From NCBI GenBank assembly GCA_001662655.1, contig KV460228.1: a stretch of 64,000 bases of DNA; one strand, given 5' to 3'. Origin of the DNA: Pseudogymnoascus verrucosus. Lineage: Eukaryota. The position numbers were made by a program, and so were the translations under genes. Below the pieces are notes generated by a model that worked only from the letters and a program-made list of their open reading frames with translations, was not told the origin of the DNA and did not search any database. Each line of letters begins with the position of its first letter. The first letter of the stretch is position 1. Shown here piece after piece: positions 1 to 64,000 of this stretch.

Positions 1-1179
1 AGAGTTTTGCCGCCGCCGAACTTGCATTCGTCGCCATATGATGTCAGGTCTTTCTCTACCTTTATCCACAAGTCCGTGTCGCCGAGTCTGATCTTGTCGC
101 CCACAGTGGGACCAAACATGCTTGCATATACAGATCTATCAAGCTCGAAGGGCTTGATGTGAGCCGCGTCGCCTGCAGGCTCGAGAATGTTTCTAAAGTT
201 TCCGGCTTCAATGTTCTTCAAGATCTCATCTGTGCGAGACAAATCGAAGACTCCCGAAGCGATGTTATTGCCGCCGCGTACAATTTTGCGTCCTGCAATC
301 TCTACTAGAGTCACTGTCTTCTCGTCGCCTGCCTCAAAACGGATGGATGTTCCTGCGGCTATGTCCAACCGATATCCGTAGGATCGTATGCGATCGAATT
401 CGAGATGGGGGTTCGTCTCGATAAAGTGGTAGTGTGATCCGACCTGTGGCGCGGTTAGCATTTTAGGTTAAGGGCCATTGACTCTTCTTATTACCTGTAC
501 TGGTCGATCACCATGGTTTGTGACCTTGAGCTGGATCCTCTTCCGCCCTTTATTGATCGCGATCTTTCCTTTGACAGCGATGACTGCGCCAGGCATCTTC
601 TCAGCCGTGCATTCCTCATCTTCTGGTACTTTGAATAGGTCCGCGTCGGGGATTGGGAGGAAACTTCCATAGAGCGCCTTGTTCAAGTCTCCATCATCGC
701 TGCTAATTGGGGTCTGGACGGTAACGAGGTAGGTTCCCTGGGGAAAGGTGCCTTCGACCTGGATCTGCTTCAAGGTCGACACAACAGCAGGCAGCACATG
801 TCGCCGCCCCAGCATCGTCGTGCCAATCGACATGAGATCCGCGACATTGTGGTTGCCATCGCGAATGAGCTGTGCGGTCAATTAATATCCGAGATCCACC
901 ACACTACGGCGGCAAAAAAAAACACATACCTCTTGGAGATTGTTGGCAATAAGAGCCTGAGCGGTGTGTAACGTCAGTGCAAAGTCTCATATTCTGGTCT
1001 CGCGGCTCTACTTACACACGCTTCAGAATGGTTCAGTCTGACACCTCGCGCGAGTCGACGCTGGGCCAGCAACCCCAGCTGCGAGATAACGAGCTTGTCG
1101 ATCTGACAGCTGTTAGCAGACGTGTTATGAGGCCAGTTCCTGGCGATGCATCACTTACTTCGCGTGGAATTAAGTGCAT
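1..1179 (-). CDS. URE1: Urease (fused gamma-beta-alpha eukaryotic type), 5' part; continues beyond the left edge; several introns
   Basis: Spliced reading MHLIPRE|..[27 protein letters not shown]; gamma motif [15 protein letters not shown]; beta motifs [15 protein letters not shown] and [15 protein letters not shown]; alpha start [17 protein letters not shown]. Confidence 0.96.
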
Positions 1180-1224
1180 CTTCGACTGAGCAGCACAGCA
1201 GCTCCGCAAATTCGAGGTATTTAG

Positions 1225-1570
1225 ATCAAAGATAGGTACGAGGCTATGAAGCTATCACAGATTTGGTTCCCAAAGAAGTTCAATTCGTCTGGCGGAAGAT
1301 GGGGAACAAGAGCTAGAGAAGACTCCACTGTGCTATGTCATAGCTCCGCTCCGCCTAAACGTTGGTGGGGGGGACGGGCGATAAGGAATGACAGGGATGG
1401 GGATAACCACTTTCCAGTCCTGCCACCATGTTTTTAGTGTGCACGACCCAAAAAAAAGGCTTATAATCGGGAATCGGGAGACACAAAGCCACACCACGCG
1501 TTCCTTGTGCAACCATGGGAATCCCTATAGGGTAAAAACAGTTATCATTTTCCGAATTATCCTATCTCTT
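1225..1570. promoter_or_regulatory. Cluster of GATA elements upstream of urease (possible AreA/NIT2 nitrogen control)
   Basis: GATAG, CTATC, GATAAG, GATAAC and TTATC hits within about 400 bp of the start; fits nitrogen regulation of urease but the motifs are short. Confidence 0.4.
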
Positions 1571-1982
1571 CCCCTGGATTTCCGAGGACTTTGACTGGTT
1601 TTTTGTACGCTGCATGTATGTACAGTACATCTTTTCCCATTAGAATCCCTACCATCCCCCTCAACTCTCATACAGTATGTACCTGTCCAGTCTGTACACC
1701 GTGCTTGCTATGCGCTTCGCTCCGGAATGTCCCCAGGTGTCAAACCCTCCAAACCGGTCGATGCCGCTCGCTCCCAATAATCTACCTACCAAACCCAACC
1801 CTGCGCTCCAAAGATAAGTGCAAAACACCCCACAGACCCGTCTGTACCTCGAGTTTGCAGTAAAGACTGGTATCGCAAATTGAATAACTCGCTGTAAATC
1901 CTCCATCTGGTATCATGCGCCGTTTCAATCAAGACATAACCGTAAAACATCACTATAGTAATTATATGTACCGGCAAACTTA

Positions 1983-4025
1983 TCAGAGTGTCGGGAACAC
2001 CCTGTGGATAGCCCTTCTCCCTGTAGTTAACGCACGGTCAGCCGCTGTATTCAAATCTCCTGGCATGTGTAGGTGCAATTAACAGCCCATGGAATGGTCA
2101 ATACATACACTTCGGCCGTGGCCGTTCCTCGACTGCCTCCTCATTCACAACGGCAGTATTACTCATAAGTTCCTGACTCCTGAGTTCCACAATCGCCTGC
2201 CTACTTGTTCCTTCCGGGATATACGCCGGGCTGGGTGCGCTCACGGTAGCCGGAGTCGTGCTGTCTCGCCGAGGAGTAGATAGTTCTATACTTGAGACAT
2301 GGTGAGGTCCTCCAATACGCCGGCGATTAACCCAATGTCTTGCTCTGCTTCGCCAGTCGCCTGAATCCGGTGTCTCGGCATTTTCGTCCATGAGCCTTCC
2401 AATGCGTTCGCGACGGACCATCGAGTTGGTGATCACGGGCGGGCAGAACCCTATTGGAAGCGCGCTGGTCTTGCACATTGGGCAGAGAGAGCTGTTTTTG
2501 CTGAGGAAGTGGTCGATGCATTCTGGGTGGAAGATGTGCCCGCAGGGAAGTTCTCGGACTACAGCCTTCAGAGACTCGTAGTCGTCGAGGCAGATAGGGC
2601 AGGTCGGCTGGGACTGAGGCTGGTACATTTGCGGTTGGATTCTCAGCCCTGTCACTGGGTCGTTGATGACAGGAATGTTGAAGACCCCCTCCTCACTTGT
2701 GGCCCCCTTTGCTCCGGACGCCGGTGGCGCGGGGGTGTCCTCGCACATATAGATGTAAACCGGCATCTTCTGTATTGTTTCAACGGGCACGGTAAGGCGC
2801 TTGATGCCAAGAACCTCTAGGTTGACTTCGCCTGCGGCAATCCGTCGGCGTAGATTTTGTCTCCGTCGGCGCTGGATAAAGTGCATGAAGAATGAGGTCA
2901 ACATCAGGGCAGCGCCGAGTGATGCAATCGCTATAAGGAGGAAAACCCACAGCCCTGGTAAGGAGCCCGACGAAGAGTCCGTAGCTATCTGTGTATAAAC
3001 CCGAACAAAACTGTTGGTTTCCACACCTTCTAAATCGAGGACCTGTTTTCCAAATGGCACAGACGAGGAATTTCCGGAATATCGACTTAATTGATCCATC
3101 AAATTATTTCCATAGCTTCCTGGAACAGCGTAAACAGGGAAGCGGTGTGCTGCTTTCCATTGTCCACCATCATGCATATTCCAAACCGGCGAACTGATTG
3201 GTGGCGGCATGGTGTCCGCGTTATCAGTTGTATAGAAAATGAAGGCCTGGAGAGAGACCAGCGAGGCCATGTCCAGGAAGGACAGGCTGCATGTTGAGTT
3301 GATCCATGGCGCCAGCGCAATAAATTTAAGGTTTTCACCTGGGAAGTCTACCCTTCGAGCGGCAAGCGCTGGTATATGTTGTTTCGACAGGTTGAAGCAT
3401 GGATCCGTAGCAGCTAGGTCTGGAACATATAACAGCCCCTGGGCTCGTCCAGTTCCATCATTGCCATTTGTCGACAATGTTTGTATATTTTGACCTAGGG
3501 TGAGATTACTGACGCTGTTTAAATTATCCTAGTGGAGGTTAGATGGTTCGGATAGCATCATCAACCCGCCCTCAACTCACTGGAATATTCACAAGAACAT
3601 CGTCAAGGTTGACACCTGGGTTCAAAGTCGCAGGTTCCGGAAAAGAAATACTAAAGCCTCTATATTAGCATGCAGTCCAGGAAGAGACAGAAGGCGGCTA
3701 GATGTGGCCATCCCAACACAGCACAACGGGAACACATTTGTGAGTAACACCATAGAGGATCCCATTGTTCCAGCCGGCATTGTTCCAGCCGGTATTGCCG
3801 CACACAAAGGATCCCATCGCGGCGCTACCATATTTCGAACGGGCGGAATACATACACTGAGATCTTCATAGACTGGGCCGCTGCAAAACCGTTAGCATCC
3901 GCTACTTCCGTCATTCCGAAGAGATGACATTGTCCAATGCCCGAGTGCTGCTCTATACCAGGCGCATATTATGCGCCTTGAATGAGGCCAGACAAGTTCG
4001 ACTTAAGCAGCGTTTACTTACCCAT
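1983..4025 (-). CDS. Membrane RING-H2 ubiquitin ligase with lumenal PA-like domain
   Basis: TM helix GLWVFLLIAIASLGAALMLTSFF; RING-H2 CPICLDDY..LPCGHIFHPECID..CPMC. Small 5' exons reconstructed (near 4022-4025, 3856-3880, 3581-3650); last exon WRRAIHRVFPTL* ends at 1983. Start uncertain. Confidence 0.85.
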
Positions 4026-4855
4026 TATGAGCTGAAACCACAGCAGGGCGCGGAGGACGATGTGTTGGGGCGCATCAGTTGTCGAGTGGCTGTTGTGATG
4101 TGTAAGCGCCGTGAAATCTATGAGCCTCGAGGCGTCTCCTCCCACGATCAACGTCCGTATATATATGTAAAAGTATACAGATGATGCTCGATTGTCCTGA
4201 TCTTCACTATTGCAGTGGAAGCGTGGCACTGATGGATTGTGGAGCAGGCGGGGCGGGGGAGTTTAAGGTCGTGATCTTGAGACGTCGGAGCCGGCTGCAA
4301 CTGTTTGAAGTTCTTGGCAAAGCTTGTATGCTGCGGTCGATTGCAAAGCACGAGTAAGAAGACCAAATATCTCAGTCCCCCAACGTAGTTATATTTCTAC
4401 TAGTAATCCGCCGCCATTCCACGTCCTAAATACCAAATATTCTCATATTTCAGACTCATAGGTAATCTTCTGCTAGAGTACTCTAGATGTTCTGGCCAAA
4501 TTCTTTGTGTGACATCACTGTACCCTTGTTAGTAGTCTTTTGCGGGGAAGGGGAGTACCATACCCGTACTCTCGAAGCATCGGTGTCTTCAATCCAGGTG
4601 ACATGGCACGTGCGTGATGACTAAAGGTCGCCGGCGTGTCACCCACGTGATATGAACCACAGGCGACAAAGAGCATCGCGACAACACGCGCCTCTCAAAC
4701 CCCCCATTCTCCGAATCTCCTCAAATCCAATGGCCATTATAGCAACATACTATAACTCGTAAAGCTGAATTGCATCGTATTGCCGTATCCTGGATATACG
4801 GACATAGTCCAGGGCCGCCGCCTCCTCGCCGGAGCTCTACCCCGCCGCCGCCAGA

Positions 4856-6983
4856 ATGCCGCCACATCCACCGGCCCAGAAGGGCACTGGGAAACGCTCA
4901 GGGGGACACCGAGGAGAATCTCGAAGATCTCGCAGCCGTAACACCACGCCGAGCTCTGCGGGTGCCCCAGGCATCCTTGCGGGTACCGAGAGTGAATCCA
5001 GATATCTTGAGCTCACAATGATTCCATTCCCACAAGCCTCATACGACGACATCGTCGACCCCCAGATTGGCTCGTCGATTCCGGACTCGAAAGCCATCGA
5101 CACAATAATAGACTCAATCAATCGTCTTCTTGATGTTGCAGAAGCAAGAGGAAAAGTTTGTGACCGTGGAATGAGGTTACTTTCGGCTCAACGCAAAGAT
5201 CAAGTCGAAACCGAGCGCAGAGAACAAGAACGTGTAGACCGAGAAGCCGCAGACGAAGCTGCAGAACGCGGACGTCAAGCCAGCAAGATGAGAAAGAAGA
5301 AGGATTCGAGCAAGGCGAAGGAGGATAGACCATTGACTCATGGTGCCCATGTTCTTGCGCCTCAGGATGGTTCAAAGATTGGTAAGTGAATTCCAGTTTT
5401 CCGTGGTTGCCCATGCAGCTTGCTGGGTATCACCCATGATATCCTCAAAGGATACTCACCAGCTTTATCAATAAGAAACTAATTATATTACAGAGGGTGC
5501 TCCATCTGTATCGCCGGGAAGAGCTTCTCATAAGCCAGGTCGTGGTCGGTCGCGGGGTGTGTCGCGTGAAGCCTCCGCTAGTTCTTCTTTGTCCCCGGTC
5601 GAGCAAACGACACCACCACCCACAGGCGCAGCTGCTAAGAAAAAAGCGTCTGTTCCTACCATCCAGGTTGACGAAGACTCCAGCAGTGAAGACGAGCACC
5701 AACCACCTCCAGCTCCCGCAGTTCCACACATCATGACCTTTGGTGACGATCCCTGGAGCTATCCTGACCCAACTGAATACGAAATCCGCAAAGTAACTCC
5801 AGACATGCCTGAAGAGGAGATCAAGAAGATCTATTCCGTTGCGGAATATCCACACGATGACTTGCACGATCTGATTCCTGGCACCCCCCCCGACAAGGAC
5901 TTCAGCAACGCCAAGCCAGTGAACCAGGTTCAAGCCACTACCTTTGCAACCCACATGGAGGGGTATTTACGTCCTTTCACCGAAGAGGATCTTGCGTTCC
6001 TCCGCGACCGTGGTGATAGGGTCAATGATTTCATCATCCCACCTCGTGGCAAGAAGCACTACACTGAGATCTGGGCTGAAGAAGATGGCCTGGCTGACCC
6101 GCGTCAAAACCGTGACAAGCTTCCTGCCAACGAGCCACGCGGTTCCATTGAAGACCTTGATGAGGCCACCGCTGAGACAGACGAGATCTCTGTTGGCCCA
6201 GTCCTTGGACGCCTTTTGTCACTCCTCCGTCCAGAGAACAGAGCCCCACCTTCCGAGCAGAGCGCTGCCGCGAACGGAAATGTCGACTCCAACGCCGACC
6301 TCGACAGCTCCCTTGGCCTTGACCCCATGCCACTCGATCCACCAGCTGCGCCACTCCCCCCAGCAACCTACATGACCGAATCAACCACTGAGGGCTGGAA
6401 GAAGGCGAACCACCCAAAGTTGGACCACGTGCAAGTCGACGAGCGCGTCAAGCAGGAGCTCCGCTACATTGGCCTCATGCCTGAGAGTGCCGATCCTCAG
6501 TACGACAACGGCGAGGACGATGAGGTGTCCGCACGCCTGCGTCTCCTCACCGCCATGCTCAAGGAGAAAGTCATCGAGAACAACGCGCGGAAGGCGATCT
6601 TGATGGAAAAGGTCAAGGAACGCATGGCTCACCAGGAGTACTCCACCATCCTCGAGGATCTCGACAGCCAGGTCCAAGCATCCTTCTCTAAGCGCACCCG
6701 CACCATGGGCAAGAAGACCAAGGCCAAGCGACCAGGCGGCGCTGGAGGTGGGAGTCACGTGGCTTCTCAGGGCATGGCTAGGCCGGGCATTGGGGATGCT
6801 ACGAAGACGCTCATGGAGAGACGCAAGAAGTGGATTGAGAACATCGGTCCTGTCTTTGAGGGCGACACTGGTAGGGTTCCTCGCGCCGCCGATGAGGGCA
6901 GCAGCATCTTCACTGATGAGGCCATGGTCGAGTACATGAAGCGTGAGAGGGAGAACTGGGATGAAGAGGTCGATGATGAGTAA
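4856..6983 (+). CDS. NGG1: SAGA/ADA histone acetyltransferase complex subunit Ada3/Ngg1
   Basis: Intron 5382-5493 joins two ORFs in frame; motifs [51 protein letters not shown]. Confidence 0.93.
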
Positions 6984-7372
6984 TGATGCATTTTCAATGG
7001 GAGTTTAGGCGCTATAGATACCAGTCTGGTTCTGCCTGAACACACGAGCATATGAGCATATGGGTACTTTGTTGATGAGGATATCCTACATTCAACGCCT
7101 TCATAGTAAGAGTCAGAATAAGAAGGACAAAGTTGATTTTATATGCATTATAAGACTACGTGAAAACGCCAGTGAGACCTATCATAATGGACAACGCATT
7201 GGACTTTCTTCTATTGACATGTACATGCCCATCAACAGAGACCTATCATAAATGCAGCAGTTCATAAAGAATACTTCGATCTCAGAAATCATATTCTATA
7301 TCATCACCAGCCAACCCATTCTATAATATCTACCCACATTTCCAGACGCCCCTCCAAACACCTATCACCCCC

Positions 7373-8313
7373 CTACTCCTCTTCATCCTCATCCTCATCA
7401 TCACTCCCCTGCATGAACAGCGTCTTCTCCATCAACGCCAGCGTCGCCCTCAACGGCAACCCAACCACATTATCATATGCCCCCTCAATCCTGTCCACCA
7501 ACAGCCCTCCCATCCCCTGAATCCCATAACCCCCCGCCATCCCCACCGCCTCCCTCGTCTTCACATACGCAGAGATAAATTCATCGCTCGTCGTCTCATC
7601 AAACACTACCTTCGTCTCCTCAACCGAACTCTCCATATTATACCCCGGCGCCCTCGCGTCGTCGCGCGGCACAAGCACGCACACCGCCGTGTACACCTTA
7701 TGGGTTACCTGGTCGCGCAGCATGCGCAACATAGCGAGATGCTCTGCCTCTGAACGCGGCTTCTCGAGGATGCGACCCGAGGCCGTTACGACGACGGTGT
7801 CAGCAGCAATGACCATCGTCGGGTCCGGGATGGACTTCATCGAATTCGCAAGCAGCGTCTGGTACACATCGAGACACTTCTTCTGCGCAGTGCGGAGCAC
7901 GTAATCGAAGGCGCCGAGGGCGACCTTGTCGAGGTTCTCCGGCTTAGTCGAGGGCGTGATTTCGATGTTCGTGAGCCCAATCTATACCACGCGTTAGTAA
8001 CTCACTTTCATCTATTGGATTGGGCATGTGGTGGCTCGGGCGGACGGGGGTTCGCGGCGAGGGGAGGCGGGTTCGGTGTTGGAAGGAGGGGTAGGGGGGT
8101 GGAGACACATGCCTGACCGAGGAGTTGTTTGCGACGCGGGCTCGCTGAGGCTAGGACAACGCGCTTTCCCCGCAGTTGGGTGAGGACGGGGATGTCCAAG
8201 GGGAAGGGGCCGCGGGGGAGCGGCTTGGCCATTGGAGCCGCCGGCGTGACGTGCTGGGCGGCGGCATCTTCGTAGTTTGGAGGAGGCTCTAGGGGTATCT
8301 TGGAATCGGCCAT
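7373..8313 (-). CDS. Maf-like nucleotide pyrophosphatase
   Basis: VVLASASPRRKQLL, IAADTVVV, EKP, AGGYGIQG, NVVGLP motifs; one intron 7982-8112 with a GC donor. Confidence 0.92.
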
Positions 8314-8697
8314 GATCTGTTTGCTTTGATGGGATGTTCGGCGATGGGAAAGGCTGAGGATTTTCCCCTGTGGCGGGTTCGGTCGTCGCGGCACAAGGCT
8401 GAGCGAGCTGGTTGGTCTCAGGAACAAGATGACGCTAGGCTGGAAGGGGACTGGCGGGGTAAAGCCTTGCGGGGATTTGTGAACTTTCGTTGCATGTGAT
8501 CAATGCCCCATAACCGCGAGAGTCGATCCCAGAGCCGCTGAAGTGGCTAGATGTGGGAATTGGGCTTACAATCGACGACCGGTCTCCGGGTATACTCTAC
8601 ACCATTATTTCTCATATATAAGGGCATCGCCGGTATGTCCTTAGCGCATGAGTAACGCCCGTGCTACCTTGTTGAGACGAGCGCGAGGGCTGGCGCA

Positions 8698-9145
8698 ATG
8701 TCGTCTCCGGCGAATACATCACAAGCTGGGCGAGAGGCTTCGGCCAATGGAAGCGCAACGAGCAATGTGGACGATAAACCGAGACTTTCAGAGCATGAGA
8801 AGAAGGCGAACCATATCGCGTCTGGTGAGTGATGTCTATTCTTGCTTGCTGAGGCCGTGGCTGGCGCAATCTCATCTGCGCCGGCCACTGGTCAGGTGGC
8901 ACTGCATTTTCCTCGGCGCAACGGCTAACTTGCGATCTGCAGAGCAAAAGCGACGTCAGGCCATTCGAGAAGGGTTCGACAGACTTACCGAACTGGTGCC
9001 AGGATTAGAAGGACAAGGCAGGAGCGAAAGCATCGTGCTGAATAAGACGGTTTCATACATGCGACAACAACTACGAGAACGCGAGCAACTGGTGGAGAGG
9101 ATTGAGCAACTGGGGGGAAGCGTGAATGATGGATTCAAAAAATAA
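8698..9145 (+). CDS. Small bHLH(-zip) transcription factor, Ino4/Mlx-like
   Basis: Exon 1 ..EHEKKANHIAS, intron 8825-8942, exon 2 EQKRRQAIREGFDRLTELVPGL..SESIVLNKTVSYM. Confidence 0.9.
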
Positions 9146-9587
9146 CAAGATTCGATGATTGAAAGGACTACGGAGTTGGAATGGTTGGAATGGTTGGCCT
9201 GAACGGAGCAGCGGTGGAGGCTGTTTTTTATATACGTGTTGTATGAATACGGTGGCGGCACAGTGGGCACGGCGTTTTGAAGATATCCTACTTTGCTTTA
9301 TGAACTGTCAGCGTAATTCAAATGATCGTTCTCTACATTGTTGAAGGAATTGAACATGGGATAGCATGCTGGTGCATACCCCTTTAGAGACGGCGAAGTG
9401 ACTGGCGCAGACACCAGACCAACAAGGGCTCGAGCGCTTGCTTTTGATTGAACATTTACATTTACAGTACCGAGGATATAGTTTAAGCACCAATAGCCTT
9501 AAATTGACTGTTTGCATATATATTGATCATTTCATTTCCTTAGTGCTTACTTTGAGCTATCTATTTGGATATTACCCCAACAGCCGC

Positions 9588-10640
9588 TTACTCCTCCGCA
9601 ATCTTGAGGACCACCTTACCCAAGTACTTACCCTGGAGCATACCCAACCATCCCTCAGCCGCGTTATCAATACCATCCACGATGCCGAACTTCGTGACAA
9701 TCGACCCCTCCTTGATCCACTTGCTCACATTCTCATCGCGCTCCTTCGCATAAACAGGTCCCATATCTGGGTCTCCAACGATAAATCCGCGAATCGTCAG
9801 TCGCTTCGCGACGATCTGCATAAGGTTGCGGACGTGGTACTTCTTCTCATCTGGCAAGTTGTACTCGGCGACCATTCCGCAGCCGATGATGCGACCCTTG
9901 TCGTTCAAGGCGTCAATGGCGGCCTCGAGGTGCTCTCCACCGACATTCTCGTAGTAGATGTCGATTCCGTTCGGTGCTAGCCTCTTGAGTGCCTCGCCTG
10001 GCTTCTCGTTCTTGTAGTTGAAGCCCTCGTCGAACTTCAAGTCGTCCTTGATGAACTTCAACTTCTCATCCGAGCCTACAGATCCAATAACCGTCAATCC
10101 CTCGCGCTTGGCAAGCTGGCCAACAATCTGGCCAACAGCTCCCGACGCGGCAGAGATAAAGATCGTCTCTCCCTTCTTCGGCTTTCCAATGTCATAGAAA
10201 CTCGAGTACGCGGTCAAGCCAGGCATGCCGAGCGGGCCAGTGAACTCCTTCAGGTCGAGTCCAAGCGGGTTCTCGAGTTTCCTGATACCATACGCCTTCA
10301 GCGCCGCCTCCGACAGCGTGGAGTACTCCTCAATCGGCATGATCCCGATAACCAAATCGCCCTTCTTGTACTCTGGCAGCCCCGACGCCAGCACCGTTGC
10401 GATACCGCCGCCCTGCATGGGCTGGCCGAGTGTGAAGGGCGGGCTGTAGGACTTGACCTCCGGCTTGCGCATGCGGCCGCGCTGGTAGGGGTCGAAGGAG
10501 GCATAGATGTGCTTGAAGGTGATGGCGCCCTCGGGGGCTTTCTCGAGGTCGAAGTCGCGGGCCTCGACTTTGAAGTGCTTCCCTGGGACGGGAACGCCCT
10601 CTGGGGCTTCCTTGTAGATGAGGCCCTTGTTCTGAACCAT
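9588..10640 (-). CDS. NADPH-dependent enone/alkenal reductase (prostaglandin reductase-like, MDR family)
   Basis: SFDPYQRGRM, LGMPGLTAY, ISAASGAVGQIVGQLAK, GIDIYYENVGG; intronless; ATG at 10640. Confidence 0.93.
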   Translation of the reverse strand: MVQNKGLIYKEAPEGVPVPGKHFKVEARDFDLEKAPEGAITFKHIYASFDPYQRGRMRKPEVKSYSPPFTLGQPMQGGGIATVLASGLPEYKKGDLVIGIMPIEEYSTLSEAALKAYGIRKLENPLGLDLKEFTGPLGMPGLTAYSSFYDIGKPKKGETIFISAASGAVGQIVGQLAKREGLTVIGSVGSDEKLKFIKDDLKFDEGFNYKNEKPGEALKRLAPNGIDIYYENVGGEHLEAAIDALNDKGRIIGCGMVAEYNLPDEKKYHVRNLMQIVAKRLTIRGFIVGDPDMGPVYAKERDENVSKWIKEGSIVTKFGIVDGIDNAAEGWLGMLQGKYLGKVVLKIAEE

Positions 10641-11603
10641 TGCTGCGGTGTTTAGGGATCTAATGGGTGTGGTAGGCGGGGTAATTGGTGAGGCCGGAAT
10701 GCTTTGGCTTGCGGAATATGGTAGGTTCTTGGGTATGATAATGGGATAGATGACGACAGAGGGGACAGAGAAGCTTAATATATAACAGAGATCATTGATT
10801 ACAAAATGGACGAGGGGCGGCAGGTGTGGGACACGTCTCAAACCAAGCCACCAGCCAATACTTACAGCACTATTAGCTCATCAACTACGCGTGGCAACGA
10901 GCGGGACAATATCTCATGGTATGGAGACGGCAATTGTGGAAATCGATAAAACGTTGAGCTGCGGGGGTTTGGCTTTGTAATCCATTAGAACTGCATAGAA
11001 TGCAGGGCCATGTAAGTTACTATTTCTATTCTAGACGCGGGGAGTAGATAGGCCGTGGGTGACGTTTCTATCGTCGATTGTCTATGCAAAATAATGCGCC
11101 GAGGCTCATTGATATCAACCCCGCCATATGACGCAATGAATGACTAAACACATTGCAAAAAAATATCAACAACTCTCTCATATACGGACAGTGTCTATTT
11201 TCTTGGCGGCTTCGGATATAAACAAGTACGGCCGTATACCGTGAAGAATATTTCGATAAGGGGAGTATCTAATAAATTTGAAATCATGTTGGGATGCCGA
11301 GGTAGCATTTCGACAAGCCTTTGCCCCTGCATAGGCCCTGAGCGGCGGCACCGTAGTACAGTACAGTAAGCACCTAAACTTTGGGTCCTGCGATACGCGA
11401 CAATTTCTAGAATAGTCTGAGACAAAAATAAATTTTATATCTCTCACCGAACGTTCCACAAGTCGCGCTACGGTCCCCTCGGACGTCCGATGGAAAGAGT
11501 ACGGCAGTTGATTTCATCTGCCGAGAGCTGTCTATATGCAAGGGTAATATTTTTATAGTATTGTACAGTATTATCATGCCGAGGCTTATTTGTAGTACAA
11601 GCC

Positions 11604-13238
11604 TTATTGGTAGGCTTGCTCCAGTTTAATAAGAATGCTCCGTAACTGTGCAGGCGTCACATTGACCTGCTTAAGGTCACCTTCCGTAAACTCAAGTGGA
11701 TCGGCATCGGCCTCGGAGGAACTCAACAAGTCCGCAGAGTTCTCGCCCTTAATGGCTTCCAGGAGCTCTTGCTTAATCACTTTCTGTGATCCTGAAACGC
11801 CTCGGAAGTCAACAGTGATGTGGCGTCCGTCCTCGACATTGCTCTTCCCTACCACGGCAATGATGCCGTAGTGCTTCCTCATTGCCTCTGAGATCTTCTT
11901 CTTCACGGAGCGTGGCGTGGTGTCGAGGTCAACTCCAAACACGGGACTATGCATGCCGCGTGCTTGAGCTTTGGTTCCAGATTTCGGCATCCCCTGGATT
12001 TCATTGATCGCATCTGAGGCAAATGCTACCACAGACGGGTCGTCGTTGACCGTGATGACCATGACCTGCTTAGTGTTCAACCAGAACGGCCATCGTCCAT
12101 TGTAATGCTCAATAAGAAGAGCCATGAAGCGTTCAACGGACCCCAAGACGGCGCGATGAATCATGACCGGCCTTACTGGGCCAGAAACAGCGAGCAGCTC
12201 CGGGTCAGTTGTAGTTAAACCCTTCTGCTCAAGTTCAGGAGCCGGCGCTGTATACTGCAATTCGAATCTCTTCGGCAGCTGGAAATCCAATTGGATTGTG
12301 GCTGTCTGATGCTCCTTCCCGTCCGAATCTTTCAGAATAATATCGATCTTCGGGCCATAGAAAGCGCCATCTCCCTCATTGACACTCCAGACTTGTCCAC
12401 TGGCATCGAGCGCTTCTCGCAAAGCTGACTCCGCGCCATCCCACTCCTCCGCGGTCCCAATATAATGATCCTTAGGTCGTGTAGATAATGCCAGCCTATA
12501 CGGGCCAAGCTTGAACGTTTCGTAAGCCATCTGCACAAAATCCAGCGTCTTTGAGATCTCCTCGGCAACCTGTGACGGCCTGCAGAAAATATGCCCATCG
12601 TCCTGGTGGAAGCGGCGAACTCTCGTCAATCCGCTCAAGGCGCCCGATATTTCGTTTCTATGGAGAGGACTGAAATCCGAGAATCGTATCGGCAAGTCGC
12701 GGAAGCTCCGTTGTTTCGAGGCGAAGAGTATACAATGCCCGGGACAGTTCATCGGCTTGAGACCGAATTCCTCGTCCTGGCCAACCTGCTTGCCCTCAGC
12801 CTCCCCTGAGGCTCCACGGCCGGTCACCGAGAACATGTCCTCCGCATAGTTCTCCCAATGCCCAGATTTCTCCCATAGGGACTTCTTATATATGGTCGGC
12901 GATATAACTTCCTGGAACCCAAACTGTGCATACTGCGCTTTCAGGAACGAAGTCAATCGGTTAAATATCCGCGTGCCATTCGGCAAAAAGAGAGGTGACC
13001 CAGGGCTGTATATCGAGGTCGTGAATAGCTCCTGGTCAATAGCCAGTTGTCGATGATCGGCTGGGGGTATTGGTGGATCGGCGACAGCCTTCACTTTCGA
13101 CTTCGAATTCTTTGCCGGCTTTGCGTCGCAGGAGGAGCAGTAAGCCTTGTAAATGTTAGGTTGCTGCACCCTCCTTGCGTTGGCGCATGGCTGCCGTGAG
13201 CCATTCCGCAGTAACTGTATGGCTCTCGAGGAGCGCAT
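11604..13238 (-). CDS. MST1: Mitochondrial threonyl-tRNA synthetase
   Basis: LWEKSGHW, LKPMNCPGHC, HRNE..GLTRVRRFHQDDGH, GAFYGPKID, MIHRAVLGSVERF; Arg/Ser-rich presequence; no N-terminal editing domain. Confidence 0.95.
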   Translation of the reverse strand: MRSSRAIQLLRNGSRQPCANARRVQQPNIYKAYCSSCDAKPAKNSKSKVKAVADPPIPPADHRQLAIDQELFTTSIYSPGSPLFLPNGTRIFNRLTSFLKAQYAQFGFQEVISPTIYKKSLWEKSGHWENYAEDMFSVTGRGASGEAEGKQVGQDEEFGLKPMNCPGHCILFASKQRSFRDLPIRFSDFSPLHRNEISGALSGLTRVRRFHQDDGHIFCRPSQVAEEISKTLDFVQMAYETFKLGPYRLALSTRPKDHYIGTAEEWDGAESALREALDASGQVWSVNEGDGAFYGPKIDIILKDSDGKEHQTATIQLDFQLPKRFELQYTAPAPELEQKGLTTTDPELLAVSGPVRPVMIHRAVLGSVERFMALLIEHYNGRWPFWLNTKQVMVITVNDDPSVVAFASDAINEIQGMPKSGTKAQARGMHSPVFGVDLDTTPRSVKKKISEAMRKHYGIIAVVGKSNVEDGRHITVDFRGVSGSQKVIKQELLEAIKGENSADLLSSSEADADPLEFTEGDLKQVNVTPAQLRSILIKLEQAYQ

Positions 13239-13659
13239 CACGAAATCCTTGAGCTCCAACCACAGAAGATCCCACTGCCTCCAGTCGCGTCGAGTCTCAA
13301 TAATTTTGGACAGACCCCTGTCATAAGTCACGTGGTTGGAGCCTAGACCCCTGGCTCGTGACCTTGGTGGACATGACACCTCAAGTCACCCGCCGACGTC
13401 ACACTTTAAGAGGCGCGCGCTTCACGGTGGCTGGTGGTTGCATCCATACAAAGTATTATTCAAATGGTTGGTTGAGGTAACAGGCAGGCTATGGTTCTAT
13501 TTCTTCTTCCTAAACTCTCCTACATCAACCTATTTGCTCTCTTTTACGAAATTTCCTTCTCCATTTGTGCTATTCCTAACTGAAGTTGACATTTATGAAG
13601 CCTGCTGTGGCCTAAATAACAGCCAAATAATATCTTCACGCCAGAACTCAAAGTTTCAC

Positions 13660-15276
13660 ATGCCTTTAGAAGACTCCTGGCTGGTAGAAGGGGACGATGA
13701 TGTCCGCAAGGAAGGGTCTGAGAGATCAGTGAAAGAGGAGGAGTACGTCATTCCGCGACACGACACAAAGCAAGACACAAAGGCGACTCGGCGGCCAAAG
13801 AGGACCACGAGGTCGCCTGACCCTGAGTTCATTATGCCATCCCTTGATTACAGGGCAATAGATGGCTCATGGGAGGGTCTTTCTAGCGGGGCGTCCCGTT
13901 CTGAAGGGAACCCTCAAAGGCGGAAGTCGAGTACTCCGGAGAAACAACCAGACGCGAGGCGACGGAGCTCGCGTCAAGCTGCACAAAATGGAAGTCCTCA
14001 GAAGCGTTCGCGTCCACCAAATGTCCAACCACCACAGCGCCCTGCCGAAGGTGCTGGGTCTGAATTTCTAGACGTTTTAGCCGGCCACGCCACGGCTATG
14101 GTGTCATTTGTACTGGACGTGCTGGGGAAGAGCCTCCGGATTCTCAAGACGCCCATCTCATATGCACTTGCTGTTTGGCTGTTGCTCGGCCTCAGTATTA
14201 TGATGCGGAATTTCCTCACTAATTCTATTTACTCTTCGCTGTCGCCATTATGTCGTATCCCAGGCACCTCGCTTCTTAACCTTCCTTTCTGCCCTTCAGG
14301 TGGCTATGATTCGAAGTCTGGTCCGTCACCAGCGGCGGAGTTTGACCAGCTGATCTCTGTCCAAGGGAAGTTTGAGGAGGTGCTCGATGAGAGTGCAGCT
14401 GGGGTGTCACTTCCTATGGATATGAAGCGAGGGGAGGCGTCCATTCGAGACCTACGACAGCTGGTGAGGTACAGCCAGTTGCATTCAAAGAACGAGCTTG
14501 TTCTGGAGTTCGACGGATTTATAGAAACAGCAAGGATTGCCTCGTACGATCTTCAAAAGTTCAACAGCCACATCGGAAGAGCTGTTGATAATGTGCTTGC
14601 TACAACCCGGTGGACGACACGAGTGCTTGAGGGCATCCAGATCCGAGATGCTTCTCAAGGAGCAATCAACAATTTCGCGAATAGCTTCGCCAATAAGCTC
14701 CTCGCGCCGTTCCAGCCTGTCAAGTTCACTGAATCAGTGCTGCTCGACCAATACATCAAGCACACTCAAATCGTCGAAGAGGAGATCATGAAGCTGATTG
14801 ATGAGGCTCAAGCCCTACTGATGATTCTGAACAGCCTCGAAGACCGACTCGAAGTCATCCATGGAATCGTGACCCGCGACGGCCACCACGCGATCGCCCA
14901 GAGGGAAGAGCTCCTCTCCGAGCTCTGGACCATGGTCGGCGGCAACAGAGGCAAACTCAGCAAAACAAACCGGCAGCTCAATCTCCTCAGGCAAGTAGGA
15001 GTATACCGAAAGATTGCCTATGGCCACGTCTCAGCCACCATCCTCAAGCTGCAGCAAATTGGATCGGGGCTTGAGGATCTTCGGGAACGTGTTGGGTCGC
15101 CGGAGTTGTTACGGGATAGGATTGATATCCCGTTATCTGTGCATATTGAGAATATTCAGCGGGGCGTAGAGAGGTTGGAGGAGGGGAGGCAGAGCGCGCG
15201 GAAGTCGGAGAATGAACATATTGCGCAGACGCTGGAGAGGAGTAGGATAGAGGGCACGTTGATTGGGATAGACTAA
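13660..15276 (+). CDS. Uncharacterised single-pass membrane protein with long helical/coiled-coil C-terminus
   Basis: Long intronless ORF, first plausible ATG at 13660; basic disordered N-terminus, TM ISYALAVWLLLGLSIMM, Cys pair, heptad-rich tail. Confidence 0.8.
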   Translation: MPLEDSWLVEGDDDVRKEGSERSVKEEEYVIPRHDTKQDTKATRRPKRTTRSPDPEFIMPSLDYRAIDGSWEGLSSGASRSEGNPQRRKSSTPEKQPDARRRSSRQAAQNGSPQKRSRPPNVQPPQRPAEGAGSEFLDVLAGHATAMVSFVLDVLGKSLRILKTPISYALAVWLLLGLSIMMRNFLTNSIYSSLSPLCRIPGTSLLNLPFCPSGGYDSKSGPSPAAEFDQLISVQGKFEEVLDESAAGVSLPMDMKRGEASIRDLRQLVRYSQLHSKNELVLEFDGFIETARIASYDLQKFNSHIGRAVDNVLATTRWTTRVLEGIQIRDASQGAINNFANSFANKLLAPFQPVKFTESVLLDQYIKHTQIVEEEIMKLIDEAQALLMILNSLEDRLEVIHGIVTRDGHHAIAQREELLSELWTMVGGNRGKLSKTNRQLNLLRQVGVYRKIAYGHVSATILKLQQIGSGLEDLRERVGSPELLRDRIDIPLSVHIENIQRGVERLEEGRQSARKSENEHIAQTLERSRIEGTLIGID

Positions 15277-15636
15277 GGTTGTGTTTGTATAGGTCTTGGG
15301 TGGGAAGGCAGGGGTCACTATTAGATAGGATACCTAGATAGAACCATAAATTGGTTAAACTCTCAAATCCAGAGCCGTCTTATAACTGTACTTCACTCTA
15401 GTTGCTACCATATGGCCACACTCCAGTCTTGTAAAACCTCACAGACACGACTCCCCGCTCCGGCTCTCACAGCGTTCAAGAACCTCACGGCTTATAGATA
15501 CAAGCTTCACTCAATTGGGAGACTATCCATCCACCTATCCTACACATCCTACACGCGCTTCCGCGCAACCCAAGCGCCAATCTTAATACAGTAGCACACA
15601 CAACCCAAACGCCCATCCATGCACACTCCCCACCCC

Positions 15637-16235
15637 TTACCGATGCCTATCCTTACTCAACTGCCCCTCATCACTCTTCGGGAACCCCCCCACCCTCTCC
15701 GCATTCCTCAACACCGCCTTCCCCTTCTCCCCCTCCCGATCCGCCTCCGGCAATCCCCACCACTCCCTATGAAACTTCTCCTGCTCCTTCCGCCGCCTAT
15801 CCTTCGCCTCGCGGTCTTTCTGTCGTTGAAGCCGCAGCCCGAACCACTCTTCTCGCGCGTTATCTTGTTCCGCTTGCGTGGCGTGCGCAATCATACAGCT
15901 GTTCATTCCTAGGCGTTGGGCGCGACACGCGAAGGGCGCTGTGAATGTCCTGCCGACAGCGCATTCTGCGAATTCTGGGAGAAACCGGAGTTAGCTAAGT
16001 GCACACGACCTCCCCCCGCGGAGCTGGACAATTGACCCAGCAGCTCGGGGGAAGTAACAGTAGCAGGAGCGAAAAACGAACCTTTAATCTCCGCCGCGCA
16101 AAGGGCGCGCACACGCGCAAAATACAGGTCCCGCACCTGCGTCTCCTGGCCCGCGGACAACGGTAACGGGTTCCGCGAGGGCATGGGGAGGCGCTCTACC
16201 GGCTCTACCGGTTCGGCGGTTGGGAGGGGCGCCAT
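15637..16235 (-). CDS. CMC1: Twin-CX9C mitochondrial COX assembly protein, Cmc1 family
   Basis: Intron 15975-16081; C(AAEIKEFAE)C and C(RAQRLGMNS)C pairs; PSRNPLPLSA..Q..VRDLY. Confidence 0.8.
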
Positions 16236-16671
16236 TGCCGCTCGTGTGTCGGTGTGAGAGGGTGAGAGAGAGGGCCGCCTTTGCGGGGTGTTGTTGGGGG
16301 AGGGAGGGCGCTGGTGGTGTTGCTGGCTGGCTGGCGAACTGGGGATGGGGTCGGGATTGGATTTACATACAGATATAATTGTCGCTGGAGCTGGAGGTGC
16401 AGGGGGAGGAGTTGGGCTAGTTTCCGCGGCGGGGCGGAGAATTTGGGGTGCTGTGGGGCTTGGCGGGCGGTGTGGTGTGTGGTAGTAGTAAATTTTGGGA
16501 TGGGCGATAAGAGAAATAATATATCGCGAGGTTGAACGAGTAGTATTCAACTTCAACTTCATACCTTCGATTCTACACGAATTACTACGACGAAACTCTT
16601 GAACACATCCTTGATTCTATATCTCTGGCGCCGCACAATCTATTCCTGATACTTGATACACAGCCATCGCC

Positions 16672-17442
16672 ATGTCGTCGATGCGAAATGCGGTTCAGCG
16701 CCGCCCGCATCGTGAGCGAGGACAACCTGAAGAGCGCGCAAAATGGGGATTATTAGAGAAACACAAGGTAACTCCCCCCATCCCCTCTCCCCTCCAATCC
16801 CACAAGCACCCCCTCTAACATGCCACCCCCCAGGACTACTCCGCTCGCGCGCGCGACTTCAACGCCAAAAAAACCAAACTCAAAGCCCTCCGGCAAAAAG
16901 TCCTCGACAAAAACCCCGATGAATTCTACTTCGGCATGGTCTCTCAAAAAGGCCCCACCACATCCGGGAAGAACAGTACCGGTACACTAAACGGCGATAA
17001 GGGGAACAAAGTCCTTGACCAGGACGCGGTGCGGTTGTTCAAGACGCAGGATTTGGGGTATGTGAGGACGATGAGGAATAAGACTGCGAAGGAGGTTGAG
17101 AGTCTGAGGAGGAGAGTGGTGGGGATTGAGGGGGAGGGGAGGAGGGTGGTGTTTGTGGAGGGGGAGGGGGAGAGGGGGGAGAGGATGGGGGGGGATGAGG
17201 AGAGGGAGGATAGGGAGGAGGAGAAGGGGGAGGAGGAGGGGGAGAAGAGGTTGAGGAGGGTGAGGGAGAAGGAGGCGGGGAAGTTGGAATCGATGCTGGA
17301 GATTGCGGAGAAGAGGTTAGAAGCGCTGACGGAGGCGGAGGAGGCGCTGGATTTGCAGAGGAAGAAGATGGGGAAGACGATGAGTGTTGGGGGGGTTACG
17401 AAGGGGGGGGTCAAGTTCAAGGTTAGGGAGAGGAAGAAGTAG
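16672..17442 (+). CDS. UTP11: U3 snoRNP/SSU processome protein Utp11
   Basis: [53 protein letters not shown]-terminal FKVRERKK; intron 16768-16833. Confidence 0.95.
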
Positions 17443-17658
17443 GGTGTGTGTGTGTGTGTATGATGGGAAGATGAAAATATTGATACGATTTCCTAGGTAG
17501 TTGAGCTATGGACTACTTTCATGACAAGACTATGAGAGTCTAAAAACTCCAAAACTCCGTGACCCCCTTCCGTGCCCATGACGCCTTACATCACGCTCTA
17601 TGTACTAAAGAAACAATGAAATTAACGTGCAGTCATCCAGCTGCTCAAATCAGCCAAG

Positions 17659-19251
17659 CTAATTCAGCCCCTTCTTCGTCAGACATCCGCTGATAGAAAT
17701 AATCACACTCGCCAACGTCTTCACCGTAAATGTCAAGATCCACACCACAAACTTCAGCGCCCAAAACAGCACCTTCAGCACCCCCTTCGTCGGCTTTGGC
17801 AGATTAGCCTTCTCCTTATCCGATAGGCTCTGCTGGCTCTCGAGATCCATCTCCATCTCCTCAATCTTCGGCTTCTTCGTCTTAGCTGCCGGCGGCGCCG
17901 TTGTTGGTGGCGCCTCAAAGCGCTCGATATTGTGCGTCTTCTCCTCCGCTAGAGCCACAATCATGACTGCGCAGATCGCAACATCAACGAGGAAGAAACT
18001 ATCAATCCGCGCAGCGACTCCAGTATCGACCTCGAGGTACCCACCCCCTGACCCATCGCGCGTCAGCTTCACCATGTTATGCGGTAGCTCCGGGTGCTCG
18101 AGCGTGTACTCGACACGCGACCAAGCGGGCGATGAGGCGATGGTGACGCAGAACGGCGTCGACATGGACGGGTGTACAAGGTAGTACTTCTCGGTGTCAT
18201 TATCCCAGACAAGGCGACCGCATTCGAATTCCGCAGCTGCGCGGGCGGTGTCCTCGCTAGGGTTATTGTTCTTAGCGACCATGTCAAGGGCCATAGCGGC
18301 TGCGGCGCGGGGGTAGAGAAGGGCGACGAGGCCATCGCTAGGGGGAAGGCGGCGTTGCGGGTCTTCGAGGGCGGTGGTGAGGACTTCCACGCCGGCGGGG
18401 TCTTTATCTTTGTTCTTTGATCCGCCTATGAGGGGGGATGAGCTCTTGGCGAGGGCTTTGTTTGGGTCATGTCGCGTCATTGCTATCAGGGCAGAGGTGG
18501 ATGTTGGGTCGAGGCGGAGAGTGTAGAAGGGGTGGGTAGCGGAGGAGAGGGTGTGGACGGGTTCTTCGACTGCACTCGTCATTTTCAGACAGAATGAGCG
18601 GCCCTCGCTCGCTGATACCCTCCAGCCGTTTGTCACCTTCCACAGCTGCTTCAGCTCTTCTGTGGAGCATGTCGTTGGCGGCGTTGGGATCTCGGTCACT
18701 GTTCTGCGAGGGCCCGTAGGCATACCGAGGGGTGTTCGACCCGATCCGCTGCCAGCTGAGTATGGACTTCTGCTGATAGCCGATTGAGGGATATGAGTGG
18801 GGCTGGTTTGTGTTGGATAATAGTCTTGTTGCTCAAGAGGAACATCCGGGTTATATCGAGGAAATATCGATCGGATCATGGGCTGTTGACTTGAGCCTGC
18901 CGCATTGTTCTGGAGCGGTGGCTTCGCAATGGAGCTGCGTGAAGAATTGCTGTGGCTCCTGACAAGAGTCGGGGCTTCTGAGAACGCTGTTTGGGACCTT
19001 GGGATCTCTGATCCAAAGGGATTCGGTGAATTGCGGCCACCCATCGCAGATTGTGGACTGTCGAAAACAGAGTGCTTGTTGCTCATTGCAGACTGACGGC
19101 CATCGATGGGTGCATCGGGTGTTTTTGGGCGACTCGACGAGGCCTCCTCAGCTTGTCCTGGCTGAATGGCCCCACGTCGGGTGCTATACTTCCCTTGGCT
19201 CTTCTTTGTTGGCGGGGGAGGAAACAACTGTAATCCCGCATTCGCAGTCAT
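17659..19251 (-). CDS. Uncharacterised fungal protein with C-terminal hydrophobic anchor
   Basis: 530-aa intronless ORF; Ser/Pro-rich N-terminus (SIFPRYNP..YYP), globular middle, C-terminal hydrophobic segment. Confidence 0.8.
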   Translation of the reverse strand: MTANAGLQLFPPPPTKKSQGKYSTRRGAIQPGQAEEASSSRPKTPDAPIDGRQSAMSNKHSVFDSPQSAMGGRNSPNPFGSEIPRSQTAFSEAPTLVRSHSNSSRSSIAKPPLQNNAAGSSQQPMIRSIFPRYNPDVPLEQQDYYPTQTSPTHIPQSAISRSPYSAGSGSGRTPLGMPTGPRRTVTEIPTPPTTCSTEELKQLWKVTNGWRVSASEGRSFCLKMTSAVEEPVHTLSSATHPFYTLRLDPTSTSALIAMTRHDPNKALAKSSSPLIGGSKNKDKDPAGVEVLTTALEDPQRRLPPSDGLVALLYPRAAAAMALDMVAKNNNPSEDTARAAAEFECGRLVWDNDTEKYYLVHPSMSTPFCVTIASSPAWSRVEYTLEHPELPHNMVKLTRDGSGGGYLEVDTGVAARIDSFFLVDVAICAVMIVALAEEKTHNIERFEAPPTTAPPAAKTKKPKIEEMEMDLESQQSLSDKEKANLPKPTKGVLKVLFWALKFVVWILTFTVKTLASVIISISGCLTKKGLN

Positions 19252-20304
19252 CTTGATATGCGTCTAGTATACCGGATACTAATCAGATGAAGGGAAGAGA
19301 AGACGACTTCCAGCGCCCAGGATATGTATATGAAGAAGAATACAACAGCAGCACGCCCCCTCCATGAAGAACAGAGAGCCACTTGTGGCAGATATATGAG
19401 AGAAATCTGACAACCTACCTAGGGAATGCACACTTCGACTTACTAGTGAGGGGTTCAAGGGTCGGGCGTCCGAGACGCATGCACAAGGAGGCGCCTGCAA
19501 CCCGCATTCCTCGAGACATTCTGCGCAATGGGACGACATGTGTCGACGAGCATGGTCAATGAGGACAAGGGAAACTCAAAATAGAATGTCGCATTTGGCT
19601 GGGGGGTTGGGAAAGGCGGATAAGTGGACGGAGGGGATATGTCGACCCTGGTGCCAGCGCTTAGAGACATAATGTGATAGCGGTGTTGATTGGTCCAGAA
19701 TTGATTCAAGCGCCCAGGGAGACATAAGGGCGGGAAACAACATGTTTATTGCCATTTTCAGTCTTCAGTCTTTCGGTCTTGGCTGTCATTCGCGGTCTTT
19801 GCATTTCAAGCTGACAGGTGCATTTGTGCACATACTATTGATGACAGCGTCTATGATAACGTGGAGTTGTTGCCGTTGAGCTCCACCAAATACCTGGTTT
19901 CGAGTCACGTGGTTAAGATATGATTGGATCACGTGATTTATCACTGCAAAAAAGATGCAAGGCTGAAAACAAACAGGACAGACAGACCAACCAACAACCC
20001 CTCCCTTACAGTCCAACTTACTCAAGTACCTCCACAGATATAATGTGCACTCAATCTCGCCCTGTCTCAGCATTTCTTCCTACTTAAAGCTATATAATTG
20101 TACTGTAGGAAATGCTGACCACATATACGTACTTGTATTGACTGTCGTGTAATGTTGTACCCGCAATTTCTACACTTCTAAAGCGACATATCATATAGTG
20201 AGGCAAATAAAGCAAGGTACAAGTATGGTACATGTAGTCCCAGGACAAGAAGCGGTGTCGGCGGGGTACTCGATCACAACCCACCAATTTTGAGGCGGTG
20301 AGTC

Positions 20305-20311
20305 TGAGTCA
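20305..20311. promoter_or_regulatory. Gcn4/CpcA/CPC-1 site upstream of LYS1
   Basis: Perfect TGAGTCA (TGACTCA on the other strand) about 110 bp before the ATG of an amino-acid biosynthesis gene, preceded by a second TGAGTC. Confidence 0.65.
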
Positions 20312-20420
20312 CGGCTGGCAGAATTCCCCAACCAAGTCACAGTGCATCTCTAGAAGAGTCATTTCTTTTGAACTTTTCTCCACGCAAAACAATAATAACC
20401 TATTCAATTGCAACTCCAAA

Positions 20421-21647
<1,227 letters not shown>

Positions 21648-22007
21648 AGAGTTTTGGTGTAGATTTAGAGGGAGTTTGTAGAGTTTAGACAAAATGACTG
21701 AAATGAAATACCACACTTTACATCCAAGCTTACCGGTTTCCAATTTGAGTGTAACAATGCGCCAGTACCAGAAGTCATATATAGCTAATTTCAAAATCAA
21801 TATCGATTCGATTTCCCATCCAATCCCCTAATTTTCAGTAACTCAGCCTCAAGGGTCCATCCCTTCATTTCGTCGAAAAAAATTCCCGTGACTCGCTTCA
21901 TCCACCACCAAAAAAGTTATCACCAAAAACAATCACCCCGCCTCACCCCGCCATCAGCTGGAACGAAATAAACTTACCCCTCACCCCCTCTCCCCGCGCA
22001 AATAAAA

Positions 22008-23287
22008 ATGGCAAATTCAAAGTAAGAAATCCAAAAATCAAACCTGTATACTCCCAGCGATCTAATACAAGGATAGATATGAATACGTCAAATCCTTTGA
22101 GCAGCCTGATTTGCTCTTACCAAACACGTGGATCGTGATACGGATTGATGGACGGGGATTCCATAAGTAGCATACCCCCCCAGGCGCACTATTTAGTAGT
22201 AATACTATGAGGGTATACTGACATACTGGCAGATTCTCAGATAAATATGCGTTCAAGAAACCGAATGATCGCCGCGCGCTGGATCTCATGAACGCCGCTG
22301 CGGAGAGGGTGCTGATTGAACTGCCGGATGTGGTTGTGGCGTATGGGATTAGTGATGAGTATAGGTATGTCTCCCCATGTATGGGAGTGACAATGGGAGT
22401 GTGCGATCTTATCTGATATGGTGAGTAGTTTCGTGCTGCATAGATCATGCACACTATTCGAGCGACGATCGAGGTAAGTCACCCATCATCATCTTCCCAG
22501 CGATGCCAGTGACAAACATGCTCATACTGCCGCAGTAAACTCGTCACAACAATCGTCTCCATGTTCTCAGCATACTACGTCCACCTCTGGCCCTCCTTCT
22601 TCCCCTACTCGCCACTCACGTTCCCGCTTCCAGGCTTTGATGGGAGGGCGGTGCAGTATCCGACGGTCCAGAATTTGAGGGATTATATGAGTTGGAGGCA
22701 GGTTGACTGTAAGTTCTTCTTTGCCGGTTTGGGTAGGGGTGTGTGCTGATGGGGGTTTGTGTCTAGGTCATATTAATAATCTGTATAATACGACGTTTTG
22801 GACGTTGATACAGCAGGGGGGTATGGATGCGAAGGCTGCGGAGGCGGAGTTAGCGGTAAGTTTTTGCTATTTCTTGATATTTGAGGAATTTTGCTGATCA
22901 TATATAGGGCACGCTGGCGGCGGATAAGAATGAGATATTGTTCTCGAGGTTTGGGATGAATTACAATAATGAGCCTGATATTTACAAGAAGGGGAGTATA
23001 GTTTTCCGAGATGTAAGTGCGCCCCAGACCGATGGCAGTTTTCAATATTCTTACAAAGTTTCTAGTATGAATTAGTAGAGGCTACCACATCTTCGCCAGC
23101 GCTCAACGAGGAAGCTCTGACGGCCCCAGAAATAGCTCTATCAAAAACACAGGCAGAGAAGGAGAGGAAAGCAAGGCAGAAGGCAAAGGTCGTCGTTCAG
23201 CATGTTGATTTCATAAAGGATGACTTTTGGGAACAGAGGCCCTGGATATTATCTAATCGCCCCGGCAAGATAAAACGCGAGCCGTGA
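22008..23287 (+). CDS. THG1: tRNA(His) guanylyltransferase (about 7 introns)
   Basis: [83 protein letters not shown]. Confidence 0.95.
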
Positions 23288-23453
23288 AATTCATACATAT
23301 TCATCTCTATCCATCCAATCCACCGACCACCTTGCTGTGTCTATATGTGCCCAATAACAACCCCCGTCGCCGAAACGCCTGCAATGATTCGCTGATGCTG
23401 CTCGAGTGCCGCCGTAAAACATTAAATTCCAAAAGGGTAGACAGGACGAATGT

Positions 23454-24125
23454 CTAGTCTTTCCGCTTCTTCTTCTTCTTGTCGTCTTTTGAGGAGGGCG
23501 TATCGGAGGAGTCTTGGGACGCGGCGGCTTCGGCTTTGGATGCTTTCTTTAGCCGCCTCCGTTCTTTTCGCTGTGCTTTCGTCTCTACGGAATCGCTTTC
23601 GTCGGAAGGGGTATTCGACGATTCATTCGCGCTCGACTTCGCGCTCGACTTAGCCGCCCTCTTCGCCCTCTTCTCCAGCTTTCTCTCTCTTCTCTCCTCC
23701 TTCGTTTCCCCCTCCTTCCTCCTCTTCTTCTCCGCCTTCTTATCCACCGTCTCCTCTCCCATAGCCTCCACCTCAACCACCTCCTTCACACTCCCCACCA
23801 ACGTCTCCCCCCTCACAAAACAAGCATACAAGCCCCCCGTCCCCACATACTTCCCACCCCCCCTTTTCACCATATCCAACCCTCCCCCCGTAACCGTCTG
23901 CACCACCTGCCCCTCCTTACTCGTATCCAGCCCCTGCAACGACTTATCAAACGCATTCATCCACCACATATCGCTCGTCCGATGCTGCTTCTTCCCCACA
24001 CCAAGCGTATTCTGCTTCTGCGACACCAGCAGCGGGCGCGCGAGCCCGATCGAGTCGCTGTGCGCGTGCAGCGAGTGGCCGGAGCCGCGCCAGCCTTGCG
24101 AGGTGAGGAGGGCGTGCGCGTTCAT
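23454..24125 (-). CDS. Tma23-like nucleolar protein (G-patch-like N-terminus, Lys/Glu-rich tail)
   Basis: LTSQGWRGSGHSL..GLARPLLV..GVG..WWMNAFDKSL, LYACFVRGE; KKE-rich C-terminus. Confidence 0.8.
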   Translation of the reverse strand: MNAHALLTSQGWRGSGHSLHAHSDSIGLARPLLVSQKQNTLGVGKKQHRTSDMWWMNAFDKSLQGLDTSKEGQVVQTVTGGGLDMVKRGGGKYVGTGGLYACFVRGETLVGSVKEVVEVEAMGEETVDKKAEKKRRKEGETKEERRERKLEKRAKRAAKSSAKSSANESSNTPSDESDSVETKAQRKERRRLKKASKAEAAASQDSSDTPSSKDDKKKKKRKD

Positions 24126-24901
24126 CGTGGTGCGTTGGGCGCCGCGGGCGTGGTAAGATGGGATGGTGGATGAGGGAGTGCGGATTGAGAGATAAGGCTG
24201 GGAAAATAAAATTTTGGCGGGTATCGTTGGTGGTGGAGCCTAGCGGCCGCTGTTATCGCGGAGCTGGGCGCGCGTTGCTGGATTGGGGATCGGGCCGTGG
24301 ACGACGTCGTCAACTACAAGGGGGAAATGTGATCCACGACGTCGTTGCGGATGGAGTACCGTGCTAGTCTTCTGCAGTTCTGCTTTGTTCATGGAGTATT
24401 GTATCTACTATTTAGTTAGTTAGGCACCTTACAGTATGAAACACTCATTTTGAAGTCAAATCAAGAGACTCCTGTGTGGCATGTCGCCGTTCATTTGGAC
24501 CTCAATTACTGAACAACTCACGACGGCAACAGCGACAAAAGACGCACGATCACATCAAATTTGTTTATTTATATCTAGCATACACTCCCCTATTACTGTG
24601 ACTTCTGGCTCCCCGCTTCATGACTAGGTATTAATGCACGATGTGCACCCAGCTCCACGTCTCCCTCGCGATATGTCACCTTAGCGTACTGGTATGAATA
24701 AGAATAGTGTCACTTCTCAGAACCTACAAAGAGGCAGAGAAGGAAAAAGTAAGTTGTGTCTCTTCCGCATTGCTGCAGAAACACTAAAGTCAACAAAGCC
24801 AGATCCAAACCCATCATGTTGATTGACTCAACAAAGACGAGCCTCACCGCCTCCAGCACAACAGTTGACAAAAGTGTGAGACATCAACAAACTGAAAATA
24901 G

Positions 24902-27835
24902 TTACTCAAGGTCCGTTGGAAGAGGAGGAAGTGGTCTGTCGGGTGGAGGACCGGGCTGGGGCGAGCGGTATTTGGCCAGCTCTGCGGCGGAGAAACTGGA
25001 GCCTCCCTGGGATCCAACTCCGCGGTTCTCAAGGGGGGACTTGGCGCGCTTGTGGCCGAGCTTGGGAGGGGCAAGCATGGTGCTACTGCCTTGGGGGAAT
25101 TGGGCGACATAGTCCCCAAGGGGGGACTTGGACTTGGTCTTGGTGAGCTTGAGAGGAGCAGGCATGGCACTGAGGCCCTCAGGGAATTCGGCGCCGCGGC
25201 TCTCAATGGGAGACTGAGACTTCTTCTGGCCGAGCTTCAGGGGAGCGGGCATCGCACTGAGTCCTTCAGGGAATCCGGCGCCGGAGTTCTCATAAGGAGA
25301 CTTCGATCCAGATCGGCCGAGTTTGAGGGGGATAAGTCTTTCACTGAGATCCTCTGAGGCCTCGAGAGCGCGTTGCTTCTCGAGTTGAGCCTGGCGGAGC
25401 CTGGGGCCAAGTTTGAGCGGGGCGGGCATCAAGCTGCTCTCTCCGGGTAATCCGGGGCTGCTCTTCCCAAGGAGAGGGGACTGCGAACGAGTTTGGCGGA
25501 TCTTGAGCGGAGCTGGGATCACATCATTGCCGACACGGATGAAACGACCGTTCGGGTTTGTTGGCGCCTCTCCGGCGTTGCGGCTGGTCCTTTTGGCGCT
25601 GCGGATCGTGCTGGACCTTTTCTCACTGCGGCTTGTGCGGGATTCTCCAGTAATGCGGCTGCTGCTGCCACTGGAACTGGCTTCTCTAGAAATTCGGCCG
25701 CTGGTGGCGGTTTCGTCTCCAATTCTGCGACTGCGGACACGGTTGGCGTGGGCTTCTCTGTAAGCACGACTGTCTCTGCCATCTCCAGCTGGGAGGCTTG
25801 CTTCCTCAAACCTGACTCTGGGACGAATGTTCTCGTCGGTGCGGACTCTAATGCTGCCGTCCTCCAGCTGGACAGTAGACTTTGACTTGGTTGATCCGCC
25901 GTTGATCTTTGCACCATCGGTGGTCGATATTCTGTCGATTTCGCTACGGCCAGGGGGAACCTGCATCTCGACGCGGCTCTCGACGGCCACGAAGCGACCC
26001 TTGGCTTGGGTTACCATGTGGTCGTTCGCCTCCAAGAGCCGAACGAGGGCCTCGGGATTCTTTATGCCTTCCAGGCTGGATCCAATTTGCTGAAGAGTCA
26101 GTTCGTCCTTTTCAGAACGTTTCTCTTGGATTCCGGAAGTAGATTTTTTCAGGACAGAGCGGCGTTCAACGCCCTTTCCTTTTACGTCCTTTTGATGCCT
26201 CTCTGGTCCCTTTCCCTTGTCATCCTTTGGGCGACGGTGTGATCTCACTGGCGCGATTTCAGTTTTGGGTCTGTTGTCAGTGAGGTGTGCGGATGGGAAT
26301 GCAGGGTAGCTAAGGTAGCTCCCAGTGTTGCTGACACCTCTGATTTGGGCCATTCTAAGTGGATCCATCTCCATATCTTGATCGTTCATCTGAAGGCCAC
26401 GATGTAGCTGTCTGCTGTATCTGGCTGCCATGTGAGCTTTGTAGGCTCTGTTGGAGCCTGTTGGCACAATATCCTCGTCGTCTTCGAGGTTTTCAAGCGC
26501 TGTCCTCTCAGCACAACGCTCGGAATACTCCCTCTCCTCAAGCTCTTGGTATTCTTTGTCTCTCTCGAGCTGCCTGCGCTCCATTTCATTAATCACATTT
26601 TTCTGTGGGAGAAAGACGCTGGGCCCTCTTGTGCGAGGCTCTTTTGGCGCTTTTTTTAAGATGGGTTTCGTGGTGGAACTGCTGGCCACAGCCGCGTCCT
26701 TTGCCTGTGCTTCAGGTCCGCCCTTGCCGACTTTCCCGGTGGGGGTACTATTCTTTTGAGAACTCCGACTTTGTCCTCGAAATCTAGGAGTTTTAAGCTT
26801 TTTTTCTATCCACAGTTTGGCGCGATTGACATCCACGGTGTCGGTTTCCTGGTCGGACGCGTCTGGATCATATATATCTTCCAATCCGCAGCGCGTACTA
26901 TGACAGGGGGGGTCAACGAGCTGAAGAGCCGTGAAGTTGAATTATATTATATATTACTCACATGGTAGCGGAACGCCATTTCTTTGCGGTTTCTTTGGCC
27001 ATCAGAGCGGTTCTCTGTGTCCATGTTGTTGCCGAGAGGCCCAGCATGCTGTCCAGCATGATTGCGGTGACCTTTGTTCAGGTTAGCATCAACTGCACTC
27101 AAGGGGGAAGTAGGATACTTACGTTAAGTTCTTCTCCCATAATGCGAATCCTGCGGGCCAACTTGAGGCCATCTACTTCATGTATCAATAGGTCGGTATG
27201 ACCACGAAACATTACATCTGAAATAGTCTGCACAACTCCCGTGAGAGGCTCAAGAATCTACACCAGTAAGTCAGCGCTCGGTGCGAGGAGGTCCGCCTCA
27301 AAAAGGGGCAGCAGCACATAGTGGGAACACTTACATTTTGCCAAAGCACATCGTCTTCCTCGAGACACTCGACAGCCAGTGCAGCGGTCGATACCATATA
27401 GTCTTTGCGCAGTTGTACGAGCATATCACCAACATTTCGAAGAGCATGCATCAGCACATATTTCTCTCGAAAACCTACGTGCTGCTTCGCGCGCTTCCAG
27501 CCGCTCTTTTGGGGAAGTATCATACTCTTCGTCACATCATGGGCCTTAGTGCTGTTGTATGCGATAGCTGCAAGGGCGCCGGCGACGAACTGGTTCAGAT
27601 TCGGCAGGATCTCAGTACGGCCAATAGTCTCGGGATCGACGCCGAAGGTCTCGTTAAAGCGGTTATTGGCATGAGCTGTGACGAGAGTTGCGTTGTATGG
27701 CCCCGATACCGTCTTTAGGGTTCCGTCCTTGTTCCTGATGGCGCCTTTTGGAAACTTCGGTTTCTTCGGTGGGGTTTTAGCTTTCTTGCCTTTTGTACGC
27801 CTATTCAGGCTATTGTTGCGATATATGAGAGCCAT
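24902..27835 (-). CDS. Large unrecognised multi-exon protein with disordered, repeat-containing C-terminus
   Basis: 207-aa and 660-aa ORFs can be linked through short exons flanked by GT donors and AG acceptors between about 26895 and 27335; no family recognised; exon model tentative. Confidence 0.6.
24990..25520 (-). repeat. Coding tandem repeat of about 29 aa (87 nt), about 6 copies
   Basis: PAPLKLGQKKSQSPIESRGAEFPEGLSAM, PAPLKLTKTKSKSPLGDYVAQFPQGSSTM and similar units. Confidence 0.85.
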
Positions 27836-28039
27836 TGTGAGGCTCTACAGAAATGTTTTGATGTTCTTGATTTGGGTAGCCCGTCGTGGAGCTTGTTAGA
27901 ACTTGGAGCTCGGTGCCAGGGAGCGGCACGAGATGCACCAAGATGAGAAGATTTGTCAAGACTCTTGACCTACGAGATGTTAATGGGTGTTCTAGGAAGG
28001 ATCAAGGCTGTTGATGGCGTCCAACAAGCAAGAAACAAA

Positions 28040-28700
28040 GATAGGAGAAGGGGAGGTTCTTACAAGTTGAATAGAACACTGACCACAGATCGTGTGGAGG
28101 AAATACCCAGACCTTGTGGATCTAGTATCCAAGTGTCCAAGCTGTAAGTTGCTTTCTTGAACTTTCACCTTTGCATTTGTTAGCAGAGTGCTCGATGAAG
28201 GTTCAAGAAGACAGATGATATCTCATGAGGTGGAAGGAAAGATCGTTGAAGGGTGGAACTTACAAGTGAAACTGAACACGGATGGTGTTGAAGAAATACA
28301 CAGATCGTGAGTTTCTTTTCTCAGGTCTTCTCCTATTACATGTTAACAAAGTGTTCAAGGAAGGTTTGAGACTGCTGATGCTGTTGATGATGTCTCGTGA
28401 GGTGGAGTCAGGATTGTTGAGGGGTGGTTTTTACAAGTGAAGTTCAACAGGGATAGTTTCGATGAAATATCCAGATGGTGAGTATATTTCTTGAACTTGA
28501 ACACTATATGCGTTGAAAGCGAGCTCGGTGAAGGTTTGATATTGTTGATGGTGTTTAGGAGAAAGAAAGAAGGTTCGGTGAAGGAGTGAAGGGGTGAGGG
28601 TGTGCGGAGGAGAAGGGTGAAGGGGTAAACGTCACAAGTTGAACGAATATATGAGAGGTGGTGTCGAGGAAATACCCAAGATCGAGGGTTATTCCACTCA
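28040..28700. repeat. Degenerate tandem repeat, 170-200 bp period, about 4 units
   Basis: ACAAGT core at about 28062, 28262, 28433 and 28634, each followed by GA(A/G/T)GAAATA; units starting at 28214 and 28386 align over about 100 bp. Confidence 0.6.
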
Positions 28701-29901
28701 ACTACCACCCTCCGATGTGTTGGAAAGTTATTCGGTGAAGGTATGAAGCTCTAGATGGTATCTGGAAGAAAGAAGAAAGATTGTTGAAGTGGTGGTTGTC
28801 GGAAACGGAATTGACCAAGGTGGTGAAGGTGAAATCAAAACAAGCTGTGTGAATTTGGCTTGTAAAATTACCCAACGTGGCTAGCTCGAAAGGGGGGGGG
28901 GACTCGAGCTGCGATCCTTTGTTGCCGAGGGGTTGTGTTCACGAACTAGGCGGCAGGGGTTGTTGGGAGCAGGGGCGGCAGTACAGCGGCAGGCGTTGCT
29001 ATGGCGGCACACGCTGAGAATCTCGCCGCACCAAACCACAACCATGACGGACCTCTACGGCGGCCGCTCGCCTGGGTCTACAATTGAAGCCTCCGAAATG
29101 GACGCCGTGGGAATCTCGGAATACGGGGATACGGATCGCGGTCAGCTTCGCTGTGAAAGGTAGATAAGCTCCCGTACGTTTGTATCATTACTACGTCCAC
29201 GGCGATTTCAATTTGGTGTTGTTTTGGAGAGGATCAGTCTACGTTGTTGTTGAGAGTTGAATCTCCTTGGTTGTGATTCAAGCCTCTCCAGAGAGTTTTT
29301 ATATGGCCTGGCCATCCTTATGGTTTTGTTGACTCCTTTCTTTTCTACTGTCTATTCACCCTGGGGATTCCTCTGGCTATTAAATCCCGATATTTGATTT
29401 AATGGCTCTTGTCTACATTCACAATTCAGAGTCCAGTATATCTATTTCCAAAGGCAGCCTGTTTTGTAGTTTATCTACAAATTGTTGATGATTCAAGCTT
29501 ATTAGTTTGGTGTAAGCTTTGTCTACGATATCTTTATTACAAGCAAAGATCCCATAATTACAGCCACAAGCGAAATAGGTAGTGGTCCGAGTATATGGAA
29601 AAGAAAATTACACCATCTCGTAAAGATATTAATATTGAAAGGTTTGAAGAAAATATAAATCCATAAGCTGTATATGTATTGATTTGAATAGACTAAATAG
29701 CAATGATTTTATAGCGGGCTTCAAGAAAACAAAGAACAATAGGTAGCATAAATCCAGATCTGGGTACACTAGGAGCGGGAATACAATTTTATGAAAGGTT
29801 GAGAAAAGAGTTCCCTTCCAAAGGATTAATTTATAGTCTGCTTGTCAAAACGTCTCGCACTTCAGTAAACCATTGTTGATTCTATACTACTTCTTATTGT
29901 A

Positions 29902-31269
29902 CTACTTTTTGGGGTCCACGTATTCAGGGTGCTTCTCCCTGTACTCCCAGTCCTTCTCCACCATCCATGCGTGCTCCGGTCTCAACCCAACCTCCCGCAG
30001 GTTACAATCCCTATGGCCCCATTTCTCAGCATATACCAGCCGGCCGTGATCAATCGTCATCCAAAGCGCTGTTTCAAAACCAGCTGGGTCACGATAATAC
30101 GGTTCCCCTTGACCTCCTGTCTGGCGATGCTGCCAAATATTCCTTCCCTTTGGCGAGCGATACTTGGAATGATCCATCCCTTCAAAAGTGCGCACAATAG
30201 CTTTGTATGATTCACCCCCTCGAGTATATTCAGGCCATAGTGAGTCTGTTGACTTGCCCCTCTTGGTTTTTGGCCCTTTTTTGTCTATTTCGTAAGCCTC
30301 CGGAGGATTTGGATCAACAAATGACGCCTTTGGGCCGACTTGCTTTCGATACAGGGACAACAGATCAGAAATTGAAGTCCCAACATCGTTGATTTGGCCT
30401 ATTTTCTTTTCGTCAACCCTAAATCCAGCCATGGAAAGTCGCTCGTGCATGTCACAATCAGTCAGGTAGTATGGGATCTGTGTATCCCACGCCCCCACCT
30501 CGGTATATGCAGCTGTGTTGACAAGTGCAAGGCGGTCGTATGAAAACAGGACTTGAGCCCAGCGTCCATAGTCAGGAACTGTTGTATTTCGCAGAGCATA
30601 AACAGCCTTCGTATACAGAGATTCGAACGGTTCTTCATCTTCAAAAGAAGCAACCCCTACGTCCATATGCGACCAGAAGTATTGAGGCCAGTGCTCTTTG
30701 AGAGAGACATATAAGAAGAAGTTCTGGAGCTGGGAGAAGGTGAGGAGCGTTGGGGCTGTGAGGATATTGACTCCGAGCATATGCAATCGAGTATGGTTGA
30801 GGAAGAAGGGGTTCTGGAGGCTAAGTTTCCCATGTTCGTTGGCATCCATTGTTCCAGTGTTTTCGATAACATATATGTCTTCAGGTGGCCATCCCGCAGT
30901 TATATACGACACCACTGCCTGCTGCAATATTCGCCAGTTCCGGGTGAAGCCGATGAAAAGAGGTGTCTTTTCTGGAACATGAGGCCGTGGAGGAGAATTC
31001 CAAGAAGGAATGGGTGGTAGTTCTCGAGCTGAAGCTGCAGCTTGCGCAAGGGGAAAGTTGTCGACCACCGGCGGGTCAATCTCTGTCAGGTTGGGCTTGA
31101 AGAGAGGATGTCGTGGAAGCTCGAGTGGCTCTACTATATCATGGTCCTCTACCACCTTTCGAATCCGGGCTCCCAATCCACGGTTATGAATGTTCAAGTA
31201 ACATGCCGTGAGATATACGCAAAGCAGCGGTACGCCGACCAAGATATATCGAAATGATACTCGGGTCAT
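29902..31269 (-). CDS. Type II membrane protein, glycosyltransferase-like
   Basis: N-terminal anchor ILVGVPLLCVYLTACYL, Pro-rich stem, PLFIGFTRNW, IYVIENTG, FWSHMDV, VGAWDTQIPYYLTDCDM. Confidence 0.7.
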   Translation of the reverse strand: MTRVSFRYILVGVPLLCVYLTACYLNIHNRGLGARIRKVVEDHDIVEPLELPRHPLFKPNLTEIDPPVVDNFPLAQAAASARELPPIPSWNSPPRPHVPEKTPLFIGFTRNWRILQQAVVSYITAGWPPEDIYVIENTGTMDANEHGKLSLQNPFFLNHTRLHMLGVNILTAPTLLTFSQLQNFFLYVSLKEHWPQYFWSHMDVGVASFEDEEPFESLYTKAVYALRNTTVPDYGRWAQVLFSYDRLALVNTAAYTEVGAWDTQIPYYLTDCDMHERLSMAGFRVDEKKIGQINDVGTSISDLLSLYRKQVGPKASFVDPNPPEAYEIDKKGPKTKRGKSTDSLWPEYTRGGESYKAIVRTFEGMDHSKYRSPKGRNIWQHRQTGGQGEPYYRDPAGFETALWMTIDHGRLVYAEKWGHRDCNLREVGLRPEHAWMVEKDWEYREKHPEYVDPKK

Positions 31270-31835
31270 GGCAACCAAGTTACCAGTCGACCAGAAGCGA
31301 CTGGCTCGACAAGATGTGATAGAAGCATCCAAGAGGTGAAATATAACAAGAAGAGAGTTGTTTTTGCAATTTATATGATACGATATGACCCGCAGGTGGC
31401 ATATCGTATGATCAGGGTCACAGGGTACACTACTCTGAGCTAAGAGGGTCGCAACTTCCCATATAAGGGTTTGTTTACCTGCACGTAATGACGAAATAAT
31501 GACATTGGTTGATAATACTACCACTATCTAGCTTTCAGGACAAAAAGAGACCAAGCCGGGGTACTTTAGAAGCATTCTCATTTTCCTTGAAGCCCGAGGC
31601 CGAGGGGTGATAAAGCGGACAACACTGAGACAATTCACCACCCCTCAAAATACCAACAATAATATATTATTATTAATGAATAAATACTTATCATACGGCA
31701 TGTTTTATAACAGACATCAATCTGGGTTGGTAGAGTTGAGTATTTCCTTTATTTACGTGGTTTTATATAACAGAGTGATAGCCCAAGATATTTTTGTTAC
31801 CACATCGTCCACCTTTAGTTTGTGCCTTAGTTTCC

Positions 31836-33285
31836 TTAGTCAGTAACTGGAGTTTGGACCATCAGAGTCAGGAGCGAAAATGCCACCTCAGCTGCTGCCA
31901 GGACGGTTGTCTCCCCAGTATTGTCATAAGCCGGTGCCACCTCAACGACATCAGCACCGATGACCTTCAACCCCGTCAGGCCATCCAAAATCGTGAGCAA
32001 TTCACGAGTGCTCCATCCGCCAGGTTCGGAAGTTCCAGTTGCTATGGTTCACGTGTTAGCCGCCCGCACCCAGAGAAACATATATTGGACTTACCTGGAG
32101 CGAATGCTGGGTCAAGTACATCAATGTCAACACTAATATACACCCGGTTTTCTCCAACACGATTTTTAATCGAATCAATGATGCCCTGGGCGCCGATTTT
32201 ATCAATATCTCTAGCCGTGATCACGGCGAAGCCGCATCGTCGGTCATTCCGCATGTCTTTCTTCTTATTCATCACAGGAGCCCGGATGCCCGCATGAACA
32301 GAAGAATTCAAAATCAAGCCCTGCCGCTAGGTAAGTGGCCAGTACGCAGATTCGAGTTGAAAAATACGTACCTCCTCGTGGGCGATGTGAAGAAAGGTTC
32401 CATGGTTTACACCCGCATAGTGTGAGAATCCTCCACCGAGCACTTCTGGATCCCACGTATCTTCACTCTCATGTTAGTAATTGATGCTCGTGGCGTGGAA
32501 ATTCGGGAAGAGAGTCTCACCTATATGGCTATCAAAATGAATCACTGACACCGCTCCCCAATGTTCATGGGTAGATCGTAGAGCTGATAGGGTGGTGGTA
32601 TGGTCTCCCCCAAGTGCAACGATTCTTGGCACATGTCCTTTTGATGGATTGGCCGGGGTACGGCTTGAGACAATCTTGCGATGTTAGTAAACTTAAACAA
32701 ATTGACGGTAGATGGGTCACCAACTCTGTGGCCTTCGCCCAGCTGCTTCAGTGCAACAGTGTTATCCAGAAAAATCATGGGTACGTCGCCACAATCCACA
32801 ATCTTTGCCCATGAGTCTAAGGTATTTTCCCCTACAAAAGAAGGTTATTTATGCCTAAAATTTTGAAGGGCTAAATAATTAACATACCTGTGTAAACACT
32901 GTATCCATTCTGAATCCTCTGTGATCCCCGTCGGATGCCTGCCGGTCCAAACCTTGCACCAGGTCTGCCCGTAGTAGACTATGAACCTACTCGTCAGAAC
33001 GAACCCTCCTCTCGGTTACACTTTCAAGTTGTTACTGACCGTGTCGAAGGGTGCTCCAAGAATAGCAATATCATACTGTTCAACCTCATTGTCTTTCCCC
33101 GCAGAAAGGCAGTGCACGTATGGGAGGTTAGCATATGTGCTTAGGCCGCGGAATTTGCTCCCGCTGACATCAATGGCACTATCATATAGAGGTATTTGGC
33201 CATGGCCAAATGTATGAGCATGGACGCCGAGAGGTGACAGCAGCAGAAGGAAGCCCGCGGCACTCCAAACCGAGGTTCGGGCCAT
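31836..33285 (-). CDS. Agmatinase-like ureohydrolase (arginase family) with signal peptide; several introns
   Basis: GAPFDT|STTGRPGARFGP, LGGDHT, HFDSHID, NHGT, SVDIDVLDPAFAP, VVEVAPAYD. Confidence 0.92.
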
Positions 33286-34142
33286 TGGAGATTGGAAATA
33301 GGATTCAATGACTTAATTAACACAAGAAAGAGTGGGTGACTGTCCAAAGCAACAGTCGACGTTGATTGATGGTGATGTACGAATTGCCTTGTCTCGCCAT
33401 TCATCCAATGCTACACTAGCTGGTAGTCTTGGTCATGGGCTATGCCGTCAGGGTATTTCGTTGCCCTTCTTGGCGGTCCATCTCCGCACTTGCCGCGTCC
33501 CGAGAGCAACTTGTCAGAAATAGCGTTCTGGGGATGTATCCACAAAATCAAGCATAATAATACCTCCAACTACACTCAAGCTGACGTCCTAGCAGAATAA
33601 ATCGCAATGGAGACAACGGTGCATAACATACGTTGGTAACGTTGTCAACACGAGGCTTCTTGCACGGCCTCACTGTTGACGACGCGATCGGCGTAAGCAG
33701 TAAGCGCACACGTCCCTGTATAGAAACTCCAATGCTTGCTGTCTTGGCCATTCATGATTATGGACTGTGGAAGCTCTAGCACGGACTATGGGATGGAAAT
33801 ACAACCTCCACAACAATTCCGAGCCGACCTATCGGCTTTGTTACAGTAGGTACTGTGTTTCCCAAACCCCAGTGAGAATCAACCCTGCGGTTAAAACCAC
33901 GACGTTACTTACGCGGTGTAGGATCGCGAACGGCCTCATGGGGTCTAAAAATAAGGTAATCAATTGATTGACATGAGTATGTAATACTCTCTTCCCGAGC
34001 GTGCGAATCACAATGCGCCGTCTTCAGCGGGCCTTTGGAGACTGGGCTGGGCCTCGCGGCGATCTCAAAGGATATAAGTACGATAAAAGCCTTGATTGAA
34101 TTGTAGCAAAAGGCATCTCTTTCATCACTGTCAAATTTCAAT

Positions 34143-35870
34143 ATGCATCTTTCAAACACCATCTCCCTGGCCTTCAGCTTATTGCTCGCCGAATCTGCCC
34201 TCGCCGAGTATCATCCTTGTGTGTTGATTGGACCAGATGTTCCCATCCCAAAAGCTGTATCAAGCACTTCCGCCTTCAAAGATGGCATTGTTTCCATGAA
34301 GAAGGCCATTTCTGATGCTATAAGCTCTGGGGTGACATCATATGGTGATATGGACGCGAGTTCGACTTCCTTTTCCCTGGAGATATACTCTCTCCACGAA
34401 GAGGAACCCCTGTTCACTTATCACTACGATGCACCTGGGCTGGCAGACTCCACGGATGGCGTGAAGAAGATAGACTCAGACAGCATCTATCGACTGGGCA
34501 GCATTTCCAAACTCCTGACTGTCTACACATTCCTCGCTACTGTCGGGGATGTCTCGTTCAACGAACGCGTCACCAAATACATCCCGGAGCTCGCGGAGTA
34601 TGTAGCACAGCATAGAGGAGATGATGAAATCGATTTCATTTATTGGGATTCCATAACGATCGGGTCTCTCACCTCCCAACTCAGCGGGATGCCGGCCCAG
34701 CTCGCTGGTTCTCCCGGTACTGACGAGGCGCTCAAAGCTGGTCTCCCTCCAGGCGTGCCACTGCCCGTATACGACCCCGTCCCAGAAAACATCACCGATA
34801 CCAACTGTCCAAACCCCTATGGTGTGCCTTGCGACCGAGCGGGCATATTAGGGAGCATCAATTTCCAGCACCCGGCATTGGCGCCTTCCTGGGGGCCGTC
34901 CTACTCAAACACGGCGTATTCCCTGCTAGCATTCGCGTTAGAGACAATGACCAACGGTTCCTTCCCCGACCTCCTCACCTCTGAAGTCATCGACCCACTC
35001 GGCCTCAAAAGCACCTACTACTCCAACGCCCCTCTGGACCAAGGTGTGGTCCCGCACAACGCCGCCGTCTCGCAGTACACCGTCGATATCCTCTCCGGCG
35101 GCCCAGCCGGCGGCTTCTACAGCTCCACCAACGACATGCGCAAGATCGGTCAGGCTATACTGAACTCCACCTTACTCCCTCCCGCACAGACCCGTCGCTG
35201 GCTCAAACCTCTAACCTTCACTGCCAACGACGGCGCCCTCGTCGGCGCTCCTTGGGAGATCTACAAAGCGCCCCTCGCCGAACGCTCCGTCTGGATGTAC
35301 ACCAAAGGCGGCGACGTAGGCGCCTACTCCATCAATATCATCCTCCTTCCCGACTTTGGCATCGGCGTCACCTACCTTAGTGCCGGCGATGACACGTTAG
35401 CCGTAAAGGACGTTATAAACGATATCGTGGTTGCCATTGGCGTCCCAGCCTTCGAGAAGGCAGCCAAGGAAGAGGCGACCAATGTGTACGCCGGCACGTA
35501 TAAGCGCGCGGGGAGCAACGATACGCTCGTTATTTCTGTTGACGCTAATCCAGGGCTGCTGGTTACGCAGTTTATCATCAATGGCACGGATGCCGCCAAG
35601 GGGTTCTTGGCCGTGGGTGACCAGATCAGGTTGACGCCCAGTGGGCTAGTTAGCAAGGGAGGCGCGCGGGTAGGGTTTAGGAGCGTGCTGACGAGGAAGC
35701 CAATACCGGAGGGGGCGTTTGTGAGGAATTGTGTGGATTGGTTTAGTGTTGGAGGGACTCCGATTGGGGGGGTGTCGATGGATGAGTTTGTGGCTAAGGT
35801 TAATGGGGATGGGACAAGGGCGCTGGAGATCGAGGCGAGGGGGTGGCGGGTGTCGTATTCGAGGGTGTAG
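34143..35870 (+). CDS. Secreted beta-lactamase/AmpC-like serine hydrolase
   Basis: Signal peptide; SxxK in RLGSISKLL; YSN motif; GPAGGFYS; YTKGG. Confidence 0.9.
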   Translation: MHLSNTISLAFSLLLAESALAEYHPCVLIGPDVPIPKAVSSTSAFKDGIVSMKKAISDAISSGVTSYGDMDASSTSFSLEIYSLHEEEPLFTYHYDAPGLADSTDGVKKIDSDSIYRLGSISKLLTVYTFLATVGDVSFNERVTKYIPELAEYVAQHRGDDEIDFIYWDSITIGSLTSQLSGMPAQLAGSPGTDEALKAGLPPGVPLPVYDPVPENITDTNCPNPYGVPCDRAGILGSINFQHPALAPSWGPSYSNTAYSLLAFALETMTNGSFPDLLTSEVIDPLGLKSTYYSNAPLDQGVVPHNAAVSQYTVDILSGGPAGGFYSSTNDMRKIGQAILNSTLLPPAQTRRWLKPLTFTANDGALVGAPWEIYKAPLAERSVWMYTKGGDVGAYSINIILLPDFGIGVTYLSAGDDTLAVKDVINDIVVAIGVPAFEKAAKEEATNVYAGTYKRAGSNDTLVISVDANPGLLVTQFIINGTDAAKGFLAVGDQIRLTPSGLVSKGGARVGFRSVLTRKPIPEGAFVRNCVDWFSVGGTPIGGVSMDEFVAKVNGDGTRALEIEARGWRVSYSRV

Positions 35871-36466
35871 GGTGGATGGGGTGAGTAGAGGAGGGCTTTA
35901 ATATTTTGGATATTTTTTTGTCTTTGGTTTATGTTCAGAGTTTGCGAGGTAAACTCGTTAATGGCTAGGTCTACGTATTGTGTGGCTAGTTTATACAGAG
36001 AGATAGATCGACCAAATTGGTTCAATAACAAGTACTCCATCATTCAATCCTTATAATATTCTCACTGATTGTCCCAAACCCACCGGGTTGGTTAATATAA
36101 ACTATCACAGTGGTCCGGCGGGGGTCCGTGACGAGGGGTCGGCAATGCGGGGTAAGTGGAATAACCTTAACTGCGAGCTCCGAGCATGTTAGCCCGCTGC
36201 TGTATGTTTATTCCGTAGGTAAGCTCAGGATATATCTAAAGATATGTACCGCCTTGCTATGGAGACCATTAGTGGGAATTTATTTTCCCTCCGGAGGCGG
36301 AGCAGAATCATTCTGTACTAGCAAAATGTGCACAACTGGAAATGACCATATAATGTGGGTTATGCCGCCGAGAAGGTCTATTCTCATGAGTTTTGCTCTA
36401 TAGTAGGTTCTCTAAGAGCTCTATGAGATCTACTTCCTCTATCTCTACTACTATCTTCTTGTCATT

Positions 36467-38328
36467 ATGTTTCTCCTCAAGGCCATCTCAAGTGCGCTCT
36501 TAATTCTCCCATCCCTTGCCTCAACAATGGCCAAAAACTCCTCATTCACGAATCCTATACTGCCCGGATGGCACTCCGATCCAAGCTGCATATACGTGGC
36601 CGAGGAACACAATGCCTTCTTCTGCGCAACCTCATCATTCCTCACCTTCCCAGGAATGCCAATCTACGCCAGCAAAGACCTGGTGAACTGGAGACTCGCA
36701 AGTCACGTATTCTCTAAGCCCTCACAGGTCCCACAGATTGGAGACACCGTCTCCCAGAACGGCGGTCTATGGGCAGTAACACTTCGTTACCACAAGGGCA
36801 AGTTCTATGCTATAGTCTCATATACACCCCTTTCACCCTGGGCAGTCACGGGATTCCTTTTCACAACAACAAACCCCTACGACTCCCACGCCTGGAGCTC
36901 CCCCCTGGTCTTCCCCCTCCTCGACATCGACCCAAGCATCTTCTGGGACGATGACGGAACGACCTACCTCCACTTCTCCGGCATCCACCAACAAACCATC
37001 GACCTCTCCACCGGCGCCCTCGGCCCAGCCTCCATAATCTGGAAAGGCTTCACGGAATTCATCCCCGAGGGCCCACACGTCTACAAGAAAGACGGGTACT
37101 ACTACCTCATGATCGGCGAAGGGGGCACCGAGCTAGGCCACCACGAAGTCATCGCCCGCTCCCGCAACATCAGCGGCCCTTACACCAGCGCCCCCTCCAA
37201 CCCCATCCTCTCAAACCAGAATACAACAGAGTACTTCCAAACAGTCGGCCACGCAGACCTCTTCCAGGACGCTAACAAGAACTGGTGGGGCGCCGCTCTA
37301 GCCACCCGCTCCGGGCCTGAATGGACTTCCTACCCTATGGGCCGCGAAACGGTGCTCTTCCACGTAACATGGGAGGCTGGCGAATGGCCAGTCCTCGCGC
37401 CCGTTCGGGGCCGTATGAGTGGATGGCCGCTTCCGAAGCGCACTCGCGATATTCGTGGTAGCGGCCCGTTTGTGGGGGATCCAGATGTCATTGATTTCCA
37501 CCCTGGTTCGAAAATCCCGGCGCATTTTGTGCATTGGAGGTTTCCGCCGAAGGACGCTTTTGCGGTGTCAGAGAGGGGGCATCCGAATACATTGCGTATT
37601 CGTCCGTCGGTGGCGAATCTGACGTCCAGCGCGCCGGCGAGTAAGGTGGAGGAATTGAGCTTGGTGATGCGTGTGCAGACTGATACGCGGTTTGTGTTTA
37701 GTGTTGATGTTGTTGATTTTTCGCCCAAGCTGGAAGACGAGGAGACGGGCGTGACGGCGTTCTTGACGCAGACGCAGCATCTGGATTTGGGGATTGTGAT
37801 GTTAGCTACTGGAAAGCGTGATGCAAAAGGTAAGGAGGAGTTGGGATTACATCTTAGATTCCGAGTTACGAATGTGCCGAGTTCGGCGTCGAATTTTGAC
37901 GGGAGTATACCGACGGTTGTTAAGCCGTTGCCGAGGGGCTGGGAGGGAGCGCCTATCAGGCTGATTGTTGAGGCGGTTAATGAGACGCATTATGAGTTTT
38001 CTGCGGCGTCGGTTGGGAAGCCGAAGGCGGTGGAGATGATGGGCGTAGCGCCTGCGACGATATTGAGTGGTGGAGATGGGCCGTTTACAGGTAAGGGATT
38101 GGATTTTCCTTTTTTATAGCCCGGGAAGGCATGGAATGCTATGTTTGAGGACGGATTCAGGGGCTTCTGACTGACAAATTTATAGGCACGCTTGTCGGGG
38201 CATATGCTACGAGTAACGGCGGCGCGGGTAAGACAGAGGCATATATCAGTAGATGGCGATACCAAGGGAAGGGCCAGGACATTGGCAACGGGGAAACCGT
38301 GCCCTACACCCCATTCGTCGTAGGATGA
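36467..38328 (+). CDS. Secreted GH43 beta-xylosidase/alpha-arabinofuranosidase with C-terminal beta-sandwich
   Basis: NPILPGWHSDPS, GGLWA, IDPSIFWDDDG, PEGPHVYKKDGYYYL, QTVGHADL, MGRET; intron about 38091-38186. Confidence 0.94.
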
Positions 38329-38404
38329 GCAGGGAGAGGCTGGCATAACATCATTCCTCTACTGATTAGACTTTTAAATATCTAAACCCCAATATACGCA
38401 CCAT

Positions 38405-40689
38405 CTAGACCCTGCAAAGCCTCCCATTCTGCGTCGGCAGCCACTCAATCTGATCCGTAACATACCAATCCTCGCTCCCCACCGCCGTAGGCGCATAGAA
38501 CAGTCCGTACGGATCCATCTTCTTCTTCAGCGCATACAGACGCGGGTATTTCGAGTCCCCATAGAATGCTATAGTCTGTCAGTCATGGTCTCCCCCACCA
38601 AAAAAAAGACAAAGGGGTGAAATGGGTGAAATGGGCAAATGGGAAACGAAGAAGAAAAAGGAGAAAACATACACTGCTGCACATCCGGCTCCGTAACATC
38701 AGCCTCACTAGCATACGCCCCCGCCCCCGGGCTCACATCCCTCCACCTCCCCAACCAATCCATCGTCAACCTCTCCGACTGCACTGCGATCGCCTCCGGA
38801 CTCGGATCGAGGAGGAAAATAACCGCGATGGCATGCAACACCGTCTCTCTCCACGCCGGGTTCACCGCGTTATCCGGCAACGCGCTACCACGTCGTCCGA
38901 GTCCGGGGGCGGCGATGTTGAAACCGAGGAACATGCCCCCTTCCTCAACAGGGTACTTGATAGCGTCGAAGGTGGCGTTGAGAGTTGCTTCGTCCTCCCA
39001 GTTCTTGCGGGGGAATAAACGACCGCCTGTCTTGGCTGCTGAACCACCCACTGCTTCGAGGGGGAACCCAGCGTCCCATGCGTCGTGGAAGTTGTCAGCT
39101 GGGAAGTAAACCGGGTCCACCTCAATCCCGAACCCCTTCAGATCATCCAACCACGGCGCGAGAAGCCCAGCTGTTTCAGCTTGCGTCATATTAGGCGCGA
39201 AGAAGGGGAGCATGTTGAACAAATACTCCCCCGGCGCCGTCCCCACAATGCTGAAGTACGAGTAAGCACCCGCCTCGGTGTGGGGGATGAAGTAATCAAA
39301 GTACGCCCTCGCCCCCGCCCAGAACGCATCCACCGACACACCACCGGGAGCGGTGCTGTTGCTGGCGAAGGAGAATTGCACAGCAGTCGCCTTCATGACG
39401 GGGTAGACTTTGAAGACTACCGATGTGACGACACCGTATGTTGCTCCCCCGCCGCCTCGAAGCGCCCAGAAAAGCTCGGTGTTGGAAGTCTCGCTCGCGG
39501 TCACGAATCGGCCGTCTGCGAGGACGATCTCGAAGGCCAGGACGTGGTCAGCTGCTAGCCCGTAGATGCTAGAGAGGGGGGAGTGGCCGCCGCCTGCTAC
39601 GTAGCCCCCCGCGATCCCCACCGTCTTCCCCTCCCCTCCCACAGCCGTAAATCCGAGTTTCTTCCCCGCCTCATAGAGTTCAAACGCCTGCACCCCAGCT
39701 CCGATCTTCACCGCTCTCCCCTTATACGAGGGAGTCTTGTACGACTCGAGGAGTTTAATATCCTTAAGATGATGCGTCCACACCGCCAGCGCGCCAGCTC
39801 CGGCAGAACGACCGTTGAAATCGTGGCCGGTGTTCTTGATTACTAGCCGGATGTTGGTGAGGCGCGCGAAGTTGACGGCGAGTTGGATTTGTGAGATGGT
39901 GGTGATGTTGAGGGCGTAGCTGGGGTATCCCCCTAATGTGCAGGGCTCCGTGGGGGTTGCAGAGGGGAGGCAGGTGCGGCCCTGCCAGAGGGGCCACATT
40001 ACTGAGGTCGGGTCTTCCATGCTGGGGAGGGGGTTAGTTATCAGTTATCGGTCATCGGGATCATAAGAGTAATAGTGGCTGTGACTATGAGAAAAGAGGC
40101 GGGGCTGGAGATGGGAGAGAAGGGATTTGGAACCAACTTACTGGAAAAATGAGTTCGTCCAATTGTCAGTCACATACTCGCACTCCGCCTCATCCTCATC
40201 ACCCCATCCCTTATAGCAAGATGACGCGCTGGGGATGGTAGCTATCAATTGCCCGCCGGAGAGGAGATCAAGTAACTTCCACACCGGCTTCGATGGCCAC
40301 GCCTTGTCGCCTGGGAAGACTTTACATTTCCCCCCTGTGCGCTTGTCAAGCGCAATGGCATCGGAGGGGGTACCGAAGGCGAAGAGGGAGGTATCGACGC
40401 CGAGGGATGTTAGGTTGGCGAGCACGGCATCGGTGAGCTGGAGGCGCTCGGAGGGGAAGAGTTGGGCGTTATCTACAGCAGCTGCGGCGGGGGATAATGT
40501 GGTGAGGTCAATGGCTATATAGAAATCAGCTACAGCGCAGAAACGTGGGTAAAATAAATATCAGTACTCACCAGCAGTGTTCCCAGCACCATTTCCAACG
40601 TCCTGAGCGCTGGCGGCTGTGGAGAGAAAGAAGGTCTGTGCGAGCACCACAGCTCCAAGCACTTTTGGCGGGGATGGGTAGAACATCAT
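38405..40689 (-). CDS. Secreted FAD-linked oxidoreductase (berberine-bridge/VAO type)
   Basis: Signal peptide; [25 protein letters not shown] (covalent FAD His), [23 protein letters not shown]; final exon [23 protein letters not shown]; 3 introns. Confidence 0.92.
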
Positions 40690-41391
40690 GATTTCACTTC
40701 CGCGCGTCTGTAACAACCACGTAGGAACCTCAATGGCTTCTTTTTCCTCCTACCATTTGCAAAAAGAGGGGGATCGGCGGGCTCTTAAATACTACTACTG
40801 TACAACCATTTTAATCTACCTCACCGCGTCGTGCCTGCTTACACCCACCTCTGCGGCCCCCAAGCCGGTAGATTAATCAAGACTAGTTAGGGACAGGTTA
40901 TGCAATCTAGGTATGCATCGTTACCAGGATCCGAATTATCCCAGGCTACCCATTGGACCACTATAAAAAAGTATTGGATAAACCCCTCTCAAGCCCTGCT
41001 GTTATATGTGATACTTATTATCATATCTCCGAATAATAGCCTTTTTACACGTGGTGGGTGGTAGTGAATTTTTTATATCCGCCCTGTGGGCTTGGACCTG
41101 GGGTGGGGAAGGGGAGGGGAAAGTTGGGGGCTAAGAGCTGGGGGGTATTAAGGCTGAGGCTGGTTATTATCAACAACGACGCATGTAGTTGGGATCAGGG
41201 TCTAGGAAAGTCAACGAGGTTTTTATTTTTCATCCCCTTGCCATAAACAATCTTTTCACTATCAACATCATCACCTCATCCATAACCATCAATTTTCCAT
41301 AACCATCATACCCATCATACCCATCATACCCATCATCACCATCATCACCATCATCACCCATAACCATCACCACCCCCCCACTATTCAACAT

Positions 41392-44300
41392 CTAATACCT
41401 CCTCTCCCCCCTCCCATACTCATCCCCCCTCCCATGCTCCCTCCTCTCCTCCCCACCACCATACCCACCTCCTCTACGCTCATCATCATCATCCCTCCTC
41501 CCACCACCGTGGTGCTCGCGGCGGGATTCTTGACCGTATCCACCGCCTCCACCACCGCCACCGTACTCCTCGCGGCGGGATTCCTGGCCATATCCACCAC
41601 CACCACCACCACCATACTCCTCACGACGGGACTCCTGACCATATCCACCGCCGCCGCCACCACCGTACTCCTCACGACGGGACTCCTGGCCGTAACCGCC
41701 ACCACCACCATACTGCTGCTCCTGGCGCTGCTCACGGCGAGGCTCTTCGTAGCCGCCTCCACCACCACCGTATTCCTGACGCTGCTGTCCATACCCACCA
41801 CCACCACCACCACCATACTCCTGACGCTGCTCCTGGCGCTGCTCTCCATACCCACCGCTGCGCTCCTCATGGCGGCTCTCTTGGCCGTATCCACCACCAC
41901 CACCACCACCATAGCCCGAGGACTGCTGCTGCTGCTCCCTCTCTCTCTCCTCCCTCTTCTTGCGTTCCTTCTTCTCCCTCTTCTTCCTCTTATAATCCGA
42001 ATCATCCCCGGAATCATCATCATCCGAGTCCTTCTTCCCCCCACGCCCCCCGCTGTGATACTCCTTCGTCTTAACCTCCGTCTGATACTCATCCCCCCCG
42101 GCAGTACGGCCCTGCCTCCACTCCTCAGTCCTAACCTCATTCCCGCGCTGTTGCTGGCGCTGCACGTGTCCCTCGTACGCCTGCCCCGACTGCGACTGCT
42201 CGTAGCGGCCGTACTCGGATGTCTGGGCCCCGCTCGGGTACTTGGTCTCGGAGTACTGCGCCTGGGCAGTCTCGTTCCTGTTGCTGCCGTACTCGGTGTA
42301 CGACTGCGTCACGCTGCCGTCGCCGGACTCGTATCTCTGGGTCGTCTTCTTGGTCTCCTTGTCGCCGAAGACGTCGCTGAGGAGACCGCCGCCGATGCCA
42401 CCGGCCAGGGCGCCGACGATGCCGCCGAGGGCTCCACCGCCCGCTGCCTCGGAGGCGAACTTCTCAATCTCGGAGTTGGAGGATTTAGTTGGGCGACCGT
42501 AGCCGGAGCCCGCGGAGGCAGCTTCCTGACCGCCTGAGAGCGCGCCGACGAGGTCGGAGATCATGCCGCCGCCGCCGCCGCCGCCGGCACCCTGGCTGGC
42601 AGAGCTCTTGGCCATGCCAATGGGCTTGCAGCAGCCGTGGCCGGTGTCGACAACACCCTCCTTGTGGTTCTCGCCATTCTGGATGCCGCTGCGGCTGAGC
42701 TTGCCGCGAAGCTCGCGCTGCTCAGCCGAGCCCTTGGAGGTCCACCACTGCTCGACGACGGAGAACATTTGTTGGCGGCCGTCGGAGGCGCCGTCTTGGC
42801 CCTCGTGGCGGAGCGCGGGGTGGTGGAGGACGCCCTCGATGATGCGGGTGCAGGTGCGGTCGATGTCTTGGCGCTCGTCGTCCCAGCAGGCGATGAGTTG
42901 GGGGACGACCCATTTGAGGACGCCGCTGGAGATCTTGCCGGCGGGCTCGTTGAGGATGCTGCTGAAGTGGTCCTTGGAGAGCATGGAGTGGGTTGGGTCG
43001 GAGCTCTGGTCATCTTGGAAGACGTTGTGCTGTTGGGCCTTGCTGCTGCTGATGATCTCGGATGAGCCCTCGTTGAGCTCGTTCTTCATCTGGTTGATGA
43101 GAGGGAGGACGAAGGGTGCCAACAGGCTGAAGACGAAGATGTTGACCTGGTTCTCGAGTTGCTCGATCAGCTCTGGGAGAATGGGGATCTTCTCGATGGC
43201 ACTGGAGATCTTCTTCATGAGGTTGTCGTGCCACTCAATGATAGGGTATATCTGCTTGACGCACTCTTGCATCTGGCGAGTAAAGGCCTCGGGCTCTCTG
43301 GGAGACACGCGGATCTGGTTCATCTGGGCGGTGGTGGCGTTAGTTCGGAGCTCCTCGGCCTTTCCAGCCTCGTCATCGTCACCGAAGATTCCGCTTGGGA
43401 TCTTGTTAAGAATATCCCTCAAGAAGCTCGTGTCGGCATTCTTGCCATTCTGCATGGTCCCCTCAAGCTGCTGGATTTCGCTCTGGGTGGCCTTGTCATC
43501 GAATTCACCCATGACGGAGTGGAGGAAATCGACACCGCCGAAGGTACCGGTCACGAGAGGGTAGACGGAAGAGCGAGCACCTTGAAGACGGATCTGGGTG
43601 TTGCGGCCAACCAGCGGGAACACGTCGGTCTCGCCCATCTCGATAAGAGCAAGCTCGATGTAGTTGGAGTGAGCACTGAAATCTTCCAAGCAGTGCAGAC
43701 CGGTACCAAGAAGACGGAGAGCTTCATACAGCTCATCCTTGTTCTTGCTGCGTCCATATGATCGTCCGAGTTGAATGCATTTCGAGAATAGTTTTCGGAC
43801 GTGGCCAGCAGACGTGGTAATGCCAATCTCCTCGCTCGCAATATAGTTCTTCATGCCACGTCGCTGATCGATTGCCAGTTCGACACGCTCGTCGACGGGG
43901 CCACGAAGGCGGCGGTCGTACTGGGTAGCATCAAGGTTATCGGCGTAGTCTTTTGGGTTGTCGATGTGGTCTTCGGGGCGGTAGCAGCCAAGGCGTTCGG
44001 CGGTGACTTCGAACTCGCCGGTGCCGTAGCCGAAGGTCATGAAACCAAGGACCCAGAGGAGAATGCGGATGGCCTCGGCGGAGACGTACTTGACCGTGCC
44101 GACATCAATAGCCTGGGCTGGAGAGAGTGGGTTAGGATATGGTGCGTAGTGGGGGAGTGAAGTACGTACAGTAATCTCTCAGCCAGTTACCAAAGTAAAC
44201 ACGGGAAACGCTCATTTTATCAAACTTCTTGCCTCCCGCAGCGCGAGACATGGCAAGGAGGAGGAGGGTATCTTCGATATCGCCATGGCGCCCTGGTATA

Positions 44301-44516
44301 GTCAGTATGTTGATCTCGGGGGTATGTGATGGCCGAACGTACAGTTTGTGCCCTCAATAGCTGAGGTTGCAGCGATGTTACCTGCGTCTGTTAGGTCATG
44401 GCTCGACGAGATGGATCAACAGAAGGCATACCTGCGCCAAAAGCATGAGCGGGACGAGCGAAAAGGACAAGCAGAGCAACGGCGATGGCCAGGTTGGGGA
44501 AGTTGAAGGAAGGCAT
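41392..44516 (-). CDS. het-c: HET-C family (heterokaryon incompatibility) protein with signal peptide and Gly-rich tail
   Basis: AHAFGAG|NIA, WRHGDIED, VYFGNWLRDY|SQAIDVG, RLGCYRPEDHIDNPKDYADN, LHCLEDFSAHSNY, DPTHSMLSKDHF; 3 introns at the 5' end. Confidence 0.95.
41400..41920 (-). repeat. Gly/Tyr/Gln/Arg/Glu peptide repeats at the HET-C C-terminus
   Basis: Units such as YGGGGGGGYGQESRREE repeated with variable Gly runs. Confidence 0.9.
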
Positions 44517-45239
44517 GTTTGAGGTTGGATAGCTGGTTAGCTATTGTTGGGATCGAGGGGTAAAGAGCAGATAGAAGCCAGTCGTGGAGCTGCAGTTAGA
44601 TGCCAGCTGTATCGTATGTATATAGGTATGGAAGTGACGTATGTGTTATAGGAGAGTGAAGCTGTGACAATGCCACGAAGCTAGAAATATGAGGATGGAG
44701 ATGAAGAAGCGAGTTTGATGAAGTAGAGTAGAGTTTATGTGGGAAGGGGACGGGAGGAGGAGGATACGAGGGTACAAAGAGAGGGTAGGCGTAAGAGAGC
44801 GAGAGAGGGGTAGAGTACATAGAGGGGTAACTTGAGGGCAACAGTAACAGATCTGAGAATTCAGGTGTCAACTAAGGTGTCAACTACTCCGTAGCAAGCA
44901 GCTAAGCTTCATAACTGGAGCATAACTGGAGCATGACTGGAGTAATACCGGCGCATACTGAATTACTACTGGGGCGCGATTGGAGCACTACCAAAGCGCC
45001 TGCCCATGTCCAGCTGCGCCTCGCGTTTCGGGGTCCAGGGGGAACTGAGGCCAATCAGGGACCAACGCGACGCTAGGGTGTAACCGGGGGACAAGGGGAC
45101 AAGCCACAGCAGCTATCCTTTCTGTACGCGCTATACGGCGGGAGCACGGCAATGTCTTCTTCACCGCCTTTTCCACGTGACCCACACCAGCCACGCGCCT
45201 CATCAACCCTCATAAGCGGCTGCCACTCAATTCAAAACA

Positions 45240-45349
45240 GCTTTCGTGGCTCAGTTGGCTAGAGCGTTGGTCTCATATGTTGAATATGACGTCATTGAAC
45301 AAACAATCACGTGATCCAAAGGTCGCAAGTTCGAGCCTTGCCGAGAGCA
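45240..45349 (+). tRNA. Elongator tRNA-Met(CAT) with 36-nt intron (45278-45313)
   Basis: Acceptor stem GCTTTCG/CGAGAGC, A box TGGCTCAGTTGG, anticodon arm TTGGT-CTCATA^A-TCCAA with the U31-U39 mismatch typical of elongator Met, T loop GTTCGAG, T run at 45356. Confidence 0.95.
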
Positions 45350-46348
45350 GTTATCTTTTTGCATTTTTTGGTGTTTGGTCGGCGTGGTAGGGGATTTGGA
45401 GACGAGAGGTGAGGGGAGGAACTAAGGGGTTGAGGGTTCAGTGGAGGGGAGTGGAAGGGTGTGTGGGATGTGGGTGGGTGGAGGTAGGTGCGAGGGAGGT
45501 GAGACAGTGTGTTGCATACAGGTTGCTTGCTCTGTGCATTGACAGAAGGAAGGAAAGAAAGTAGAGTAGCACGATGGAGGTTACAGAGACATGCCACGTG
45601 ATGGTTTGTGCGATTTTCTTTTGGGGTTTGGGGGTGTTGGGTGTTGTTGGGTGCTGTGGGTGGGTGTAGATGGTCTTGTAGTTGACAGACTGTGCTTTTT
45701 GGCCATGGCAGTGATCTTGGTGGCTGTTGGTGATCATGGCGGTGGTGGTGGTGGTTGTGGTTGTGGTTGTGGGGATATCGCAGCATATCGTAGCATATCA
45801 TGGCGCCTGTAGTGGAAGTTGAGCACGGTGGTGATAGCCACGGCAGGGTCGGGTCGGTATCTGTGGTGTCTGTGGTAGAAGGTGGAAGGAGGGCGGTAGG
45901 AAGGGGGAAGGGCGGCGGTAGGAGGGCGGTAATAGAAGTTGGAGCAGCGGAGTGATAGCAGAGGCCTGTGATGGAGCTGCTGTTCGGCCCTTTTGTGCTG
46001 GCTGTTAGTTGACTCGGCGCGTGCAGACTCTGAGTGTGCAGAGAGTGTGAGGGAAAAGACTGTGGGCGTGAACGTGGAGGTACCACTGGCGCTCTGCTTG
46101 TACCCACACTGCATTTCCTAGGAGAGATACTTTGATGGTACTGGCACGGATGATGGATGGATGGGTGCTGTGGTGTGTTTGTACTGGTAGCCGTAGAGTG
46201 AGTGTGGTACTCTGTTCTGTGGTACTCGCAGTTAGGTCAGTCAGCAGCTCGCAGCCAAACCGGGTACAGTCTGGCGCCCAGCTGGAGCTGACTGAGAGTA
46301 CCACAACACACACTCTAACACTCCTCTAACTCTGTAACAAGTATAGCG

Positions 46349-46399
46349 AGTAGTAATAGTAATAGTAATAGCAGGTGCAGGTGCAGGTGCAGGTGCAGG
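46349..46399. repeat. Adjacent microsatellites (TAGTAA)n and (GCAGGT)n
   Basis: Direct reading of the sequence. Confidence 0.85.
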
Positions 46400-47498
46400 C
46401 GCAGATTAGCAGATTACTCGTTACAGAGAGGTGCAGCGCTACTGCACCCTGCCACCTGCCCCTACAGCCAACCAGCAAGCCTAAAATCCAGTTAGAGACC
46501 AGGCTCAGCGACCAGGCCCCAGACCAGACCCAGACCAGGCCTTGTACCAGCCAGCCCATACCAGGCACCCACTTACTACTCACTCACCACCACTCACCAA
46601 GCAAACAACCAGCCGCCTGTCTCGCTCTCTCTCTCCCTCACACACACAACGCTCCCTTCCCCCCCCCATCACCGATGACCGCCGTCACGCCCATCCCATC
46701 ACATCACACCAAAAACACAACACACACCAGCCCCCAGTACCAAAAACTGTACTAAAAACAGCACCAAGCACCAAAAACACTACCAATTACCCGCTCCAAC
46801 CCCAGCGAAATCACCCACAACACAGTCCATCACACACACACACAAACTCCCTCCCTTCCGTCTACTCTAACCCGCCAGCTTCCCTTGGCCCAACTCATCC
46901 CTCACCTCACCCACCCACCCATCCGCCATCATCCCCCATTACGCCCATCATAACCCCCAAAAGACACCCCCAACCCCCTCCTCTCCCTCCCAACTGGCCA
47001 GCTCGCGTCGCTTAGCAAAACATGCCCTCCCTTCCCTCCTACCCTCCAAAAAAAACACAAATCCCTCCCTTCCCCCCCAAAATTCCAATTCCCCCGGCCC
47101 CCGACTCTGCTCTCCCGCTGTTTGCTGTCCACCCACTCCCACTTCCACTGCGAAAACTCTGCTGCTGCTGGTGCTCGCTAACTCGCTAACCCCATTAACG
47201 TAACCTCGCTAACACACACCACCCCATCACCCACCACTCACACCCACTCACACACCCACCTCTACACCCATTGCGCTATTAAACCCCAGCCACTCCCCCC
47301 CGAAAAGAATTCAACACCCCCCTCCTTCCCCCCCCAACTTCTTCAATCTTCATCATCTCCAGCGCACCACCCACCTCACCGCCATCCACCATCAACCACT
47401 AAACTCTTCCATCAACAACACCACCACTTCCCCCATCACCACAATTATCACCAACCCACCACAACCACACACACAACTCACCAACCACACCCATCACT

Positions 47499-48976
47499 AT
47501 GGCACGCCAAAAGAAAGCCGACGCCGAGAAGGCTAGAGAAGGTCCTGCCACCTTGACCATTGACGTCGACAGCTTCGTGCGCACAAGAGACTCGGTAAGC
47601 CCATAACACTCTCTCTTCAGTTATCATCACCACTCCTCCCTCCCCAACCCGCATCATCACATCCATATACCTCGTTATCGTCGCGACACACCACCACCAC
47701 CACCACCCCGCCGCGAGTAAGTATCATGCGCGCGCGCAACAGCGACCGAAACACACCCGGGCTCGAAACACCTCACCACAACATCACATCGCGGCGCATT
47801 CACCAGCACCGGGCCGGCGCGTCATTTCCACCGCGCGCGCATTTCTCAACGATGCGCTCGCTCGCCTACCTCCGCTCGCTTTCCACCTCCCCGACCTCGC
47901 TCACATCAACCACATCCCGCCGCGACGCGTAGCCCATTGTTTATCCTCCACCACCCGGCGCGTCCAGCACACCCCCACAATCACAATCCACCCCCACCAC
48001 CACCACCCCTGCACCCCAGCACAGCACAGCACTGCACAAAATCACCCTGCACATTTCCATTATCAAAAAAACTTAATTCAAAGTACCAACCCACTAACAC
48101 CCCCCGCAGGTAGTAACCGGCCTCGCCACCCTCCAAGACGCAATCCAAACCCTCTCCTCCGCCTACATCAAGCACACCAACGCCTACCTGGGCGACAACA
48201 GCGGCGTCGGACTCGAAGTCGAATCCGCCCTCTCCCGCCTGGGCGACAACCCCCTCCTCGCCGGCCTCACCGGCTTCCGCGCCCCCACCCCCGCCATCCA
48301 GACCCCAGCCGCCGACGCCAAGAAGGAGAAGAAGAAGCGCGTCCACGACCCTAATGCGCCCAAGCGCCCCCTAACCCCGTACTTCCTGTACATGCAGACT
48401 GCGCGCCCGATCATCGCGGGGGATCTGGGACCAGAGGTCGCGAAGGGGGCGGTGAGCAATGAGGGCGTGAGGAGGTGGAGGGATATGGAGGATTATGATA
48501 AGAGTCTTTGGACGGGGGTTTATACTGAGAATCTGCGCTTGTATAACGCGCGCACGCATGCGTATAAGTCGGGCATTTTGGAGGCGAAGGATATGACTGA
48601 TGACCAGGCGCGCGCGTATGCTGATACCCACAACATCTCCACTGCCCCTGCGGAGATCTCTGCCAACGACCAGCTCAACGCGGAGTCCCTCCTCGACCTC
48701 CCCGCTGCGGATGCAGCATCTCTCCCTTCATCCCCTGAAGCTGCTGCGGCGGTGAAGGCGACGCCGAAGGGGAAGGCGAGGGGGAAGAAGGTGGGCGGCA
48801 AGGTGATTACGCCTGCGCCGGAGCCGGCGGCTATTGTGCCTAGCTCGGCGGCGAAGGCGGGATCTCCGGATAAGAAGAGGAAGAGGGTTAGTAAGAGGGG
48901 GGAGGAGATTGCGGCTGCTGCGGTGGGGGAGGAGGATAAGGGAAAGGGGAGGAAGAAGAAGGCTAGGGGAGAGTAG
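47499..48976 (+). CDS. HMG-box chromatin protein (Hmo1-like) with Lys-rich tail
   Basis: Exon 1 MARQKK..IDVDSFVRTRDS, intron 47595-48109, then HDPNAPKRPLTPYFLYMQTARPII..VSNEGVRRW. Confidence 0.9.
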
Positions 48977-51799
48977 AGCCTGTTTGATGGTTGAGAGAGC
49001 TCTTGATGTGTTTGTTCAGGGTTTATATGCTTTCCTTTGTTCATCAGTTTTCTTTTGTCGTTTTTTTCTTCTCTTTTGTTTATGGGTTATGGGGGTCGGA
49101 GGAATGGGGTTTGTGTTGATTGATGATGAGATGTGGGGTTGTGCTGGTTGTGCTGGTTGTGCTGGTTGGGTATACCCGTTGTTGGGGGTCTAGGGGATAG
49201 TGCAAAATGGGAGGTATATGATGGGGTATGGGTATGGAGGTAGAGGGGTAATTGAGTGGTATAACTTTATTGTGATTCTAGACTGTGATTCTGCAAGGTT
49301 GTATGTGTGTGAAGTGTTATGTGAAATGCGTGTTTGGCTTACGATTTAGCAAGGATTGAGAGGCTAGATGTTTTTACTAGGTGTACTCGCGGTTATCACA
49401 TCGCACCTAGGGAGTTCGCGGCAGTTAGACAGCTCCCACCCCGCATACCCCCCTCCACTCCCGCAGATCAGATAGCGGGGTCCAGTCTCGATCAACCACC
49501 CCTGGCAGATCATTTGCATAGAATCCTCGGTCATCAATGCGCACCTACGATTATATAAAGTATTATCCAAAACACCCAGTTCCCGCGCTATCTACTCAGT
49601 GTCCGTAGAACTACTGAACGAGTTCCAACCCAAGGCGGACGAATTTGATGAGTCCCAGAGATAGGGAGAAGGTGATTAGTTACTGCTGTGGAAGATTGCT
49701 GGGGGCCCACTGTCGTCACCGTTGGTAGATTGATTCTCACCGCTGGGTTCTCACCACCGCCGCACCGCTCTCACCACCACAACCATCCCCAACGACCCGT
49801 GGAACGCCCTCACCTCTCCCGCCACAGGCGCAGTCATGACAAAGGACGAAGAATTATTCCAATCATCTGGGTCAACCATAGCGGGAGAGGAGTTCCATTC
49901 GCTCTGCAGTCTTAGAGACGCTGGTGAAGTTCGCCATTGCGTCCCCTAGCTCCCCTCCCGCGGATCGGATAGCAGGCGGGTCCATTGGAGGGAGGTGGGA
50001 GGGAATATTGTGGCGTATATACCATTCTCGGTCTTCACTGAAAGCATCATCGCAACTGCATCCAACGATACGAATCCTCCATCCCCTTTTCCCCTAGGTA
50101 CCAGTGTTCTTAGTTCCAGCTCCCTTACCCTGTATATATGGGCGGACCTGCTGAATCAGAGTCCAAACTGAGTTTGTAAATATATAAAATGCCATTCCAC
50201 GATCGCAAGAATGGCATCTGGTAAAGTCCAACAGGGCTTTATTGAAATATGGCTCAGACAGGTTGCTGGCGCGAGAATGGAGGTTGAAAGGGGGGGGGGG
50301 GGTGCTGTCACCAGGGGTTCTTCCTTTCGCTATCATTCCTGTTACTATTCCGCTCTCACCACCGGCCGTCCCTTCTTCTCACTGCTCCCGCTATCATTGC
50401 GTCCCTCACCACACCACCCCCCCCCCCCAACCCTCCCACCAGCACAACCCGTCCTCAACGACCCGGGCGATTCTGTTCGTTGTCGATACTATTCCCCTTG
50501 CAAATAAAATCCTTCGTTTTTTCATCATTGTGATTAGCTCATGCACACATGCAGGTGTATATGGGCTGCTGCTGGGGCTGTTGCTGGGGCTGGCTGGGAG
50601 GGGTGGCGGGGAGGGGGAGGGGGAGGGGTATTTTGCGTATGTTGGTGGATAGGGTGTGTTTGGATGGGAGAAATAGAAAGGGGGGGAGGGGGGGAAGTTG
50701 AAGAGCTCCCTCCTGTAGATCAAATAGCGGGGTCTATCAACCAGTTGCGTAGAGAGCGTTCTCAGTTCTCACCCAAGGCATGCATGCATCATCGCGGCTA
50801 CAAATGGTGATGATATACCAGATATCCAAAGCGCTCAACTCTGGCCTACGGAAGGGAATTCCAGAAAGCTCTTGAGTTGACAAACGTGGAGGGCGAGCGG
50901 GTGCGGGTTCGAGAGAGGATCACGTTCTTCGAGCAGCGCATCGCGTTCTTCGAGCAGCTCATCGCATCTCGACACGATCGACACAAACGATGCTAACCGA
51001 AATGTGCATCATCGATGCTCCTGTCTGTTGCTGTCGTGCTGTCATGCTGTCATGCTGCTGTTGTCACCGCTAGATTCTTCCCACCACTATCATCTTCTCA
51101 CCATCATGCTACTCTCACCAACAAGACATGCATGGGCTCCTTGGCGACAAGGTTCATCTCTTTGAACTGAGCGGCTGGCGTTAGCGTTCCGATTCCCAAA
51201 ATGTCAGGGTTTCCGGCCATCGTGGCATAGAGATGTGCTTAGAGTATTGTTATCGTTCTCTGATGCGGTCTGGAGTCCAGGTACTAGGTCAGATCGGGAC
51301 AGGCCTCTCATGTGTGGCCTTGGTGGTATTGCCATTGCTGGTGAGAGTAGGGTGGGATGGGGTATTGGGGAGGTGCGGGGGGTATGTTTGCATCTCCTCG
51401 TTTTTCGTCGGGGGTTGGCTTGGGGAATAGCTTGGGGCCCCCCGGGGGGGGGAGGGTGTTATGTACGGTTTTTGTGAGATACATTGGTGGTGTATGTCTG
51501 GATGGTACGGGTATATATAGATGGATTTGAGGTCGCCAGAGGGCGCTGGGGACGGCAAGGTACGGCGTAAGGGGTAAGTTGGGGTATAGTCAACTAGCTG
51601 TCCGTTGGTTGTGTCAAGCGCATCCTTTGCCGCCTCAGATGCAGGCCCTATGACGATAATAAACCTTTGGAGTGCTGTGGTGGAGCGGACGCTGTGATCG
51701 TTGGAGAGGGGGGTTATGCTCCCTGCGTGTTGGGAGAAAGTACCTAGCGAATGAGGGGTGGTCTGCACCATTGTGTAGAGATGAGGGTAGTTGTGTGTG

Positions 51800-52260
51800 A
51801 TGCAAGTACTTACTGTTTTCATAAGATCTAGATGGATATATTCGAGACTGGTTTTAGATAAATTAGCATGAATATCAATCAAACCTTAAAAAGGTAACGA
51901 ACTTATTTGATCTAACTTATGATACAAGCTTCTACGTAATTATTAAAATGATAAAATAAAACAAAAAACTCCTACTATAAAAACTATAAAAACTACTCTT
52001 CCTTAAAATGAAATTACTCTTCCTAAAAATAAAACCACTTAATACCTATGCTTATAGCTATGCTTATAAAACGTAGAGATAAGTCTTCCCTAGTTGGTAG
52101 CTATAATAACTAAAGTACCTTTTATTATTTTCATTTCTAACTATTTATTAGAGAGAAATTAAATAGATAACATTTCACGTTATATCATATAACTACCTTC
52201 CTTATACCACTTAAAAGGATCACATTTTTAATAGAAAAAATAGTATATATATATATATTG
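51800..52260. other. AT-rich, TpA-rich tract; probable RIP-degraded repeat relic
   Basis: Abrupt drop in GC, many TA dinucleotides and stop codons, short internal duplications (ACTATAAAA, CTATGCTTATA). Confidence 0.5.
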
Positions 52261-52612
52261 GTATTTCAACTCCTACGAGCCAGTCCTCTAGAATCAAAGG
52301 AAGGGGACCAACTGATAACGATATGTCGTCACTTTGTACACCACCACCACGTTGGCGGGTTATTCCGCAAATCCCAATGGAACTATAGCGCAGATCCCTT
52401 CCCCGCAATCTACTCCGCGCCGCGAATCTAGATTTGTTGTTGATCCCAGACAAAAGTCCAATTGCAATCCCCACTCCCATCCAATGTATTCCTAGGCGCG
52501 CGGAGTTAGATCATCATGTTCGCGGTGTATTGATTGAGTCCAGCAAACCACCCCCAGCGCGCGCACTCGGCCAGAAGGAGGAGAGATCGACACAGGGCCA
52601 CCTCATCCCAGC

Positions 52613-54683
52613 ATGAGTAGCCCCGACGACCCCATAGGGTTGCCTACGCCTACATCCAATGAAATCTCGCGAAAACACAATCGGCCTGATGATGATGAGC
52701 ATCCGCAAAAGGTTCAGCGAAGGCGCATAGCCTGCCAGAGGTGTCGGGGGAGGAAGGTGAAGTGCGATAATGTGCGGCCTAGTTGCGGGTCTTGTGTTGA
52801 GTCGGGGAGGCAGTGTGTTTATATTGATGGTGGGAGGGAGAAGTCACCGTGTGTAACCTGCTACTTTATTTTCATATCGATATACTGACGACGTATAGGG
52901 AGGCGTCTATTCCGGCACAGCTTATGAGCCGGCTGGATCAGATATTGGCGGGGGTACAGGGTATAACCGCATCACTTCGTCCTCAAGGTATGTGTTATTA
53001 AAAAGCCCGCGCTATGTTGAATTGCTGCTAACTAAATATACAGACTCTATCCATGAGCATCGGGTACAAGATCCAGTTTCCGGATCCCCAAGGCACTCCG
53101 ATATTTCCGGCATGACGCCGAGCTTCCAGCATCCAGCCACGATAGATGATGCTCAAAAGGACTATCTCAGGATCCCCAGCACCAATACAACTGCCGATAC
53201 CATTTTGACATGGCCTATTTATGCCGGCGAATACCCCCCAGGGTATCTCATCGAGGCAATCCTTGGAAAAGGCGAGGATGACAAGAGTGACGCATTTGTT
53301 GTCCGACATGGCGAATTCGAGTCATTGTCAGATGAGAGGATACCCTCTTTAATAGACAGGTTCCTGCGCAATGTGCACACGAAGAATCCGATTCTCGACG
53401 TTGATGCTTTAATTCAATATGGACAGACGGCGGCTGCGAATGGGCCGGGGTGGGATGCACAGTCATGCCTGGTGCTCCTAGCTTGTGCCCTGGGTTCAAT
53501 CTCATATTCTTTCGAGACGTCCATTGCAAATCAGACGGAAATGGGCTTAGCCGGGCCACCACCCACGTCTGCTTCGACTTACAAAAAAGAGCTCCGACAG
53601 GGTGAGTCGTGCTATGCTTTGGCTTGTCGGAGGTTGGGTTTGTTGAAACATACCATTCTTGGGGCGCAGTGTTATTTTTACTCTGCTGTATATCTCATGT
53701 ACACTTTTGCTCCTTTGCAAGCTTGGAATCACTTTTGTCAGGCATCGACTTTCTACCAGCTCAGTTTCAGGAAGATATCCAAGGTGTCTGAGAACCCCCG
53801 TCTAGACGGACTGAGTCTGACGCATCGGAGACTGGAGCAGAGTCTCTACTGGTCTTGCTTCAAGTCGGAGTGTGAGATTCGAGTCGAACTACCGTTACCA
53901 CAATCGGGGATAGCGAGTATAGAGTACCCTCACCTGTTCCCTTCGCCCCCATCTCATTCGAGGAATTCCTCGGGAAGGACACTGCACGGCAGCGAGATGC
54001 TGTCAGACCCTGGCTTGATGCAAGATAGCGATAAAGACCTGAACGAGGAGAGAAGCTGGTATTACTATCTTACCGAAGTCGCATTGAGGAGGATCAGCAA
54101 CAGGATATTAAGCACATTTTATCGCCAGGACCACACGGATTGGAAGAATATATTGCCATTGATCCCCATCGCCAAAGAATTCGAGTCGCAGATTCTGGTC
54201 TGGTCGGCTAATCTTCCACCGGCAATGCAATACGATGTCAACTTGACAGAGGAAGGTCCTTCCAGGGAACTAAGCTGGGCAACAGGGAACCGATTACTGG
54301 AAATGAGATCTTGGCTCTATCAGCCATTTCTCTACCATGCCATACACGCTGATACCCAAACGGATCACGTTCGAGAGAATCCAGTCCTACAGTCACTGGT
54401 CGAGGCGGCGATGGACTGTCACCTCGAGACAGTCCAGAAGCGGTGTTTCAGACATCGACACCACGGGATTTGGTTTGATATCCGCGCCGTCGTAACGGCG
54501 GCTTTTAGCGTCATTGCGGCGGCTAAGAGCGGCAAGGTGACTGTTCGGGAGGAGTGGGCAGAGCATATTCCGACTGTCATAGGGACGTTGGCATTTTGGG
54601 AGGATGAGTCCCCAGATCTAGTGAGGACGCGACAGGTTCTGGAGAGGTTGTTTATGGAAGTTGGGTATTTCAATACGCCGTAA
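52613..54683 (+). CDS. Zn(II)2Cys6 transcription factor with fungal-specific middle domain
   Basis: CQRCRGRKVKCDNVRPSCGSCVESGRQC; introns 52849-52898 and 52988-53043 keep frame; FLRNVHTKNPILD, LYWSCFKSECE, SWYYYLTEVALRRI. Confidence 0.93.
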
Positions 54684-54795
54684 AGGAGAAGATTGATTGA
54701 ATAAACATATTGTCTATTATTAGAAGTTTACACGATCTACGATCTATGATCTAAGATCTACTAACACATAAGGCATACACCGTTTCCTGGAGTAC

Positions 54796-56687
54796 TCAAG
54801 CACTATCCGATCCGACACCCTTCTCGCCACCATCAAGAACCGCGGAGTCCGACTTGGGCACGTGAGCCGCCGTCGACAAACCACCCTCATCCATGAGCTT
54901 CTTGAAGTTCTTCTCCGCGTCCCAGTTCCACGGGGAGTCGGCAGAGAAGAGGAGATCCATCTGCTCGAGCGTGCGCTGGTTGGACTCGGGGTAGAGGGCC
55001 CAAACCATAGGCAAAGTAATAGCGTTTGCGATACCGAAGATGTACAGGGTCTTCTCTCCGATGGCCTCGAACATGACGGGGCATAGGAGGGTCAGCCATC
55101 CGTTACCGATGGACCATCCAACAACACCGAGTGCGTTACCCTTGGCGCGGATGGCAAGGGGGAAGATCTCAGCGGGGTAGAGCCAAGGGACGGTCAACCA
55201 GGTAGCACCAAAAGTCGAGGTGAATATGAACACCATACTAGCTCCTGCGGCGCCGAAAGCCGATGCTCTGCCAGTGTTGCCTGCGGTGGCAGCTTCGAGA
55301 CCGATGGCGGAGAATCCGCCGGCGAGTAACATGGCAATACCTTGGACAATGGAACCCCAGTAGAGGGTCTTGCGGCGGCCGATGCGGTCGAGGGTGAAGA
55401 CACAGACGAGAGTTGCAAACTAGACTGATGTTAGAGATATTGAGGGGCGTTTATCAGCGCGGAGTTGACATACCATGTAGAAGATATTGTTGAGACCCGA
55501 AATCCACTGACTCTTGCGAGCATCAAAACCGGCCATACGGAAGATGGTTGGGGCATCTTTGGAACTTGTTAGTGCGGCTCTTTGTATGATGGGGATTTTT
55601 AAATAGGATACTCACAAACTGTAACACCAGCAATACCAACCCACTCCTGCATAATCTGCAGCCAAATAACCAACTGAACACGGCGTCCAACGTGCAACTT
55701 TCCAAACCCACGGCCAGTGACGATGTTGAAGTAGCTGTCCGACGTAGTCTTCTTATTGTTGAGCTCGATAGCCATGGAGTTGCGAATATCCTGGAACTCG
55801 GCCTCGGCCCTGATAGTATCCTCCTCGCTGTTACCACGGAGACGGCCCAGGAGCCAGCGCGCCTCATCCTCACGACCCATCTTGACGAGCCATCTCGGGG
55901 ACTCGGGGAAGAACCAGCAGGCTCCTAGGAGGATGAGGAGGGGGAGGATCTGGAAGGCGATGGGGAAGCGCCAGATGATTGCTGCGTTGCCGTTGTCGAT
56001 GAAGGAGAGGCCGCTGGGGTGGGGTTAGTGGGTGTGCACGGAAATGGTATATGGGGTTGGGGGGCTTACAATTCGAGCCAGTATGCTACGACGACACCGA
56101 AGATGTTGAGGGTGAACTCAATGGCGATGAACTGTCCACGGCTGGTGTGCTCGGCGGTCTCAGTTGCCCAGACGGGGACGATGGCGTTCAGGATACCGGT
56201 TCCGACACCGTTAATCAGACGAGCTGTTATGAGAATTAGTGTAGCTCTTAGAGGGCAGAACGTAGGGGTAAGATGGGGGGTTAGGCATACCGAAAATCAT
56301 CCAGGTGTGGTTCTGGGCCGAACACTGCAGGGCGGCGCCAAAGATGGCCCAGGTGGCTCCAAATGCAATAGTCTTGATTCTGCCAACCTTGTCTCCGGTC
56401 CAGCCTCCCAGGAGGGCGCCGACCAGCGTGCCAAGGTAGTAGACCGCGACGATGCCGCCTTGGAGCAAGCCGTTTGTGACGACGGGGGTGTTCTGTCCGT
56501 TGATGACTTCAGTGTAGCCGAAGCCCATGGTGTCGATGTAGTCCTTGGAGTTGTTCACTCCGCCCATCATACCTTGGTCATAACCAAAGAAGAAGATGGA
56601 CAGGGCGGCAAGACAGTTGATGGCGATCAGGAGCTTGCCCTTCTCGAAGGAATGGGCAATATTCCATTTCTCTATTTGGTGGCCCAT
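54796..56687 (-). CDS. MFS sugar-porter family transporter (polyol/H+ symporter-like); 4 introns
   Basis: FFFGYDQGMMGG, GDKVGRIK, VPVWATE, FPESPRWL, QIMQEWVGI, DRIGRRK, WLYPAEIFPLAIRAKG, YPES. Confidence 0.94.
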
Positions 56688-56829
56688 GGCTGCGGGCTCT
56701 GGAGGGAGGAGGCGAGAGGTGAGAAATCAATTGAGTAGGAGGCGAAGAGAGGAATCCATTGACTGGCAATGACAATAAGATTTTATTTTCGAAGGGATGT
56801 GAAGTGGCTAATATAGTAAATGGAAAATA

Positions 56830-57050
56830 CCCCACGACTCCGCATTATGGAATACCCCAACCTGCGGGGGAGACAATGTGGGGATTTTTTGTCAGAGCGG
56901 CCCTGGGGATTGGGGTATTTGGTCGGACTTTCCCCGAGGACTCCCCGATACTAGTGCCGAAGGGACTGCCGGACCAATGGGCTCGTTTGTTGCCACCCAA
57001 GATCTCTCGGCGATCGGAGGTGGACTCCGAACTCCCCGATACGCGGCAGT
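56830..57050. promoter_or_regulatory. Divergent transporter/dehydrogenase promoter with five CreA-type SYGGRG sites and a duplicated 12-mer
   Basis: SYGGRG (either strand) at 56830, 56838, 56864, 56878, 56903; ACTCCCCGATAC at 56940 and 57031. Confidence 0.6.
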
Positions 57051-57195
57051 GCCGCCGCGTAAGTACGAGTTATAACATTTGTGGAAGAAAGTAAAGTGGT
57101 CCGTCCAGAGAGGATTATTGTATTTAACAGCTATGGTTCTTGGTTTTCAATCTTATTTTTTTTGTTATTTTATTTATTAAAGCAAAATAATCATA

Positions 57196-58378
57196 ATGGC
57201 ATCAAACGGAACAATTGAAGGCAGCGTTGAGAGGCATGGTGGCCTTGAGAAACTCGGTGCAAACGTAAGTTAATAGCACCTACGATTATCACCTCTGTCT
57301 AACAGATATTTAGAATCCGTCTTTTGTCCTCCAAAAGATTCAACATGTGGTCTTTGAGAACAGACCAGTACCGACGATTTCTCCAGAATCGAGCGATGTG
57401 ATCATTCAAATCAAGCAAACGGGTATCTGTGGCAGTGATGTTCATTATTACAATCACGGGTCTATTGGCAAGTTTATCGTTAAAGCCCCTATGGTGCTCG
57501 GCCACGAGTCTTCTGGTGTTGTCGTTGCTGCGGGATCTGGCTGCCAAACCCTCTCGGTCGGCGATGCCGTCGCACTGGAGCCCGGTGTACCATGCCGCAA
57601 ATGCCCTCCTTGCAAGGAGGGATTATACAACGTATGCAGCGAAATGGCATTCGCAGCCACACCTCCATTTGACGGAACTCTCTGCAAGTATTACACGCTC
57701 CCAGAGGACTACTGCTACAAGCTTCCAAAGCACGTGTCTTTTGAAGAAGGCGCGTTAGTCGAGCCGCTAGGTGTTGCGATTCACATTTCTCGCCAAGCCA
57801 AGATTATTCCAGGGAACAGCGTCGTGGTGTTCGGGGCTGGTCCTATCGGACTTCTGTGCTGTGCTGTCGCGAGGACGTTTGGTGCGACTACTATTGTCGC
57901 GGTTGATATTTTGCAATCGCGGCTCGACTTGGCTAAGAAAACTTTCGGCGCAACTCATACGGTTGTGGCTGGGGCCGCACCGAGCAAAGAGAACGCTGCG
58001 CGGATAATCAAGGAGGCCAACCTGGGAACCGGCGCCGACGTGGCTATCGATGCAAGTGGTGCTGAGCCTAGCATTCAAACGGGCATTCACGTGCTGCGAT
58101 CTGGTGGCACTTATGTCCAAGGAGGAAATGGGAAATACGACATCAACTTCCCTATCGGCGCCATTACCGAGAAGGAATTGACGGTCAAGGGCAGCTTCCG
58201 GTATGGAAGCGGTGATTACAAGTTGGCGATCTCTATGCTGGAAAATAGACAGGTTGACTTGAAGAGTCTCATTACAGCACGGTATAAGTTCGAGGATGCG
58301 GAGCAGGCGTTTAAAGACGTGGATTCTAGGAAGCCTGGATTGATAAAGGTTCTCATCGGAGGCGTGCAAGATGAATAG
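57196..58378 (+). CDS. Zn-dependent NAD+ polyol dehydrogenase, xylitol/sorbitol dehydrogenase type
   Basis: GICGSDVHY, GHESSG, CRKCPPCKEGLYNVC, FAATPPFDG, GAGPIG, GSFRY; intron 57265-57313. Confidence 0.95.
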
Positions 58379-58389
58379 ACATAGCGCTA

Positions 58390-58678
58390 CTACACCTACA
58401 TGTTGATAGATAGTTCTCGGATGAGCGGAGTATAGATGCTGGTAATCACAATGATGTTCAAAATTATAAAACTCCCACAAGTCAAACTGTTAGCGTGAGG
58501 CGTCAGAAGTAAGTTGCATATTCATAGGGTTCTAGCTACACCTACATGTTGATAGTTCTCGGATGAGCGGAGTACAGTTGCTGGCAATCACAACGATGTT
58601 CAAAATTATAAAACTCCCACAAGTCAAACTGTTAGCGTGAGGCGTTAGAAGTGAACTGCACAATCACAGGATTCTAGC
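58390..58678. repeat. Direct tandem duplication, two copies, 146-bp period
   Basis: Copies begin CTACACCTACATGTTGATAG at 58390 and 58536 and align end to end. Confidence 0.95.
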
Positions 58679-59336
58679 TCTTGGCTGGTCTTGCAATCGT
58701 CCGTCATATCCTCATCTCATTATGATCGGCTGGCGTAGCCGCCAGCAAGCATCTGGGTCGGCAGAGTTCCGACGCCCAGGCGGCCTACCAAGACTGAAAA
58801 TCAAGTAAAAACGTGAGAAACGACTCGTAAAATTTCTTGGCCTAGCTCACCCGAACCCCAGTTGGAGAAATAAATGGTCTCCACTAAAAGTTGGTGGAAG
58901 CGCTAGTGAACCCCAAAAAACGGAACAAGAAGCGGTATCGGGCTCGAGGCCGAAACTCGCCGTGTGGCTTTATTGACTCGGGGGCCCCGGATTTAATTAT
59001 CACCACGTGAAGAGTCAGGACTTTCGACCCGCTTGCATGTCACATTTCAAAGGTGCCTGTCCCATCGATTGCGGCTCTCGCTCCTTTCTCCCCGAGCGAA
59101 CCTCGAGACGAGGACTGTCTTAGATCTTGTGGAGAAAGTGTTACTCGTGAGTGCGTGCATATCTGTACTAACCAAATCCGAAGACAACCAGACTTCTAGT
59201 CCATACATCGTAGACGACGTGGTTTTTTTAATTACGGGCTCTTATAAAGACGCGTCTCTTCCTCACTCACTCTTTTCTTCATCTACGCAAGTCCTGAGCT
59301 GTGGAAGCCAATTAATCTTAAATCCCCGAGCTCACA

Positions 59337-61139
59337 ATGCCTACAATCGAAGCTGAACATTATATTGGCGTCGACATTGGGACTGGGAGCGCCCGAGTCT
59401 GCATCGTCGACCGCACAGGCGATATTAAAGCGGTCGCATCGAAGGACATTCGCACGTGGCAGCCACAAAATACTTTTTATGTAGGCCTGCTTCAACAAAA
59501 CTCAAACCAAAGAGAAACTTGCTAAGATGTGCAGGAACAATCTACATCTGACATTTGGAGCTCTATCTCGACTTGTGTTAAACAGGCCTTGAAAGAGAGC
59601 AATGTCGACCCCACCACAGTCCGCGGCATAGGGTTCTGTGCTACCTGCTCACTTGCAGTCTTTTCTGAGGACACAAGTAAGCCCGTATCTGTCAGTGGCC
59701 CTGACTTCAGTAAAGCCGACCAGAACGTCATTCTGTGGCTGGACCACAGGGCTGTCGAAGAGGCAAAGGTCATAAATGCGACCCACGATAATGTTCTAAA
59801 GTATGTTGGCGGCCAAATGAGCGTTGAGATGGAAATCCCAAAGATCTTATGGTTAAAGAATCATATGCCTGCTGATGTTTTCGCGGGCTGCAAATTTTAC
59901 GATTTGACAGATGCCTTGACCCACATGGCTACCGGGAAAGACACGAGGAGCTATTGCAGTACAGTATGCAAGCAAGGTTACCTTCCAAGTGGAGCAGATA
60001 CTGGTGAGACTGGATGGCGCGACGATTTCTTTGGCGCCATTGGATTAGGATGCTTGAAAGACAAGAAGTATGCCCCTCTTGGGGGTATTGAGGGGCAGAA
60101 CGGCCGATACCTGAGCGCTGGCGAGCTGGTAGGAAGTCTTTCTGAAAGCGCTGCAAAAGATATGGGATTACCTGCCGGAATCGCTGTTGGAAGCGGCGTC
60201 ATTGATGCTTACGCTGGCTGGATCGGAACTGTTGGCGCCAAACATGAGCCCGCTCAAGCTACCAAAGGTGACATTTCGGATGCATTCGGCCGGCTGGCTC
60301 TTGTGGGCGGCACGTCGACTTGCCATCTCGTAATGTCTAAAGATCCGATATTTGTGAACGGAGTCTGGGGACCATATCTTGACGTATTGGTACCGGGCAT
60401 GTGGATGGCCGAGGGTGGACAATCGGCAACTGGCGAGCTTCTACGCTTTATAATCGAGAACCACCCAGCTTATAAGGAGGCAATCAGCTTAGCAAAGCAG
60501 GACGGAAAAGATAAAAGCATCTACGAATTCTTGAATGGCCATCTAGAAGAGATGACTCGGAAAGCTGGCGCACCATCCGTTTCATATGTCGGCCGACATT
60601 TCTTTTTCTACGGCGACTTCTTCGGCAACCGCTCCCCACTTGCGGATGTGACCATGGCTGGTTCCATTATTGGTCTCACTACCGACCAGAGTGTGGATAA
60701 CCTGGCCCTACATTACTACGGCGCGATGGAGTTCATTGCTCTGCAGACCCGACACATCGTCGACGCAATGAACACCTCGGGACATTCAATCGGCTCGCTG
60801 TATATGTCGGGCTCGCAATGTAAGAACTCTATTCTGATGTTATTAATAGCCACAATCTGCGGACTGCCTGTGGTGATTCCTGAGTATGCAGGAGCAGCGG
60901 TCGTCCACGGCGCAGCTATGCTAGGCGCGAAAGCCGCATCTGCCAATGCCAGCGGCAATACTGAAGACTTGTGGTCCATAATGGAAAGGATGAGCAAGCC
61001 CGGAAAATTAATCCAGCCTGGCACGGATGCTGTAGAGAAGTCTCTCTTTGAGATCAAGTATGAGGTCTTCTTAGATCAAGCCAAGATGCAGCAGCTGTAC
61101 CGACGGAAAGTAGACGAGGCTATTGGCAGCTGGAAATGA
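59337..61139 (+). CDS. FGGY-family pentulose kinase (D-ribulokinase-like)
   Basis: YIGVDIGTGSARVC, ATCSLAV, NVILWLDHRA, YVGGQMSVEMEIPKILWLK, GSGVIDAYAGW, GGTSTCH, AEGGQSATG, DFFGNRSPLAD; intron 59481-59534. Confidence 0.95.
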
Positions 61140-61556
61140 TGATGTAAATCTCAGAGTCCGTTAGTTATCACGATTACAACGACAGTAGTCATAATCAAAA
61201 TCATTATCACATATCACATCCATGAAACTAACCCCAATCCAAAATGTAACAGACAGAACACTTCTTCGTTTTATTTCGTTGATCATAATAGTCATCATCC
61301 ATCCCCCACAAGCCCCTCTCTCTCATAAAGAGACCAGGTGAAATCATTACACAACCCATCCTTCTCCCTCTCCACCAAAATTGAAAATAGAAAAAAAAAA
61401 ACAGACAAGAGAGAAGAGAAGAAAACAAGAAAGAAGAGAAGCCAGTAACCCAAACAACAGAACGCCCCAATAGCCCCCTTCCGATCCCATATGCACGACA
61501 GACTCCAAAATAAGTAATACCCATGACAAAAACCAAAAAAAAAAAAAGGCAATCCC

Positions 61557-64000
61557 CTAAAGCCAGCCTCCAACCTCCTCCTGCTCCCACTTCCCCCCAC
61601 CACTCTCTCCCAAGTCCAACCCCCCCAATCTCGGCGCCTCCTCCCCCTTCTTCACCTTCCGCGGGCTTCCACTCCTCGGCTCACTCCTCTTTCCAAATCG
61701 CACCTCGCTCACCTCCCATCCATCCGCCAGTGCTGCGCCTACCCACTCACGGAGCGCGACGTGCACACCGCCATAAAACTTCTCCTTGCATGTCCTCAGG
61801 CTGCCGCCCATACAGCGTTCCCACCCGCTTATCCTCAATTGCGCGCGCAGCTCCGTGCGCCGAGAAGGGGGGAGGCAAGAGATGATGCCATTGACGAGAA
61901 AGAGGTGCGAGGTGATGTAGTTTGTAGCCTCCCACTCCACGCCGCCGACGTATGGGGCGGTGGGGAGAGGTGGCAGGGGGGTGGGGAAGTGAGTGCGCAT
62001 GTATGCGAGCTCATCATCGCCTGCGGTTAGGGGCTGGGCTGAATCGTCTGGCGCAAGGACGACGTTGAGTGTGTGCAGGAAGATCCAGAAGACTTCCTTG
62101 GTGACGTTTACGACCTCTTTGCACCAGACGCGGTAGGGACGCTCTTGGTGCATTTCCAGCACGAACGGCACCGGTCGTTCTTCCTCGGAGGGCATTGGGT
62201 CGCGGAGGTGTTTTAGAAGGGTCTCTGCGCGCGCTTGGCGCTCGGGTAACGGCGCCGATTGGAGATACGTGAAGAGAAGGGAGCTGATAATCGTTCTTGT
62301 TAAAAACTCACTCGGTCCCTTCTTCTCCTCATCAAAAAGCATACCCAGCAGCGCGGGGAAGAGCGAGGCCTGGATAAGTGCCAGATGCGACAGTGCGAGG
62401 GCTGTGGTGCACAGTGCCTTGAGGCAGAGAAGTGACTCGTGAAGGAGTGCGTCCTCGTGCTCCTCTCGCCACTCAACAGCCATTATGCGGTGCAGTAAGG
62501 CGATAATTTCTGTCATCCCACCGAGGGTGATGAACTCGTCTGTCCATGCTACGGTTTCGTTGCGGAGGAGCAGGCGGAGTTTGTGCAGCTTGCCGACCTC
62601 GACAGACTCAGGCTTCTGCACTTTGCGAAGGTAGGCAACGAAGTCCGTGGCCAAGTGGCCCTTAGCTTTGGCAATGAGGTTGCTTGCCGCGCTGACGGTG
62701 GCGGAGAGGGATTTACCCTTATCGGCTGTGCTATCTGAGGATTTTGTACGGGTGTGTCTGTTAGATGTCTCAGGCTTTGTCTCAGCGACATTTGCTCCCT
62801 TCTTGCCGGATTTTGAGAGTGTGAATCCAGTGAATGTGCGGCTACGCGGGCGTTTGCTTTTTTGTGGCGAGGATTCAACTGTGTGTGACCCACTAGTTGT
62901 GCTCTCCATGCTGCCAGCTGTTGTTGGGGGCTCTTTTTGAGAGGCTGCGGTCTCGGCCCAGTCCTGCCTTATGAAATCGATTTTCATCGTGTTGGCCAAG
63001 CTGCGCATCTTGTACCTCTGGTTCTCGGGTATATTTCTTCGGTCCAGCATAGCTTCGAACTCAGCATCAACGTCTCTCATATCCAGGGATGCTTCTGCCC
63101 CGGAGTTGTCTTCCTTCGGCTTTGCCTTCAAGTCCTGCTTGGACGGCAGCTTCTGTTCGGACTTCAGCACAGGTGTGGGTGCCACAGGTTGCTTCTGGTA
63201 AAACTGCTCTGTTGGAGACTCAGCGGCGCGAGTCCCTTCAAAGCTTGCAGGCCCAGCCTTGCTAGCTGGCCTACTGATATCCTGCACGATATAGCTGGCT
63301 GGAATCGACATGGAGTTTGGGCGTGATCCATCGCGCTGGCCCAGTGTAGGCGGCAAGCCTTCCTCAGCAAAGAAAGCGTCGTGATCATCAGAATAGCGTT
63401 CGTTTCCTGTGGGCACGTTGGTATCATCCTCGAGGAACCGGCCACCGAACTGCTGAGTGGCGAAATGCTGGCTAGAAAACTGTGTGTAAATTGGAGGTCG
63501 GGTAGGCGACTCCGGCGGCCTCGAGTTATTTGGTGGCTGGTTCTCTTTGTCTTTAATTGACATGAACCCAGCATCCGCAGCTAGCTTTTGGCGACTTTTG
63601 GAGGACCGCGGTCGTGTTAGAAGGGCTGCCAGATTGGTCGATGACTTTGACTTCTTCGGCTTGCGTTCCTTCTCCTCCTTGTTCTTATTTTCGTTGTCCT
63701 TGCTGGATAGTGACTTGAGTGAGATGGTGCTCAATGTCTTCTTGTGCAGGTATCGGAAGCCTTCCTTGTCCTTGCTCCGCTCGGCATCTTTGGACTTCCT
63801 CGGAGACGGAGGCTGTTCTACAGGCTTTTGTTGATTTTGATTGATCTCCCCCAGAGCTCTAGAATGAAAATAATCGGGGGGAGACACTGTCGCAGAGTTT
63901 GGTTGGTCATATCCAGGGGTAGCAACGAATATATCCGTTGGAGATGTCGATAATGGAGCTCCTTTGGAAGCCGATCGCTTGTGCATGAACGACCGCAACG
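61557..64000 (-). CDS. Rho-GTPase-binding (Drf_GBD, formin N-terminal-like) domain protein; 5' end probably beyond the window
   Basis: DAEFEAMLDRRNIP, EVGKLHKLRLLLRNETVAWTDEF, EWREEHEDALLHE, EKKGPSEF; no FH1/FH2 region. Confidence 0.85.
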   Translation of the reverse strand, partial: LRSFMHKRSASKGAPLSTSPTDIFVATPGYDQPNSATVSPPDYFHSRALGEINQNQQKPVEQPPSPRKSKDAERSKDKEGFRYLHKKTLSTISLKSLSSKDNENKNKEEKERKPKKSKSSTNLAALLTRPRSSKSRQKLAADAGFMSIKDKENQPPNNSRPPESPTRPPIYTQFSSQHFATQQFGGRFLEDDTNVPTGNERYSDDHDAFFAEEGLPPTLGQRDGSRPNSMSIPASYIVQDISRPASKAGPASFEGTRAAESPTEQFYQKQPVAPTPVLKSEQKLPSKQDLKAKPKEDNSGAEASLDMRDVDAEFEAMLDRRNIPENQRYKMRSLANTMKIDFIRQDWAETAASQKEPPTTAGSMESTTSGSHTVESSPQKSKRPRSRTFTGFTLSKSGKKGANVAETKPETSNRHTRTKSSDSTADKGKSLSATVSAASNLIAKAKGHLATDFVAYLRKVQKPESVEVGKLHKLRLLLRNETVAWTDEFITLGGMTEIIALLHRIMAVEWREEHEDALLHESLLCLKALCTTALALSHLALIQASLFPALLGMLFDEEKKGPSEFLTRTIISSLLFTYLQSAPLPERQARAETLLKHLRDPMPSEEERPVPFVLEMHQERPYRVWCKEVVNVTKEVFWIFLHTLNVVLAPDDSAQPLTAGDDELAYMRTHFPTPLPPLPTAPYVGGVEWEATNYITSHLFLVNGIISCLPPSRRTELRAQLRISGWERCMGGSLRTCKEKFYGGVHVALREWVGAALADGWEVSEVRFGKRSEPRSGSPRKVKKGEEAPRLGGLDLGESGGGKWEQEEVGGWL

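Follow-up and report, generated by a model that had tools for sequence, protein, structure and literature searches.

Organization and integrity of the locus

In the analyzed stretch of DNA from the cold-soil fungus Pseudogymnoascus verrucosus (the window; 64,000 nucleotides of contig KV460228.1), four adjacent genes encode a Zn2Cys6 transcription factor, a sugar-porter transporter of the MFS, an MDR polyol dehydrogenase and an FGGY kinase (Table 1). None of the four gene models (52613-61139) contains an internal stop, and all eight introns (GT..AG, or CT..AC for the gene on the minus strand) were confirmed by spliced contigs of four public runs, which stem from two studies, are taken to be RNA and demonstrate transcription and splicing. 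Both introns of the factor gene were spliced out in a single contig of run X4; the tool shifts the second cut to the right by 2 bases, leaving the mRNA unchanged. The four transporter introns appeared as CT..AC joints, the dehydrogenase intron (57265-57313) was removed in run X2, and the kinase intron (59481-59534) in runs X2 and X4. All four genes are therefore transcribed and spliced as modeled, and the four intact neighbors, in the orientation proposed from the sequence-only reading, were confirmed. The proteins are identical to database entries of Pseudogymnoascus sp. VKM F-103 / P. verrucosus: the transporter to P0283 (V499_02486 / VE01_05710), the dehydrogenase to P0121 (V499_02487 / VE01_05711) and the kinase to P0242 (V499_02488 / VE01_05712).

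Table 1. Genes and other features of the locus (positions in the window).
Feature	Position	Strand	Remarks
Zn2Cys6 transcription factor gene	52613-52848, 52899-52985, 53042-54683	+	3 exons, 654 aa
Sugar-porter MFS transporter gene	56687-56291, 56223-56070, 56013-55616, 55556-55474, 55419-54796	-	5 exons, 551 aa
Divergent promoter region shared by transporter and dehydrogenase	56688..57195	.	with repeated 12-mer
NAD-type MDR polyol dehydrogenase gene (XDH/SDH type)	57196-57264, 57314-58378	+	2 exons, 377 aa
Two tandem 142-bp units in the dehydrogenase-kinase spacer	58390..58679	.	TRF
FGGY pentulose kinase gene (TIGR01315)	59337-59480, 59535-61139	+	2 exons, 582 aa

The transporter and the dehydrogenase are transcribed divergently, with start codons 508 bp apart, while the dehydrogenase and the kinase share a strand and are separated by a 958-bp spacer. 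The repeat in this spacer (TRF period 142, 2.0 copies, 89% matches) may be no part of the cluster. Genes on both flanks (HMG-box, Het-C, FAD oxidase and GH43 upstream; a formin-like gene with Drf_GBD downstream) are unrelated to the four, and an Rfam search of positions 49000-62000 gave no match.

Regulator, transporter and shared promoter

The four family assignments made earlier hold by Pfam and profile scores (Zn_clus, Sugar_tr, ADH_N/ADH_zinc_N, FGGY_N/FGGY_C). In the factor, searched as exon pieces, Zn_clus scored 42.3 bits against a cut-off of 21, and the zinc cluster CX2CX6CX6CX2CX6C is readable in the translation. The remainder of the protein resembles Fungal_trans-domain proteins by its features, and an Atlas search with the regulator returned generic Fungal_trans clusters and nothing more specific. 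The transporter is a full-length match to the sugar porter family (PF00083 / TIGR00879; Sugar_tr 278.5 bits, profile positions 3-452 of 452), its best solved relative being the plant STP10 (134 bits). Its relatives, compared over the last exon, are 67-82% identical and occur throughout Pezizomycotina, some of them automatically named STL1.

The region between the transporter and the dehydrogenase holds two copies of the 12-mer ACTCCCCGATAC (56940-56951 and 57031-57042), with no other copy in the window. Its 8-mer core, CCCGATAC, recurs upstream of the kinase at 58935-58942 (-). As a shared promoter element, this 8-mer was rejected, since 330 of 1913 random region pairs yielded such an 8-mer and the sharing thus does not exceed chance; a degenerate 9-mer occurred at chance level.

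The dehydrogenase is of the XDH/SDH type

The full-length dehydrogenase matched ADH_N and ADH_zinc_N with 94.9 and 92.6 bits. The Cys, His, Glu and Glu of GICGSD, GHE and a later Glu, which are taken to be the catalytic zinc ligands, are invariant in alignment A1. The roles of such ligands are in part described in PMC7343156. Phe occupies both discriminating positions of the substrate cleft, in ..IGKF.. and GSFRY. By a published rule, Phe at the positions of human SDH F59 and F297 marks XDH/SDH, whereas LAD has Met and Tyr (PMC2731777). The ranking of solved structures agrees: xylitol dehydrogenase 7y9p (343.8 bits) comes before ketose reductase (296.4), sorbitol dehydrogenase (276-280) and the L-arabitol dehydrogenase 3m6i (225.8). 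The initial reading of GSFRY as pointing to XDH/SDH rather than to L-arabitol dehydrogenase was thus upheld.

The enzyme shares the MDR family with Aspergillus XdhA, SdhA and LadA, and has the zinc ligands and both XDH/SDH-type Phe residues, but it does not group with canonical XdhA. In a tree without a rooted outgroup, it fell into a separate, starred clade of 8 rows, which includes Hyaloscypha variabilis and two unnamed proteins, whereas the Eurotiomycete XdhA clade (100, starred) stood elsewhere. Its identity to XdhA orthologues is 61-66%. Unlike XdhA, the members of its clade carry a two-residue insertion near the C-terminus, and most of them have a longer N-terminus. The activity of the canonical Aspergillus flavus XDH on ribitol is reported to be low (PMC9512048), a point against the pathway proposed below.

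The kinase is a strongly diverged pentulose kinase

As a whole protein, the kinase scored 746.4 bits with TIGR01315 (curated cut-off 408.7), far ahead of the next models, ribulokinase PRK04123 (210.6 bits, cut-off 428) and XylB (104.4 bits), and also above the glycerol kinase models. Both domains are full length (FGGY_N 84.9 and FGGY_C 181.1 bits), and an alignment with the solved Yersinia homologue 3gg4 (396 bits) spans the whole protein. Membership in the Ydr109c/FGGY subfamily, as first proposed, therefore stood by profile, but the protein has diverged strongly from the characterized members: in the tree, it branched outside the group of 37 other Pezizomycotina orthologues (100, starred), on a stem branch of 0.92. 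Compared with these orthologues, it has lost an N-terminal stretch and carries two indels; 28 of the 248 columns that are invariant in 35 Pezizomycotina orthologues have changed, and its TIGR01315 score is 105 bits below that of a canonical Leotiomycete orthologue. The catalytic region GSGVIDAYAG has been retained.

One of the changes is a Cys in place of the Asp of GxGFDATCS, a position occupied by Asp in 115 of 115 other sequences aligned. This loop aligns with the sugar-binding loop of ribulokinase 3qdk. Family-wide, the exchange proved not to be unique: of 149 representatives, 112 have Asp there, 22 a different residue (Cys in 4 of these) and 15 a gap, and Cys, Ala, Thr, Ser or Gly stands there in 21 of 134 family representatives. 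The Asp-to-Cys change, therefore, need not shift the specificity of the kinase. Nevertheless, given the very long branch and the 28 changed positions, D-ribulose specificity cannot simply be assumed for this sequence.

Yeast Ydr109c and human FGGY are D-ribulokinases (PMC5714238). The Rhodosporidium orthologue RTO4_14368 is required for growth on D-ribulose, arabitols and xylitol and was shown to be the step through which pentitols and pentoses enter the pentose phosphate pathway (PMC10398940). The Aspergillus nidulans orthologue is rbtA (AN6985; PMC5863803), and Aspergillus rbtA was assigned to the same pathway (PMC5863803, PMC6231085). All of these share the subfamily with the window kinase; the accessible text on them mentions no gene cluster (PMC5714238, PMC10398940, PMC5863803).

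A second Pseudogymnoascus pentulose kinase was not found among the best 120 matches, so the window kinase is probably the housekeeping copy too.

Conservation of the linkage

The locus tags of the transporter, dehydrogenase and kinase follow directly on one another in 12 Pseudogymnoascus assemblies, and those of the dehydrogenase and kinase in 17, with protein identities within these sets going down to about 85%. In P. destructans, the kinase is present (96% identical), but neither the dehydrogenase nor the transporter was found in any protein cluster examined; retained there without these partners, the kinase therefore has a role outside the cluster.

Beyond the genus, the comparison covered 80 metagenome loci with XDH-like genes, drawn from the matches listed, of which the best is 66% identical; the clade of the window's own dehydrogenase lies outside this sample. 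Two of these loci (L036 and L019), representing one other, distant fungal lineage, contain a homologous trio of regulator, transporter and dehydrogenase without the kinase. Their transporter is 64-65% identical over 368 aa and again divergent from the XDH-like gene, and the regulator adjoining this gene in L036 is 30% identical to the window's factor (E 4e-51). A sugar porter homologous to that of the window was detected by tblastn in none of the other 78 loci. Since the trio recurs in this lineage and in none of those 78, regulator, transporter and dehydrogenase appear to travel together. By the same method, a pentulose kinase was found at none of the 80 loci (713,893 bp of flank). With such neighbors so rare around XDH-like genes, their adjacency in the window is no common accident.

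By locus tags, the XdhA-like gene and the transporter relative are not adjacent in Talaromyces rugulosus, Penicillium atrosanguineum, P. longicatenatum and P. ochrochloron. In other fungi, entries of the orthologous kinase carry the wrong name Nup93 or are joined to an AAA ATPase; as a hint only, the gene seems to have other neighbors there. An AU test of a single origin of the linked dehydrogenases gave p 0.066. Overall, linkage was observed across Pseudogymnoascus and, for the trio, in the one distant lineage; the kinase was found linked in no genus but Pseudogymnoascus.

Proposed pathway and alternative explanations

We read the locus as serving uptake and catabolism of a polyol, most likely a pentitol, in Pseudogymnoascus, with a probability of about 0.5. 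The sugar porter, putatively of the Stl1 clade, would bring in the sugar alcohol, which the zinc-dependent XDH/SDH-type dehydrogenase would oxidize at C2 to a 2-ketose; this ketose would then be phosphorylated by the FGGY pentulose kinase. Were the substrate ribitol or D-arabitol, the product would be D-ribulose 5-phosphate, a compound that feeds into the pentose phosphate pathway. The Zn2Cys6 factor would activate the genes, probably via the promoter shared by the transporter and the dehydrogenase. The intactness of the genes, their transcription and splicing, the families they belong to and their conserved linkage within the genus were observed; each biochemical step, the substrate, the co-regulation and the membership of the kinase in the pathway are inferred. 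Ribitol, the substrate originally proposed, is one candidate among several and was not favored by the tests made over D-arabitol, xylitol/sorbitol or a tetritol.

A possible, if clearly less probable, alternative is that the functional unit comprises only the regulator, the transporter and the dehydrogenase, which would take up xylitol, sorbitol or a similar polyol and carry out its first oxidation, the kinase being the general D-ribulokinase of the fungus that simply came to neighbor them in the Pseudogymnoascus lineage. This would fit the kinase-free trio of L036 and L019, the lack of a kinase at the 80 XDH-like loci among the matches listed, its solitary retention in P. destructans (in the protein clusters examined) and the lack of a second copy in the best 120 matches, as well as the filing of Aspergillus rbtA with the pentose phosphate pathway (PMC5863803, PMC6231085). 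An accidental neighbor is, however, harder to reconcile with an adjacency preserved in 17 assemblies, and the kinase changed unusually fast in precisely this lineage (stem 0.92), as fits a new role; the common strand and the 958-bp spacer are compatible with joint control of kinase and dehydrogenase. A more elaborate scenario is rather unlikely as a whole: an otherwise housekeeping single-copy D-ribulokinase moved beside an older regulator-transporter-dehydrogenase module in Pseudogymnoascus, was rapidly remodeled (long branch, lost N-terminus, changed sugar-loop residue) and works today in a polyol pathway of its own, its sugar specificity possibly altered. In the bat pathogen P. destructans, this pathway would later have decayed, the dehydrogenase and the transporter being gone and the kinase alone kept.

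That all four genes cooperate, but with D-arabitol, L-arabitol/xylitol or a four-carbon polyol in place of ribitol as the substrate and with the diverged kinase shifted away from D-ribulose, seems distinctly unlikely. The 28 of 248 changed invariant columns, including the Asp-to-Cys exchange in GxGFDATCS, the N-terminal loss and two indels, the 105-bit deficit in TIGR01315 score against a canonical Leotiomycete orthologue and the separation of the dehydrogenase from the Eurotiomycete XdhA clade all point in this direction; yet the Cys, Ala, Thr, Ser or Gly at the Asp position in 21 of 134 representatives and the intact GSGVIDAYAG region weigh against such a shift. That four unrelated genes, sharing neither function nor regulation, lie together by chance is very unlikely. 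Synteny inside one genus is expected for any genes, and the promoter motif was not significant; but homologues of the transporter and the regulator recur together beside the XDH-like gene of one distant lineage and of no other among the 80 loci, and the four families make up a full set for uptake, oxidation, phosphorylation and regulation. The polyol pathway remains our preferred reading.

Relation to known systems and significance

The logic of the proposed pathway, oxidation followed by phosphorylation to D-ribulose 5-phosphate, is that of the Klebsiella rbt operon with its ribitol dehydrogenase RbtD and D-ribulokinase RbtK. RbtK presumably belongs to the TIGR01315 subfamily and would then be homologous to the window kinase, whereas the rbt dehydrogenase is an SDR enzyme and its regulator and transporter come from other families than those of the window. 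The locus had been proposed as a functional analogue of rbt with an MDR in place of an SDR dehydrogenase; the MDR type stands, but the arrangement has a precedent in the operon of Sphingomonas sp. PAMC 26621, which comprises the MDR ribitol dehydrogenase SpRDH, an ABC transporter and a ribulokinase (PMC7343156). As far as its description goes, an SDH/XDH-like MDR enzyme converting ribitol to D-ribulose is linked there to a ribulokinase and a transporter, which is the enzymology first proposed here; that operon is bacterial with an ABC transporter, while the window locus is fungal with an MFS protein, and SpRDH shares no more than 30-35% identity with SDH/XDH enzymes (PMC7343156).

Literature searches on the Pseudogymnoascus cluster, or on Pseudogymnoascus together with ribitol or adonitol, brought up no relevant paper. 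A polyol cluster that unites a regulator, a dehydrogenase and a kinase has, however, been described in another fungus, Yarrowia lipolytica, namely the erythritol genes EUF1, EYD1, EYK1, EYL1 and EYL2 (PMC9835291). By its description, that cluster likewise combines polyol catabolism with its own transcription factor, a ketose-making dehydrogenase, a kinase for the ketose and a bidirectional promoter; it differs in its enzymes, its four-carbon substrate and its requirement for two isomerases, and no transporter is listed among its genes. Since the kind of system is already known, no general principle is changed.

What the conserved FGGY D-ribulokinase does in filamentous fungi is, to our knowledge, poorly defined, and a cluster in which it is joined by a polyol dehydrogenase, a transporter and a regulator would offer direct and testable access to pentitol catabolism. 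In the cold habitats of Pseudogymnoascus, ribitol and other polyols serve lichens and algae as their carbon currency. Very few fungal polyol transporters have been characterized; in A. niger, LatA alone was known until 2023 (PMC13323096). If P. destructans has indeed lost two of the genes, as it appears, this would be a further concrete instance of metabolic narrowing in that pathogen.

Gene structure and transcription

The four adjoining genes that the sequence-only reading had placed at 52613-61139 are intact, and the reading stands in this respect. The first gene models came from ORF listings and the sequence, and the final exon borders from contigs of four public runs presumed to be RNA, which inform on splicing and not on levels or conditions. 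All eight introns coincide with exact contig joints and end in GT..AG (CT..AC on the minus strand), and the frames of all four genes are open after splicing. Spliced contigs from these presumed RNA runs demonstrate transcription of the genes and processing in agreement with the models. The MFS, dehydrogenase and kinase proteins match entries of Pseudogymnoascus sp. VKM F-103 / P. verrucosus exactly (V499_02486/87/88 and VE01_05710/11/12).

Exon coordinates of the four cluster genes
Gene	Exons	Strand	Protein length
Zn2Cys6 factor	52613-52848, 52899-52985, 53042-54683	+	654 aa
Sugar-porter MFS	56687-56291, 56223-56070, 56013-55616, 55556-55474, 55419-54796	-	551 aa
MDR dehydrogenase	57196-57264, 57314-58378	+	377 aa
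FGGY kinase	59337-59480, 59535-61139	+	582 aa

The flanking genes are unrelated to the cluster: a formin-like Drf_GBD gene lies downstream and an HMG-box gene further upstream, together with a GH43 glycoside hydrolase, a FAD-binding oxidase and a Het-C heterokaryon-incompatibility gene (36416-44178). The ORFs tested in some 3.6 kb at ~49000-52600 had no Pfam match. In the dehydrogenase-kinase spacer a 142-bp unit is duplicated in tandem (58390-58679, 89% matches). A 12-mer is present in two copies, at a distance of 91 bp, in the promoter common to transporter and dehydrogenase, and has no other copy in the window; its 8-mer core is also present ahead of the kinase. As a sign of co-regulation this sharing was rejected, since 17% of random region pairs match equally.

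Dehydrogenase, transporter and regulator

The dehydrogenase carries the family zinc ligands and, in the alignment, Phe at both cleft positions that distinguish xylitol and sorbitol dehydrogenases (XDH/SDH) from L-arabinitol dehydrogenase, as reported in PMC2731777. Among solved structures it scored highest with xylitol dehydrogenase (344 bits), followed by ketose reductase (296), sorbitol dehydrogenase (276-280) and L-arabinitol dehydrogenase (226), so that its proposed XDH/SDH type is borne out on both counts. Its identity to orthologues of the Aspergillus xylitol dehydrogenase XdhA is 61-66%. In a 59-row tree it falls into a separate starred clade (n=8) of five Pseudogymnoascus rows, Hyaloscypha variabilis and two other proteins, apart from the Eurotiomycete XdhA clade; this clade has a two-residue insertion close to the C-terminus and, in most members, a longer N-terminus. 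Some contigs of two public runs, X1 and X2, match the gene solely at the conserved 57686-57726 and diverge on either side; therefore a related but different polyol dehydrogenase, from a paralogue or another fungus, is transcribed in the same samples.

The transporter is a full-length sugar porter by its family profile, with relatives across Pezizomycotina (67-82% identity over the last exon), some auto-named STL1. In several Penicillium spp. (P0301-P0305, P0315) the annotated relative includes a methylated-DNA methyltransferase domain (PF01035) as a fusion, probably a model merged with a neighbouring gene, which shows a different genomic context there. The regulator has a standard zinc cluster by profile match, and its middle region resembles Fungal_trans proteins by features.

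A divergent pentulose kinase

Against TIGR01315, the profile of the FGGY pentulose kinase subfamily, the kinase reached 746 bits (cut-off 408.7), far above its scores with the profiles for L-ribulokinase, xylulokinase and glycerol kinase. In this subfamily the yeast and human proteins are reported as D-ribulokinases (PMC5714238), and growth of Rhodosporidium on D-ribulose, arabitols and xylitol as dependent on its orthologue (PMC10398940). The proposed subfamily assignment thus holds by profile, but the protein is no typical member. In a 41-row tree a stem of 0.92 changes per column, several times longer than the branches of other Pezizomycotina orthologues, leads to the four Pseudogymnoascus sequences. 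These are placed neither in the Leotiomycete clade (98*) nor among the other Pezizomycotina orthologues, whose 37 sequences form one group (100*). The kinase scores 105 bits below a canonical Leotiomycete orthologue on TIGR01315, is without the N-terminal stretch found in its orthologues, has two indels and is altered at 28 of 248 columns invariant across 35 Pezizomycotina orthologues.

Among 141 sequences examined, four without the motif, the Asp of GxGFDATCS is Cys in 22/22 sequences of the Pseudogymnoascus cluster and Asp in 115/115 others; Asp is likewise found in the Yersinia homologue of known structure. In ribulokinase 3qdk the main-chain sugar contact lies three residues beyond the aligned position. 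Across 149 family representatives, 112 have Asp, 22 another residue (Cys in 4) and 15 a gap; judged from these alignments, the change is unusual, yet has precedent in the family. No second Pseudogymnoascus pentulose kinase was found among the best 120 protein matches, and the kinase is therefore probably the only one of the genus.

Linkage within and outside Pseudogymnoascus

MFS, dehydrogenase and kinase, the genes covered by the locus-tag counts, have consecutive tags in 12 Pseudogymnoascus assemblies, including the window's likely source, and consecutive accession numbers in one more; dehydrogenase and kinase have consecutive tags in 17. The bat pathogen P. destructans has a kinase (VC83_07520) 96% identical to the window's, and is absent from the eight dehydrogenase and three transporter protein clusters examined (protein sets, not DNA), a pattern that may reflect loss of both genes. 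In Penicillium psychrofluorescens an XdhA-like gene (PFLUO_LOCUS3569) and a pentulose kinase (PFLUO_LOCUS3587) are 18 tags apart, and both carry 5,231,705 bp as the length of their longest contig, which could be loose linkage or chance.

Metagenome contigs scanned with the dehydrogenase clade gave 80 XDH-like loci among the matches listed, with 713,893 bp of flank (at least 5 kb on both sides in 20, on at least one side in 43). All are at most 66% identical, so the window's own clade lies outside this sample. A pentulose kinase was found near none of the 80 listed loci, and homologues of the window's sugar porter and regulator only at L036 and L019, which are 99% alike and therefore counted as one lineage. 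At these loci dehydrogenase and transporter (64-65% over 368 aa) are likewise divergent, with the regulator (30%, E 4e-51) immediately downstream. The dehydrogenase of L036/L019 forms a long branch elsewhere in the 59-row tree; an AU test (p 0.066) gave no support to one common origin for the linked dehydrogenases and no rejection of it. From this arrangement, regulator, transporter and XDH-like dehydrogenase constitute a recurring module, joined by the kinase in Pseudogymnoascus only, among the loci sampled. Eleven XDH-like metagenome proteins (L032, L041-L043, L048, L051-L053, L057, L065, L066) have a long charged C-terminal tail with two final cysteines; this ending recalls a lipid-anchor signal, which would be odd for a soluble dehydrogenase.

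Interpretation

The main alternative to a four-gene polyol locus has only regulator, transporter and dehydrogenase as the unit, with the kinase a neighbour of general role. The kinase-free trio of L036/L019 and the kinase kept alone in the P. destructans protein sets agree with it; the conserved pairing of dehydrogenase and kinase and the rapid change of the kinase in this one lineage speak against it, and we consider it the less likely account. As for the substrate, ribitol is chemically sensible, and no test favours it over D-arabitol, xylitol/sorbitol or a tetritol. The canonical A. flavus XDH is reported to act poorly on ribitol (PMC9512048); the Pseudogymnoascus enzyme belongs to a different clade. 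Function, substrate and co-regulation of the cluster are still predictions.

No account of this fungal cluster turned up in the literature searched. Systems of this kind are already known: the Yarrowia erythritol cluster has its own regulator, dehydrogenase, kinase and bidirectional promoter, as reported in PMC9835291, and in Sphingomonas an MDR ribitol dehydrogenase is reported linked with a ribulokinase and a transporter (PMC7343156). The most likely account, at about even odds, is a locus of polyol uptake and catabolism in Pseudogymnoascus, whose kinase would pass the ketose to the pentose phosphate pathway.
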